Below are positions 1-64,000 of a stretch of 64,000 nucleotides of DNA, piece by piece. The stretch is from Heteronotia binoei (lineage: Eukaryota), in the NCBI RefSeq assembly GCF_032191835.1, contig NC_083223.1, positions 163,370,001 to 163,434,000 of the forward strand, written 5' to 3'. The translations under genes were made by a program, and so were the position numbers. The stretch's first letter is position 1, and each line of letters starts with the position of its first letter. Below the pieces are notes generated by a model. It saw only the letters and a program-made list of their open reading frames with translations, did not search any database and was not told the origin of the DNA.

Positions 1-490
1 TAGGGTTGCCAATCCCCAGGTGGGGGCAGGAGATCCCCCAGTTTGGAGGCCCTCCCCATGCTTCAGGGTAATCAGAAAGTGGGGGAGGGGAGGGAAATGT
101 CTGCTGGGCACTCCATTATTCCCTATGGAGACTGATTCCCATAGGGTAGAATAGAGAATTGATCTGCGGGTGTCTGGGGCTCTGGGGGGTGGGGGCTGTT
201 TCTTGAGGTAGAGGCACCAAACTTTCAGCATATCATCTGATAACTCTCCTCTAAACACTCCCGAAGTTTCAAAAGGATTGGATCGGGGGTCCAATACTAC
301 GAGCCCCAAAAGAAGATGCCCTTATCCTTCATTATTTCCAAATGGAGGGAAGGCATTTAAAAGGTGTGCAATCCCTTTAAATGTGATGGCCAAAACTCCC
401 TTTGAAGTTCAATTATGCTTGTCCCAATCTTGCTCCTGGCTCCAGCCCCAGAGTCCCCAGATATTTCTTGCATTGGACTTGGCAACTCTA
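1..490 (+). mobile_element. Non-autonomous DNA transposon (hAT-like), TIR TAGGGTTGCCA
   Basis: Starts tagggttgcca and ends tggcaactcta (inverted repeat). A homologous inverted copy is at 41036-41491. Relatives in this window have 8-bp TSDs. Confidence 0.7.
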
Positions 491-766
491 CACAAGAATA
501 AGAGCAAAGAGCAACAGAAAGAAGAATTTAATACTACTTGAAGGTGAATATTGTAAGCCAAAATGCCCTCAAAACGAGGTTGGGGAATAGTCAGGTGGGC
601 ACTTGGCTCACTAGGGATCTTTTACCTATGTATACAAGATTAACTGTCCAGAAAGGTAATGCGTAAGAATATTGGGACTCTAATTAAGTAAAATCAGTTA
701 AAATTTATTGGGAAAAATATAGGCTTCCATACAAGATAAAATACTCATAAAACACACATTCAGTCC

Positions 767-844
<78 letters not shown>
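767..844. repeat. (GATA)n/(GACA)n microsatellite
   Basis: Run of tagatagata... followed by gacagaca. Confidence 0.98.
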
Positions 845-1989
845 TTTACCTATCGTAGTCTTCAAGGAAGGCTCCAATGGCAACAAGCGAGGAAGTGGGA
901 AAAGGGACCCAAAACTGATCAGGAATCGGGGATGGATCTATGCAGCGGAAGTTGGGATACTGATAGAAGCACACCTGTGGGTAGCTAGTCCACAGATTAT
1001 AAGGACTCTCTTGAGCCCTTAGGGGATGGAAGGTACGAGGGAGGAGAAAGGTGGTCAGCTGGTGCGTGACCTCATGAAAAGGGGAGGTTTTGCAGTGACC
1101 ATAAGGGCTGGACTACTGCGACAACCAATTGAAAGTGCATTGGTGACACCTAATTGGGTGCCTGTTCTTGACCAATGGACTTGCCTGGATCCTGGAAACC
1201 TGAGTGAACTTTCAGGTTGAAATGGACCAAGGGGTGGCTCCAAAGTGACAGTTGGAAAGAAGAATAGAAGTGACTACTGGGTGGGGAACACTCAAGATTA
1301 GGGAACTTATCTGAAAGGGTGACAATAGAGAGTCAAATTGTGGCCTGGGTAACACCCAGTATATACAAAGGAACTTGGCTCGGGCTGAAGATGGTCTTCC
1401 TCTTCTTCTGTCTTCTTCTGGGCACCAGTCTTTGTCTAGAGTTCCGTTAAACAAAGAAAGTGGCAGTTGGACTATTAACCACTCCTGGGGTGGGTAGGTT
1501 GCTTGTAGGCCAAAGGTGACATCTGGTGTGTACGTGAGCCGTCCGCTTCGCTGGAATGGTGTCGAGCATGGTAGGAAGGTGGCTGCGTGGCGTTAGCCCT
1601 CCACGGTGGATTCCATGGTCAGAACTTCATAACCGTTTGCCTGGATAGCTCCTGGCGGCGCAGTTTCCTTCGCTCCAATGCTGGGATGGCTATCATACGG
1701 AATGACGGGAAGCCTTCCGTTCTCCTGGTGGGCACTCTTGTACCGGTTTAGTGTGCCTTTGTAGCATTATGGCTGCTTGTACTGCATAAGTCCCTTTTGC
1801 CCCTGGATAGGTTTACCCACACACTCTGGCCAGACGTGTGCGAGTCACTTCTCCAGGTGCTCTGGCAACCAAGCTGGTAATCACGATGTTCTATAAGGGG
1901 GCTCTTACTTACAATTCTATCTTTGTAAATGAAAAATGCCTGTTGAAATATGGGCGGCAGATTATTTCTGGCAACTGCATCTCCTTGGA

Positions 1990-2150
1990 AGGGCTACATG
2001 TGAATAGAAGACCTGAGTTCAAATCTCACTCTGATATTAGTTTGCTGAGTAATGCTGAGCCTTGGGCTGGTCTCTCTTTCCCTCTCCCTCTCTCTCTCCA
2101 AGTTTCAGCCTAATCAATCTCACAGTGGTTTTGTGAGGATACAGTGAGCA
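1990..2150 (+). mobile_element. Old MIR-like SINE fragment
   Basis: acctgagttcaaatctcactctg...ccttgggc...cagcctaa...ctcacag...ttgtgaggat, the MIR/CORE-SINE pattern. Confidence 0.55.
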
Positions 2151-2530
2151 CAATGCAACATGGAACCCATTCTGGACTTCTTGGAAGGAGAGCTGAAAAA
2201 AATATGATAGACTAGGAATAAGGCCCATAGTGGGGAAAAATATAACAGAGGCTCTAGGTGAGTGCCCCCCACTCTTACTTCCCTCTCAACTACCTCCACA
2301 CCCTTGGCATTCAACTACTCCACCACCCATGACAGTCACTCACCCCTCACTCTTGCTGTCCCACCTACCCAGCAATCCTTGGCCTTCACTCACCCCACCC
2401 CCCACACCAGTACTGTCTTCCCACCCACCCCAATACTTGGCATTCATTCACCCCCCCACCCTTGCTGTCTTGCCACCCACCCCACAGCTAAAACAGATGC
2501 CGTCTTCCAACACACACACGTGTGTGTGTC

Positions 2531-2870
2531 AATCAATCAATCAATCAATCAATTTTTATTTGTATCCCGCCTTCCCTGCCAAAGCAGGCTCAGGGCGGCT
2601 AACAAGATAATCAATACATTAGTTTTACAAGGCATTTGAACATAACTAATTAACACATTAATTAAAATTCTACTAAAACTCTAAAATCAATAAAATCATT
2701 AAAATTAATATACTGGTGCTATTGTGTAGGTTTCACTAGCAGTTTCCCTTAATCGGTGAAGGCCAATCGGAACAGGGTGGTCTTGCAGGCCCTGCGGAAC
2801 TGTTCAAATTCCCGCAGGGCCCACAGATCCTCCGGAAGCTGGTTCCATAGGCGTGGCGTGTCCCCATGTC
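2531..2870 (-). mobile_element. L2 LINE 3' fragment with (ATTG)n tail
   Basis: The reverse complement matches the 3' end of the L2 at 30777-31971 (gttagccgccctgag...ggcgggatac; cagttccgcagggcctgcaagacc). Confidence 0.75.
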
Positions 2871-3123
2871 TGTGGTGGCTCAAGTCCTTGAAAGATGCCA
2901 AGAATGGAGATAAAGAATAATAATTATGGAGATGTGGGGTTACATGATGATAGTCACATGGATGCTGATGCTCAGCATTCCTTTTGTTTGCAGTGCATTA
3001 TTGCCACCTTTTCCTATTGTATTCAGCCTTGCAGCATTTAACATCAGCATGAACTTGTGGTGTGATCTGTTGTTTTTGTTATTGTTTTGGCCTGGCATGG
3101 TTGAGAAATGGTATACCATAGAG

Positions 3124-3300
3124 CAGGGGTGGGGAACCTTTTTTCTGCCAAGGGCCATATGGATATTTATAACATCATTCGCAGGCCATAAAACATTATC
3201 AACTTAAAAAACAGAGTTCTGCCGAGGGAGAATGATTCAGGTCAGCAAGATTAATGCAAATAATTGTCTTTCTATTTGAAGTCAAGTGGGGAGAGCCTAA
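3124..3300 (+). mobile_element. hAT MITE fragment
   Basis: Begins caggggtggggaacctttttt...gggccat, a typical hAT TIR and subterminal pattern. The right end is not resolved. Confidence 0.55.
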
Positions 3301-3679
3301 TCTGGCACACACACACAGAGTCCACCACCCTAGGCAAATCCAGGGCTTTTTTGGTAGAAAAAGACCAGCAGGAACTCAGTAGCACATCAAGCCTCATCCC
3401 CTAATATTAGCATATAAGGTCACACACTCATTAGCATATTAGGCCACACCATCTGGGATAATCAAGTGCAAACTGAACTATGACAGTAATTTTTCCAGGC
3501 CCTGCAGCAATTCTGGTCAGCCAGCCAGGCCCCAGGGAGACTGCTGCACAGTACATCTGGGCCCTGTGATCCCTGCCTGGCCCTGGGGAGGCTGCTGCAC
3601 AGCACGGCTGGGCCCCATGATCCTCACTGGCCAGCCAGGCCCCAGAGAGGCTGCCACATGGCTCAGTTCGGCCCAACAA

Positions 3680-6600
3680 TCCCTGAGGGCCACACCAAGT
3701 GACCTCCGTTCCTTTAATCAACCTGGATCCTGCAGGCAACCCCCTGTCCCCTTGTCCCCCATCAGCTGACTTAATTGATCTGACTATGGAAGTCTCTCTA
3801 ACTGGCTCAAGGGCACCCCAACATAATGGCTGTATTTTCATTGATGACGCCAGGGTCCTAGAAAGGATCTCCATTATCGATTGACTACCAGCTAGGGAAG
3901 CCACAAGGAATATCTACATTGTCTCCTGGAACATAGCTGGGTGGAAGAGTAAAGTGAATGACTCAGATTTTTTGGACTTTTTGAAATGCTTTGATTGTGT
4001 CTTCCTTCAGAAAACATGGGCGGAAGACAGTTTTAGACTGATGGATTTTAAAGTTTTTAATCTCCCTGCTTATAGAACTCATTCTAAAGGTTGCAGTAAA
4101 GCAGGCCTGGCTGCTTTGGTGAAATCCAACTTACCGTTTAAGGTGGTCCTCTTGGATCCTTGCCCGCCATTTGCCCAGGCTTTATTGCTGTCCTCTCCAG
4201 CACTGACTCTAATCATGATTAATGTTTATTTAGCCCCTTCTAATGGAGAGCTGGAGTTTGATGCTGTCTGGGAGAAATTTTCTGATTATGTGATGTCTTT
4301 GTCTAGGAAATTCCATACTGCTCAGCTCATGTTTTTTGGTGATTTTAATGCTCAGATAGGCAGTAATAATCAGAAATGGATCTCTCATTTTGGCTTTGAA
4401 GTGGCTGAATCCCTGCCACTACAATTATGTTTGCTCCATTGTTCTAAAGATACTTTAACCAATAAGGCGGGTCTTAAGTTAATTGAATTCTGCATAGCAC
4501 ACAACACTATAATATTTAATGGTCTCTCCAAATTTCCGGCTGCAACTGATTTTACTTTTTTTTCCACACGGGGTTGCAGTGTGATAGATTTTTGTTTGGG
4601 TTCACCCAACCTTCCGTCACCTATCGATAATTTTTACATTGATTCACGCATGGAAAGTGACCACTTGCCCCTAATTCTATCTTTAAGATTAGATCTGCAG
4701 GTTAATATGGTATCATCTTCCCAATCTGTGAAGGCCTCTGAGATTGTTCTAAAAAAAAATCAAGTGGTCCCCGGCCCTAGAAAGGGAGTTTTCTTCCCTC
4801 TTTGGCTCTGAAGCACTGTGCAGATTAAGGGATTCAATCATAAATTCCAATTCAGATGATACAGTCCTTTCAGGATTCTCATTATTAATTGATTACTGTA
4901 GTGCTAAAGCTAAACCTGTGATCTTGTCTAGGTCTAGTTTCTCCAGCTGGTTCGATACAGATTGTTTAGCTTGGAAACAAGAACTGAGAGCACAATTTAA
5001 AGAGGCCTGTCACTCCAAAGACCCAACAAAAATTAAGGCCTATATTGCTTGTAAGACAGCCTACCTGGAGCTTATTACATCCAAAAAGAAAGTTTTCTTT
5101 CAGAATAAATGGGACCAACTTTACCACTCGATAAAATCTAATGATAATAAGGCTTTCTGGAGAATGATTTCTGGTAATCTAAAAAACAATTCTGTTATTG
5201 ACCCAAATATTTCAGTGCACACATGGGTTGATTACTTCTCTAACATTTTTGCTGCTCCATGTATATCCCCTCCTATCTTAGCAAACCCCACAGTTACTGA
5301 TATGCCGGTCTGGCCTCTAGTGACTCTAGAGAAAATCAATGATTTATTGAAGGATTTAAAAGTGGGTAAAGCACCAGGCCCTGATGGCCTTCCCACTGAG
5401 GTATTCACAAAGTTTGCCAACTGGTGGCTCTTGCCCCTTGCAAAATTGTTCTCTTTCATTGATCTGCATGGCTCCATCCCAGACTCTTGGCTTGATTCTA
5501 TAATTATCCCAATTTACAAAGGGGGGGGGGGGGGGGTTGGCATTACCAGAAAATTTCTGCCCCATTAGTTTATTATCTCTAGTGGGCAAATTGTATGCCA
5601 AACATTTAGAACTCCGATGAACTGACTGGATGCGCCTAGGTAACATCACAGGTCCTGAACAAATTGGCTTTTCCAAAGGCAAATCTGCAATGGACCATTG
5701 CTGCTCTTTGGCCTTCCTTGAAAAATATATGCATACCGGGACAAAAAAATTATATGCTGCCTTCATCGACTTGAAGGGCGCATTTGATTCAATAGATAGA
5801 GCCCAACTATGGATTAAGCTAGGTTACCTGGCAATTAAGGTATTCAAAGCTAAAACGCTAGCCCAAATTCTCTATGGTATCCCTATATGGATCTCAGCAT
5901 TTACCAGGAAAGTGGAGGGCATTCAAGCCTCATTCTTTAGACAAATTCTTGGTATGCCAAAATGTGTGTCCTACTTTGCTCTCTGCTCTGAAGTGGGTCG
6001 GTCTTTGGTGGAGACAAAAGCCTGGATTGCAGTGTTTAAATTCTGGCTCAAAATTCACTTTAGAACAGATCCTAACAGCCTTCTTGATTGTATGAAAAGA
6101 GACCCATATATTTCATCCTGGACAGCAGTGCTTATGTCCAAATTTAACCAGTTGGGGATAGAGGTTGATTATTTTTTTACTTCTGATGAGTCATATATCT
6201 TCAGATGAATTAAATTGAGACTGTGGGAGTTGGAGGAAACGAAACTGCGGCCAACAGACCCTTATATTTGCTCCCCAGCTTCCTTAGGTCTTTATGCTTT
6301 CTGCGGCAAAATGCCCTATTATCTATCAGACTTAACCATTCCATGTCATCGCAGGGCATTTATGTTGGCTAGACTAAATGTGTTTCCCTCCAAAGTTTTA
6401 CAAGGGAGATATCAAGTCCCTTTAGGTGACAGACTCTGTTCCTGTGGAGTGAATATTCCCGACTCAATTCAGCATATATTGCTTGATTGTTCCTTTTATC
6501 ATAATCTCCGTAAAGATTTATTTTGAAAGCTTTCTTTCTCCCCAGATTTGTCTATTCTGCCACACTGTTATTATTTATTGAATGATACTGAGGGGGAGGT

Positions 6601-6773
6601 TAGCGAGGCTGTGGCAAAACTTTTGGCTGACATCCTTAAATTTAAGGATGACCATGTATGAATGCATCTGTAAGCTCGGTTTCATTTTGATTTTATCTTC
6701 AATGTTTAAATTTTTATATTCTGTGTATTTTTATTTGCAACTGTTATGCCAGTAAAGGTTTGGTATGGTATGG
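3680..6773 (+). mobile_element. Degenerate RTEX-like non-LTR retrotransposon (APE + partial RT + C-terminal CCHC)
   Basis: APE motifs VSWNIAG, FGDFNA, SVIDF and SDHLPL. RT motifs GKAPGPDG, QIGF and FIDLKGAFDSIDR. C-terminal CSCG...QHILLDC..Y..LR. Ends with atgccagtaaaggtt(tggta)n. Several frameshifts and stops. Confidence 0.8.
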
Positions 6774-7621
6774 TGATAACATCTAGTTAAATTCTAGAGA
6801 TGGAATTTAAATGCTTTGTTGCCAAAAATGCAATCAGCCAGGTAGTCTAGCAAACACATATCCTTGCTTTAAGTTGTCTACATGGAAATAGAAATATAAC
6901 CAGGACAGAATTTCACTTGCAAATTGAATATTTCAAGATAACCATAATTCCAAGAGATGTTAATTGTTCGAGACAGAGACTTTATTATAAATGCAAATGC
7001 ACTATAAAGCAAACATTTATTTTCATGATGATTAAATTATGGCTAATTATGACTCATTAACAGTCAACATGCATGAAAACTGAGTTTGTCAGACTAATAT
7101 TCTTACCAACTAGAAATACATTTTGGATGAGAATTAATTTTCCACAGTATTCCTGATCCACTAAAGCAGGACAATATGGACAAAATGAACAGATAGCAAA
7201 CAACAAAATCCTGTCCTAGAAAGGGAATATATTGATAATACAATAGAATGCATATTGGCTGGTGCATCTATGCAAATTCATCACTCCTTGACTGCAACAT
7301 AAAGTAACCACTCACATGTGTGAAAGGTCCACCCTAGCTGGCCTGGTGAATGGAACTGTTAAGGATTTTGTTAACCTCACAAAGATGTAATTGGGGAGCA
7401 TATATATAGTGAGCATGAATGGAAAGCTCTAACATCTCTTAATAGGGTGATGTACTTGTTCCTCATATTGATATTGGACACATTTCTTCATACAAAGGAC
7501 ACAATTCTTCATTAACTATATTATGTGCCTCAATTCAACATTTACATGTGCCCCCTTGCCCAGATAGTCCAGAGATATGGGCTGGGTGGTCATCAGTATG
7601 CAAATGACACCCAGTTATATC

Positions 7622-8235
7622 TTCATCATCATACCTTTTATTGGCATACTCAGGCATAACATGAAATAAGGACAGATAAAGTATACAATCTGAGATTAAG
7701 AACAATAAGCGAATAAAATTTATAGTGAAACATGCCCCACATAGATTTTAATGGACTTCTCCAGAAATTTACTAACAGTCCTTGTGATTTCTATTTAATT
7801 GTCTTCAGTAGGCGGCAGTAGTCAATCCCATTCACTAGGTTACAGGGAAGGAGAGAAAGATTTCCAAACAATTCCCTCCGGGGATTAGAATACAACTGAC
7901 AGTCCAGCAATATATGTTGGATGGAATCTGGGCTGTTTGCCCTACAAGGACAGACTCTCTCACTATATGGGATTTGGAGGAATTGCCATAAAAAATATTT
8001 GAAGGAAAGGCATTCATCCTTGCCAACATAAATGCTCTCCGTTGCTCGGGGCTTTCTAGATCATATAAATAGTTGGCCATTTTTCCGATGGGTTGAGCAA
8101 GACCAAGCGCCACCGGTAAGCATGTATAATATTAAACAGAATATAACTTAGTTAATTCTAAATCAAGGAACCTTTAATCAATCTAAAATAATAGGATTCA
8201 TCAGATAGAAAATTATAAGATTCATCAGATAGAAA
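7622..8235 (-). mobile_element. RTEX-like 3' fragment nested antisense in L2
   Basis: Minus ORF RRAFMLARMNAFPS is homologous to RRAFMLARLNVFPS at 6.3 kb. Tail atgccaataaaaggt(atg)n. Confidence 0.8.
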
Positions 8236-9081
8236 ACGATCTGGACCTGGGATTGCAAGATATAGTGATATGGCTCAGGCAGAGTTGACTGAAATTGAAT
8301 CCAGTGAAGATGGAGGTCCTGTGCCTAAGTCATGATGACCTGGGAAGAGAGATCCCTCTTCCAGCCTTTGATGGGATGCCTTTGGCACCAGCTTCTAGGA
8401 TCAAGAGCTTAGGGGTGCTTCTGGAGCCTTCATTGGCAATGGAGGCCCAGGTAGCAGCCACTGCCAAATCTGCATTTTATCATCTTAGGCAGATAAGGCA
8501 GTTGGTTCCATATCTGGAGTGCAGCGACTTGGCAACAGTAATCCATGCGATGGTCACCTCAAGAATAGACTACTGTAATGCCTTCTACATGGGGCTGACC
8601 TTGACTCAAATTCAGAAGCTGCAACTGGTACAAAACGCAGCATCCAGGTTGTTATTGGAGCTACCTTTACAGGAGCACATTCAACCTGCTCTGGAAATGC
8701 TGCACTGGTTGCCTGTGGTGTCCCAAATTCACTTCAAGGTGCTGATAACCTTTAAAGCCCTATATGGCCTGGGACCTGTCAAGACCACCTTTCCCCATAT
8801 GTGTCCCAGAGAACACTATGTTCAGGTTCTCAAAATCTCCTCATGATCCCCGGGCCAAAAGAAGCTCAGCTGTCTACCACTAGAGCTAGAGCCTTTTCGG
8901 TAGCAGCCCCCACCTTGTGGAACGCCCTCCCTGAAAACATCAGGGCCCTGCAGGACCTGCCACAGTTCCGCAGGGCCTGTAAGACTGAACTGTGTAGACT
9001 TGCTTTCAACAGCTAAGGGAAGGTGACTATCACTTGACAGCACTGACAACCTAACCAACACCAATATAACTTTATTTGTAC

Positions 9082-9381
9082 AGTGCCGTGGCGCGGAGTG
9101 TTAAAGCTGCAGTACTGCATTCGGAGCCCTCTGCTCATGACCTGAGTTTGATCCCTGACGGAAGCTGGGTTTTCAGGTAGCCAGCTCAAGGTTGACTCAG
9201 CCTTCCATCTTTCCAAGGTCAGTAAAATGAGTACACAGCTTGCTGGGGGGGGGGAATGTAGATGACTGGGGAAGGCAATGGCAAACCACCCCGTAAAAAG
9301 TCTGCTGTGAAAACATTGTGAAAGCAACGTCACCCCAGAGTCGGAAACGAGTGGTGCTTGCACAGGGGACCTTTCCTTTCC
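9082..9381 (+). mobile_element. Sauria SINE
   Basis: tRNA-like head, core caaggttgactcagccttccatc, BovB-like ggcaatggcaaaccacccc segment, and accttt-type tail. Confidence 0.85.
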
Positions 9382-11734
9382 TAAATAACATCTAGCAACA
9401 TCGATGAATGGAACATTAAACAACAATTAGTAACATTGACATCCATCTTGGCTTTTTTAGGGATTGTAAAATTGTATAAAATGGTTCTTATTGTATATTT
9501 TGTCATTTTATATGTTGCCTTTAACTGTTGTTAGCCACCCTGAGCCTGTTAGGGGAGGGTGGGATATAAATATGAATAAATAAATAAAACTAATAAATAA
9601 ATAAAAATTCTGTGAGATAGAAATATCTGACTTCACATATAAGAACTGGAGTGCATAGGTTTGTGAACTGACAAAGAGGAGTAGGAGGGAGTTAAGTAGC
9701 TCCATTTACATTGCAGCAGGCCACCTTTGCCTTACAGAATACAGAATTTCTATTTTCTGAAATTCATGTTTGTAGATATAGCCATTAATTCCTTTTATTC
9801 TCTTTTTAAAAAAGATTAATTTATCTTTCATTTATCTTTGACTAGCTGGATACCCATGCTTTGCTATGGTATGTAAGTACTATTTGTGAATTTCTTTGCT
9901 GTATCTCTAAGTTGCTTCCTCCTTGTAGCATTGGTGTATCTTACACAACATCTGCCAGGAGTTTTCTTGAGGGCAGTAAGAAGTGATGGTTGTGAGAGGT
10001 GTGGGGGGGAGTTGGCCTGAGGGAGGAGTGGCGTGGTGGACAATTTGGCATGTTCATGTGAGAGGTTCACTTCCAAAAGGGTCCTCAAAAGTTTGTGCAC
10101 CGTTTTCCTGATCATTTGAAAGCTCAGTTTCCATACCACCTTTTATGCAAAATCCCTAATGAATTTTCACAGGAAGACTGGGAGGTGCATTTTACCTCAG
10201 GGCACATTCAATGACTCCCAATAAGAAATGCATACTGTTTAGAATGTTGTGGGTGAGGACCCATCAGGTCACATATGCAAATAACCTCTGTGCTCCAACT
10301 GTTTTGGGAGTGGGGGGATGAGGTATGGAATGTTGTCAGCAGTTTCCTGTAACTGTAACTCATACAAGCCAGGCTCCACAGGAAGGTCGGCAAGCCTAGT
10401 GAGCTTTAGAATCAGGTGGGTTATGCAAATGGCCTTTTGCTCTAACTGTCTCTGTGAGCGGGGGAAGAGGCAGCAGCCTCCAAGCCACACTGTATCCTTA
10501 TGGGGAAACACATTTTACTCCTTTTTACCTTCTTATGAGGTGAATTCCCTAAAATCCTTTTTACTGGCTGTCTACATCATGAAAGGAATGTTCTCCTCAA
10601 ATTTCAAGTTTCTAGATCCAGGGGTTTTGTCTAGAGCCGGATTTGTAGGTCAGGAGACTTGTCTTTACATAAATATATAGATTTCTCTTCACACTCTTCT
10701 GTTATGCTGCCATGCACCCTTTTGTAACTTCAGCCCTTTTTTAATATTACATACCACAGGGTACTCTAGCAGAAAGGTATGACAATTTGGGAACACACTG
10801 CCTGCCACTGAGTATTTGCAAAATAAAATTCTATAGAACCTTCTTTCCTGCCCCACCTCTCTTTGAATTTCTGTTTCAATCAAAACTGAACTGATTCAAA
10901 AGAGACTCCAGATTCCTAAAAAGAGGGAAACATATTGTTGGATTTCAAGGAGAAACTGGATACAGAGAAATTAGAAGAATTTCTGTTAATGCTACCAGAG
11001 ACCATATATGGGCACCCATTATCATTTGTCATTAAAATCTTTCAAATGCACAAGCTGTTTGCTGAGCAGGGCATAACACTTGATGTGTCATGAAAAGAAA
11101 ATGTCACTATTATAGAAGTCTGTTATAGTTAGGCAGTGACCAATCAGTGTTTTCCCTAGAAGGAAGAAGAAAGTATTCATGGGACTACATAGATAATTAG
11201 AATTGCAAACAATACATGTCCTCATCTTTAAACATTTGGCTTCTCTCCCATTTAAAATTATTTTGTTAATATGAATATGTAACCTTTCCAGGAGAAAACC
11301 CCCAGCTATATATTTCCCTTCTAGAATGCTAATAAACATAAATCTAAAAATATTTTTAACCACAGCAGCACACTGAAATAACCACACTGGGGACAGAAGT
11401 TAAGTTCTCAGAGTGATATATATGGAAAACTAAGCCTGTGAGCTATTTATGCAACTGCTGAATGATTGTACTGAGATACTAGATTGTTAGGGTTTTCCTT
11501 ATGCTAGCTGAACGCTTTGAATGAAAAAGGACATTGGGATAGCAAAATTATTAAAAATTAATCCTTTTGGTTTTGAGTTCTAAGAGTACAAAGCAGAATA
11601 GTTTGGGAGTGACAATCAGTATAGATCAAACAAACAAGTAATATGGCGCATTTCTAACTTTTGAATAACTTGCAGAATTTTTAAAATTAAATGCGCCCTC
11701 CCAAACCTAAAATGTTGATTTGAATAGGTACTAC

Positions 11735-11771
11735 ACTACATTTGATCTTAGCCAAAAGGCCGAGAAGCGAT
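11735..11771 (-). pseudogene. 3'-truncated U2 snRNA retro-fragment (nt 1-37)
   Basis: Reverse complement atcgcttctcggccttttggctaagatcaaatgtagt equals U2 nt 1-37 with one mismatch. Flanked by ttgaataggtac (11720-11731) and ttgaatagatac (11772-11783). Confidence 0.92.
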
Positions 11772-12039
11772 TTGAATAGATACCATTTTTTTTTTACTTT
11801 ACTATCATTTTGTAGATTTTTCATTTTGTGTTAACTTAATGTTGCCAACATTGTGTGGACTCTACAGTCATCAGTCAAAAACCTGCAAGGACTTTCAGGG
11901 GACACCTCAGTTTCCCCTGCATCCCATTCCCCACACTATTTCCTCTTTCCCTCCTCCTGGCAGCTTCCATATCCTCATCTTTCCCTGCTTCCTTGTCTCC
12001 TTCCTACTCAACAACCAATCTAAATTTTACCTACCCTCC

Positions 12040-12280
12040 AAACTTCAGCTAGACTTATTATTTATTTACTTTGTTTATGCCAAGCTTTTTTCCACAACAA
12101 GAATTCAAAGCAGCTCACATCATTCTCCTCTCTTCCATTTTATATGCACAACAACAACACTGTGAGGAAAGTTAGGCTGAGATCATATGACTTGCCCAAG
12201 GCCAACACAGCAGAGTGAGGCCTGAAATTTGGATCTCCCATATCCTAGTATGAAATTTTAACCACTATACCACACTGGCT
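12040..12280 (-). mobile_element. MIR-like SINE
   Basis: ctgtgagg...ggctgaga...gacttgcccaagg...ttaaccactataccacactggct. Confidence 0.7.
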
Positions 12281-15200
12281 TTCATGGGGTGGTTGCTTTT
12301 GGGCAGTAGCAAGTAGCCAATTATAGGTAAGTCAAGTTTCCTGGTACCAAGTCACCCTGTGGGTACTGGCAGGCCTGACCCAGATGAATCCTCCTCTAAA
12401 GACTACAACAACCTTGAAAAGGGCCCTGCCTTACTGGCATAAACAAAAATTTGAAAGTGGGCAGTACTGTTGTGGCTGCCTAGCAATGGCCACTGAGGGA
12501 ATTCATTTCTTAAGGGTACAGGTATTGCTTGGAGGGGGGGGGGTAACCCCCCAAGTTGTTGGGTTTTTTTAAAGAAAAGATTTCAGGTTTTTCTGCAAAC
12601 CTGGGGTATTTTTCTGGTTCGTAAAAAGATCTGAATTGCCTGTTCATGGCCAGTCAAAAACACCAGTACCTTAGTTATACAACAATAACCACACACCAAA
12701 AAAACCACAGAAACAATTCTGACTTGACTACAAAATACATCCACATGCTACTCTCTTCTCTTTCACATTTACTCTGTAGATAGATGGATAGGATTTCTCA
12801 CATCATCACTATGTACTGATGATAGCCCAAATTAAACTACATATTCCCAAACTTAATGGACCCTTTGGTCAGTACATGTATACATAAAGCTACCAGATAG
12901 TTCTTATATAAGTACTAGATACTGTGAAAATCAAGACTTAGTAAGGGTTCAATTAGCTAATTGTTTTAAAATAATGTTGGGGTGGACAACAAAATTCTTA
13001 ATATGAACAAGCTGAATATTTCAGAAATGTTCCCAGCTCATGTAAACATAAATGAATACTTCATACAAAAAAAGTGCCTCAGATTGTTATAAATATGTGC
13101 GTCATTTTGTGAAATTAATACCTTTTTATAGTCACAAAGCCAAGAATGTCACTGCCAAAGCTGTAAAATATGCTAAAGGGACTCATATTAAGCAGCTCAC
13201 AAAATTATTTTAAATTAGGCAGATCTGACAAAGTAAGTTTTCTGTGCCCTGGTCCCATTTATTATCCACTAGGATGCTATCGTAACATTGGTGACCAAAC
13301 AAAGTTTTGAAAAGTATTGGCCTAGTTTCCCAAAAATACACATACAGCTTTCAGCATTAATACAGTTTGGTAACGGTTAAAAGCAGTTTGGTGGGCGCTA
13401 CAAAAAGATCTACTCTGATAATTATGCTTAGTCTTGCTATACAGTTGCACCTTCTTCTCAATGAGTTATGAAGCCTCAGATGATGATCTCCTCAATGAAC
13501 TGAGAATTCTGCACTTTGGCTGCCCCAAAAATGAGACAGATGTAGCAGCTGCCAAATTACTGGGTTCACTCCTATGAACTCCTTTATAAACAGAATACAT
13601 CTGTCTATAAAGGAACCTACAACAATAACCATGGAGCTCTCTGTTTATATGAAGGTCTCCTACAGGAACATACAAGGTGCAAAACTAAAATTAGCAGCTC
13701 TGCTGTATCCAGATGCTCAGACCCAAGAGCCAGCAAGTCACTGAAGCAGACAGGAAGATAGGCAACCTGTCAGCTAGTCTGATGGTTCCAGTGGCCTTTC
13801 TCAGTAATGGGGCACCTGACTTAACTGACAACTTTGTAAGAGCCAATGGTTGGTGAATGGCTCTTAGGGAATCACCTAATTCCCAGAGGATTCTGGGCTG
13901 AGATGCTAATGTCCTGGTAGCATGATCATAAGGAAAGCAATGCCAGTCATCTGGGTCATAACTGGACCCCCAAAACATAAGTCACAGCCACAGACATGCT
14001 TCATGAAAGGCAAAATATCCCACAGTCTGCTACATCTCAACAACCCTCATTTTGCTACCAATTTTATTGGATTGTATGTTGTAAACCAACCTGAGACTGC
14101 TTGCAGGGTAGGGTGGGATATAAGTCTCAAAAATAAATAAAATCAAATATCAAGCAATATTTTGATACTCTGTGCATCGGTGATGGTCAGTATGTTTTAA
14201 GCCTACCCTAAAACTTAATTCTTCTAATGGCTGATTGTAAATATTAAAACACCTAGCCATTTTAACTCAGATGATTGGCACTGATAAGGAATTACTCTTA
14301 GGCCCTATTCCAGCACACAATAAAGTACAATCACACCTCGTCATTTCAATGTGCTTATACACCGCCTTGTTCTTTGCTGAATTTGCTGTGGCCAAAGCAT
14401 TCAGTAGCACCAAATACTATGAATCAAGGTCATCATCAACAATGATACTGTTAATGAGTCACTGGAGGTTAGCCCTGCAATTAAAGAATCTGACGCTTGA
14501 TTGGAGATGCTTGAACAGTCAGTAGGGCAGCAAACAAAACTGTAAAACAGCGGTCAACATTTCTGACATTATAATAAAGCAAAAGGCCAGCTTAAATCAA
14601 CACCAGAGAAGAAAATACAATAACAATTTACCCTTGTTCTTTTCTTATTACCATGAATGCAGCAATAAAAATTGGGAGTCTCATCAGGAGCCACAGAAAT
14701 GGTTCCTTGTTGAAATATTATAGGTTTAAATACAGGTTATAGGTATAATATCTTTGTAGTTTGTAGTCTAGTCACAGAAACAGCTGTTCTTAGCAGTTTA
14801 AAAATACAGTTTAAAATATTTTGTCCAATACACCTGGAGAAAATGCTGACTAGAATAAGTTGAGTAGGAAATAAAACAAATACTTTTGATATGTTCATAT
14901 CTGCCACAGGATACTGGCATGACAGTATCTACTTTCCCCAAATGTAGGCCAGCACCAGCTATGTGACAAATGTTATTTCATAATTAGGATGGCAACTGTA
15001 AAAAGTAATACAGCTGGCATTCTATTTTAAGAAAAAGCTTACCCTCAAGACACAAGTATCCCAGCATGAAAACATCTTGAGATTTGGTATAAAAAGTATA
15101 TAATGTGGCATTTTCCAAAGTGATGACTTTTTGCTAGCCCAAAATGGGATGCAGCAGACTTGGTGCAAGGGATGGGGACAACTGCAGCTGACAGATTCCA

Positions 15201-16619
15201 TAAGCATGGAATGAAAACCCAAGCAGATGCAGGCTGGTCTGGTAACGTGCATTGCAAGATACTCTGTGTTTCTGCCCTTTGAGTGGAGGACATGGAGGGA
15301 AAGCACAAGGAGGGACTGAACCAATGAAAGGCAAGGACTAAGTATTATCAGCCTCCACTGCTTCCTTTTCAAATACAAATTCAAATAAGCATTAGCAACA
15401 GTATGTTTTTATATAAACCTGTGGTTGAAATAATATTTGTGAAAGTATGAAGCATCCTGATGGTATGTCTAACCACTAAGCTAGTTGCATCTTCCCTCAC
15501 TGTTGGTGACTCTACTTGACCTTTTCCTGCCCTGTTGCCCAAGAAATATTTAACTGGCAATGCCATGGTTAAGGCCTTTTACCTGTGAAGCCAGTGTTCA
15601 ACTACTGTGCCATGTCGCCTGTCCTGTTCAGTGCATTGTTTTATTTCATTATTTAGTTAATTCAAAATGTTTAGACTGTAATCTGACTTAAAAGCACTTT
15701 CCTGGGAGTAAGCAATGCTGAATAAAAAGAGACTTGCTTCTGAGTAGACCTGCCTTTAAAAACTATCCTACCACCTTAGAACAGTGCCCAGTGTAGCTAA
15801 CTATGATAACATAAGAAGTGGGACATCCATTAACATGATTCTTATATTGCCCTACTGACCTCTGCTTGAAAGTATTGGTAGCTTTGATCAGTCCTCTCAT
15901 CTAATTAGGTGTTTATATATTTAAAAGCTAGTTTAGCTAGGCATTTTCTGTTGCAGTGCATGTAATGGCTACCCTACAAGGGTTGATGACAAATATCAGC
16001 TCTAAATCCCTTGAAATTTGGGAAAAGGCTACCCCAGATTTTTAAGGCAATTATTCTTGATCTGATTGTTATCTCTGAAAGCTTAATTTAAGCTGCAAAC
16101 ACTCCAGGGTTTCTACATTTCTCTTTTAGTGGCTTGTCAAGTATATGTGTTAGAAAAGCAATGTGTACCAGTAACACAAAATAGTTCAGTTCTACTGGGA
16201 GCTAAAAGCTTCAAAGGGCCTGCCTAAATTCAGCATCAATAAAATATCATTCTGCACACCAGAAGGAAGGCTTAGATCTTCTTTCATACCCCGAATACTA
16301 TGTGCATCATTCAATATGCATCTGCGGATGTAGCAATAACTGCTCCAATAGAATTTACAGATGGCATAGTAACTTCTGCTCAGGCAAAGCTGAAAACTAC
16401 AGGGGATGTTCCCTACACCAGGGATGCCAGAGGCAGCCTGAAAAATATTGTTATCTGATCTCCAGCAGTGGTTTTACCAAATTTCAGTCACTGTAAGAAG
16501 AAATTCTGCCCACAGATTTACTTTAAGGAAACCAAAATTGTTGTTACAAGAGATATATTATATAATTTAATGTTACTGCTCTTGTCAGAGTTTGTAGCCA
16601 ATATTTATTTAGTACATTT

Positions 16620-16812
16620 TTATTCCTGTTCCTTTGGGCAGCTCAAGGCAACATTCTTAGTTCTACCCTCCTTTTTAATCTCACATGGAGATGAGTTAAG
16701 ATTTGAGAGAGAAACTGGTCCAAAGTCACCCAGTGAGCATCATGGCAAATAAGGATTTTAATCAATATCTCCTTAGTCTTAGTCCAGCATTCTAAGCATT
16801 GTGCAACACTGG
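16620..16812 (-). mobile_element. MIR-like SINE
   Basis: gagagaaactggtccaaagtcacccagtgagcatcatggc...ctaagcattgtgcaacactgg. Confidence 0.6.
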
Positions 16813-16989
16813 GCCAGTGAGCAATGGCCACAGCCCTTACTGAATGCATATAAAGTCTTTTGTAGTGCCAGCTTAACCATAGAGTCTAACCATGCATGGA
16901 GAGTTTGATTCAATGGCAGAACACACTTCGCCGTCTTGGAACACTCTTTGGAATACAGCTTAGTTCTCAGGGATGCAGAGGCTGGTCAC

Positions 16990-17955
16990 CTCTGTACTAA
17001 TGCATGCAAATTAACTTTGGCACTTTTCAATATTTTTATCAATGATCTGAATAAGGATGTGGAGGGGCTACTCATTAAATTTACAGATGACCCCAAACTG
17101 AGAAGAGCAGCAAACACACCAGAAGATAGAGATAGAATTCAATGAGATCTGAACATGCTGGAAAAGTGAGTGGATGTGAACAAGATGGAATTTAACAAGG
17201 ATAAGCGACAAATTCTATATCTGGGTAACAAAAATGAGCAACACACATACTGGATGGGGGATACACTTCTGGGTAGCAGTGTGAGTGTACAAGATCTTGG
17301 GGTATGGGTGGACCCTATGTTAAATATGAGCAGCCAGAGTGATGCAGCAACAGAGAAGGCTAATGTGATCTTTGGGGTATATCAACATAGGCATAACATC
17401 CAAATCACAAGATGTCATAGTTCCACTGTACACTGCATTGGTCACGCTGGGGTATTGTGTGCAGTTCTGGAGGCCTTACTTCAAAAAGGATGTGGATAGA
17501 ATGGAGTGGGTACAGAGGAGAGCAATGAGAATGATCAGGGGCCTGGAGATCAAGCCCCATGAGGAAATGCTGAGGGGCTTGGGAATGCTCAGTCAGGAGG
17601 AGAGAAGGTTGAGGGGGAGACATGTTTGCTCTCTTTAAGTATTTGAAGGGCTATTGCTTAGCAGAAGGCAGGGAGCTGTTCCTGTTGGCAACACAGGATA
17701 GGACTTGCAATAGTGGGTTTAAATTAAGGGCAGAGAAGTACTGGCTGGCTATTAGGAAAATCTTTTTGCAGTAAGAGTTATTCAGCAATGGAATCAGCTA
17801 CCTAGGAAGGTGGTGAGCTCCCCCTCACTGGCAGTCTTTATGCAGTGGCTGGACAAACACTTGTCAGGAATGCTCTAGAGCGGGCTGATCCTGAATTAAG
17901 CAGGGTGTTGGATTAGATGGCCTGTATGGCCCCTTCCAACTCTTTGATTCTATGA
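16990..17955 (+). mobile_element. CR1 LINE 3' fragment
   Basis: LFNIFINDL...LIKFTDD (FADD motif), CVQFWRP, and the CR1 3' end ggccccttccaactctttgattctatga. Confidence 0.9.
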
Positions 17956-20900
17956 ATTTGATACAAACTACACAAGTTCCCTGATCTACTGTGCAGGTGA
18001 GAAAATAGCCAATAAACCAGCAGGTTACTATGAATACAGATGAGGCAAAAGTGAAACAGCAGGAACATAGTTAATGTTTGTGTCATAGATACTGAGCAAT
18101 GACTGTCAGGAAGCACCAATTGTATTGATAGCAAAGCTTATCTGCCAATTTAGCGCTAAACTAGACTTGATGGGAATAGTAACAACTCTCTATATCCAGA
18201 TCTGCCTAATCACATTTAGTGAGGAGGATAGATGTTTAACTGTAAAAACAAAAATCAATGAGGAATCTAGTACCTCTCTGCAAGGGTTACCTCTGAAAAA
18301 CTTCTGTCTGCAGCCAGTTTCTAAGAACTAATTCTGCTGGGAGAAAAGTTACATGTGGGGAGGGCTGCATGGACATAAGAATTTTGTATTCCTTACCTGT
18401 GAGCCACTTTTCTTGCTATTGAAATCAGACTCTAAAATCCTCTTCCTGTGTGAGAAATTCCACATATATAAGTGCAGAGCTGTCTCTGGTACAGCTATTT
18501 TGCCCCACAGTATCCAAGGAGCTTGAAAGGAAGCAGTAGCTATATTCCATACAAGTGGTTCTATTTCATAAAGATCCTATCTACAATATCTTCCAGGTTA
18601 CAACTACCACTGAACCAGATCGTCAATATATGTATGTATGCATTGATTGATTGTGTTGAATAAAATCACTGGAAAAGACAAAGAAGGTTGAATAGCCATC
18701 TTTTGTAGTACTTGGGTCCTTAGAAAAAAAATAGTTTTTTATCCTAAGGCATCATGGATTAAATATAGCTTATTAAAATCTCTTTAGTAAGGACAGTGGC
18801 TTCATTTTAGGTCAGAATGCAGTTTGCAGAAACTGTATTTCTGCCTGAATAATATCAAATTGGCAATGAGATCCTTCATAAACCACACTTAGTAGTCAAC
18901 GTGTGATAGCTGACAGATTTGCTCATGCAACACATTAACACCATTTTTTGTCTCCTTGATTAACCTTGACATAACTTCCTATCCCTTTCTCTGCAAACCA
19001 GTTTCAGGTGGAAGCAAGAAATTGGATAGCCTTGTATGTCAATCAAACCCCTCGCTTGCAATGTTATTACTTCAGCCAATCTCATGCTACATAATATGTG
19101 CATTGGCTCCTACATTCTCACATTATTATGTTCCAGACAGAGATATTATACCTTCATCTCATCATATGAATAGCAATATCATTTGGTCCTTGTCAGAAAA
19201 CAATATGCTTTCAAAGTATAATCAGCAGGCTTTATTTGGCTATTTACTCCTTAGATACCTTCTAGTACCACATATATTGAAACAGATCATGAGGCATTTT
19301 TAAGGGAACCGATACTGCTTCTGTCTAGTTCTGCAGGTGTCACATAGCAACTTTAGTGAGAACTGCAAAGATATATCACAACACCAGCACTAAGTATGAA
19401 TCACTGGTAATATTACACAGAAATCTAAGAAATTAACTCCATAATTATGCTCCCTAATACACATCAGGCACTTCTGAAATCTTTCTGCCAAAACAAAAAC
19501 CTTCATTGGGAGGGGGGGGGGGAATCTCCAACATCTGACTTTAATGCTATGAAGCACAATGGAAATTTTCTTTTGAAATCATTTGCTCCCATGCCCTACT
19601 TATTGCATTTGTTATGTTAAATAACATCATAAAATCATAACTCTGGTGTGTGTTTAGTATATTAAAATATTATTTGCAAGTTCACAAGTAGACTAAGCTG
19701 TATATTATCTCTCTTTGCATAATACTTGCAAAACAATAAATTTTCATGAATATGTTTAATTATAAATATAGTCACCACTGTCAAGTATAAGCATTTATTA
19801 GGCTAAATTGGTTTCCATTGATGTTTTCCACCTACAATATGAATACACTTAAGAAATTAGTATTAGGCACTTGCATACTAAGGGAAATGGAAATTGCTGA
19901 TCCATCGTTACTAATCCACTATAACCAATGATTTTGAAGACATTACTTTGGGAATGTGTTTGGGTTGGTACACAAACCATATTAAAGCATAGGTGCAATA
20001 TTTTGCAACACTTACTTATGAAACTACAAACCACAGTGATCATGCAGCCCAGCCTAAAGCAACATTTTGGAAATTCCACGTGCAGTTTGTTCTTTGCTAC
20101 CACTAGTCTTTTACTTTTCATGTCTAGTCTTTTTATAAAATAATAACATGATTACAGATGTTTTAATTAATATTGAACATGTTCTATAGCCACATGTTTG
20201 TAATGATTACAATTTCAAAACCTCCAACATGACTATAATAAATGTAAGACTATTATATTAAATGCTTTTAATTCAACTAGAATAATATGGAACAAATATT
20301 TTTCAAAATCACTGAAATTCTATATCCAAAAAGTCTAAACAAGAATTTCCAAATCAAAGACAAAGATTTTTACAGCCCAAATCCACTAAAACTCCCTATG
20401 CAACATCTCTACTCAAAATGCATCATATAAATAACATTAATCACTGATACAGAATGTTTGCTTCATGACAGCATTACTCTTAAATCACACTGCTAGAAAA
20501 TCTATTGGTAGATTAAACGCACAATCCTGTCAGGACACTTCAAGTCAAAATGAATAGGAGATGCAGTAGCTTTGATCTTGTAGAAATTCCTCTCATTTCA
20601 AATGGGAATATTAAGGGAAATGGCGCAATAGTAACACCTGTTTTTCCTCCAGGAAGTACAAAGGAAAAGGACTAATTTCAAATACATAGTCTTCAATCGG
20701 ACCAGAATTAAATACTTTTTCTGTTAATAATATCCCATGTTTAGTTCAAACACTTTTCATATCTTTGGTCAGTTTTAAATGGAAGGCACAGACACATACA
20801 GTGATAATTCCAAAAGTTCTCCCTATATATATGTTTGTGTGTGTGCATGCACATACAGGAACATGAGCATGCACCAGAGGGGGAAAAATCAATAATCCTA

Positions 20901-21157
20901 TTTTCACATACCAATTTTGCTTTCAGTGTTATGACAACAGATTGCTATAATTTCATATCCAAAACAGATGAAAAGTGACTTTGATCTCAAAGTTCTTTCC
21001 CCCCTTCCATTATCTGCAACAGTGGAATAAACTATGCAGGAAAAGTTTAAGCAGTATAAAAGGACTGATAAGTAGTGATACACAATAATGCTGCCCTGGA
21101 GCATTATAAAAACCATTTCATTGGCAAAGACTGTCCAAGTATTTGGAAATTCCCTAC

Positions 21158-21235
21158 CTTTCTGTACACCAACATGTTTGGAGATTCATCAACCACCCCA
21201 TTGCTGCTCTGCCCATAATTATTTCCTTGTGCCAT
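21158..21235 (-). CDS. RGS7: Regulator of G-protein signaling 7, first coding segment (exon 21158-21284)
   Basis: Translates MAQGNNYGQSSNGVVDESPNMLVYRK, nearly identical to the human RGS7 N-terminus MAQGNNYGQTSNGVADESPNMLVYRK. Acceptor tttacag|G at 21284 and donor AAG|gtaggg at 21157, phase 0. Confidence 0.96.
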
Positions 21236-22099
21236 GTCTCAGTGGTTTGATTCCTTGACAAATCTTTTGTAGAGCAATTTGCCCCTGTAAACAAAACAAA
21301 CAGAAAAAGTTACCTCAGCCAAGACTAAGATTTTGCTGGTCTTCTTCCCACATGGATAATTAAGGGCTTTGACTTTTTCTCATAGCCATTTTCACTAGTC
21401 CCTGTGAAAATCCACACACGCAAACACACACCCAATGTGGAGCACTGGGACAAAGTACTAGGTGCCCCTTTATATTTACTCATCTTCTCCCTGCCTATAT
21501 GTCAGGGAATACACTTCGCTAACCTAGTTTAGAATTAACTGACTTGCCATGTGAAAGACTTCAACAGGATGCTAAAGAGCATAAGCATGAAGCAGTTTTT
21601 TACTGACCATTCTTGTTTCCATACTCTGGAAAAACTTGGCCACTGGGAAACCTTTTGCTCCAAGTGCCAGCCTTGAAAGGGCGGGGTGACCACACTCTCT
21701 CATCACTGTTTGCTGACAGGTTAAGGTACTTCTGACCCTCATTAAACAAGTAAGCCCAAACAGGGTTCCTTCTGCAACAGACAGGTGATCTGCATAGCGT
21801 AAATTATAGCCTCATTTTTCTCTGCCTGGGTCTTTCTAAATAACCTTGCTTTGAATCCCTCACTTTACTCCTCCGGAATTAAACAGTTGCTTCACAAACG
21901 CAAGTAACAGCGCATGCTGTGCCTCACTCTTGGCATGAAGGTGGAAGAATCAGATCTAACTAAAGGCGGCCCTGGCCCCTGCAGGGAATCGAGACGTCTG
22001 CCGAAGCCCAAACATTTTTTTAAAGATATATCTCGATATCCCGTCCTTGCCGCAACAGCTCTTCCATCCAGCGCTTCTCATTTCTCTCCCTGGTTTCCG

Positions 22100-22890
22100 C
22101 AGCTCTCGAAGCGTGCGTTAGGTCTGTCTGCCTGTCTTTCCACAGCAAATGGCAGGCGGGATTGTTTTGCCCTGCAGTGAAAGCAGACTCTGCCTGTGAT
22201 TTCAGCACCGCGGACAGCGCCACGAGCGCCACCAGCCATCCCCTTCCCAGCCCCGGCTGGGCTCCTTGGCAAGCTTCACACAGAGATGCAGCCGGAGCGA
22301 ACCGGGAGCGGCGAGGGCAACATTCTCTCCACTTCCCGCCGTCCTGTATTTACCTCCCGGGCCAAGGTCACTCACTACACAGCGGCAGCTTTCTTCCTCC
22401 TTTCTGCCTGGCCCCTGGAGCGGACTCTGTCAGCCGGCAGCAGACGGCAGGAAGCGAGGCTCGTTCATCACATAAACAATGCGGAAAGGGCTCTTTTCCG
22501 ACGCCACTGCTCCTCCTGAGCTCGCGACTCCCCCAAAGCTTTGCAGAAGCGGAGGCAGCAGCACCTCCCTCCCTGCCTGGAATGAAGCGAGGCCGACTGT
22601 CACGTGGGGAAAGGGAACGTCAAAGGTGCCGCCGCCGCCCCAACACAAGCAACTGCAAACGTTCTCTTCTTGGCGACGGCGGCGACTCACTCGTCTCACC
22701 AGCCGAAAACAAGTCAAAGAAACTGCGTCCGCCAACGGTTTTCGGCAGCAGCCTTTGACGGTGACTTGGGCAGGATGGATCCAGGCTCCGAAAAAGGCAG
22801 AGGAAATGTAGAATTGCCTCCGCCTGGAAGCACGCCACTCTGCAAATGAGCTGCACTGGGGGAAATGAGGTCAATTTGCATAAATGGCTT
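22100..22890 (-). promoter_or_regulatory. RGS7: CpG-rich RGS7 promoter and probable non-coding exon 1
   Basis: High GC and CpG content. Candidate minus-strand donors gag|gtaaat (22353) and gta|gtgagt (22375). An atttgcat octamer lies near 22875. Confidence 0.7.
22201..22221 (+). promoter_or_regulatory. RE1/NRSE (REST binding site)
   Basis: ttcagcaccgcggacagcgcc versus consensus TTCAGCACCACGGACAGCGCC (one mismatch), about 0.9 kb from the RGS7 coding exon. Confidence 0.9.
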
Positions 22891-23509
22891 ATGTTGTAGC
22901 TGTACTTAACTTCTGAAACCCAAGGCTGACTGGAAGCTGCACGGATGCCTTCTGTTCAGAAATGCCTGCTGATGGCAGGTGTCTTGTCTCACTGGTGAAG
23001 AACAGGCATTCTGTACATGCACAGAGGCACTCCTTTCTTTTCTTATTATTGCAACCTTGCAACAGTATAGACCTTAGGACACACACACACACACAAAGAA
23101 GTCTCCTATTATGCGCTTTAGTCTGCAATCCTAAAAACACTTTCTTAGGAGAAACCCCCTTCCAATACAATGGAATTTACCTGTTTATAACTGCTTTATT
23201 AGTCTGCAAAATAGGAGGATCTTTGCAAAGTACAAAACTTATTGCATACAAAGGAATTAGGTCAGGGATGAAATCAGTCAATTTCTGTACATCAATGGCC
23301 AGATTTAGAAACTGGCAGATGTTGTATTTTTTAAAAAAAAAAATTAAATCTTTCCTTTCTTTATGGATCAATGCAGCCTATAAATCACAATTGAAGACAT
23401 ACACAAATTTTTAAAAAACCTTTTAATATCTATTTATTTAGAGCTCCTTTCTCTGCAAATAACCCCCCCCCCCCACACACACACACCCTAAAAAAATTCC
23501 TGCAGTCCA

Positions 23510-23635
23510 AGCCAGCTAGAGTGCTGGGCTAGGATCTCAGAGACCAGTGATCTAGTTCCCACTGATGCCATGGAAGCTCACTGAGTGATCTTGGGCCAGT
23601 CATTCTGCCAGCCTAACCTACCTCCCTGGCGAAAG
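23510..23635 (+). mobile_element. MIR-like SINE fragment
   Basis: gtgctgggctagg...ctcactgagtgatcttgggccagtca...cagcctaacctacctc. Confidence 0.6.
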
Positions 23636-23949
23636 CTATGTTTGAATAAAAGGCAGGAGATGGTTCTTGCCAGGGGGCTACTTGAAGTGTAACAACAGTC
23701 AATCAGTGGTAGCCCAAGGATGGTAGCTTGTGCATGGGTTCATATGGGAATAAACAGTCCTTTTGTTATGTAGGTCCTGCAAAGGGTTAGGGCCCAGCAA
23801 TCAAAAACTAACTGGTAGCAAATGCAGCTGTTTTAGAATAGGCAATTGGCTAGCCATTGACAGTAATTAAATTGCCATATTTTGATCTAGGTTGTCTTCC
23901 AGATGGTCCTCAAGGACAGTCCAACAAAGGGCACCAACAAAGAGTGTGT

Positions 23950-24230
23950 TACAGAAATTCATACCATGGAGTTACGAAAGCATGGGTTAGCACTGTGGCT
24001 GAGTGTAAGAAAGGAGAGAATTGACAAACTAAATGTAGTTGATAGAAGATAGCCTTGGCCACTGTACCAGCTGGGTCCAGAAGCACCTCCAAGCTCTGAA
24101 CCTGTTCTGCAAATACCAGCTCCTCTCCATCCATACTGCATGTGTTGAGTCCAGTCCAGTTCAGTCCATGTGTCCAGCATGTGAACGAGCACTTGTTCAG
24201 AGTTGAGATTAATGCATCATACTTGGGACA
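23950..24230 (-). mobile_element. Old L2 fragment
   Basis: Minus strand reads QVQSLEVLLDP...AKAIFYQLHLVCQFSPFL, homologous to L2 ORF2. Confidence 0.65.
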
Positions 24231-25099
24231 GGGACTGGTGGCCATAAGAAGGGAATGAAAGCTGTGCAGAATGAAAACCACCAGAATCACCATTCAGCCT
24301 TTCTCATTTTTCTGAGGTTTATGCAGAAACTGCATATATATTTAAACTTTGTTCTGCAGCTACAAAGGCTAGAAACCTCTTTTCCCCAAATGAAAGAATA
24401 TCATGCAGGTACAGAAGAAACTCCAGATTTTTATACTAGAAAACACTGCTGAAGATCTGATCTCTTACTCTGCATCCATAATGTTTTAGATATGTCCATC
24501 TTTGCCTCCAGATTGTCAGTCACAAGAACATAACCTTTTGTTATGTAACAGTTGTTGTGGTGGTGAAATCACAAGTTCATTTCCCTGGCACTATTTTTAT
24601 GTGATGTCCAACTAGGATTTGTTGAGTGGGTACATACACTTCCACCTAGCTCACAGATCCAGATGTGCTGATTGGTAGTCAGTATGAGGACTGGATCATC
24701 AGGTCATCAGAACTGGATCCAAGTTCAAATGCCCTTTTCCAACAACCAACAAGTATTTATCGTCTGGTCTAAAACTCTACATAACTCCTCATGCTCCAGG
24801 ATTATGCCCCCCGTTAAGTCTCTCCATTCTCATACCCCAATACATCTCTCCTCATGATCTTCGCTCCTTAGTTATCTAAAGGTCTCCTGTTCCTCTAAAC
24901 AATGCCTCTTATACTTGGAATTACCTCCTAGAAATGTGTGCAATATCACCTTTTTATTTCCTCTTAAGAAGAAGATATAGGATTTATATCCCACCCTATA
25001 CTCTGAATCTCAGAGTGGGCAAGATATGTCTAGCTGAACTAGCTATAGGCAAGAACAGATTTCTGAGCCATGGCCATAAGCCTACCATATAATTTGCTT

Positions 25100-25600
25100 T
25101 ATACGGAGCTGTCACTGAGAAGTGTTTGGGAACTTCTCTAGCAGGATGTTGACTGGAGTCAGTTGTAGGGACTATATTACTCCAGTCTTGGTTCAGCTAC
25201 ACTGGCTCCCAATTTTTTGTTTCTGGGCACAATTCAAGATGCTGCTCTTGACCTTCAAAGCCTTGTATGATTTGAGACCAATATACCTGAAGAACCACCT
25301 ACTCCCTTAAGAACCTGCCCAGCCACTACATTCAATTTTGGAGGTCCTCATTCAGGTGCCCCTCTTTCTGAGATGCAGGAAGCATCCCAGGAGTGGGCCT
25401 TTTCAGTCATAGCACCAAAGTTCTGGAACTCTCTCCCCAGGGAGAGTCATCTGTTTCCTTATGGTGCCATCCTACACTAGAGGGGTTTTTTTTTGTTTCA
25501 TTGGGTGTTCCCTCAGTGATCCATCCATCCTGACCAATGTTTTAATTACTGCTTTTATGTCTTTGTATGTATTTTAACACAATTTTAATTGTTTTAATGA
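25100..25600 (+). mobile_element. Old L2 3' fragment
   Basis: ITPVLVQLHWLPI...QFKMLLLTFKAL. Confidence 0.7.
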
Positions 25601-26559
25601 TGTGTAATGACAAATTACCCTATGATTGTTACTTTTTAATCTGTAATATCTGCTGTGAATATATACTTTACATGTTTTGATTGTTTGACCACCCATTATA
25701 TTTTAGAATTATTCTACAAAAAAAGGGGTCTTTTTGAATTAATTTTGGTTTATTAACATTGTTTATGCTTTGATGGTCTTTCCTAATGGTTCTTTTGTTG
25801 TCTATCCTGTTAAAGCTTGAGCCATATGTTTAAGGAGCCATATCCCTTATGGTGTCATTGCCTTTTTCCGAATCCAAGTAAGACAAGAAAGCAAGCAAGA
25901 TCCATGCTGTGTCAGAGGGCATGGAGCTTGGCATCTGTTAACCCAAGCACTATAGGGATGATAAGGAAGATGCAAACAGACCTGAGATTTTCAGTGTGCA
26001 TCCCAAACATCCCTTGGGCCATCCAGCAGCTCTATGAAGCATTTTGATCTGCCCAGGTCTCCACCACACTGTATGCCCAGGATCCTTCTGTCTCTCTTGG
26101 GTGATATCAAATACAAATAGAAGCTGTTACCAACAGAGTGGACAATTGGCGATGTGTGTCACTTTTGTATGAATGGATACAACCAAGGTAGCAAAACCTG
26201 GCTTGGTTTCCAGAAATGTAAGATGTCAGAAGACAGCTGACTTTTGTTAGTGCAACATAATTATCCTAATATCTGCAGCCATCTTCCAAGCAGCTCAGTC
26301 AGTAATCTGGATCAGAGAATCCCAATTCATCACATAAACAAGCCCTGAACAGGAGATGAATATGTTATCTTTAACCAGACCGATCGTTTCAACAAACATC
26401 TCACTCACATTTGCTAAGGGATAACTAATCTGTGTTGTGATCTTGAATAGATGTCCTTGCACTATACTTCGCAACTATAAATATTTATATAGATGCACTG
26501 TCTCATAAGCAGGTACCTACTAAAGTCAGGAAATAGCTAATATCAAGACAATGGAATCT

Positions 26560-26930
26560 TTATTTTAAAATTTCTAGGCTGCCTTCCCACCCAAATAGGG
26601 TCTCCCAGATGACAAACATCAGAACATCAAAATAGCATTTTTAAAAAGGTACATATATTTAAACAATTCTGTAAAAAAACATATAGCAACAAACAGACAA
26701 ATGCAATGCAACAAGGGAGAAGAGCCAACAACAGTCAGTGGGGGAACACCAAACCAAACAAGAAAGTCTTCAGCCACTACTGGTAGACAATGATAGAAGG
26801 CAGACTAATCTCCCTGTGAAGGGTGTTCCAAAGTTTCAGTGCCACGACTGAGAAGGCCCTTTCTTGAATTGCCACCCACCTAGCCTAAGGTGGCAGGGGC
26901 ACTCCAAACTAAGGCCACCAAAAATACATG
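26560..26930 (-). mobile_element. Old L2 3' fragment
   Basis: ttttctaggctgccttccc tail and gccacgactgagaaggcccttt, which matches the L2 RAFSV motif on the minus strand. Confidence 0.55.
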
Positions 26931-29745
26931 GAGAGGATGGAATGCAATATTTCAGACAGAAAATAATGTAAATCCATGTTTTTACATGTTACACTATGCT
27001 CTTGAAAGGAAGATTAGAGGATGCACCTTAAATTCACAGGTATGTACACTAATTTTAAAAACCTTTTGTGTATGATTTTTTCAAAAAAGGAATAATCTTA
27101 AATTTCGGGATAAGAACATAAGAACATAAGAGAACATAATGTCTTTCTTTGGGTTGTATCTGGTACTACAACACATCAGATTTTATTTTTCACTTTGTGT
27201 ATGAACGGAGTATCCACAGTCAAAAAAGTAGGGGGGGAGGATCAACTGATCAAGATAGTCTTGAGTTTACCTAGGCAAACAAATATCATTACTTGGCAAA
27301 GCACCAATGATAAAATTTCCTCCGAAAAGATGAGGTGCCACAATGATAAAACATGTCCTGGCACTCAACATTCAAATTTCCAGTACTGATAAGCCTCTCA
27401 GTTGTAACAATTCAAAAGGCAAACTGCAACTATTTCCCCCCATTGAAACAACAGGTCAGGTTGTCCCTGTATTTCTGTTGTGAACCACTCTGACGTTCTC
27501 CTAAAACGACAAAGTTGGTTTGTTATTGGATGACCATAGAATCCAGTTGTCAGAAGCCATAGGATGAAACTGAAGTAGGAATAACTCATGCCCTTTAAAA
27601 AAGGTTACATTTTGATTGCTACAGTCAGTGCACTTTCCCAATGTTGTTTTTACAAGGCAGTTGGGGGGTGGGGAATGCTGCTGCTTGCTTTAGCCTACAT
27701 TCTCTGTTCTTGTTCTTTCTCTGGTGCTGAATGATGGCATGAATGAGACCTCCTCTCAGCTGTTGCTCTTCCAACAGTCACTGTAATGAGTTGGAGTTTT
27801 CAGCAAAGGAATCTGCCTCCCATCCACCTCCACTCTGCCATAAATACATGCTCTAACACAATATCATTCTTTAGGCTTTTCTCCTGATGAAGTCAAATGT
27901 CAACCACAACCATCATTCCCATCTTCATGGGGCACATAGTTGCCATTTAATTTGGGGGCTCAAAGTTTTTGGATTTTTTTAAAAAAAACACACTTTTTGT
28001 TCCAAGCTACATATTCCCATATGCATTTGCACCCCTACCTAAATAAAAATGCAGAACTCCAGGAAATATCCTACTCTCAATACTTTATCCATGTAATGAT
28101 TAAAATTGTTGCTTACTGCAACAGGGTGTATTTATGCAAATATGTGGATTTATCACTTATGTTCGCAGACATAATGTTGGCTGTATGTCTTTCATGAGTA
28201 ATTTCCTATTGCATGAGCATGTAATCCAAATAAAGAATCTCAAGCTCTACATGTTTTATTAATAATTTTAATATAATTACAACAGTGGAGGCCAAACAAA
28301 AATTAAATATACACTGAATACAACATTGCAAACTCATTATTTGCAATAGAGTCCGCAAGCATCTATCATTGCATTCTTAGATCAATTTATTTGTTCCAAA
28401 TCTCACAAAAAAATTAAATACTGACTCTATTTCTGGAAGATGTCTGAGCTAACAAAATCTGACATGATTTCTCATTTCTGGCTAAATCCCAGAGTTTCAG
28501 TAATCAACTCCTCCTGGCCTCCAGTGTGATGAAAACTGAGAATAACCAAACAGTATTCCAAACAGTGCCAAAAGCATACAAAATTCTTACATGTATAACT
28601 TCTTCAAAATTACATTCTATCCAGATTTATATATTTTAGATATATTTCCTCTTAATTCAGATTTTATATAAATTTTCTGTTCAATAATCGTTAAACTTTT
28701 GAGTACACTTTGATGCATCTTTTTCTGTTACAAAATGACTATTCTGGAAGTAAATAAGGTTAATTCTGTCCATATTAATAATCAGAAAAGTGACCGTCCA
28801 GCAAAAGCCTGTGTGAGCTCACCTTGTCCACATACTGTCTGATCCCATTAAAATTCTGCTGCAGAAGCCCTTCAAATATAATACTTCAGAGGGGGGAAAC
28901 ATCTGCATGAATTATTTCATCAGTCCCACACTGAAAAACCAATTCCTCACCTTTCAAAATTAGCAACTCCATTTTGTGAAACTTTCATATATTGTGTGAA
29001 ATTCTTGCTGTTACCTGAAGAGCTTGTCTTTGTGTGAGGTCTTGGATGACCTACATCATTAGGTAAAACTTCAGATGAATGAGTCTTTGAAAGGACTTAC
29101 CTGGCATAAAGATGAAGGGAAGAAACCACACTTTTTACTAGTGGTAAAGTTCAAATTGGTAATCACCAGGTTCACATTATGAGTTTCAGCATGAAAGGTG
29201 GGCCTGGCCTGCCTGCTTATTATCTCAGGGTCTCATTTAACCTTTTACACATGCTGGGTTTTCAGTGCCCAAGGTTTTACTTTTGTTAGCTTAAAAACCC
29301 CCAGAAAATTAAATCTCAATATATTTTTTATTTCATCAAAAGATTATGCACACATGAATAGTCTACAGTTTTTGGCTTTGCATGCATTTCTAGTTCTTGT
29401 GGCACATTCTGCTTGTCTCTATTTTTGCTAGATTAATAGCACTGTCCTATCAGTTGTGGAGACATTTGTGAGTTACAATTCTGCCCTGCCATCTATAAGA
29501 ATGGGCCCTACAACTGGGGCTTGGACAATAAACAAGAGAATGAAATCTACAAAGTGAAATCTGAGAAATGAAACTTGAAAAACATGCTCACTGGATCCAT
29601 AAATACTAATAATGCTCAGCACAGTTGTTAGACCAAGTGCCTTGAATTACTGTCTGCTCAGCTCATAAAATTTTACTCTTTCTTTCTGTAAAAGGAAGAA
29701 GCTTTCTTACAACTGTTTAATCAGCAGAAACACAATGCCATATTC

Positions 29746-29879
29746 CAGGGGTGGCCAATGGTAGCTCTCCAGATGTTTTTGCCTACAACTCCCATCAACC
29801 CAGCCAGCATGGCCAATGGCTGGGGCTGATGGGAGTTGTAGGCAAAAAACATCTGGAGAGCTACCGTTGGCCACCCCTG
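29746..29879. mobile_element. Palindromic hAT MITE (134 bp)
   Basis: caggggtggccaatggtagctctccagatgtttttgcctacaactcccatca ... tgatgggagttgtaggcaaaaaacatctggagagctaccgttggccacccctg, a near-perfect hairpin. Confidence 0.9.
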
Positions 29880-30009
29880 CTATACCAACATTTGGCTGCG
29901 TTGAGAAAGGCTAAGCTAGACTTAGAGCGCCAAGTATTATTAATTCTATTTCCTATGTCAAAGGAGGAGAGCTGAATATCACTAATCCCTAACCAAAAAA
30001 TGGTGAAGA

Positions 30010-30200
30010 GGGTTTGAGGATCAGTGGTAGAGCATCTGCTCTGTATGCAGAAGGTCTAGGCTCCATCCCTGGCATCTGCAGTGAAAAAGATCAAGCAATA
30101 AATAATGTGAAAGATGTCTACCCTGGGCAACTGCTATCACTCAGAGGAGCCAATACTGACCTTGAAAGAGCAATGATCTAATTTACTATAAGGCAGCTTC
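30010..30200 (+). mobile_element. tRNA-derived SINE (degenerate)
   Basis: tcagtggtagagcatctgct...gcagaaggtc...ccctggcatct head and a tataaggcagcttc tail. Confidence 0.6.
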
Positions 30201-30566
30201 AGGAGAAAGTAGAACAAGAGTAAATTTCCAGATTAGGAAAAAGGTTAAGGAAGAAACATACCCTTAGTAAAAGCTTTATTGGTCAGTTTTATGTGAAAAC
30301 AGGGGGTTAGACCTTAGATTTTACTCAAGTGTTTCTGTATAAAAATAAGTTGCACTATTAAAAATGTATCAGTGGTTTGAAAAAGTATTTTTGTGCTCCA
30401 AGTCACAGAAACTGACCACTGGCACTTATTAAAACGGTTTTAAAAGCCTGTAATGCTGAATAATAAATAGTTTCACAGTGAGAGTTCTGGTACTAATCAG
30501 TCATCACAACACTATTTATTTTAAATTCATAAGCATAGAGGAAAATTTTCAGTTCAGATGCTACAC

Positions 30567-33500
30567 TTGCAGTGCAATCCTGAACTGCACCTGAGCTGCA
30601 GCAGTTGGCCGCCATGCAACTTTGCCGATAGTCAGCCCCTTACTGGCCAAGTTACATTGTGGCAGAGGAGAGGAAAGTGTAGCTGGCTGCTTGCAAGGCT
30701 GTGTCCATGGTGATTCTGCTGCAGCATGGCCTTGCAGCATACTGTCAAGGTGGGGGTGGCATAAGGGGAGGCGCATAACATCTTTATGCGCCCCCTTGCC
30801 CAGATTGCACGGAGGTATGGGCTGGGTTGCCATCAATATGCAGATGACACTCAGCTCTATCTATTGATGGGCGACCGGGCTGGTGATGTCCCAGCAAATT
30901 TGGACCGGGCACTACAAGCCGTGGCTGACTGGCTCAGGCTGAGCGGGCTGAAGTTGAATCCGGCGAAGACTGAGGTCCTTTGCGTGGGCCGCGGCGGACC
31001 GGGAGGGGAGACTACTTTACCGGCCTTTGACGGTGCGCCACTGGTACCGGTGCGCAGAGTCAAGAGCCTGGGAGTGCTACTGGAGTCCTCGCTATCAATG
31101 GAGGCCCAGGTAGCTGCCACTGCTAGATCCGCCTTCTTCCATCTTAAGAGGGCGAGGCAGTTGGCTCCCTTCCTGGAGCGCGTCGACCTAGCAACTGTGA
31201 TCCACGCAACGGTCACTTCGAGGTTAGACTACTGCAATGCCCTCTACATGGGGCTGCCCTTGTACCGAACACGGAGACTCCAGGTAGTCCAGAACGCGGC
31301 GGCCAGGCTGTTGGAGGGACTACCACGGTGGGAGCCTGCACAGCCTGGGCTGCGCAATCTGCACTGGCTGCCGGTTGTCTACCGTGTTCGCTATAAGGTG
31401 CTGGTTATTACCTTTAAAGCCCTATATGGCCGAGGACCTGCCTACCTAAAGGACCGCCTCTCCCCATATGTACCCCGGAGAGCACTGAGATCTGGTTCCC
31501 AGAATTTATTAACAATCCCTGGGCCAAAAGAAGTTAGGTTGAAGGCCACTAGGGAGCAGGCCTTCTCGGTGATAGCCCCTCGTTGGTGGAATGACCTTCC
31601 AGAGATGGTGCGAGCCCTGCGGGACCTGAACCAATTCCGCAGGGCTTGCAAAACATTTCTTTTTCAATTGGCATTTGAGACATCTTGTGGTATTTGAGAC
31701 AGAACCTGATTAACGAACGAACAGATACTTAGCCATCTTATATACATCAGGACTATATCATTTTAGCACCTATTTTATATGTTTTATGTATTTTAAATAA
31801 CTTATTTGTAATTAATGCTTAAATTGCTATGTTTTATGTGAATCATGGGACTCCCATGTCTGTTATACTGTTTAATGTGAATCATGGGATTCCCATGTCT
31901 GTTAGCCGCCCTGAGCCCGCCTAGCGGGGAGGGCGGGATATAAAAATAAAATATTATTATTATTATTATTTCAGATCAACAGGCGTGACTGGTCCTGGGG
32001 CAATTAGCATTGCATGTGACGGCTGGGGGTGGGGAAGGGCAGCTTAGGAAAGCCCCATTCTCCTCTTCCACTCCACCCTCTTACAGAGACTCATGCCAAC
32101 AGGCACACTGACACCATTATTTGTTTTCCCTGCATGCCAGCATGTTCCATGGGCCAGTCTCCCCCACCCCATACTTCACGTCCATCCACTGCAGTGGCTC
32201 CTGCTACACTGACACAGGGAACCCCCGTGACCCAGTGCCCCTACCAGTGGTACTTGCACATATGCTGTCCTCCTTGAGTGCCAGAGGAATCCCTTTCTAG
32301 AGCAGACACACAGTAAGAAGACTCATCATTCCTCTCTTCTCCGTTCCACGTTCACAACAACCACACCATGAGATTGGTCAGGCTGTGGATCTGGCCCAAA
32401 GCCACCCACCTAGCTTCCATGTTACAAGTGAGGAACTGTCTCTGGGACTCACAGATCCAGCCTCATGCTCTACCTGGCGTAAGCTGGCTTATTCACCCAG
32501 ACCAGCCTCTGCCCCCCTCCCTTCATACAGAAGCCTGTGAGGTGAGCAAGTCCTCCCTCTTAGACATTCCCTCAGTAAACCCACAGAGGGAGTGGCAGAT
32601 GGGGCAGGGAGGGAGTGGGGCAGGGAGGAGTATAGAGCTCTTGCCATGTAGCAAACACCAAGCAGCAGAGACTTTATTGCACGGGGATCCATCCATTTCC
32701 ACTCTGGGGACTGAGGATACCTGGAATGGCATGCACCTAAGTGGGATGGTTTGCTGGACATGAAGCTCTGCTTCAAGAGGAGGGCTGACTGAGAAGAGTG
32801 CATGTGAGGGAAAGACTTGCCATAGGCACAAGCCTCTCTGTTGAATCTCCACCTGCAAGACAGTAAAACAGGGCCATGGCAACTGGATGCCATGCCAGCT
32901 TCAGCCATGGATGTCTTGTTCTGATAGGGTCTGCAAAGACAGACCCATGAAGGGGGGATCACATGATGATCCCCCCTTGAAGCACATGATGGAACCAGTC
33001 AAATCACACTCACCTGTCCTGTGTTGAAGTGTTCCCAGATTGCTTGCAATCCATCTGCCATAGCACTTGCAGCTCAAAGCTGTGATTTGGCAAGGGAATG
33101 ACTTAAAGTAACACTTGCCAAAATGGTTCACCACAAGCAGTGGAGCAGCTGCCAGACTCTACCCACCCACAGACACACTCTTCCCTGCCGAGGGTGGGAA
33201 CAGGCAAATGATGGACCATCTCACAGAAAATTTTCCATGGAAGTTTTCACATCGCATGTCAGGGGCCATGGTGTCACTTGTGCAGCCCCATGCTTGTGCT
33301 CAATGCTAGGCTTCAGTGCAGGAGATGCTGTCACAGTGCCCAGACTCAAGTGAGGGGAGAGGGAGAGCAGGTTTGGGGTGCTTGCCCATACTTACCAGTC
33401 AGTGCACAGATGCCCCTGTGGGTTGAGCCTCCGAAGGTTGAATAACTGTTAGGATTCAGAAATGGGAGAGGTCAGCCAGAGAGTATAGACTTCACTCTCT

Positions 33501-34700
33501 TCCTTGGGTGTCAGCACAAAGTGCTCTCCCTGTAATGCTAAGTGCCCCCTCTCTGCATCTCCCACCACCAAAGTGCCTTACCTCTCACTCTAAGTTCGCA
33601 CAACAGGGAGTTCTGAGACAGAGTCCCTTGCCACACACCCTACCTACTGAGTTGTACATTATCCTGATGGAAGTTTATGTAGGGTTAGGGGAGCCAAGAC
33701 TGGGTGTTGAGGAGGGGGCTTGGCTGCTCCAGGAACTAGGGGACTGGCCAAGGCTGTAGTCAGCATCCTGAGCTCCTCTGTGAGCAACTAGATGCCTCAA
33801 TGGGCCTGTGCTGATGCAAGTGCTAGTTACACCGATACAACTGAGATGTATGCCAACATAGGGATAAGTTTGCTCCCAGAGCACTTTCAGGCTCCCTCCC
33901 CTCAGGATTGCTCTGTCTGGTATAGATGACATCTGTAAAAATCAACAAAACCTCCCAGCATAGGCAGAGAAATGTATAGGTCATGGCATCACTATCAGTA
34001 CATATTACTGGGTAAATCACAGGAACGTGTTTGTAGGTTGTATTCCGAGCCTCACATTTGAAACAGCATCTAGTTCTAATCTCTGTTGGACTAACCAGTT
34101 TTAAATTTCCTGTATTTGGGCTGTTATATTGGTGGCCTTCCAATTCTCTGGTAAGGGAATTGATTTTATTTACAAGTTATGTGTCTGAGGCCCTTAAAAG
34201 ACAGGCCTTTCTCTTTTGAAGGTTTTATTAAAAACCTTAACATAGCGCAAGAGATAAAAAACTGTCTGCAGAAAAGATAGAGATCTGTCTACTCTGTTTC
34301 TTTTCTTTTTTTTTATGAACAGCTTTGACCAAATTTGCATTGTCTTTCTCAGTGTTGTTTGCTCTTTCACATGCAGCAGCATCAGCCAGTTTTAATTTCT
34401 TAGGGGCCCCCTCCTACTCCTCTCCTGATATTTAATCAAAGGTACTCCTTGGCGACATTTATGGCTGTAATGCACGCTCTCCCAAGCAAGCAAAATCCAT
34501 AAGGAATAATAAAGGTTAGTAAGCAGGTGCTGATCCTTCAAGGTGGAAGCATACAGGATGAGTAGGTCCAGGGTTGCCACAAAGGAAAACACAACAGATT
34601 TATGCCAACCCAGTAATACCTTTTGCACTCTAGTCACATAATGTGGGCATTATCACAAGGCTGTCTGGTGAAAGGAGCAGAAATGGGTGGAGTTTGGGCT
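30567..34700. mobile_element. Unclassified GC-rich repeat-like segment (possibly Harbinger-type), split by the L2 at 30777-31971
   Basis: Starts gcagtgcaatcc, is richer in GC than the flanks, and carries several minus-strand splice-site pairs. No matching right TIR or transposase motif was found. Confidence 0.3.
30777..31971 (+). mobile_element. Relatively young 5'-truncated L2 LINE
   Basis: Uninterrupted 303-aa ORF 30786-31697 with HQYADDTQLY, SRLDYCN and LHWLPV. The 3' UTR ends gggcgggatataaaaataaaat(att)n. Confidence 0.93.
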
Positions 34701-34916
34701 TGACTGGAATCCTATGCTTGCTTAAGGGTTGTTCCTGCTTGCAACATTTGTGTAATTTACATTTGCAAAAGACTGCCTTGGAACTCTATGTTCTCCACCT
34801 TCTTGCTTGTCTAGTCTCTTGAGCTCCAGTGGAAGATAAGAATGCAATGCAACTAACCATGTAGACCAGGGGGGTCGAACCCATTTGTTATGAGGGTCGG
34901 ATCTGACATAAATGAG

Positions 34917-35345
34917 TGTCAGAACTTGAAGAACTTCAGACGATTCCCAAACTGGTTACAAAGTATAGGATCTTTATTGAGAACTATAGTGCTGGAGGTA
35001 CGAGATAACAGTAATGCCAGTACTGGCATTTGGTTACATTTTATGTAGTCAGAAGAGATACCATAAAGTCATCTTTCACACGGATTGCAGACAAGTGTCT
35101 CCTTCCCAGGCTCTGTTATCAGGAAGGAGGATATTTCCCTGCTGTGAAGGCCAAGCGGCTTGGCTTCAAAAGGCCACCTGCAGATGTGGACCCTAGGCTA
35201 TCAGATACCCTTCAGTGATCACAGAATATTGCCAGGCTCTGGGATCTGGTGTTAGTTGTTTATACAGCATAGCATGGGTTAGTATCAGGTTACAGCATGG
35301 AGTTGGTCTGGCTAACAGCACATAGGAAAGTTACAAGTTCTGACA
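34917..35345 (-). mobile_element. Solo LTR (429 bp)
   Basis: TGTCAGAACT...AGTTCTGACA termini and a perfect 5-bp TSD atgag (34912-34916 and 35346-35350). aataaa lies on the minus strand near 34975. Confidence 0.88.
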
Positions 35346-35369
35346 ATGAGACCTTGTTGGGCCAGACCA

Positions 35370-38300
35370 TGTCAGGTTGGGCTGAGCACATATCTGCCCA
35401 CAGGACAGAAGTCTTGGGTGTGTGCTCGATGCAAGGAGCTCCTGGTCCTCAGGGAACGAGTTCGTACCCTTGAGGCTGAGGTGACTGACCTGGAGAAGCA
35501 GAGACAGTTAGGCACTCAGAGAAGACTCTTGGGAATGTGTTAGATGAGCCCCGCTCTGAACGTGGCAGCCCCGTTACTGCCAGGGAGCATGAGGGTCGAG
35601 AGGGAACACAGCACCGGGCTGAGGATAAGGGGAATGTGCCCTTGGAAGGGACCTCTTCCTCAGTTGGTGAGCGGGAATCCTTTCGCGCCAAGGAACCATC
35701 CCTGCGCAGGGAGAGAGAGGGGGTCTTAGTAGTTGGTGATTCGATCCTTAGGCAAGTAGACAGCTGGGTGGCAAAACCACGTACTGACTGTATGGTGACT
35801 TGCCTGCCTGGTGCGAAGGTAGCGGACATTACGCGTGTAGTAGATAGACTGATAGACAGTTCTGGGGAGGCGCCAGTGGTCGTGGTGCATGTTGGCACCA
35901 ATGATGTGGGGAAATGCAGTCGCGAGGTCCTGGAGGAAAAATTTAGGCTGCTAGGTGGGAGACTTAAGGCCAGGACCTCCAAGGTAGCCTTCCCAGAAGT
36001 GCAACCTGTTCCACGTGCAGGGCAGGAGAGACAGGCACAAATTAGAAGTCTCAATGTGTGGATGAGACGATGGTGTAAGGAGGAAGGGTTTGTTAGGCAC
36101 TGGGATGCTTTCTGGAACAAGCGGGAGCTGTACAAAAGGGACAGTCTCCACTTGTCCCCAGATGGAACCAGGCTGCTGGAGCTTAAAATCAAAAAGGTGG
36201 CAGAAGAGTTCTTAAACTAAATCTTGGGGAAAAGCCGACAGGAGATGAAATGTCTCTGGTTTGGGAGGACTCATCTCAAAGAGATGAAGGGTTAGCTGTT
36301 ACTTTTCTACCGGGTAATGGATCAGAGTTGTCCACTGAGATGGTGACAAACAAAATGGACTGCCTGCCAGAGTCTCAAGGCGGCAGGAAGAAGGTGGCGT
36401 GCCTAGCTTGCCTGGGAAATTATAGATGTTTGTACACAAATGCTAGAAGTGTTGGAAGGAAAATTGGTGAGTTGGAATGTTTAGTGTTGTGAGAAAACAT
36501 AGACATTGTGGGAATTTCAGAAACTTGGTAGAATGAGGAGAATCAGTGGGACACGGTGATTCCTGGATATAAGTTATATCGGAAGGATAGGGGGAAGGGT
36601 TGGAGGTGGGGTGGCTCTGTATGTCAGAGAGGGCATACAGTCCAGTAAGACTGAGGTCAAAGAATTAGATTCCCTTATAGAAATGCTTTGGGTTGAAATA
36701 GAGGGCCCAAAAGGAAATTTAACTATGGGAGTTTGTTATCGCCCACCAAATCAAAAGTTAGAGGACGACTATAATATGATGGAAGGCTTAAAGATAGTGG
36801 CTAGATGTAAAAACTGTGTCGTCATAAGTGATTTTAACTACCCGCAGATTGATTGGGTCAATATGTGTTCTGGTCGAGAGAAAGAGATTGAGTTTCTAGA
36901 TGCTCTCAATGACTGTGCTATGGAGCAGATGGTCTCTGAACCTACCAGGGGTGGGGCGATTCTGGATTTGGTCTTAAGTAATGCCCAAGACTCCTTTAAG
37001 CGGTGGAAAGCTAGTCCAAGTGAGATTAATAAAAGGGAACACAGGCTGTGGCAAATCAAATGCAAGACTGTGATCAGGCAGGCAAAAAGGGACTATGAGG
37101 AGCATATTGCAAAAAACATAAAGACCAACTATAAAAATGCAAGACTGTGATCAGGCAGGCAAAAAGGGACTATGAGGAGCATATTGCAAAAAACATATTA
37201 GAAGCAGAAAACCAGCCAGGGAGGCAGTGGGGCCCTTGGATGACAAAGGGGTCAAAGGATTACTGAAGGAGGATAGGGAAATGGCTGAGAAGCTGAACGC
37301 ATTTTTTGCCTCCGTCTTCACTGTAGAAGATGAGAAGTGTTTGCCTGCTCCAGAACCACTTATATTGGAAGGGGTGTTGAAAGACCTGAATCAGATTGAG
37401 GTGACAAGAGAGGAGGTCCTACAACTGATAGACGAATTAAAAACTAATAAATCACCAGGTCCAGATGGCATACCTCCAAGAGTTCTGAAAGAACCCAAAG
37501 TTGAACTTGTGAATCTTCTGACAAAAATATGTAATCTTTCATTGAAATCTGCCTCCGTTCCTGAGGACTGGAAGGTAGCAAATGTCACCCCCATCTTTAA
37601 AAAGGGTTCCAGAGGAGATCCGGGAAACTACAGGCCAGTCAGTCTGACTTCAATACTGGGAAAGTTGGTAGAAACCATTATCAAGGACAGAATGAGTAGG
37701 CACATTGCTGAACACAAGTTATTGAGGAAGACTTAGCATGGGTTCTGTAAGGGAAGATCTTGCCTCACTAACCTGTTACATTTCTTTGAGGGGGTGAACC
37801 AACATGTGGACAAAGGAGACCTGACAGATATTGTTTACCTTGACTTCCAGAAAGCTTTTGATAAAGTTCCTCATCAAAGGCTCCTTAGTAAGCTCGAGAG
37901 TCATGGAGTAAAAGGACAGGTCCTCTTGTGAGAGCCAGTTTGGTGTAGTGGTTAAGTGTGTGGACTCTTATCTGGGAGAACTGGGTTTGATTCCCCACTC
38001 CTCCACTTGCACCTGCTGGAATGGCCTTGGGTTAGCCATAGCCCTGGCAGAGGTTGTCCATGAAAGGGCAGCTGCTGTAAGAGCTCTCTTAGCCCCACCC
38101 ACCTCACAGGGTGTCTGTTGTGGGGGAGGAAGGTAAAGGAGATTGTGAGCCGCTCTGAGACTCTTCGGAGTGGAGGGCGGGATATAAATCCAATATCCAA
38201 TATCTTCTTGTGGATCAAAAACTGGCTAATTAATAGGAAGCAGAGAGTGAGTATAAATGGGCAGTCTTCGCAGTGGAGGACGGTAAGCAGTGGAGTGCCG

Positions 38301-39317
38301 CAGGGCTCAGTACTGGGTCCCATACTCTTTAACTTGTTCATAAATGATTTGGAGTTCAGCGTAAGCAGTGAAGTGGCCAAGTTTGCAGATGACACTAAAT
38401 TGTTCAGGGTGGTGAGAACCAGAGAGGATGGTGAGGAACTCCAAAGGGATCTGTTGAGGCTTGGTGAGTGGGCGTCAACGTAGCAGATGAGGTTCAATGT
38501 GGCCAAGTGCAAAGTAATGCACATTGGGGCCAAGAATCCCAGCTACAAATACAAGTTGATGGGGTGTGAACTGGCAGAGACTGACCAAGAGAGAGATCTT
38601 GGGGTCGTGGTAGATAACTCACTGAAAATGTCAAGACAGTGTGCGATTGCAATAAAAAAGGCCAATGCCATGCTGGGAATTATTAGGAAGGGAATTGAAA
38701 ACAAATCAGCCAGTATCATAATGCCCCTGTATAAACCGATGGTGCGGTCTCATTTGGAATACTGTGTGCAATTCCGGTCACCGCACCTCAAAAAGGATAT
38801 TATAACATTGGAAAAAGTGCAGAAAAGGGCAACTAGAATGATTAAAGGTTTGGAACACTTTCCCTATGAAGAAAGGTTAAAACGCTTGGGGCTCTTTAGC
38901 TTGGAGAAACGTCGACTGCGGGGTGACATGATAGAGGTTTACAAGATTATGCATGGGATGGAGAAGGTAGAGAAAGAAGTACTTTTCTCCCTTTCTCACA
39001 ATACATGAACTCGTGGGCGTTCAATGAAATTGCTGAGCAGTCGGGTTAGAATGGATAAAAGGAGGCACTTCTTCACCCAAAGGGTGATTAATATGAGGAA
39101 TTCACTGCCACAGGAGGTGGTAGCAGCTACATGCGTAGCCAGCTTCAAGAGGGGGTTAGATAAAAATATGGAGGTCCATCAGTGGCTATTAGCCGCCGTG
39201 TGTATATATGTGTGTGTGTTTGTGTGTGTGTATAAATTTTTTGGCCACTGTGTGACACAGAGAGTTTGGACTGGATGGGCCACTGGCCTGATCCAACATG
39301 GGTTCTCTTATGTTCTC
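35370..39317 (+). mobile_element. Long CR1 LINE (esterase ORF1, APE-RT ORF2), degenerate
   Basis: ORF1 has SGNH motifs VVGDSIL and HVGTND. ORF2 has YTNARS, DFNYP, SPGPDG, NYRPVSLT, QGSVLGP and KFADD. Contains stops, an internal deletion and a 63-bp duplication. Tail ends ttctcttatgttct. Confidence 0.93.
37930..38205 (+). mobile_element. tRNA-derived SINE (MIR/Squam-like) inserted in the CR1 RT region
   Basis: gagagccagtttggtgtagtggttaag head, L2-like tail, TSD tcttgt (37924-37929 and 38206-38211). Confidence 0.9.
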
Positions 39318-40282
39318 CCCAAGGGAGGAGCTCAGCCAATGGAGAAAACAGAGGTTTTGCTCTGTAGCTCCTGTGCAATTGAGCAAGCCTTGCAAAGCAA
39401 GCTGTTATGCAGAAGGAAGCAAGATATAGGGAGAACGAAGCAGATGACAGCCAGTTGCTCGGGGGCCTGATAGGAGCCCTCCAGGGGCCTGATTCGGCCT
39501 CCAAACTGCATGTTTGACACCCCTGATAGACAATTCTGGCACATCAGCAACAGGAAGTCCCAGCCAGGGAACACAGATTTCATATTTACTCAGCACGTAC
39601 AAAGAGAAGGGTGTTTCCCACCTCCACCTCCATTGCCATACAGATCACACAAAAAACCACATATCCCTCTGTGGTGCTGCCATCTTTTCCCCAGCAGGGC
39701 TGCTGTTTCTCTCCAAAGTGTAAGACAGGCAGTTACACAACAGGTATAGCTGTACTCAGCATGGAGATAAAGTAAAGGGGGGACCTGCGCATGTTGTTTT
39801 CCTGATGGTCACATATCTGTTCCATGTAGGCTAGTTACTCCTGTTCTTCCTGTTGCTTTCAAAACTTAATAGTATCACATGTACTTCTAATAAAAGTTTT
39901 CCTGTTCTTACTTTTAGCATGGTCTGTGTGGACTTTTAGTCCTATAGGAGGTCTGGAATACTTTTCCTATGAATTCCAGGTAAATCTATGAGTTCCAGGT
40001 ACAGGCTTTTCCCCAACATCTGAGCTATGTAGTTTTTGACAGAATGATCCCCGCCCCCAGCCAGCCACTGCAATCCAAAATATCTTCTGAAAGGCGACTC
40101 CTTGGGTCAAGGGATATTTGGGGCTGCAGCAGGAGGTGGAGAAGGTGAGGAAATTATGTTCCAAGAGCAGAAGTCTTCCCCATCCAGGGAAATGCTCTAT
40201 TGACTGCAATCTACGGTCTGGATAGGCTACTGCAGAAACTGCAACTCCTAGTGTGAAATAGGAGAGGACCATGGCTCAATGG

Positions 40283-40444
40283 AGGGGTTACCAACCTCCA
40301 GGTAATAGCTTGAGATCTCCTGCTATTACAGTTGATTTCTATGTGATATAATCAGTTCACCTGGAGGACATGGCTGTTTTGGAAACTGGACTCTATGGTA
40401 TATACCCGATTTAGGTATTTCCCAACCTGGAGTTGGCAACCCTA
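40283..40444 (+). mobile_element. Short TAGGGTTGCC-family hAT MITE inserted in a tRNA-SINE head
   Basis: aggggttaccaa...ttggcaacccta with an 8-bp TSD ctcaatgg/ctcagtgg. The host SINE runs from about 40261 to 40520. Confidence 0.75.
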
Positions 40445-40576
40445 CTCAGTGGTACTACACACTCTTTGTATGAATAAAGTCCCAGGTTTGATCCCTACAG
40501 GGCCAGTTTCAAACCTGCCCAAGGTGAGGCTCCACCCTTCCCACCCTTGCTCCTGGCAAGGGCAAGCACAATAGCA

Positions 40577-40736
40577 GTGGTGCAACTCCTGTGCCTCAGA
40601 GCACACAAGCCACCTGGCTGCCATCATTCAGCCTCCCCAGAATGCACTTCTGGAAGCCTCGAGAAGCATAGACCCAGGAAGCCGAGCAATGGCAGCCAAG
40701 CAGTATGTGCACTCTGAGATGCAGGAGCCACACCAC
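40577..40736. repeat. Imperfect inverted repeat (about 48-bp arms), probably MITE-derived
   Basis: gtggtgcaactcctg...ctggctgccat pairs with atggcagccaag...caggagccacaccac. Confidence 0.65.
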
Positions 40737-41035
40737 CACGCTTGCCTATTTCCCTCATCATGGAGATAAGGGAGGAGGGCCCAAATTGGTGCCCTCTGCA
40801 ACAACTAGGGCTTCCTAATGGCCAGGCCAGCCCTGGATCCCTAGAACTTTTTGGTGCAGGCAGCCATTTTTGGGAAATGCTATTTTCTGCCTAAGAGATC
40901 TTGCACAGTTAGATGGACCACCAGGCTAACGCCATATAAATCAAATTTCTATGCTTACATAAGCAGCTGGTATTGTACATCAGGGGTCCTGTGTGTATTT
41001 TTTACAGACATTTCCTGTCCTTCTCCCAGTATCTT

Positions 41036-41491
41036 TAGGGTTGTCAAGTCCAATTCAGGAAATATGTGGGAACTTTGGGGTGGAACCAGGAGTAAGGTTG
41101 TGACAAGCATAATTGAACTCCATAGGGAGTTCTGGCCATCACATTTAAAAGGACAACACACCTTTTAAATGCCTTCCCTCCATGGGAAATAATGGATAGG
41201 GGCATCTTCTTTTGGGGCTCATAGAATTGGACCCCCTGGTCCAATCTTTTTGAAACTTGAAGAGTGTTTTGAGGAGAGGCACCAGATGCTATGCTGAAAA
41301 TTTGGTACCTCTAACTCAAAAAACAGGGCCCCCCAAAGCACCAGATACTTATGGATCAATTCTCCATTATACCCTATGGGAATTGGTCCCCATAGGAAAT
41401 AATGGAGTGCCCAGCAGACACCACCCACCCTGCTTTCTGATGACCCTGAAGCGGAGGAAAGGGCTTCCAAACCAGGGGATCGGCAGCCCTT
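41036..41491 (-). mobile_element. hAT-like non-autonomous element, same family as 1-490
   Basis: Reverse-complement homology to 1-490 along its length. TSD-like flanks agtatctt/agtatccc. Confidence 0.8.
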
Positions 41492-42199
41492 AGTATCCCT
41501 AATCCAAAGGGTGGCTGCTGAAAACTCTGGTGTAGGGATAAATAATTCACAGCTCTTTCCCTCCCACATTTAGGATTAGGAAGCAAAGCTTCCAAAACAG
41601 ATGTCAATGCTTAAAGGCCAGCACCTCGCTTTTGAGAGATTAAGTACCACTGCCCACTCAGTCACCTTTTTAAAGGGGCACAGAGGACGAGCTCAAATCA
41701 TCATGATTCATTAATCTTCGTGGAAAAATAGAGAGTAAAATGACCCTGGAAACAAAGTAATAACTCCTTTGCATTAAACTGTGCATGCCCTAGTTGGTAT
41801 CTAATCACGTAGAAATCCATCACCCCTCTTGCCTGGCCCTGGCTTTTAGGCACTTTAGTGGCATTTTGCAGCTCAGACACTTTTGACCCCGACTGCTTCT
41901 GACACACATGCTTTTTGAAAAACGAAAATAGGAAGTTGAATCACAAAAGCCGGGCAAAGGGATTGAGGGCCAACAGCTTCCAAGTGCCCCACTGAGCATG
42001 CTCGGCCAGACTGAGCCGCCTCCTCATTGCAAGGTAAGAGTCTATAGAATTTTACAAAAGCAGAAAACATGTGTCTTCCCCTTCCACCTTCAGCAGTGGC
42101 AAGTTATTTTCTCTGCCTTTTCCCTCTGTTTAAATTCCTCGTTTTAATAAGCCGCCTCCCAAACAACAGCACAAACTCAAAAGAGCTATGTTAACCGTG

Positions 42200-42960
42200 C
42201 TTACAGGGTGCTCGCCTCCCTTCAATCACTAGCTCCACCTCTCAGGGCTTTATGTAGGCCTACCCTCGCTCCAGCATCAGGGGCTGAGCCCCAAAAGGCG
42301 AGAGTCATGCTGCTGTTCCTCCCTCGGTATGGGGTCCACGTTATATTACAAGCACTCACGCTAGACTTCTCTTTTCTGTTCCGATTTCCAACTTTTCTGC
42401 CAGTCCCTGAAAGGGCTGACTTCAATTCTACTAATGCGCAAGCGTAACTGGAACCCATTTCCACCACTAGAGAGGAAAATACTCTCCAAGTCCAGGGAAA
42501 ACGCTGAATTGCTTCTCTGATTGGTTCTCTCCCTCCTTTCTACAGCCGCTCTGTTCTCAGACTCAAAAGGAGCCGCAATACCCTTCTGTTAGGAAGAGGC
42601 AGTAGAGCTGTCTCCATCCCAAGAAGCCGCTTATCCGTTTGCACACAAAGCGAGCACCATCTACGCCGCCCCCCAATGTGCCCTTTCAATGGATTTTTCT
42701 CACCCAGACAAAAACATCCTGATCTTTCCGCAGCTTTTCTGTCCAGTTCCCATCTCTTAATAGGGAATTGAAGAGGCTCGTCGGTTTCTTTGTTTTCTAT
42801 TGCTCCTGCTAGATACTTTTTAAGGGCCTGGCGATGTATTCTCTCCGAAACTGGTGGCGCGGCTCTGTCTCCTGTTTTTTTCTTAACCACTTCCTTCCAT
42901 CGTGTTGGACTTCCTCAAGTCAGACATGCCTCCGTGAGCAAAAGGGGAGGGGGAAGCCGG
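42200..42960. promoter_or_regulatory. CpG-enriched candidate bidirectional promoter
   Basis: CpG density is well above the flanks. CCAAT box ctgattggtt near 42520 and tgcgca near 42435. Plus donor ctcc|gtgagc at 42934 and minus donor ctagc|gtgagt at 42359. Confidence 0.5.
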
Positions 42961-43185
42961 TCTATTACAAGAACCTTCAGGACAATTTGATATTCTGCAC
43001 ACAAACGGTTGTAGCCATGTGTACAGTTCCACTGTGAAGAGTGCAGGACATTGTCACTATATTCCCAAGTGCAATGTTTTTTGTTTCCTCTCAGAAATGC
43101 ATGGCAGCCATAAGCATATTAGCGAGGGAGCTCATTTAGGAGTATAGTTGCATCTTGTCAAGAGTAACATCTGCTATTTCAGCTA

Positions 43186-43466
43186 CAGAGCCAGCTGATG
43201 TAGTGGTTAAGTGTTTGGACTCTTATCTGGGAGAGCTGGGTTTGATTCCTCACTCCTCCACTTGCACCTGCTTGAATGGCCTTGGGTCAGTCATAGCTCT
43301 CTCAGGAGTTGTCATTGAAAGGGCAGCTGCTGTAAAAAGCTCTCTCAGCCCCACCTATCTCACAGGGTGTCTGTTGTGGGGGGGGGGTGGCAAAGGTAGA
43401 GGAGATTGTGACCGCTTTTAGATTCAGAGTTAAGGGCAGGGTATAACTCCAATATGATCTTCTTCT
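43186..43466 (+). mobile_element. tRNA-derived SINE (same family as 37930-38205)
   Basis: Colinear homology to the 37.9-kb copy. Confidence 0.88.
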
Positions 43467-45534
43467 CACATGGCCTGAGTTCTGTTTTTGGCTACTCTAG
43501 TAAGTGATGGAAGCATGGAATGCTGAGATTTGGCCCGCCACGGAAGAAATTACACATATCTCCATGTTAGGGTTTCCTGTCCAGGTACCTTAAAGGACTG
43601 GATTTCTTTAGCTCAAGCAGTAGAATTACATCAGTTACCTTTGGGGCATTCTGCTTTTATTAATCTAAGGGAAAAGTTGCTCCTCTACACTGCTTTATTT
43701 TCTTTATTACAATTTTCATCCTGTTGAGGATGATTAAATCTGGAGGCTGGAGCTGTGAACAGACAAGACAGATCTTTCTACAAACCCGAAAAATGCCTCA
43801 AGTTTGCGGAAGGAATCTGGAATCTTAAATAAAAATGAGGGTTTTTAAAAAAATCCAAAAGGATAAAAGGATCACCTGTAGCTTTAAGAAACACACAGGC
43901 TAACTTTTGGCCGGTTACGTATTCTTGACCTCACCTAACAGGCAGGGGTGGACTGGCCATTAAGAGTACCAGGACACCCACCTCTCAGTGATAGTTCCTT
44001 CCTGCCTGAGCTTGGCCAGTCCTGTGATAGAAGGGCACCATGAAAGATGGGGAGGTGGCTCCCAGCCTTCATAAGGTGGGGTGGAGTAGACAGGGCCCAT
44101 CCTCTCTGAGCCCCTCATAAGTTAAGTCAAGTCAGGGGAGATGGCACCTGGCCTGTCAGAGCCCTGTGTGAGGCAAGGCAAGGGAGGTGGTACCCAGCCT
44201 GCCCAAGTGCCACGTGAGACAAGGAAGGCAGCAACGGCACCTGCCTTAACTTGTGCAAGGTGGGATGAGGAAGGCAGCTGTGCCTGGGATAGCCTGCATG
44301 AGGCAAAGCAGTCAGCAGCATCCATATCCTGTAAGGCAATGGTCCCCCAGACTTTTTGGCAGATGATGGGGGGAGAGGGAGGGCAGGGCTGGAGCATACT
44401 ATGCAAGCATCGCATGCTATGCAAATGTCATAGTACTCCCCCAACCCTGCTCAGGCGGCTTCAACTTTCCTTTGCAAACAGAGGGGGTGGGGAGGAAAAT
44501 CAGCTCTCATGCGGCCCAGTTGCCCTGCTGTAAGGCAAAGGAGCCGGCAGTGCCTAGCTCAGCCCACAACCTCACTAGCTGAGGAAAGTGGCAGCACTCG
44601 CTTGTCTCACTTTAGAAGGCTGCAGCATCCATCTCAGCATGCACAAGGTGAGGGAAGTGGCTTCTAGCTCAGCCCACCCAAGACGCATGCAAAACCAGGG
44701 AAACATTGCTGCTTTGTCTGCTCTCCCTCCCTCCTTTGGAGGAGTAGAGCTGGGGCTAGGGGTTTTCAGGAGGGCCCTTTTCCAAGGTTTTTCACTCCCA
44801 ATCCTCCCCAGCTCACAGTGTCATTCTGAGGATAAAATGGAGAGAAGAATGCAGTAATGTGTTTTAAGTCTCCATTGTGGAGGAAAGTGGGGCATAAATG
44901 AAGTGAATAAATAAATACAGCTGAGGATAAAAGTTGGTGGTTGGGTGGAAAGGAGAGAAGCAAGTAGGGAACAGTAAAGGTATGAAGGAGGGAAATTGTG
45001 TGGAGGAGGGGATACAGGGGAAGATGAAGTACCCCTTGCATGTTCCCCACTGTATAACTGGGCCTGCAGGATGGAAAATTGAAGAGGGGTGGAAGCTACA
45101 GGTTGACAGGTGGGTGGGAAGGAGAAAGGAAAAAGGAGAGGTGATAGGGGCTTTCAGGGAAAGGAAAAATGAAATAGTGGATGCGGGATAAGATGTCCCC
45201 TGCAAGTCCTTGCTATTTTCTGCTTGTTGATACCTAATCCTTAAAGATTAGGTATCAACAAGATCCATGCAACAAGAAAACCAAACAAACCACTTTTCCT
45301 TGTTGCTTCTTTTACTACTGTCATCAAGCTAAAGGCATTTTCCCTGTTCTTACCGCTTTTTGTCTTTTGAACAGGGCTGCTTGTGATCTGAACAAAGTTC
45401 CTCTTTGGATTTATTATAAAATAATTAAAAGCCCAACTTCATCTTCTCATTCAGACATAAACAGAGGATGGTTCAAGCCTGGCCCCATATTGGTTTTTAT
45501 TTCTCATTTTGATTTCTATTAAAGAGAATCAAAT

Positions 45535-46806
45535 ATGATACCCCATCAAATATTTGGGAAACAAATTTTTACAGGGCTTCTCAGGAAAGATGTTTTATTT
45601 GGCAACGCTTTCATCATCATGCTTGTCTTTTATGGAGTTTATCAGGACAGAACCATGTTGGTTGAGTATACAGACATTGACTATCAAGTATTCACTGATG
45701 CTGCCAAATACATCACAGAGGGGAAATCTCCTTACCTAAGAGCCACATACTGTTATACTCCATTGCTGGCCTGGATCCTAACCCCAAACATCTACATTAC
45801 TCATCTGTATGGAAAGCTCCTCTTTATTGCTGGGGATCTGGTTGCTGCATACCTCATGTACCAGATTCTTCTGCTCAGAGGACAGGACAGCAGGAAGGCC
45901 TGTGGGTGCTGCGCATTCTGGCTCCTCAATCCCCTGCCCATGACTGTGTCCAGCTGAGGAAACGCTTGTAGCCAGCCTAGTCCTAGGCACCATGTGTTAT
46001 ATGGAAAAGAGGCATCTGGCCAAGGCTGCTGTTCTTTATGGCCTGTCTGTACATATGGAAATCTACCCAGTGACCTATGCACTGCCAATAGCTCTCCATT
46101 TGCAAAGCAGCAGAAGCTACAAGAAAGGGAAGACCAACAGGCTAGAGAAACAGAAAACTGGCTGCTCTATGAGCATCATCTGGGGGCTTTTCTTAGTTGT
46201 TCAGTTGGGATGTTCTGCTTTTTGGAGCTGTGGCTGGATGTACCTTTGCTGCCCTGGGCCTTGTTTTTTATTTCTGTTATGGTTGGGACTTTCTGGAGCA
46301 GACCTACCTCTACCACTTGAGCCGGAGAGATATCCACCACAACTTCTCACCCTATTTCTTCATGGTGTACTTGACCGCAGAAAGCAAGTGGAGTTTTTTC
46401 CTTGGCCTTGCAGCTTTCTTGCCTCAAATCCTGCTGCTTTTGGTTCTTTCTTTCGCTTATTACAAAAATCTTGTCCTCTGTTCCTTCCTGTACACAGCTG
46501 TTTTTGTGAGTTTTAACAAAGTATGCACATCTCAGTATTTTCTATGGTACCTTTGCCTCCTGCCACCTGTAATCCCCTTTTTGAGGATGTCCTGGCAGTG
46601 GGCTGCATTCCTTCTCCTGCTCTGGTTTATGGGCCAAGCAGTGTGGCTGGAGCCTGTGTACTTTTTGGAATTTGAGGGGCAGAACAAATTTCTTGCTCAT
46701 ATGGCTAGCAGGCTTACTCTTTCTTTTTATCAACTGTGTGATTCTTGTCCAGATTATTACTCACTATTGCACTGTGCAGATTACCAGGAGAATTAAGCTA
46801 CAGTAA
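45535..46806 (+). pseudogene. PIGM: Disabled GPI mannosyltransferase I (PIGM)
   Basis: Recognisable motifs [53 protein letters not shown] and C-terminal IWLAGL...INC..L.QII.HY. Lesions: TGA at 45955-45957 in place of Arg, an apparent 8-nt deletion near 45966, frameshifts near 46155 and 46195, and +1 near 46690. Confidence 0.93.
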
Positions 46807-48060
46807 CACTTGATTTGCTGCACCAGTTCCACAGGCAACAAGTTTTAAAAATGTGATACAAATACCATTTTGCAATGTTGTTGTTTTGGAGAGGTTTTTT
46901 TTCTTGGTTTATGGATATGAAGAGGTTTGGGGAAGGGCTGATGATGTAAGAATAACATATCCAGATTTTTAAGAAGCATCTTTGTTTGTTTGCTTGATGC
47001 TGATGCTGCCTACTCCAAAGCCCTGTGAGAGAGATCCTCTCTCCTTCCTGGAAAAAGACTTAGGAGGGGCAGGAGGCTCTTGCATTTTGCTGAGCTTTGT
47101 AAGAAGAAGAAGCAGGACAAGAAACTCTTCTGGTTCCTCTGGTAGACTCTGAGAACCTGCTGAAGGGGTGCATTTGGTGGCAGCCTTAGATAATGTCCAG
47201 ATCAGGATTTGGAGATCCACTTCTATTTGCTGTCATGGTTGTTTGTTTAAAACTTGTTAAGAATTTAGTTTTTAGTTATGTAATTTTTGGGTCCAGAAAT
47301 TATATAAGCTTTCTTTCAAGTCTGCTTTCAGTTACATCACCTTCCCCTATTGTCTCTAACACAGGGAGGCAATGAAATGAAACCATAAAAGCTCCATAGT
47401 GGCATTTCCCTAAAGGGACTGTTTAACTCCATAGCAGAGCTAAGGAGAAAGTCACTTTGGGGGATACTAGGGCGGTCCAGAGCGCCATAATCATATCTGC
47501 GTGCTCTCAGACTAGTGTATCCATTTTTATCCCGCCAGTCCTCTGAGGATTTTAGGGCAGCTTGCGTGGTTCTCCTTTTTATCCTCACAGCAATCATGTG
47601 AGGTAGGTGGGGCTGAGAGAGAATATGCAAGCCATCTAGTGAGCTTCATGGCTGATGAAGAGGGATTTGAACCTGAGTCTCCCCAGAACTCTAACCACTA
47701 CACCAGCTCTCAATATGGCATGTATTGACCATCTTGTAAAATAAGTTGATTCGAGGAGGTGGTGTTGGTGCTGAGAATGCTAGCTGGTTTAAGGATGGCA
47801 GGTTCTTGAATAGCAGAAAGGTGTGAACTGAGCAGTGAGTAGCATAAATTAAGAGTTCTGGAAAACTTGAAAGCTTGTACATTGTGTGTTATATTGGTTG
47901 GTCCTAATAGAAGATATTATGTGGCACCATACCAACTTTCTTTTCTAGTAAGAAGGCTGAGTCCAGCAGGACTCCCAAATACTTAACAGTTAGACAACCC
48001 CCCCACCACCACCACCTTTAAGACTGGTAGTATAATCCCTTCTGTTATATTCCACCTTAC

Positions 48061-48169
48061 CATCCAACATCACTGCTGTCTTATTTAGGCTCAGCCTTTG
48101 GATAATCTCCGAAAAAAATCCAGTGCTGGGGAAAACTGCTAAGAATGCTTCAACACCGGTCTTCCTTAT
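48061..48169 (-). other. Candidate exon (109 nt), possibly adhesion-GPCR GAIN-like
   Basis: Acceptor tttgttcaatag| and donor |gtaagg. Only one frame is open: IRKTGVEAFLAVFPSTGFFSEIIQRLSLNKTAVMLD. Homology is weak and judged by eye. Confidence 0.35.
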
Positions 48170-50009
48170 CTATTGAACAAATATGCTATACTTGCAAGGA
48201 TTCTCTCAGCTGATCTTGACAATACAGGTCACATGGGAATGGCTGGCAAATGTCTGTTTCCTCCCATGTTTACTTTGAAGACAAGGACTGTTATCAGGAG
48301 AGCGAAGGATATGATTTCATAAGCCTCTCCACAACATGGGTACATAAAAATCAGTGCAAGAGGCAGCCTGTAAATGCTGCTATGACTTGTACAGTTGTTT
48401 TGAGAGCATCTGTGGAAATATCACATGCAAGCTTGCTAGGTATAATCTGGAGAGCTGGCAGGTCCCCCCCCCCCCAGCTCTGCATTGAAGGTACAGCTGC
48501 AGCTTGAAACCCAGCTGGCGAAGTGCAACTGTAATGAATTATGCCAACATGTTACAGGATGTGAGGAAGTGGTTCTGCCACCCACAGATATATTTTTGTC
48601 ATATTATTGTCCTGATGGTTAGTAGTGGTACACTATGCTCATCACAAAGTAAAAAAATATACTGGGGAAAATTATATTCTTGTATACATGTGTAAATTAC
48701 ATGAGCTTAATTTCTGAAGAGAATGCCTGAGCTGAAGCCTGCCTGGCCACCATGCTTTGCTATCTGCACTATAATCCCTGTTTCTTAATCCTGAATGTGT
48801 ACTTGTCAAACTGTAGTTTGTGGATGATAAATCATTCTGTTATTTCTAACAGGCACTTTCCTGTATTATTCTAAGGCCTAGCCTGATGCGGAGAACAGTC
48901 AAAGATGGCAACTTTGCCTGTGTGTATAGTACCATACTTGGTGGTTTGCAACTGATATAATAGGCTTTCCTCCACTGTCATTCATCATGGAGCTCTGCAT
49001 TCCATAATTCATACTTCAACAACTATTTTTTCTGTAATCCTTTAAAACCTGACAGTGAATGCCTGAATGGTATGAATAGGCAGGATGTCTAAGCACAAGA
49101 AACTCTACACATTTTAATGTTTTATTGTTTGTGATCTCAGGGTAAATATTTTATTGGCTATTTCATTCAACAGTATGATGGCACATGTGTCTTATTTTTA
49201 TGACATGTTGATAAACTTGATGTTGAGCTATTTATTTGGGTAAGACACTTTTGTCTACATTCCACCCAATTAAGGTCTCTAAGGCAATGAACAATCAAAA
49301 ACACACAAAAAAGTTTTAAATGCTTATATGTATATGTTTCTATATGTATGTACAGTCCATAAGTGGAATTTTTAGGATATGTTTGACATACAAGGCTTAA
49401 CTGCATCTTGCTTATTGATATCTTCAGGTTTCCTGTAAATGTTAAAATCTTAGTGTTGCTTTCATCAGCCCTGAATAAACAGGCTGAAATTAACAAATGT
49501 TCAGTAGAATGAATTATGAAAGGCTATTCTTATGCCAAACTCTCTATGCAAAGAAGGATACCATATAGTTCTTTTGATGGCCAGAACAATACCTATAGTG
49601 AGTAAAGTGTCTATCAGAGTATGCTCAAAGGAGCATCATATACTGCCTTTACAGGGCATGAATCAGAAGGTTCAGTGAAGTCATGTATAATAATAGCATC
49701 TATGCATGCTGGCCACACTGAGGTCAGATGGGTGGCAGTCTGCAAGAGGGCCTTGTCAGTTGTGGCATCAGAACTATGAAATTCTTTCCTAGGGGATTCA
49801 TTTGTTCATCTGTTCCCCTCTATCATCAGCTTCTGCCAGCAGATTTTGCTGTTTTGTTTGCCTCTCCCTCACTGAGCCCTCCTTCCTGTTTAGGTGTTTT
49901 GTTTAGGTGTCTCAGTTCGAAATTCAATGAAATCTGCTTGGCAAAGGTCTGAGTAAGAAGCTTAGAAATTCAACTTCTTGAAATTGATTTAAGGTAGAAT
50001 AGGAATTAC

Positions 50010-50650
50010 ATAGAATCATAGAGTTAGAAGGGGCCTCTAGGGAATCTAGTCCAACCCCCTGCACAATGCAGGAAACTCACAAACACCTCCCCCTAAAATC
50101 ACAGGATCTTCATTGCTGTTAGATGGCCATCTAGCTTCTGTTTAAAAACCTCCAAGGAAGGAGAGCTTACCACCTCCCAAGGAAGCCTGTTCCACTGAGG
50201 AATCGCTCTAACGGTCAGGAAGTTCTTCCTAATGTTGAGCCGGAAACTTTTTTGAGTTAATTTCAACCCATTGGTTCTGGTCCTACCTTCCATGGCCACA
50301 GAAAACAATTCAATGCCATCCTCTATATGACAGCCCTTTAAGTACTTGAAAATGGTGATCATATCATCTCTCAGCCGCCTCCTCTCCAAGCTAAATATCC
50401 CCAGCTCCTTCAACCTTTCCTCATAGGACTTGGTCTCCAAACCCCTCACCATCTTGGTTGCCCTCCTCTGGACCCGTCCCAGCTTGTCTATATCCTTCTT
50501 AAAATGTGGTGCCCAAAACTGAAGACTCCAGATGAGGTCTTACCAGAGCAGAGTAAAGTGATACCATCACATCACGTGATCTGGACACTATACTTCTGTT
50601 GATACAGCCCAAAATTGCATTTGCCTTTTTAGCCACCACATCACACTGTT
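50010..50650 (-). mobile_element. CR1 LINE 3' fragment
   Basis: Minus ORF SYEERLKELGIFSLERRRLR...WNRLP and a ctctatgattctatg tail. Confidence 0.92.
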
Positions 50651-51672
50651 GATGTTTATATGTATGTGTGTTTATATAGGATTAAGTTATGTGGAATATG
50701 TCAGTGTTCTAGATTCCCTCTAATTTTATTGAATCCTATTTAAGAGTTATTAATTTTAAACATTTTATTGGCTAGAAAATACAAAGTTTTCACTTTGAAC
50801 CTAGAACAAATCAATAAATCTCCACTTGTTCCTTAGAGTCTGAGAGCTGTGCCTTCAAGGACTTAAAAGAATGTTCAGTCACTAATCAACACTGCAATTT
50901 AATGGTTAAATTCAGCAAAAAACCAATTAATATTCTATCTGGCTGTTTCAAGGAAGGTGGGTTCAGGTGACCAGCATAGCTCCTAGCCCAGTGATGGCGA
51001 GCCTTTTAAAGACCGAGTGCCCAAACTGCAACCCAAAACCCACTTATTTATCGCAAAGCGCCAACACGGCAATTTAACCTGAATACTGAGGTTTTAGTTT
51101 AGAAAAAAACAACTCATCGTGAAATTAACAAACTGAAAGAACATTTGGTATGGATAGCATTTGCTTAGGAAACCAACAAAATAGCAACATGTCAGAATGG
51201 GAGAATGATGGTGAGAGTGTCATAAGGCAATAAATGGAGGCTGTTCATTGCTCTGTTGCTTGCAAGTCTGGGTTAAACTGAGAACATGCCTTTCCCAGAG
51301 GTGTTCCTGTCCACCTAATTTACTTTTGAACATGTAACATACATTATAAACATCATTCTAGTTTGCCATTAGGAAAAAAGAATACATTAAAATATAGTGT
51401 GTTTAGTAGGAGCTGGTGGTTAGGGTGTCCAAATCAGATCTGGGAGGTCCTGATTCATATGCCCACTCTGCCCTGGCAGCTTGCTGGGAAACCTTGGACC
51501 AGTAATATACTCTTGAGTTAACCTGCCTCATAGGTTTGTTGTGAGGATAAAAGAGAAGGGGAGAGTGTGTCAAACCACTTCAGTGTCCCTTTGGGGGAGG
51601 AAGGCAGGGGATACATGATGTTAGTTAATAAATTAAATTGATGAAAGGAGTCCACTGATTTATATGGCTAAA

Positions 51673-51860
51673 TCTGAGTCTGGCAGCACCTTAGAGAACA
51701 AGATTTTTGAGAGTCAAAGCTCCTTTTATCTAATTGAGGGAGCTCTAATGCTGGAAAGCTTGTGCCCCCTCCCCCAAATCTTGTTGGTCTCTATGGTGCT
51801 TCTGGGCTTGAATCTAGTTGTTCTACTATGGGCCAGCACAGCTACCCTTGGAAACTTCAG
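51673..51860. mobile_element. Penelope-like terminal fragments in inverted arrangement
   Basis: gagggagct...gaaagctt...tcttgttggtctctatggtgct on the plus strand, preceded by its reverse complement agcaccttagagaacaagatt...gagtcaaagctcc. Confidence 0.5.
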
Positions 51861-51904
51861 GGATTGTCTGAATTGTATTAACTAGAAAGTCTGATGTGAG
51901 AAAG

Positions 51905-52185
51905 GAGGGCCAGTTTGGTGTAGAGGTTAAGTGCGTGGACTCTTATCTGGGAGAACCAGGTTTGATTCCCCACTCCTCCACTTTCAGCTGCTGGAATGAC
52001 CTTGGGTCAGCCATAGCTATCACAGAGCTGTCCTTGAAAGGGCAGCTTCTGGGAAAGCTTCTCTCAGCCCACCTACCTTACAGGGTGTCTTTTGTGAGGG
52101 AGGAAGATAAAGGAGATTGTGAGCTGCTCTGAGACCCTGAGATTCAGAATGAAGGGTGGTATATAAATCCAATATCTTCTTCTTT
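51905..52185 (+). mobile_element. tRNA-derived SINE (same family as 37930-38205)
   Basis: gggccagtttggtgtagaggttaag...atataaatccaatatcttc. Confidence 0.88.
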
Positions 52186-52271
52186 CTTCAAACTAAAACT
52201 GTAATCCTGTGCATGTGTAGAGAGTAGGTGCTCACTGTAGATTACTTCCAAGTAACCACGTAGAGCAAGCC

Positions 52272-52525
52272 CAATGAGGAAACGCTAAGGGACTTGGGGA
52301 TATTCAGTCTGGAGAAGAGGAGGTTGAGGGGGGAGACATGGTTGCTCTTTTGAAGTATTAGAAGGGCTGCCACTTAGAGGAGGGCAGGGAGCTGTTCCTG
52401 CTGGCAGCAGAGGAGAGGACTGGCATAGGAAGAACTTTTTAGCAGTAAGAGTTGTTCAACAGTGCAATCAACCCGCTCTCTGGCAGTCTTTAAGCAGCGG
52501 CTAGACAAAGACTTTGTCAGGGATG
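52272..52525 (+). mobile_element. CR1 3' fragment
   Basis: gaggaaacgctaagggacttgggg...ggagaagaggaggttgagg, homologous to 17.57-17.9 kb. Confidence 0.75.
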
Positions 52526-52932
52526 TTATGGAAAACCAGAACAGCAGTGCAACAGTTCAAAAACAGCTTATCAACAATTTGCCTTATGGTCCCTGTAGCG
52601 TGAAAGAGCTCTGCTCAGATACTGCTATCAGAAGCATCATATTTGAAAGCAAGGAAGCCTGCAGTTCCTCCCTTTCCACTCCTAAACCAGAGATGATCCC
52701 GGCCGCTGTTTCTGCCAGATTAGTGGGATTCAACATTTCCTGTAATAAACCCACATCCCTTCAAAAAAAATGTGCTTGATTCAAGGTCCTGATCCCTCCT
52801 CTCCTCCCCACACACCCATGCTCTCTTCTTCCCTTAGGCTTGGACCGTGCCACAACAGTTTTGAAATATGAAACACAACCAGGTCTTGGCCACATGAAAA
52901 CATGAAGTTGCCTTTTACCCATCTCTCTAGTG

Positions 52933-53290
52933 CAGGGGTGGCCAAACTGTGGCTCGGGAGCCACATGTGGCTCTTTCACACACATTGTGTGGCTCTTGAA
53001 GTCCCTACCAGAGAAGGCATTTGTCTCTTTAAAACTACTTCAAGCCAAGCAAGCCAGTGACTTGGAGAATGCATTTAAAGTTCAAGTTGCTTTCTTTCCA
53101 CCTCTCCTTCCCTGCTCCCTCCCACCATCTATTTTCCTTCCTTCCTTCCTTCCTTCCTTCCTTCCTTCCTTCCTTCCTTCCTTCCTTCCTTCCTTCCTTC
53201 TCTCAGACATCTGACGTTTGTATCGCGTGGCTCTCACACATCTGACGTTTATTCTATGTGGCTCATGTTAAGCACGTTTGGCCACCCCTG
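52933..53290 (+). mobile_element. hAT (Charlie-like) MITE containing (TTCC)n
   Basis: TIRs caggggtggccaaac / gtttggccacccctg and an 8-bp TSD ctctagtg/ccctagtg. The microsatellite spans about 53133-53198. Confidence 0.88.
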
Positions 53291-53471
53291 CCCTAGTGGG
53301 TCCCATCTAACCCCCTCCCTAAAACTGCAGGAACACCTACAAGGAATTTTCCTCTGTGTGTTGTGCTTGGGGGCTGCATTGTGGTTGTGACCCCCCATGT
53401 CAGAATTCCAAAGGTGCCACGAGGTAAAAAAATGTTGGAGTGCCCTGTGTTCTCTCTGAAGGAGGCCCAGT

Positions 53472-53682
53472 TAGGGTTGCCAGGTTTGGGTTGGGAAATA
53501 CCTGGAGATTTGGGGGGAAGGAGTCTGAGTTTGGGGGAAGGAGGAGCTTCAATAAGATATGACTTCATAGAGTCCACCTTCCAAAGCAGCCATCTTCTTT
53601 AGGAAAACTGATCTCTCATTGCCTGGAGATTTGTTGCAATCCCAGGAGGTTTCCAGCCACCACAATGGGGTTGGCAACCCTG
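53472..53682 (+). mobile_element. Short TAGGGTTGCC-family MITE
   Basis: tagggttgcca...ttggcaaccctg. No TSD seen. Confidence 0.7.
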
Positions 53683-53816
53683 TTTTGTACCCATGCTCAG
53701 AAGGGTATAATGCCACAGGGCCTACCTTCCAAAGCAGATATTTTCTCCAGGCGAACTGACCTTCATCACCTGGAGATCAATTGTAAAAGCCAGCAACCTC
53801 CAGCTACCACCTGGAG

Positions 53817-54300
53817 CAGGGGTGGCCAAACCGTGGCTACAGATGGTTCTTTCACAACTATTGTGCGGCTCTCAAAGCCCCCACCACCCCATCGGCCAGC
53901 TTGGAGAAGGCATTTGTTTCTTTAAATCCCTCTCCAAACCAAGCCACGCAGAGCCCTCTCTGTGAGCACGTGCGTTTCCTCACCCCACCCCCGCATGAGA
54001 GGCTTGGCTCCCTTCTGTGGCCCCCCTGCCACCGCCCCCCACCTTCCCTCCCTCCTCGGAGCTGCAATGCAGCTGTGCTCCATGGCCCCCCACCTCTTCA
54101 AAGGCGTGCCGCGCCGCACCAAAGCTGGACCCTACCAGCTTCAATGCAGCTGCTGCGCCTTCTAACTCTTTGAAGCCGGAAGTGAGGGGGAGTGAGGCCT
54201 TCTCCCGTGTGGGCTTCAAAGAGTTAGAAGGCATGCCAGCCGCATCAAAGCTGGTAGGATCCAGCTTCAGCGCAGCATGACTCGGCGCATCTCTGAGGAG
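53817..54300 (+). mobile_element. hAT MITE relative with an internal 54-bp inverted repeat
   Basis: Starts caggggtggccaaac like the 52933 copy. Arms at 54124-54177 and 54212-54265. Confidence 0.65.
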
Positions 54301-54540
54301 GAAGGGGAGGGAGGGAAGGCAGGGGGGCTGCGGTCAACACCAGTTGCATTGAACTGAGCTTGGAAAGCAAATTGGAAGCCAGTGTGGAAGGAACAAGACT
54401 GGAGTGATAGCATCTTTAGGTCCCACACCAGTCTGCATTCTGTCTGCAGCATTCCGTACCATTGTAGCTTCCAGATACTCTTCAAGGGCAACCACAGTAG
54501 CAAGGTCTTCTGAATGCCCAGGAGGTCTCTCAACCATGTC

Positions 54541-54613
54541 CTAACCAGGGCTGACCCTGCTTAGCTTCCAAAATCTGATAAGACTGGGCAGCCTGGGCTA
54601 TCCAGGTCAGGGC
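54541..54613 (-). mobile_element. 5S rRNA-derived SINE head
   Basis: The reverse complement contains tcagattttggaagctaagcagggtcagccctggttag, matching 5S TCTGATCTCGGAAGCTAAGCAGGGTCGGGCCTGGTTAG. Confidence 0.8.
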
Positions 54614-55306
54614 ATGATACTTCTTTACTCCACCACTAATTCACTGGCATTTTTAACATATGGAATAGTCTGATGGTGAGTCACTGATCCATCAAGTACA
54701 AAATTCTCCACCATGACTGGCAGCAACTCTCCAAAGTCTTAAGCAGAGAAAGTTCTTTTCTAATACCTGCTACCTGACTTTTTTGTGTGTGTGTTTTTTA
54801 AAGGAGATACTAGGGACTGAAACTGCAGGCATTTCTGCAAATAAAGCCTATGCTCCGCCAACCAAATTATCCTCCCCCTCCTCAACTTTTTCTCCTAGTT
54901 TTCATCAAAAGATCAATGGAAGAAAATGTGAATGACGAACATCAGGAATCTGAGAAATAAATAAGGCCAAGTGAATAATCTTATTCATTGATAGATGCTT
55001 TAGATCAAAGTAATTGTGCCCTAGTGCTAAACAAATTCTAATTAGAAAACTCTTCATGATTCATAGACTTTTTAAAAGATTGAGAGCATTTCCTGTGCAC
55101 ATTTTGTGAGTTCAGCTGGTTTTCAAACATGCATTTTTCAATTTATTGCTTTGTTGCTGCAGCCTAGGATCTGCAATATATCCATATTAGGTATACCGTT
55201 CTCCAGTAGCTAACAGAATTGATTTATTTCCAGTTGATGGTTAGATGTAATACACTGGTGCTAGTGAAATCTCATTCAGTGGTGAATCAAGTCTACAGTT
55301 ACTTAC

Positions 55307-55619
55307 GTGCAGGCAGAAGCTTCATTGTGCATGTGAAGCTTCTACTCATGCAGAATCCTACTCATCACATCCCTTTGTATCATGGACATCCAACAGTTCC
55401 AGCATGGTGGTACCCTTGTGGAAGAACAGTCATGTGGATTGTGGGGGTTGGGGTGAGGAGAGACAAGGAGTGGAGATAGCCCCTTCTTTCTGTTCTGCAT
55501 GTGCAGCTCTGCTGAGGGAAGGGGGCAATGTCACATGCCTGTACCCAGTGGCCCTGAGGGCTATTCCTCTGCACAAATCTTGAAGTCTTGGAAGTGATCT
55601 TTCTGAGAGTCAGACAGAG
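55307..55619 (-). other. Candidate decayed exon (313 nt), weakly ADGRG1/GPR56-like
   Basis: Strong acceptor cttcccctccttcactgcag| and donor |gtaagt. The phase-1 start reads (A)LSDSQKDHFQDFKICAE, compared with GPR56 HREDFRFCSQRN. All frames contain stops. Confidence 0.35.
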
Positions 55620-56369
55620 CTGCAGTGAAGGAGGGGAAGTGGACAAAACATAAAAACCAGGTAAAAACTAACAACTGGAGCATCAAAAATGTATAAAATT
55701 GTAAGTCCCAGTCTAACACCTGCTTTATCAGACTCCAGATCTAGTGCCAAAAAGCTCTGAAAAAGTTAAGACAGGACAATAACATTCAGTAGATGTCAGA
55801 GGCAATATTCATTTTAAAAGAGACACAGTCCTGCATAATAAACTACTGAAATGAACCGTGGAAGAAGCACCATGGTGTTGTTGGGCAGTTCCCTGTCATT
55901 TTCATAGAGCATGTGCAGGAGAAGGTTCTGCCAGAGCATTTCCAAGAATACACATGTGGTGGGGGGGGAGCTGATGGAGACATTATGTCAGTGCCTGGTT
56001 TTTAATGAAAGTATCATTCTACATGCACAGATGTAATAGGGGCTTTTTTTTACGTATCAGAGTCTCAGTGTGGAACTTCAGTACCTGCTAACACTCCATT
56101 GTACCAATTAAATACAGTAATGTTGGATGATAATAAAATGATAATTATCTACTTAATTCTAATCTCACCGGAGATTTGAAACACAAGTGCAACACTTTGT
56201 GTTGAATCTTAGGGGACCATCATAATAGCCTTTGATGTTCTGCAAGATAAGCAACCACAGGAAATGATGGATCATTTTTTAAATTCTGCATTATCAGTGA
56301 ACTTTTATAAGTTCACCCTTCAAACTCCTTTTTCTGTTTATCATTGCTTGTTTTAACATTTAATTTATC

Positions 56370-56495
56370 AGCTACTAACTTGTATCTGATGAAGGGAGCT
56401 TTGACTTTTTAAAGCTTATACCCTGAAAATCTTGTTCTCTAAGACTCTATGGGACTCAAATATAGCTGTTCTACACCAGAGTGGTATAGCTACCC
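56370..56495 (+). mobile_element. Penelope-like terminal fragment
   Basis: ctgatgaagggagctttgac...aagcttataccctgaaaatcttgtt...gctaccctctgaaac. Confidence 0.55.
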
Positions 56496-56559
56496 TCTGA
56501 AACAATCTTGATTTTTTTAAAAAAAAATCTCTACAAAGACAGTTTAGCAGCAGTAAGAA

Positions 56560-56850
56560 AAAGATTGGTCACCCAAGTAGCATTTTTAAAGCAGACTGCA
56601 TAATAGCAGCACCAAACCAGTGCAGAAACAACTGAGTATAAAACAAAGAAAAACAAGATTTAGCATTATAAAAAGTACAAAGTTGGATCACTATAAAACC
56701 CCAGGAAAGACACAGGATCAGAGGAGGGCTCAAAGAAAGGCCTAGCCAAAAATATAACAGAATTAATGCCACCCAGATAGTTATGAGGAGAGTATTTAAA
56801 AACTGAGGTGCCGCAATAGAAAAGTCCCTGCTCCTTGTTGTCATCTGTCT
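56560..56850 (-). mobile_element. Old L2 3' fragment
   Basis: Minus strand RDFSIAAPQFLNTL and a degenerate L2 tail. Confidence 0.55.
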
Positions 56851-57739
56851 CATGTCAGCAGGGGCACATAGAGCAGGGACTCTTGAGAATTGTTGTGACA
56901 GAATTTATAATTTCAAGATATTTCCTTATATTAGTCTAATGTGCTAATTTAACAATCTCCCTTAAGGTCACATGTTCAGGTAGCCAATTCAACTAGTTGA
57001 GAGTGCTTGCATAAACCTGTTGATGTTGCTCCTTAAATTAAAACTGTTTGAACTATTCCTCATTCTTCTGGTCTTTATTCTGGAACCTAGAAACATTACA
57101 TTATATAGTGAGTTCAGCCAACTTGAGGTAAGCAAGAACGTTTATTGTACAAGAGCAGAACTGAATACAAACAGGCAACACCACTCCTTTGGCCTGAGTT
57201 AAACATGCCCCCTTATGTGGGCAGCAATCCACCCTATTGGTTTCTCCAGGATCTTTCATGTGCATTTCCTGAGAAAATGCCTTGTGTTCTGATTGACTGG
57301 TTTTAAAAGAACAGCCAATCAAAATGTAAGCATCAGGGTCTGGAGGGCAATGAAGTATGCTTCAAGGTCAACTAACAGACATAACAAACCAGTAGTCAAA
57401 ACAACCAATACACAACTAAGAACAACGGCAGGTTAATGGGCCGGTTAATGTGTTCAGTGGGCAGGTTAATGAGTTCAGTGACATTATTTCCAAGCAAGTG
57501 GATTTATAATACAAGAGCTCATTGCTAAGACCTCCTAGATAGGTGATCTAGCTATCTAAATATTTCACAAAAGTTATGGCTTCTCCTAAACTGTTCCTGT
57601 ACACTGCACCTGAGACCCAATATTTACCTCACAAGATTCAGTGATGAAGCAAATAATATGTGATGGAAACAGCTAATGACACTGGAAGTTATATGACTAA
57701 AACTGACACCCCTTCCTGGATCAGAAAATATCCATTCAA

Positions 57740-57965
57740 GCCCTGACCTGGATAGCCCAGGCAAGCCCAATCTCATCAGATCTTGGAAGCTAAGCAGGGC
57801 TGACTCTGGCAAGTACTTGAATGAGAGAACTCTAAAGAATACCAGGAGTCAGGACGCAGGGGCAGGCTGTATAAAGCCACTTCTCTGAACATCCTCCATG
57901 CCCCAGTAGGGCTTACTAGAAGTTGCCATGACTTCGAGGCTTGCACACACAGAAGAAGAAGAAGA
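57740..57965 (+). mobile_element. 5S rRNA-derived SINE (SINE3-type), apparently full length
   Basis: 5S-like region gcccaatctcatcagatcttggaagctaagcaggg...agtacttgaatgagagaactctaaagaatacc, then a non-5S body and a cacacaca(gaa)n tail. Confidence 0.82.
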
Positions 57966-58559
57966 CCACGACGATCTAATCCCAATTCAGACTTCCTGAT
58001 CTTGGACTGAGTGCACATATCTCTCATCTAACTTGTTAAGCTTTCCTTTGCATTGATAGGGCAAGTACAATAGCTCCAGAAGTTATAGATTTGAAACATT
58101 TTTGCAGTTCAGAAATTTATTGATTAGTTTAAAAATTATTATAGAAAAAGAGGATTTTTTCCCATTATGGGAATATTGCAGTTTCACCCAAACATGATCC
58201 AAACAATTCTGTCTTAAATGTTGCTTTACATTATAAAATGACAATTTTGTGACACAATTTGTAAATATTAATAGAATATTTAGCTTGCTTACAAACTAGA
58301 GATTAACATTTGTTTTTATTATAGAATATCCAAATAACCAGTATTTGCTAAATAAAAGTTTAATGACAGATCATTTTTATGTCACAAATTAGTATGTTTA
58401 ACTTAAAATATTTAATGGATTTCAAAAATCAGTTGTCACAGCATTACTAATATGTTGTTTCCAGTCACTCTGTAAGCTTAAAATAGATTTTTATCAGCAT
58501 TTTTGACACATTTTGAGAAATATTTTCATGACTAATGATGTGATGTCTGAAGGTGGATG

Positions 58560-58835
58560 TAGAAGATATTGAAGAAGATATTGGATTTATATCCTGCCCT
58601 ATACTTTGAATCTCAGAGCAGTCACAATCTCCTCTACCTCCCCCCACCCCCACAACAGACACCCTGTGAGGTAGGTGGGTCTGAGAGAGCTTTTTACAGC
58701 AGGTGCCCTTTCAAGGACAACTCCTGTGAAAGCAATGGTTGACCCAAGGCTATTCCAGCAGGTGCAAGTGGAGGAGTGGGGAATCAAACCTGGTTCTCCC
58801 AGATTAGAGTCTGCACACTTAATCACTACACCAGA
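58560..58835 (-). mobile_element. tRNA-derived SINE (same family as 37930-38205)
   Basis: Reverse-complement homology to the 37.9, 43.2 and 51.9-kb copies. Confidence 0.88.
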
Positions 58836-60873
58836 GAAGGACCACAGAAGACAAACTTGTATGAACAAGCAGATTTATAAAAGAGCAGGCAGATACTTGG
58901 GTCCCAAATGACACAGGACTTGATGAGCCAAAAACAGCATATTGAATCCCATCCTGTAATACACTGAAATGAAGTTTAACAAAAACTTATAATACCAGTA
59001 AATGCATTCAGATTGGCAAACCACAGCTGTCTGGTTGGCTGCTGTATGTCAAACCGGATAAAGTTTCTCAGTTTTCAAAAGTAGTCCCACATATAATGTA
59101 AGTGCAATAATGGTGCTGAATGGATAGCTGTATATCTCTGTCCAAGAGGGATTGGTGCTCATGCATCAGTTTAAGCTGGTAAAAGGCACACTGTGTCAAA
59201 TGGACATTGTTGAATATAAAATATTGTATCTCCAAGTGGGTAATATGATGCCCAGCAGAAAGTGCAACTCCATCCAGAACAAGCTGGACACTGCAGTTTG
59301 ATCAGTTGATGTATCCATTGAGCTTTGGTTGATTAACTCTCACTATATATTGATAAAATTTCACCCTAGAACTCCAGACAACCTCCCCCAGTGGTCTAAG
59401 TTCTAAGTTCCAGGTCCAAAAGCTTCTGTGGTATCAGCTACACAGACCACAGAAAATGACCTCTGTTAACAAGTCCACACAAGTTCTTTGGAGATATGTG
59501 GGACTACTAGGTGCCTGGGCTTATGGCCAGACAATGCTTACAAAGAGCCACAAACTAGTTCCTTTGTGATCAGACTTTCCATGCCATTACCCTTATTTGT
59601 GTTAATTGCAGCAACCCCTTTTGAGCCAAGCCACCACAGCAAATCACTGCATCCACACTAAGTATAGGCCTCCCATGAAGACACTGACTTACCCAAATAG
59701 TGACTCCATATTAATAGTGCCCAGGCCTATAGAAATCCTTCATAGTCCTCAGATGGTCATGTAGGGGCCACTGGTGAGAGTGGACTGAGCCTATAATGTA
59801 ATGACTATCTTATCCTTTTGGCAATGGATAAGATAAGCACTATCCATCTTAGGCACTATCCCTAAGCAGTTGACTAGAGGAAATTCTTTAGTGATGAGAG
59901 AGAACTCTGAGGTTCTAACTGAAACATACCTATAGTGTAAGAAAAGGGTATGTGGTAGCTATATTTTAAAAAAATGTAAATGTATTCTGATATAAACATT
60001 TCATACTAGGAGAAATTCATATGAGGCAACAGCCACTTACTTTGGAGCAGATGGTAAGGACTGAAAAATTATGAGCTGCATGTTCATAATTCATTCAGTG
60101 ATGAGCAATGGTGCTTTCTAATATAAAACTGGGGGGGGGGGATATGTAAAGTGTGTAATATATAAGAGCACCTTAGCTAAATGGGCCTGATACAAAAGAG
60201 AAATGAACACATATGGTTCGTGATTTATGTCCAAGATTTGTATCCTACCTTTCTACCATGAATCTTGATTAAGAAAGGGGGGGGGAGCACCATAGGTAAA
60301 CTGATTATTGTCTTTGGCATCAATACTAAATAGGTCTTACTCCCAGGAATGAATTGCAGCCTTTGTTTCTCAATTTTACCTGTCCTATCCTGTAGTTTAG
60401 TACTTATTCTCCATCTGAAAAGCAGAGTGCATTTAAGTATTTGGCATCTTTTCTCACTTTCCTAATTTCTAGACTGAAATTGTTTGCCATTTTCCTGAGT
60501 ACAATGTGACAATGTGTATGAGTAGCAGGCACTTCCTGCCATATTCAAAACTGTGAAATGTATTTGAAAATAGATTTTAATTAACATTAGCACTTGCATA
60601 ATTAGTGCTGGCAACAAGTTACTTGCTAACCTCAGCAGCATGGGAAACTGCAACTATTTTAATTGGCTCTGAAGCAGGGAAATAACGAGGTCCACACACA
60701 TTGCTGGTATGAAACGAATTTTACTTCTGGCACCATAAGCAGAACTTAGTCGGCCATAAGCCTCTAAAATGACTAAGTTAAAATTATTTCCCATACAGCG
60801 AGTTTTTATTCGCATCCAAAACAAGCAGGCCGGCCCCCCAGGCTTATCTGACTCAACATTCTCCACCCTCCTG

Positions 60874-61100
60874 TAACTTCTAGTATTTTTCCATACCTTC
60901 TGTCTCCACTAGGGATGTGCAAAAAAAAAAAAAACAATTCGGAAGTACACGGATTCAGAAGTATATGGGGGGGGGGATTCAGAATCCCATATATTTCTGA
61001 ATTCCCCCCCCCCCCGTATACTTCTGAATTCAGGTACTTCCGATTTTTTTTCTTCACATCCCTAATGGAGACAGGAGGTATGGAAAAATACTAGAAGTTA
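60874..61100. repeat. 227-bp fold-back palindrome
   Basis: taacttctagtatttttccataccttctgtctccactagggatgtg... pairs with ...cacatccctaatggagacaggaggtatggaaaaatactagaagtta, with few mismatches. Confidence 0.92.
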
Positions 61101-62017
61101 TTCCGTATATTTCTGAATCCCGTATATTTCTGAATTCCGTAGTCGGAATAGCCGCATATATGGTAGATGCGCGGCTATTTCCGAACATACAGCCCCATTA
61201 TACCCTATAGGCCATTGAAATCAATGGCAAATAGGGTATATTTGAAGCCGCCTGAAGGGGAGGGAGTTTGAGGGAGAGCCCCCAAATTTGCAGGGGACCT
61301 GCAGGGGACTCTCCCCTACAACTCCCCAAGTCTCAAAAAGATTGGGCCAGGGGGGCCCATTCCAGGGGCACCCAAAGAGGGTGCCCCTATTCCACCATTA
61401 TAGCCCATGGGCCATTGAAATCAATGGCAACATAGGGCATAATTAGAGGCTACTGGGGGGCAGGGGGTTTGAGGGAGAGCCCCTAAAACTGCAGGGAACC
61501 CGCAGGGGACTCTCCCCTACAAAACCCCCAAGTCCCAAAAAGATTGGGCCAGGGGGTCCCTGCCTTTGGGTTCCCCAAAAGGCCCATTGCCAACAATTAT
61601 GGGGAAAGCCCAATTAGCCACTTCCTCCCCTATAATTGCTGTGGGGAAAGTGGCTCTGGCCAGAGGGGAGTTTGAGGGAGAGGCCCCAAAACTGCAGGGC
61701 AGCTTCAGGGAACTCCCCAGCATGAAACCCCCCTGGTCCAAAAAGACTGCACCCATCTGTGGGCACCCCAAAATGAACACTGCTCCTAATGGTGAGAAAA
61801 AAACAATTAGAGCCACTTCCTCACTGTAATTGTCGTGGGAAAAGTGGCTCTGGAGAGCAGCAGGTTTTGAGGAGAGCCCCCCAAACTGCTGTGCAGCTTC
61901 AGGGCACTGTCCCACACAAAACCCACAAGGCCAAAAAAAAAATTGGACCAGGGGGTCCAATTCCTGGGGCACCCAAAGCCAAACCTAATTTCACACCAGA
62001 TAATCTCGATAGGACCC

Positions 62018-62832
62018 TGTGACGGAACCGGCCCGATTCTACCTTCAGACCCGGTCCCGTCAGCTCCCTATGGAGTCGCCAACTCCTGGAGGGAGCTATT
62101 TCTCCTCCTGCCCCTTGGGCTCGCTGCCACCACCTGCTCAGTCCCGGGGTTCAGATTGAGAGGAACAGGACTCCCAATCCCCCTCTCCAGCTGTGAGGCC
62201 AGGCCTCAAGGTCCTCGGCCACCCTGCACTTGGGTTTCACAGAGACCTCAGTGCTTCTTTGGGGCACCCCTGGAGGATTGGCACCTTATCCAACTGCATG
62301 CCTTCCCCCTTCCCTGGGGCCCCCTTCCTAAAAACAGCGTGGTCTAAAGCGGTCTGGGGATCTATGTGGTACAGAGATTGACTGCCAGCATTTAAACAGT
62401 AAAAATATATTTATTTAAAAAGAGAAACAGATAGGAAAAGAAAAACAAACCAAAAACAGTTGCATTTAAAAAATTAGCACAGCACAGCAAACAGCATGAC
62501 AAAGGAAAGGTGTTTATAAACGCTTTCTGCTGTCCCTGGTCTAAACTTGTCCTGTCTTGAGAATTACTTACTTGGTCTGCCTGCCTGGGCCCTCCCAGGC
62601 AGGAGCCTCCATGCTCACCACATGCTCGCTCGAGCCCCAGTTCCAATCTGGCTTCTCTTCCTGCCTAACACATGCAAGGAACTGCCTCTCTAGGAGATTT
62701 TCCCCCTAGCGTTGTTGGTTTGGCTCTGGAAGGGAGGGGGGGAGTGAGGGGAAGGCTACAAAGCCTGCTGAGGGATTTACTGATCCCTGCCAAATGAAGC
62801 ACCACCACTGACTAAAATGGCGTTTCTCCACA
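62018..62832 (-). mobile_element. Solo LTR (815 bp)
   Basis: TGTG...CACA termini and a perfect 5-bp TSD gaccc (62013-62017 and 62833-62837). aataaa lies on the minus strand near 62412. Confidence 0.85.
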
Positions 62833-62972
62833 GACCCAAATGCACTACATCCCTCTATCTACTCTATGAACCCTGCAGGCCTGGAACCAATATAAACTCA
62901 GTTGCCAATGTCACTGCCACACAAAACACAATCTGCTCAAGGTCTGCTCTGCAGACCTGGCTGCAGCAAACC

Positions 62973-63320
62973 CAGATGCCAGCTCTCCAGCCTGCCCCAA
63001 ACAACACGGGGAGAGTTGGCCAAGCACAACAAGCCTGCTGGTTCTGGGTCTCTCACCCAGGTGCCAGCTTCCCTGCCACAGAACACACAATCTACAGATG
63101 CCAGCTCTCCAGCCCTGCCCCAAACAACACGGGGAGAGCTGGCCAAGCACAACAAGCCTGCTGGTTCTGAGTCTCTCACCCAGGTGTCAGCTTCCCTGCC
63201 ACAGAACACACAATCTACAGATGCCAGCTCTCCATCCCTGCCCCAAACAGCATGGGGAGAGCTGGCCAAGCACAACAAGCTTGCTTGTTCTGGGTCTCTC
63301 ACCCAGGTGCCAGCTCCCCC
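62973..63320. repeat. Tandem repeat, 122-123-bp unit, about 2.8 copies
   Basis: The unit cagatgccagctctcc...acagaacacacaatcta starts at 62973, 63095 and 63218. Confidence 0.92.
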
Positions 63321-64000
63321 CCCCAAAACCAGAACCAGGAAAAGGGACAACAGGAGAAGACCAAGAAACTCCACTGTGAAAAAAGTGGCCTTTTAAACAA
63401 TGAAAATTAGGCCAAACAGCACCCCCACCAACAACCAGAAGAGAAAAGGAACAACAGCAGCACAACACAGCAGCAACAAATCAAACACAGAATCCTTTTA
63501 AAACAGTAAAAAACTTAACTTTTAACAGTACAGGAACTTTACCAACCCCCCCCCCCCCCAAAAAAAACCCCTTCACCCTAACCCCAAGAAATCCAAGCCA
63601 CCCAAATCAGGAAAAGTAAAAGGACACTGCACTTTTAAAGTCCTCTCACTAAAGTAAGATATGGGCAAATTGGCAAAAAAACCCCACCCCAGCAGAACCC
63701 CCTAACCCCAAATAAGCTAGTACCCACCACCCAAATCTGGACAAGTAAAGGGACTCTGAGTCTTAAAAAGTCCTTTTACCAACTAAAATAAAAACAAGAA
63801 CCCCAAGACTGTCTTACCTTTTAGGCGTCTTCTCTTACTCCAAGCAAGTCTGGTAAGGCTGAGCAGCAGCAGCTTCCTGAGGCCAAGGGCCAGCCCAGCA
63901 CAGTCTCTCACACACAGACAAAACAACAACATTGTTGCTGATGGCTGGAAGATCAGCTACACAAAAGCCCTTCAAAGCATGCATTTGTAATGCATTTTGC

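Follow-up and report, generated by a model that had tools for sequence, protein, structure and literature searches.

The ancestral PIGM gene of the gecko Heteronotia binoei is a pseudogene, very probably superseded by a DNA-level duplicate beside INTS5

We analysed a stretch of 64,000 nucleotides of the Heteronotia binoei genome (NC_083223.1, forward-strand positions 163,370,001 to 163,434,000), referred to below as the window. Positions 45535-46806 of the window are a genuine, non-processed pseudogene of PIGM at the ancestral position of this gene, and an intact second copy lies beside INTS5. In the explanation that we favour, and which we hold to be very probable, the ancestral gene decayed in the window after DNA duplication to the INTS5 side, where the duplicate now works. 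It amounts to a gene relocation of the ordinary kind, through duplication and loss, and the apparent paradox of a dead essential GPI-anchor gene is resolved by the working paralog.

Results

The window copy of PIGM is disabled

The Pfam family Mannosyl_trans (PF05007) is matched twice within 45992-46796 (E 5e-11 and 8e-59); together the two matches cover profile positions 21-239 of 259, and a genome search agrees. The first piece of the gene, 140 residues encoded by 45535-45957, has no Pfam match of its own and its identity comes from full-length alignment with intact PIGM genes. The longest open piece is 199 codons long, and an uninterrupted frame of ~420-430 codons is absent. Lesions were called against orthologs from the same locus in Sphaerodactylus and in the geckos of runs SRR13336339 and SRR13336341 (Table 1). 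A preliminary description of this DNA had regarded the gene as dead, and in the assembly this holds: an arginine codon has become TGA, the one nonsense codon that had been described, three frameshifts (-8, -2 and +1) are present and a 6-nt in-frame deletion accounts for the two-residue loss also noted there. The CpG-type changes that it had reported at conserved arginines (R75C and R269H) are real. Its count of at least four frameshifts with two 8-nt indels was too high, the true numbers being three and one. An extra +1 and +11 relative to the paralog sum to a four-codon lineage difference in a variable loop and were discarded as lesions.

Columns conserved at 97% or more among 119 tetrapod PIGM homologs are changed in the window copy by ten replacements and the stop (R75, R143, K180, R269, Y277, L279, D313, F316, H321, A376 and T386). 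The DID (DxD) motif is intact in its translation, and the YH..R.D.RHNFS motif, which has a donor-phosphate role (PMC12653191), is altered.

Table 1. Features of the PIGM locus, in window positions.
Feature	Position	Strand	Basis or relation
Non-coding block upstream of PIGM	34068..34458	+	Shared with Hemicordylus (L017 2615-3024) and Sphaerodactylus (L010 687-1175)
Upstream block copied along with the gene	41580..42880	+	Collinear with upstream region of the intact copy (Heteronotia, Gekko, Paroedura) and with Sphaerodactylus
Short non-coding block between upstream region and coding exon	43588..43684	+	80% identity, collinear with C1:258410997-258410902
5' leader of the coding exon	45268..45534	+	Seven-locus gecko alignment
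PIGM pseudogene (GPI mannosyltransferase I catalytic subunit), ATG to TAA	45535..46806	+	Pfam PF05007; lesions relative to orthologs and paralog
6-nt in-frame deletion (two residues lost)	45619	+	Relative to orthologs
R75C, YRY to YCY, CGT to TGT, CpG-type	45751-45753	+	Codon comparison
R143 to stop, codon 143 CGA to TGA	45955-45957	+	Relative to orthologs
8-nt deletion, frameshift	45963-45965	+	Relative to orthologs
2-nt deletion, frameshift	46196	+	Relative to orthologs
R269H, DIRHN to DIHHN, CGC to CAC, CpG-type	46335-46337	+	Codon comparison
1-nt insertion in a short A run, frameshift	46686	+	Relative to orthologs
3' flank (probable 3' UTR)	46807..47300	+	Remains alignable to the duplicate locus
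Non-coding block downstream of PIGM	54962..55059	+	Shared with the turtle Chrysemys picta; part of a longer block also present in Sphaerodactylus
Non-coding block downstream of PIGM	56197..56332	+	Shared with Anolis and Sphaerodactylus
AT-rich non-coding element downstream of PIGM	60502..60613	+	Shared with Anolis, 81% identity

An intact, expressed PIGM lies beside INTS5

A search of the whole 2.63-Gb assembly found one other PIGM locus only (two in total), and its gene is intact: a single-exon ORF of 424 residues at C1:258408416-258409690 on the minus strand. This copy, at 258.41 Mb, stands head-to-head with INTS5, on the same chromosome as the window and 95 Mb from it, and is annotated in H. 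binoei as 'GPI mannosyltransferase 1-like'. In Gekko kuhli and Paroedura picta, too, an intact PIGM occupies this position next to INTS5, and the INTS5-side locus is collinear with these two species only. RNA contigs (run X25) contained 55% of the sampled words of the intact copy and none of those of the pseudogene. The intact ORF and its presence in RNA contigs bear out the earlier proposal that a duplicate took over, and rule out a unitary pseudogene. Because an intact and expressed duplicate is found beside INTS5, the essential function has not been lost; this copy appears fully functional and would now supply GPI mannosyltransferase I. It carries R269C, a change at an arginine that is near-invariant in the 119 homologs.

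Depth, taken on the window copy alone, was ~0 in two raw RNA runs, of which ~6% each was sampled, covering few tissues; in any sequencing run searched, at most 8% of the sequence words of the window were recovered. The window copy may well be silent in all tissues.

The ancestral copy probably died late

Terminal-branch dN/dS was 0.29-0.36 for the window copy versus 0.15-0.30 for intact copies. Because its ratio is close to 0.3 and the geckos of runs SRR13336339 and SRR13336341 have intact orthologs at the same locus, the window copy appears to have been under selection for most of its history and to have died late in the Heteronotia lineage. That constraint was lost recently on the scale of the branch, and that two other geckos have intact orthologs, would also be expected if the pseudogene were one allele or a lineage-specific haplotype, with an intact allele perhaps still segregating in H. 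binoei, a deep species complex with hybrid parthenogens. We consider this very unlikely, as five independent disabling lesions and many missense changes imply millions of years of decay; in addition, a DNA contig obtained from a different sample of this organism matches 45076-45343, just upstream of the gene, at 99%, although it ends before the lesions. Nothing ties the pseudogene to the sex-linked or duplicated haplotype that had been offered as an alternative.

The disabling lesions are known from the assembly alone and the +1 at 46686 falls within a short A run, as might be seen if assembly or sequencing errors had been laid over a gene that is intact in the animal. However, the 6-, 8- and 2-nt deletions and the stop are not homopolymer slips, the ten replacements at invariant residues and the raised dN/dS independently indicate relaxed constraint, and RNA signal is absent on the window copy while the paralog is detected, so that errors of this kind are a highly improbable source of the damage.

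The window is the ancestral PIGM locus

Across 33959-60180, eight blocks of the window flanks are collinear with their counterparts around the intact PIGM of Sphaerodactylus townsendi, and conserved non-coding blocks stand in the same order and orientation as at the PIGM loci of Anolis, Hemicordylus (two adjacent blocks in common) and Chrysemys. Because of this collinearity the window is taken as the ancestral locus; its position is the outgroup position of PIGM, not that of a secondary copy, in agreement with the native locus first proposed. None of these four genomes matched the flanks of the INTS5-side locus. The element at 60502-60613 contains no coding frame, and the interval that holds it (60480-60640) is single-copy in the genome. 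Homology to the ortholog lgn5 spans 44894-47208, far past the gene. PIGM and INTS5 lie on different chromosomes in five non-gecko squamates, as judged from the unequal lengths of the contigs that carry them. In Sphaerodactylus, the 10 kb upstream of INTS5 contain a U2 gene as well as the 5' region of INTS5, with PIGM absent. An R7-family RGS gene (DHEX exons) is found ~240 kb before the window. In Podarcis, a cyclin-domain gene lies 9 kb upstream of PIGM; it offers only a 36-residue low-complexity exon, a weak probe.

It is barely credible that the window copy is instead a secondary one, a retrocopy or dispersed duplicate of a native PIGM beside INTS5: the intact gene does sit elsewhere, and the single coding exon of PIGM makes intron loss useless as a test, but the synteny of four species with the window and of none with the INTS5-side locus, the site without PIGM in Sphaerodactylus, the separate chromosomes in other squamates and the homology reaching well past the gene all speak against it, as does the single-copy block at 60480-60640 against a version involving mobile repeats.

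The duplicate was copied as DNA

The two Heteronotia loci are collinear from ~41580 to ~47300, that is over ~5.7 kb, including ~3.9 kb upstream of the ATG. Genome-wide, 41580-42730 is matched at two places only, in the window itself and upstream of the paralog. At the 3' boundary the homology dies away near 47300, where no poly-A tract is seen. Because the ~3.9 kb upstream were copied as well and a poly-A tract is absent, the INTS5-side copy is, as judged from sequence, the product of a DNA-level duplication and not a retrocopy. The retrogene that had been entertained as its origin is contradicted by these upstream blocks, and a processed pseudogene was rejected for either copy in view of the extent of homology, the missing poly-A and the synteny of the window copy with outgroups.

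Upstream of the coding exon, Paroedura matches window positions 43526-43638. A candidate splice acceptor, the polypyrimidine-AG motif that ends at 45374, is kept in all seven gecko loci aligned and is common to ancestral-type and INTS5-side copies; the donor previously proposed at 42934 matches nothing conserved in the aligned loci, and no spliced reads turned up. The 5'-UTR intron suggested earlier is thus a candidate only, and the case for a native locus does not need it. A SINE is present at 43196-43382; this SINE and the contig at 45076-45343 took all the coverage obtained from sequencing runs, the coding region receiving none. A residual CpG-rich stretch at ~42600-43000 (CpG o/e 0.66) probably marks a promoter region that has decayed. 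In Sphaerodactylus, a kilobase strongly enriched in CpG (L010 4800-5800) follows directly on the shared upstream block, and of this the window keeps a remnant only. The CpG island was set aside as promoter evidence, the stretch also matching short GC-rich repeats. At the INTS5-side loci the copied segment has no CpG island, the sole island being at INTS5.

In trees, the window copy clusters with the ancestral-locus orthologs and the three INTS5-side copies cluster together; a recent duplication in Heteronotia only was rejected (AU p = 0.0002). In maximum-likelihood trees the INTS5-side clade falls outside every sequence of the ancestral type, that of Sphaerodactylus included (support 84-87). 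Read literally, this puts the duplication earlier than the split of Sphaerodactylidae, at odds with the empty site of Sphaerodactylus; a later date is not rejected by the AU test (p = 0.13). Because this site beside INTS5 is empty, a duplication on the gekkonid stem is probable, a timing that we infer while tree topology and empty site disagree.

Discussion

In the sequence of events that we favour, a segment of ~5.7 kb (~41580-47300) that carried the whole gene, from its upstream region and leader through the single coding exon to the 3' flank, would have been copied as DNA and inserted between INTS5 and a cluster of U2 snRNA genes, probably on the stem of the gekkonids. Purifying selection would then have kept both copies for a long time. 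In Heteronotia, constraint on the ancestral copy would have been lost late, followed by the stop, the three frameshifts and CpG-transition changes at invariant arginines. The ancestral copy would no longer be detectably transcribed, leaving the INTS5-side copy to provide GPI mannosyltransferase I.

A broader scenario, which we regard as unlikely on present evidence, is that selection maintained two PIGM loci in gekkonids over tens of millions of years, with an outcome that then differed by lineage: Heteronotia lost the ancestral copy, at least one other gecko of similar depth (SRR13336341) keeps it intact, and Sphaerodactylus made a second copy of its own. In the same scenario, the C269 of Heteronotia, in a Dol-P-Man phosphate motif where arginine is found from yeast to vertebrates, would hint at an altered or compensated GPI-MT-I. 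A parallel with a relocation of PIGM in mammals is speculation.

This locus shows, within well-defined bounds, an essential single-copy gene that moved to a new chromosomal site because its DNA was duplicated and the parent was then lost, and we found no literature on PIGM duplication in squamates. Two cautions for annotation follow: in H. binoei it is the gene named 'GPI mannosyltransferase 1-like' that is functional, and in gekkonids the orthology of PIGM would be misjudged if it were assigned by synteny. In the sole surviving copy, R269C also raises a question on a residue that adjoins the donor-binding site of GPI-MT-I.

Human PIGM is the catalytic subunit of GPI-MT-I (PF05007), has a single coding exon and depends on its promoter, an Sp1-site mutation in which causes an inherited GPI deficiency. 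The gecko gene is alike in its family, its single coding exon and its reliance on a promoter. It differs in that a paralog stands in for the disabled copy, and GPI deficiency is not expected in the animal. Retrogene replacement similarly yields a single-coding-exon gene at a new locus with loss of the old copy; in the gecko, however, ~3.9 kb upstream of the ATG were copied in spaced collinear blocks, with no poly-A. Unlike the usual duplicated pseudogene, this one derives from an essential housekeeping enzyme that most vertebrates encode only once, both gecko copies were seemingly selected for tens of millions of years, and it is the ancestral one that died. The likeness is to duplicative transposition with parental loss, in which, of two DNA-level copies, the daughter at the new locus keeps the function and the syntenic parent decays through stops, frameshifts and CpG transitions.

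Decay of PIGM in the window

We scored lesions in the window PIGM against same-locus orthologs (two Logan contigs, which are genomic gecko sequences, and Sphaerodactylus; 88-92% identical), a cleaner reference than the paralog, to which the coding region is 85.7% identical with several indels. The total was one stop (codon 143, CGA to TGA, in register with the paralog), three frameshifts and one in-frame deletion; the preliminary description, which listed at least four frameshifts including two 8-nt indels, had overcounted, the ortholog comparison giving one 8-nt deletion. Differences of +1 and +11 from the paralog were rejected as lesions, since together they amount to 4 codons by which the lineages differ in a variable loop. 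The last ~40 codons lie in a fourth frame downstream of the +1, and Pfam Mannosyl_trans (PF05007) matches two of the three open pieces (E 5e-11 and 8e-59). CpG-type changes reported at conserved arginines were exact at the codon level (R75, CGT to TGT; R269, CGC to CAC), R143 being of the same type. At 158 columns at least 97% conserved among 119 tetrapod PIGMs, the window copy deviates at 10 and has a stop at an eleventh. A DNA contig of organism C (the coded source of the DNA and RNA runs) matches window 45076-45343 at 99%, which ties organism C to H. binoei, and ends short of every lesion; no read or contig reaches any of them, which leaves the assembly as the basis for the lesions, indirectly backed by the missense load and dN/dS values.

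Features of the two Heteronotia PIGM loci and the Sphaerodactylus INTS5 region (L004, stretch at the intact Heteronotia locus; L019, upstream of Sphaerodactylus INTS5)
Feature	Position	Strand	Remark
PIGM pseudogene	window 45535-46806	+	reads as PIGM across several frames
Open pieces of pseudogene	window 45535-45957, 45992-46516, 46197-46796	+	ORF scan
6-nt in-frame deletion	window 45619	+	vs same-locus orthologs
8-nt deletion	window 45963-45965	+	vs same-locus orthologs
2-nt deletion	window 46196	+	vs same-locus orthologs
1-nt insertion	window 46686	+	vs same-locus orthologs
Blocks common to both PIGM loci	window 41798-42198, 42615-42726, 43588-43684, 45268-46827, 46991-47141		collinear
SINE-like repeat, ~280 bp	window 43187-43466; also 37930-38209, 51897-52189, 58556-58833		many copies at both PIGM loci
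5S rRNA match	window 57739-57857	+	42.6 bits vs Rfam gathering score 38
Long open frames	window 3954-6208, 30786-31697, 35537-39470		LINE endonuclease/reverse-transcriptase fragment-like by eye
U2 snRNA genes, Heteronotia	L004:1423-1613 (+), L004:2786-2976 (-)	+/-	full-length, 194.5 bits each
U2 match, Sphaerodactylus	L019:4577-4741	+	weaker, 68.9 bits; 5 kb upstream of INTS5

Besides PIGM, no open frame of at least 130 aa in the window resembled a host gene on inspection. Since the stretch with the 5S rRNA match also resembles repeats around the other PIGM locus, a SINE derived from 5S is its probable identity.

An intact second copy and the native locus

Searched for the family across all 2.63 Gb, the assembly yielded two PIGM loci only, both on one chromosome (C1): the window (C1:163.41 Mb) and C1:258408416-258409690 (-). 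The latter is the one intact copy, with an unbroken frame and a 424-aa ORF whose product is 100% identical to the H. binoei record "GPI mannosyltransferase 1-like". It stands head-to-head with single-copy INTS5. The Heteronotia INTS5 product (P0121) is publicly named "neutral alpha-glucosidase AB isoform X1", a name that probably stems from a gene model fusing GANAB and INTS5 by read-through; if so, the new PIGM sits in a GANAB-INTS5 neighbourhood.

When PIGM flanks were compared across relatives, the window matched the intact locus of Sphaerodactylus townsendi (eight collinear blocks, 33959 to 60180), Anolis (two ordered blocks downstream of PIGM, 56197-56332 and 60502-60613, the second within a non-coding stretch, 60480-60640, single-copy in the genome), Hemicordylus (upstream blocks at 34068-34458) and the turtle Chrysemys (downstream block at 54962-55059); none of the four matched the flanks of the INTS5-side Heteronotia locus. 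Intact PIGM of Paroedura picta and Gekko kuhli shows the reverse pattern, in INTS5-side context collinear with C1:258.40-258.42 Mb. PIGM and INTS5 are on different chromosomes in Podarcis, Sceloporus, Anolis sagrei, Elgaria and Hemicordylus, as shown by the unequal lengths of the contigs that carry them. Outgroup flank synteny and this separation elsewhere make the window the native PIGM locus and the INTS5-side place derived. The earlier proposal that the native locus decayed and a duplicate elsewhere took over is thus supported by synteny and the intact second copy.

An R7-family RGS gene has its DHEX-domain exons ~240 kb ahead of the window (G000:C1:163117654-163131346, minus strand, G000:C1 being the same chromosome), consistent at family level with the RGS7 neighbour named in the preliminary description. 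Of the splice sites proposed there for a 5'-UTR intron, all seven gecko loci keep the polypyrimidine-AG motif that ends at 45374, which is compatible with a candidate acceptor, but the donor at 42934 showed no conservation in the locus alignment. No spliced reads were seen across window 41700-47300, where RNA piles up only on a SINE. Synteny settles the native locus, making the intron point unneeded.

Copying at the DNA level

The two Heteronotia loci share homology in spaced, collinear blocks, and comparisons with Gekko and Paroedura widen the copied span until it runs from ~41580 to ~47295. The upstream block (41580-42730) occurs in exactly two genomic places, which are the PIGM loci themselves, and is hence no repeat. 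The ~3.9 kb of upstream DNA carried along rules out a processed retrocopy, and no poly-A tract was found at the 3' boundary of the copied segment; the retrogene option raised earlier thus gives way to a ~5.7 kb DNA-level duplication. In Heteronotia the copied segment is placed between two U2 genes and INTS5, and the 10 kb upstream of Sphaerodactylus INTS5, where a U2 snRNA gene and the 5' part of INTS5 are present but no PIGM sequence is, looks like an empty site.

The Heteronotia U2 pair is inverted, ~6-8 kb past the intact PIGM 3' end, and U2 copies flank PIGM in Gekko and Paroedura too. At the Gekko kuhli PIGM locus (L011), the leader 5' of the start codon is duplicated in tandem (L011:8751-8921 and L011:9658-9771), and the public gene model gives only a 302-aa product despite an open 424-codon frame. 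A second Sphaerodactylus townsendi PIGM-like protein (P0020; 401 aa, long branch, 87% identical to the ancestral-locus protein P0006) suggests that this lineage duplicated the gene independently.

Timing and loss of constraint

Protein and DNA trees joined Heteronotia, Gekko and Paroedura in an INTS5-side clade (support 100/99), and the window copy, the two Logan sequences, Sphaerodactylus and Euleptes in an ancestral-type group (84-87). A Heteronotia-only duplication was rejected (AU p = 0.0002). Duplication after the Sphaerodactylus split was not (AU p = 0.13), in agreement with the empty site; the gekkonid stem is favoured as the probable place of origin.

The Logan contigs (SRR13336339 and SRR13336341) are genomic with intact PIGM frames, and that from SRR13336341 aligns to the window's non-coding flanks (44894 to 47208). 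INTS5 dS from Heteronotia is 0.39 for the SRR13336341 species, 0.39 for Paroedura and 0.52 for Sphaerodactylus; thus a gecko whose divergence is at gekkonid level still keeps an intact ancestral-locus PIGM. Terminal-branch dN/dS, an estimate the preliminary description had called for, was 0.29-0.36 for the window copy versus 0.15-0.30 for intact copies; this confines the loss of constraint to about the last sixth to third of the branch, in keeping with five lesions.

Expression and a cysteine in the surviving copy

One RNA run of organism C contained 55% of the words sampled from the intact copy. When contigs of that run and two raw RNA runs were placed on window 41700-47300, RNA depth over PIGM was practically none, with pile-up only on the SINE (43196-43382); within this interval, the SINE-like repeat there is the sole part that RNA and DNA reads cover deeply.

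Codon 269 of the intact copy is TGC (Cys) in the assembly (G000:C1:258408884-258408886; L001:1921-1923, minus strand, in a stretch at that locus). This position is Arg in 118 of 119 tetrapod homologs, in Gekko and Paroedura, and in fungal Gpi14 chains with solved structures; the pseudogene has His, via an opposite-strand CpG transition. The aligned counterpart of residue 269 in the Candida glabrata enzyme is R246 (numbering checked), which shares a motif with H239 and R242, both of which contact the Dol-P-Man phosphate (PMC12653191).

Discussion

The initial observation was mostly correct and its main interpretation is supported. The history of PIGM in H. binoei is one of relocation, in which the gene was duplicated and its parental copy then lost. 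Events of this kind are known; the present one is well documented, but the essential function was not lost.
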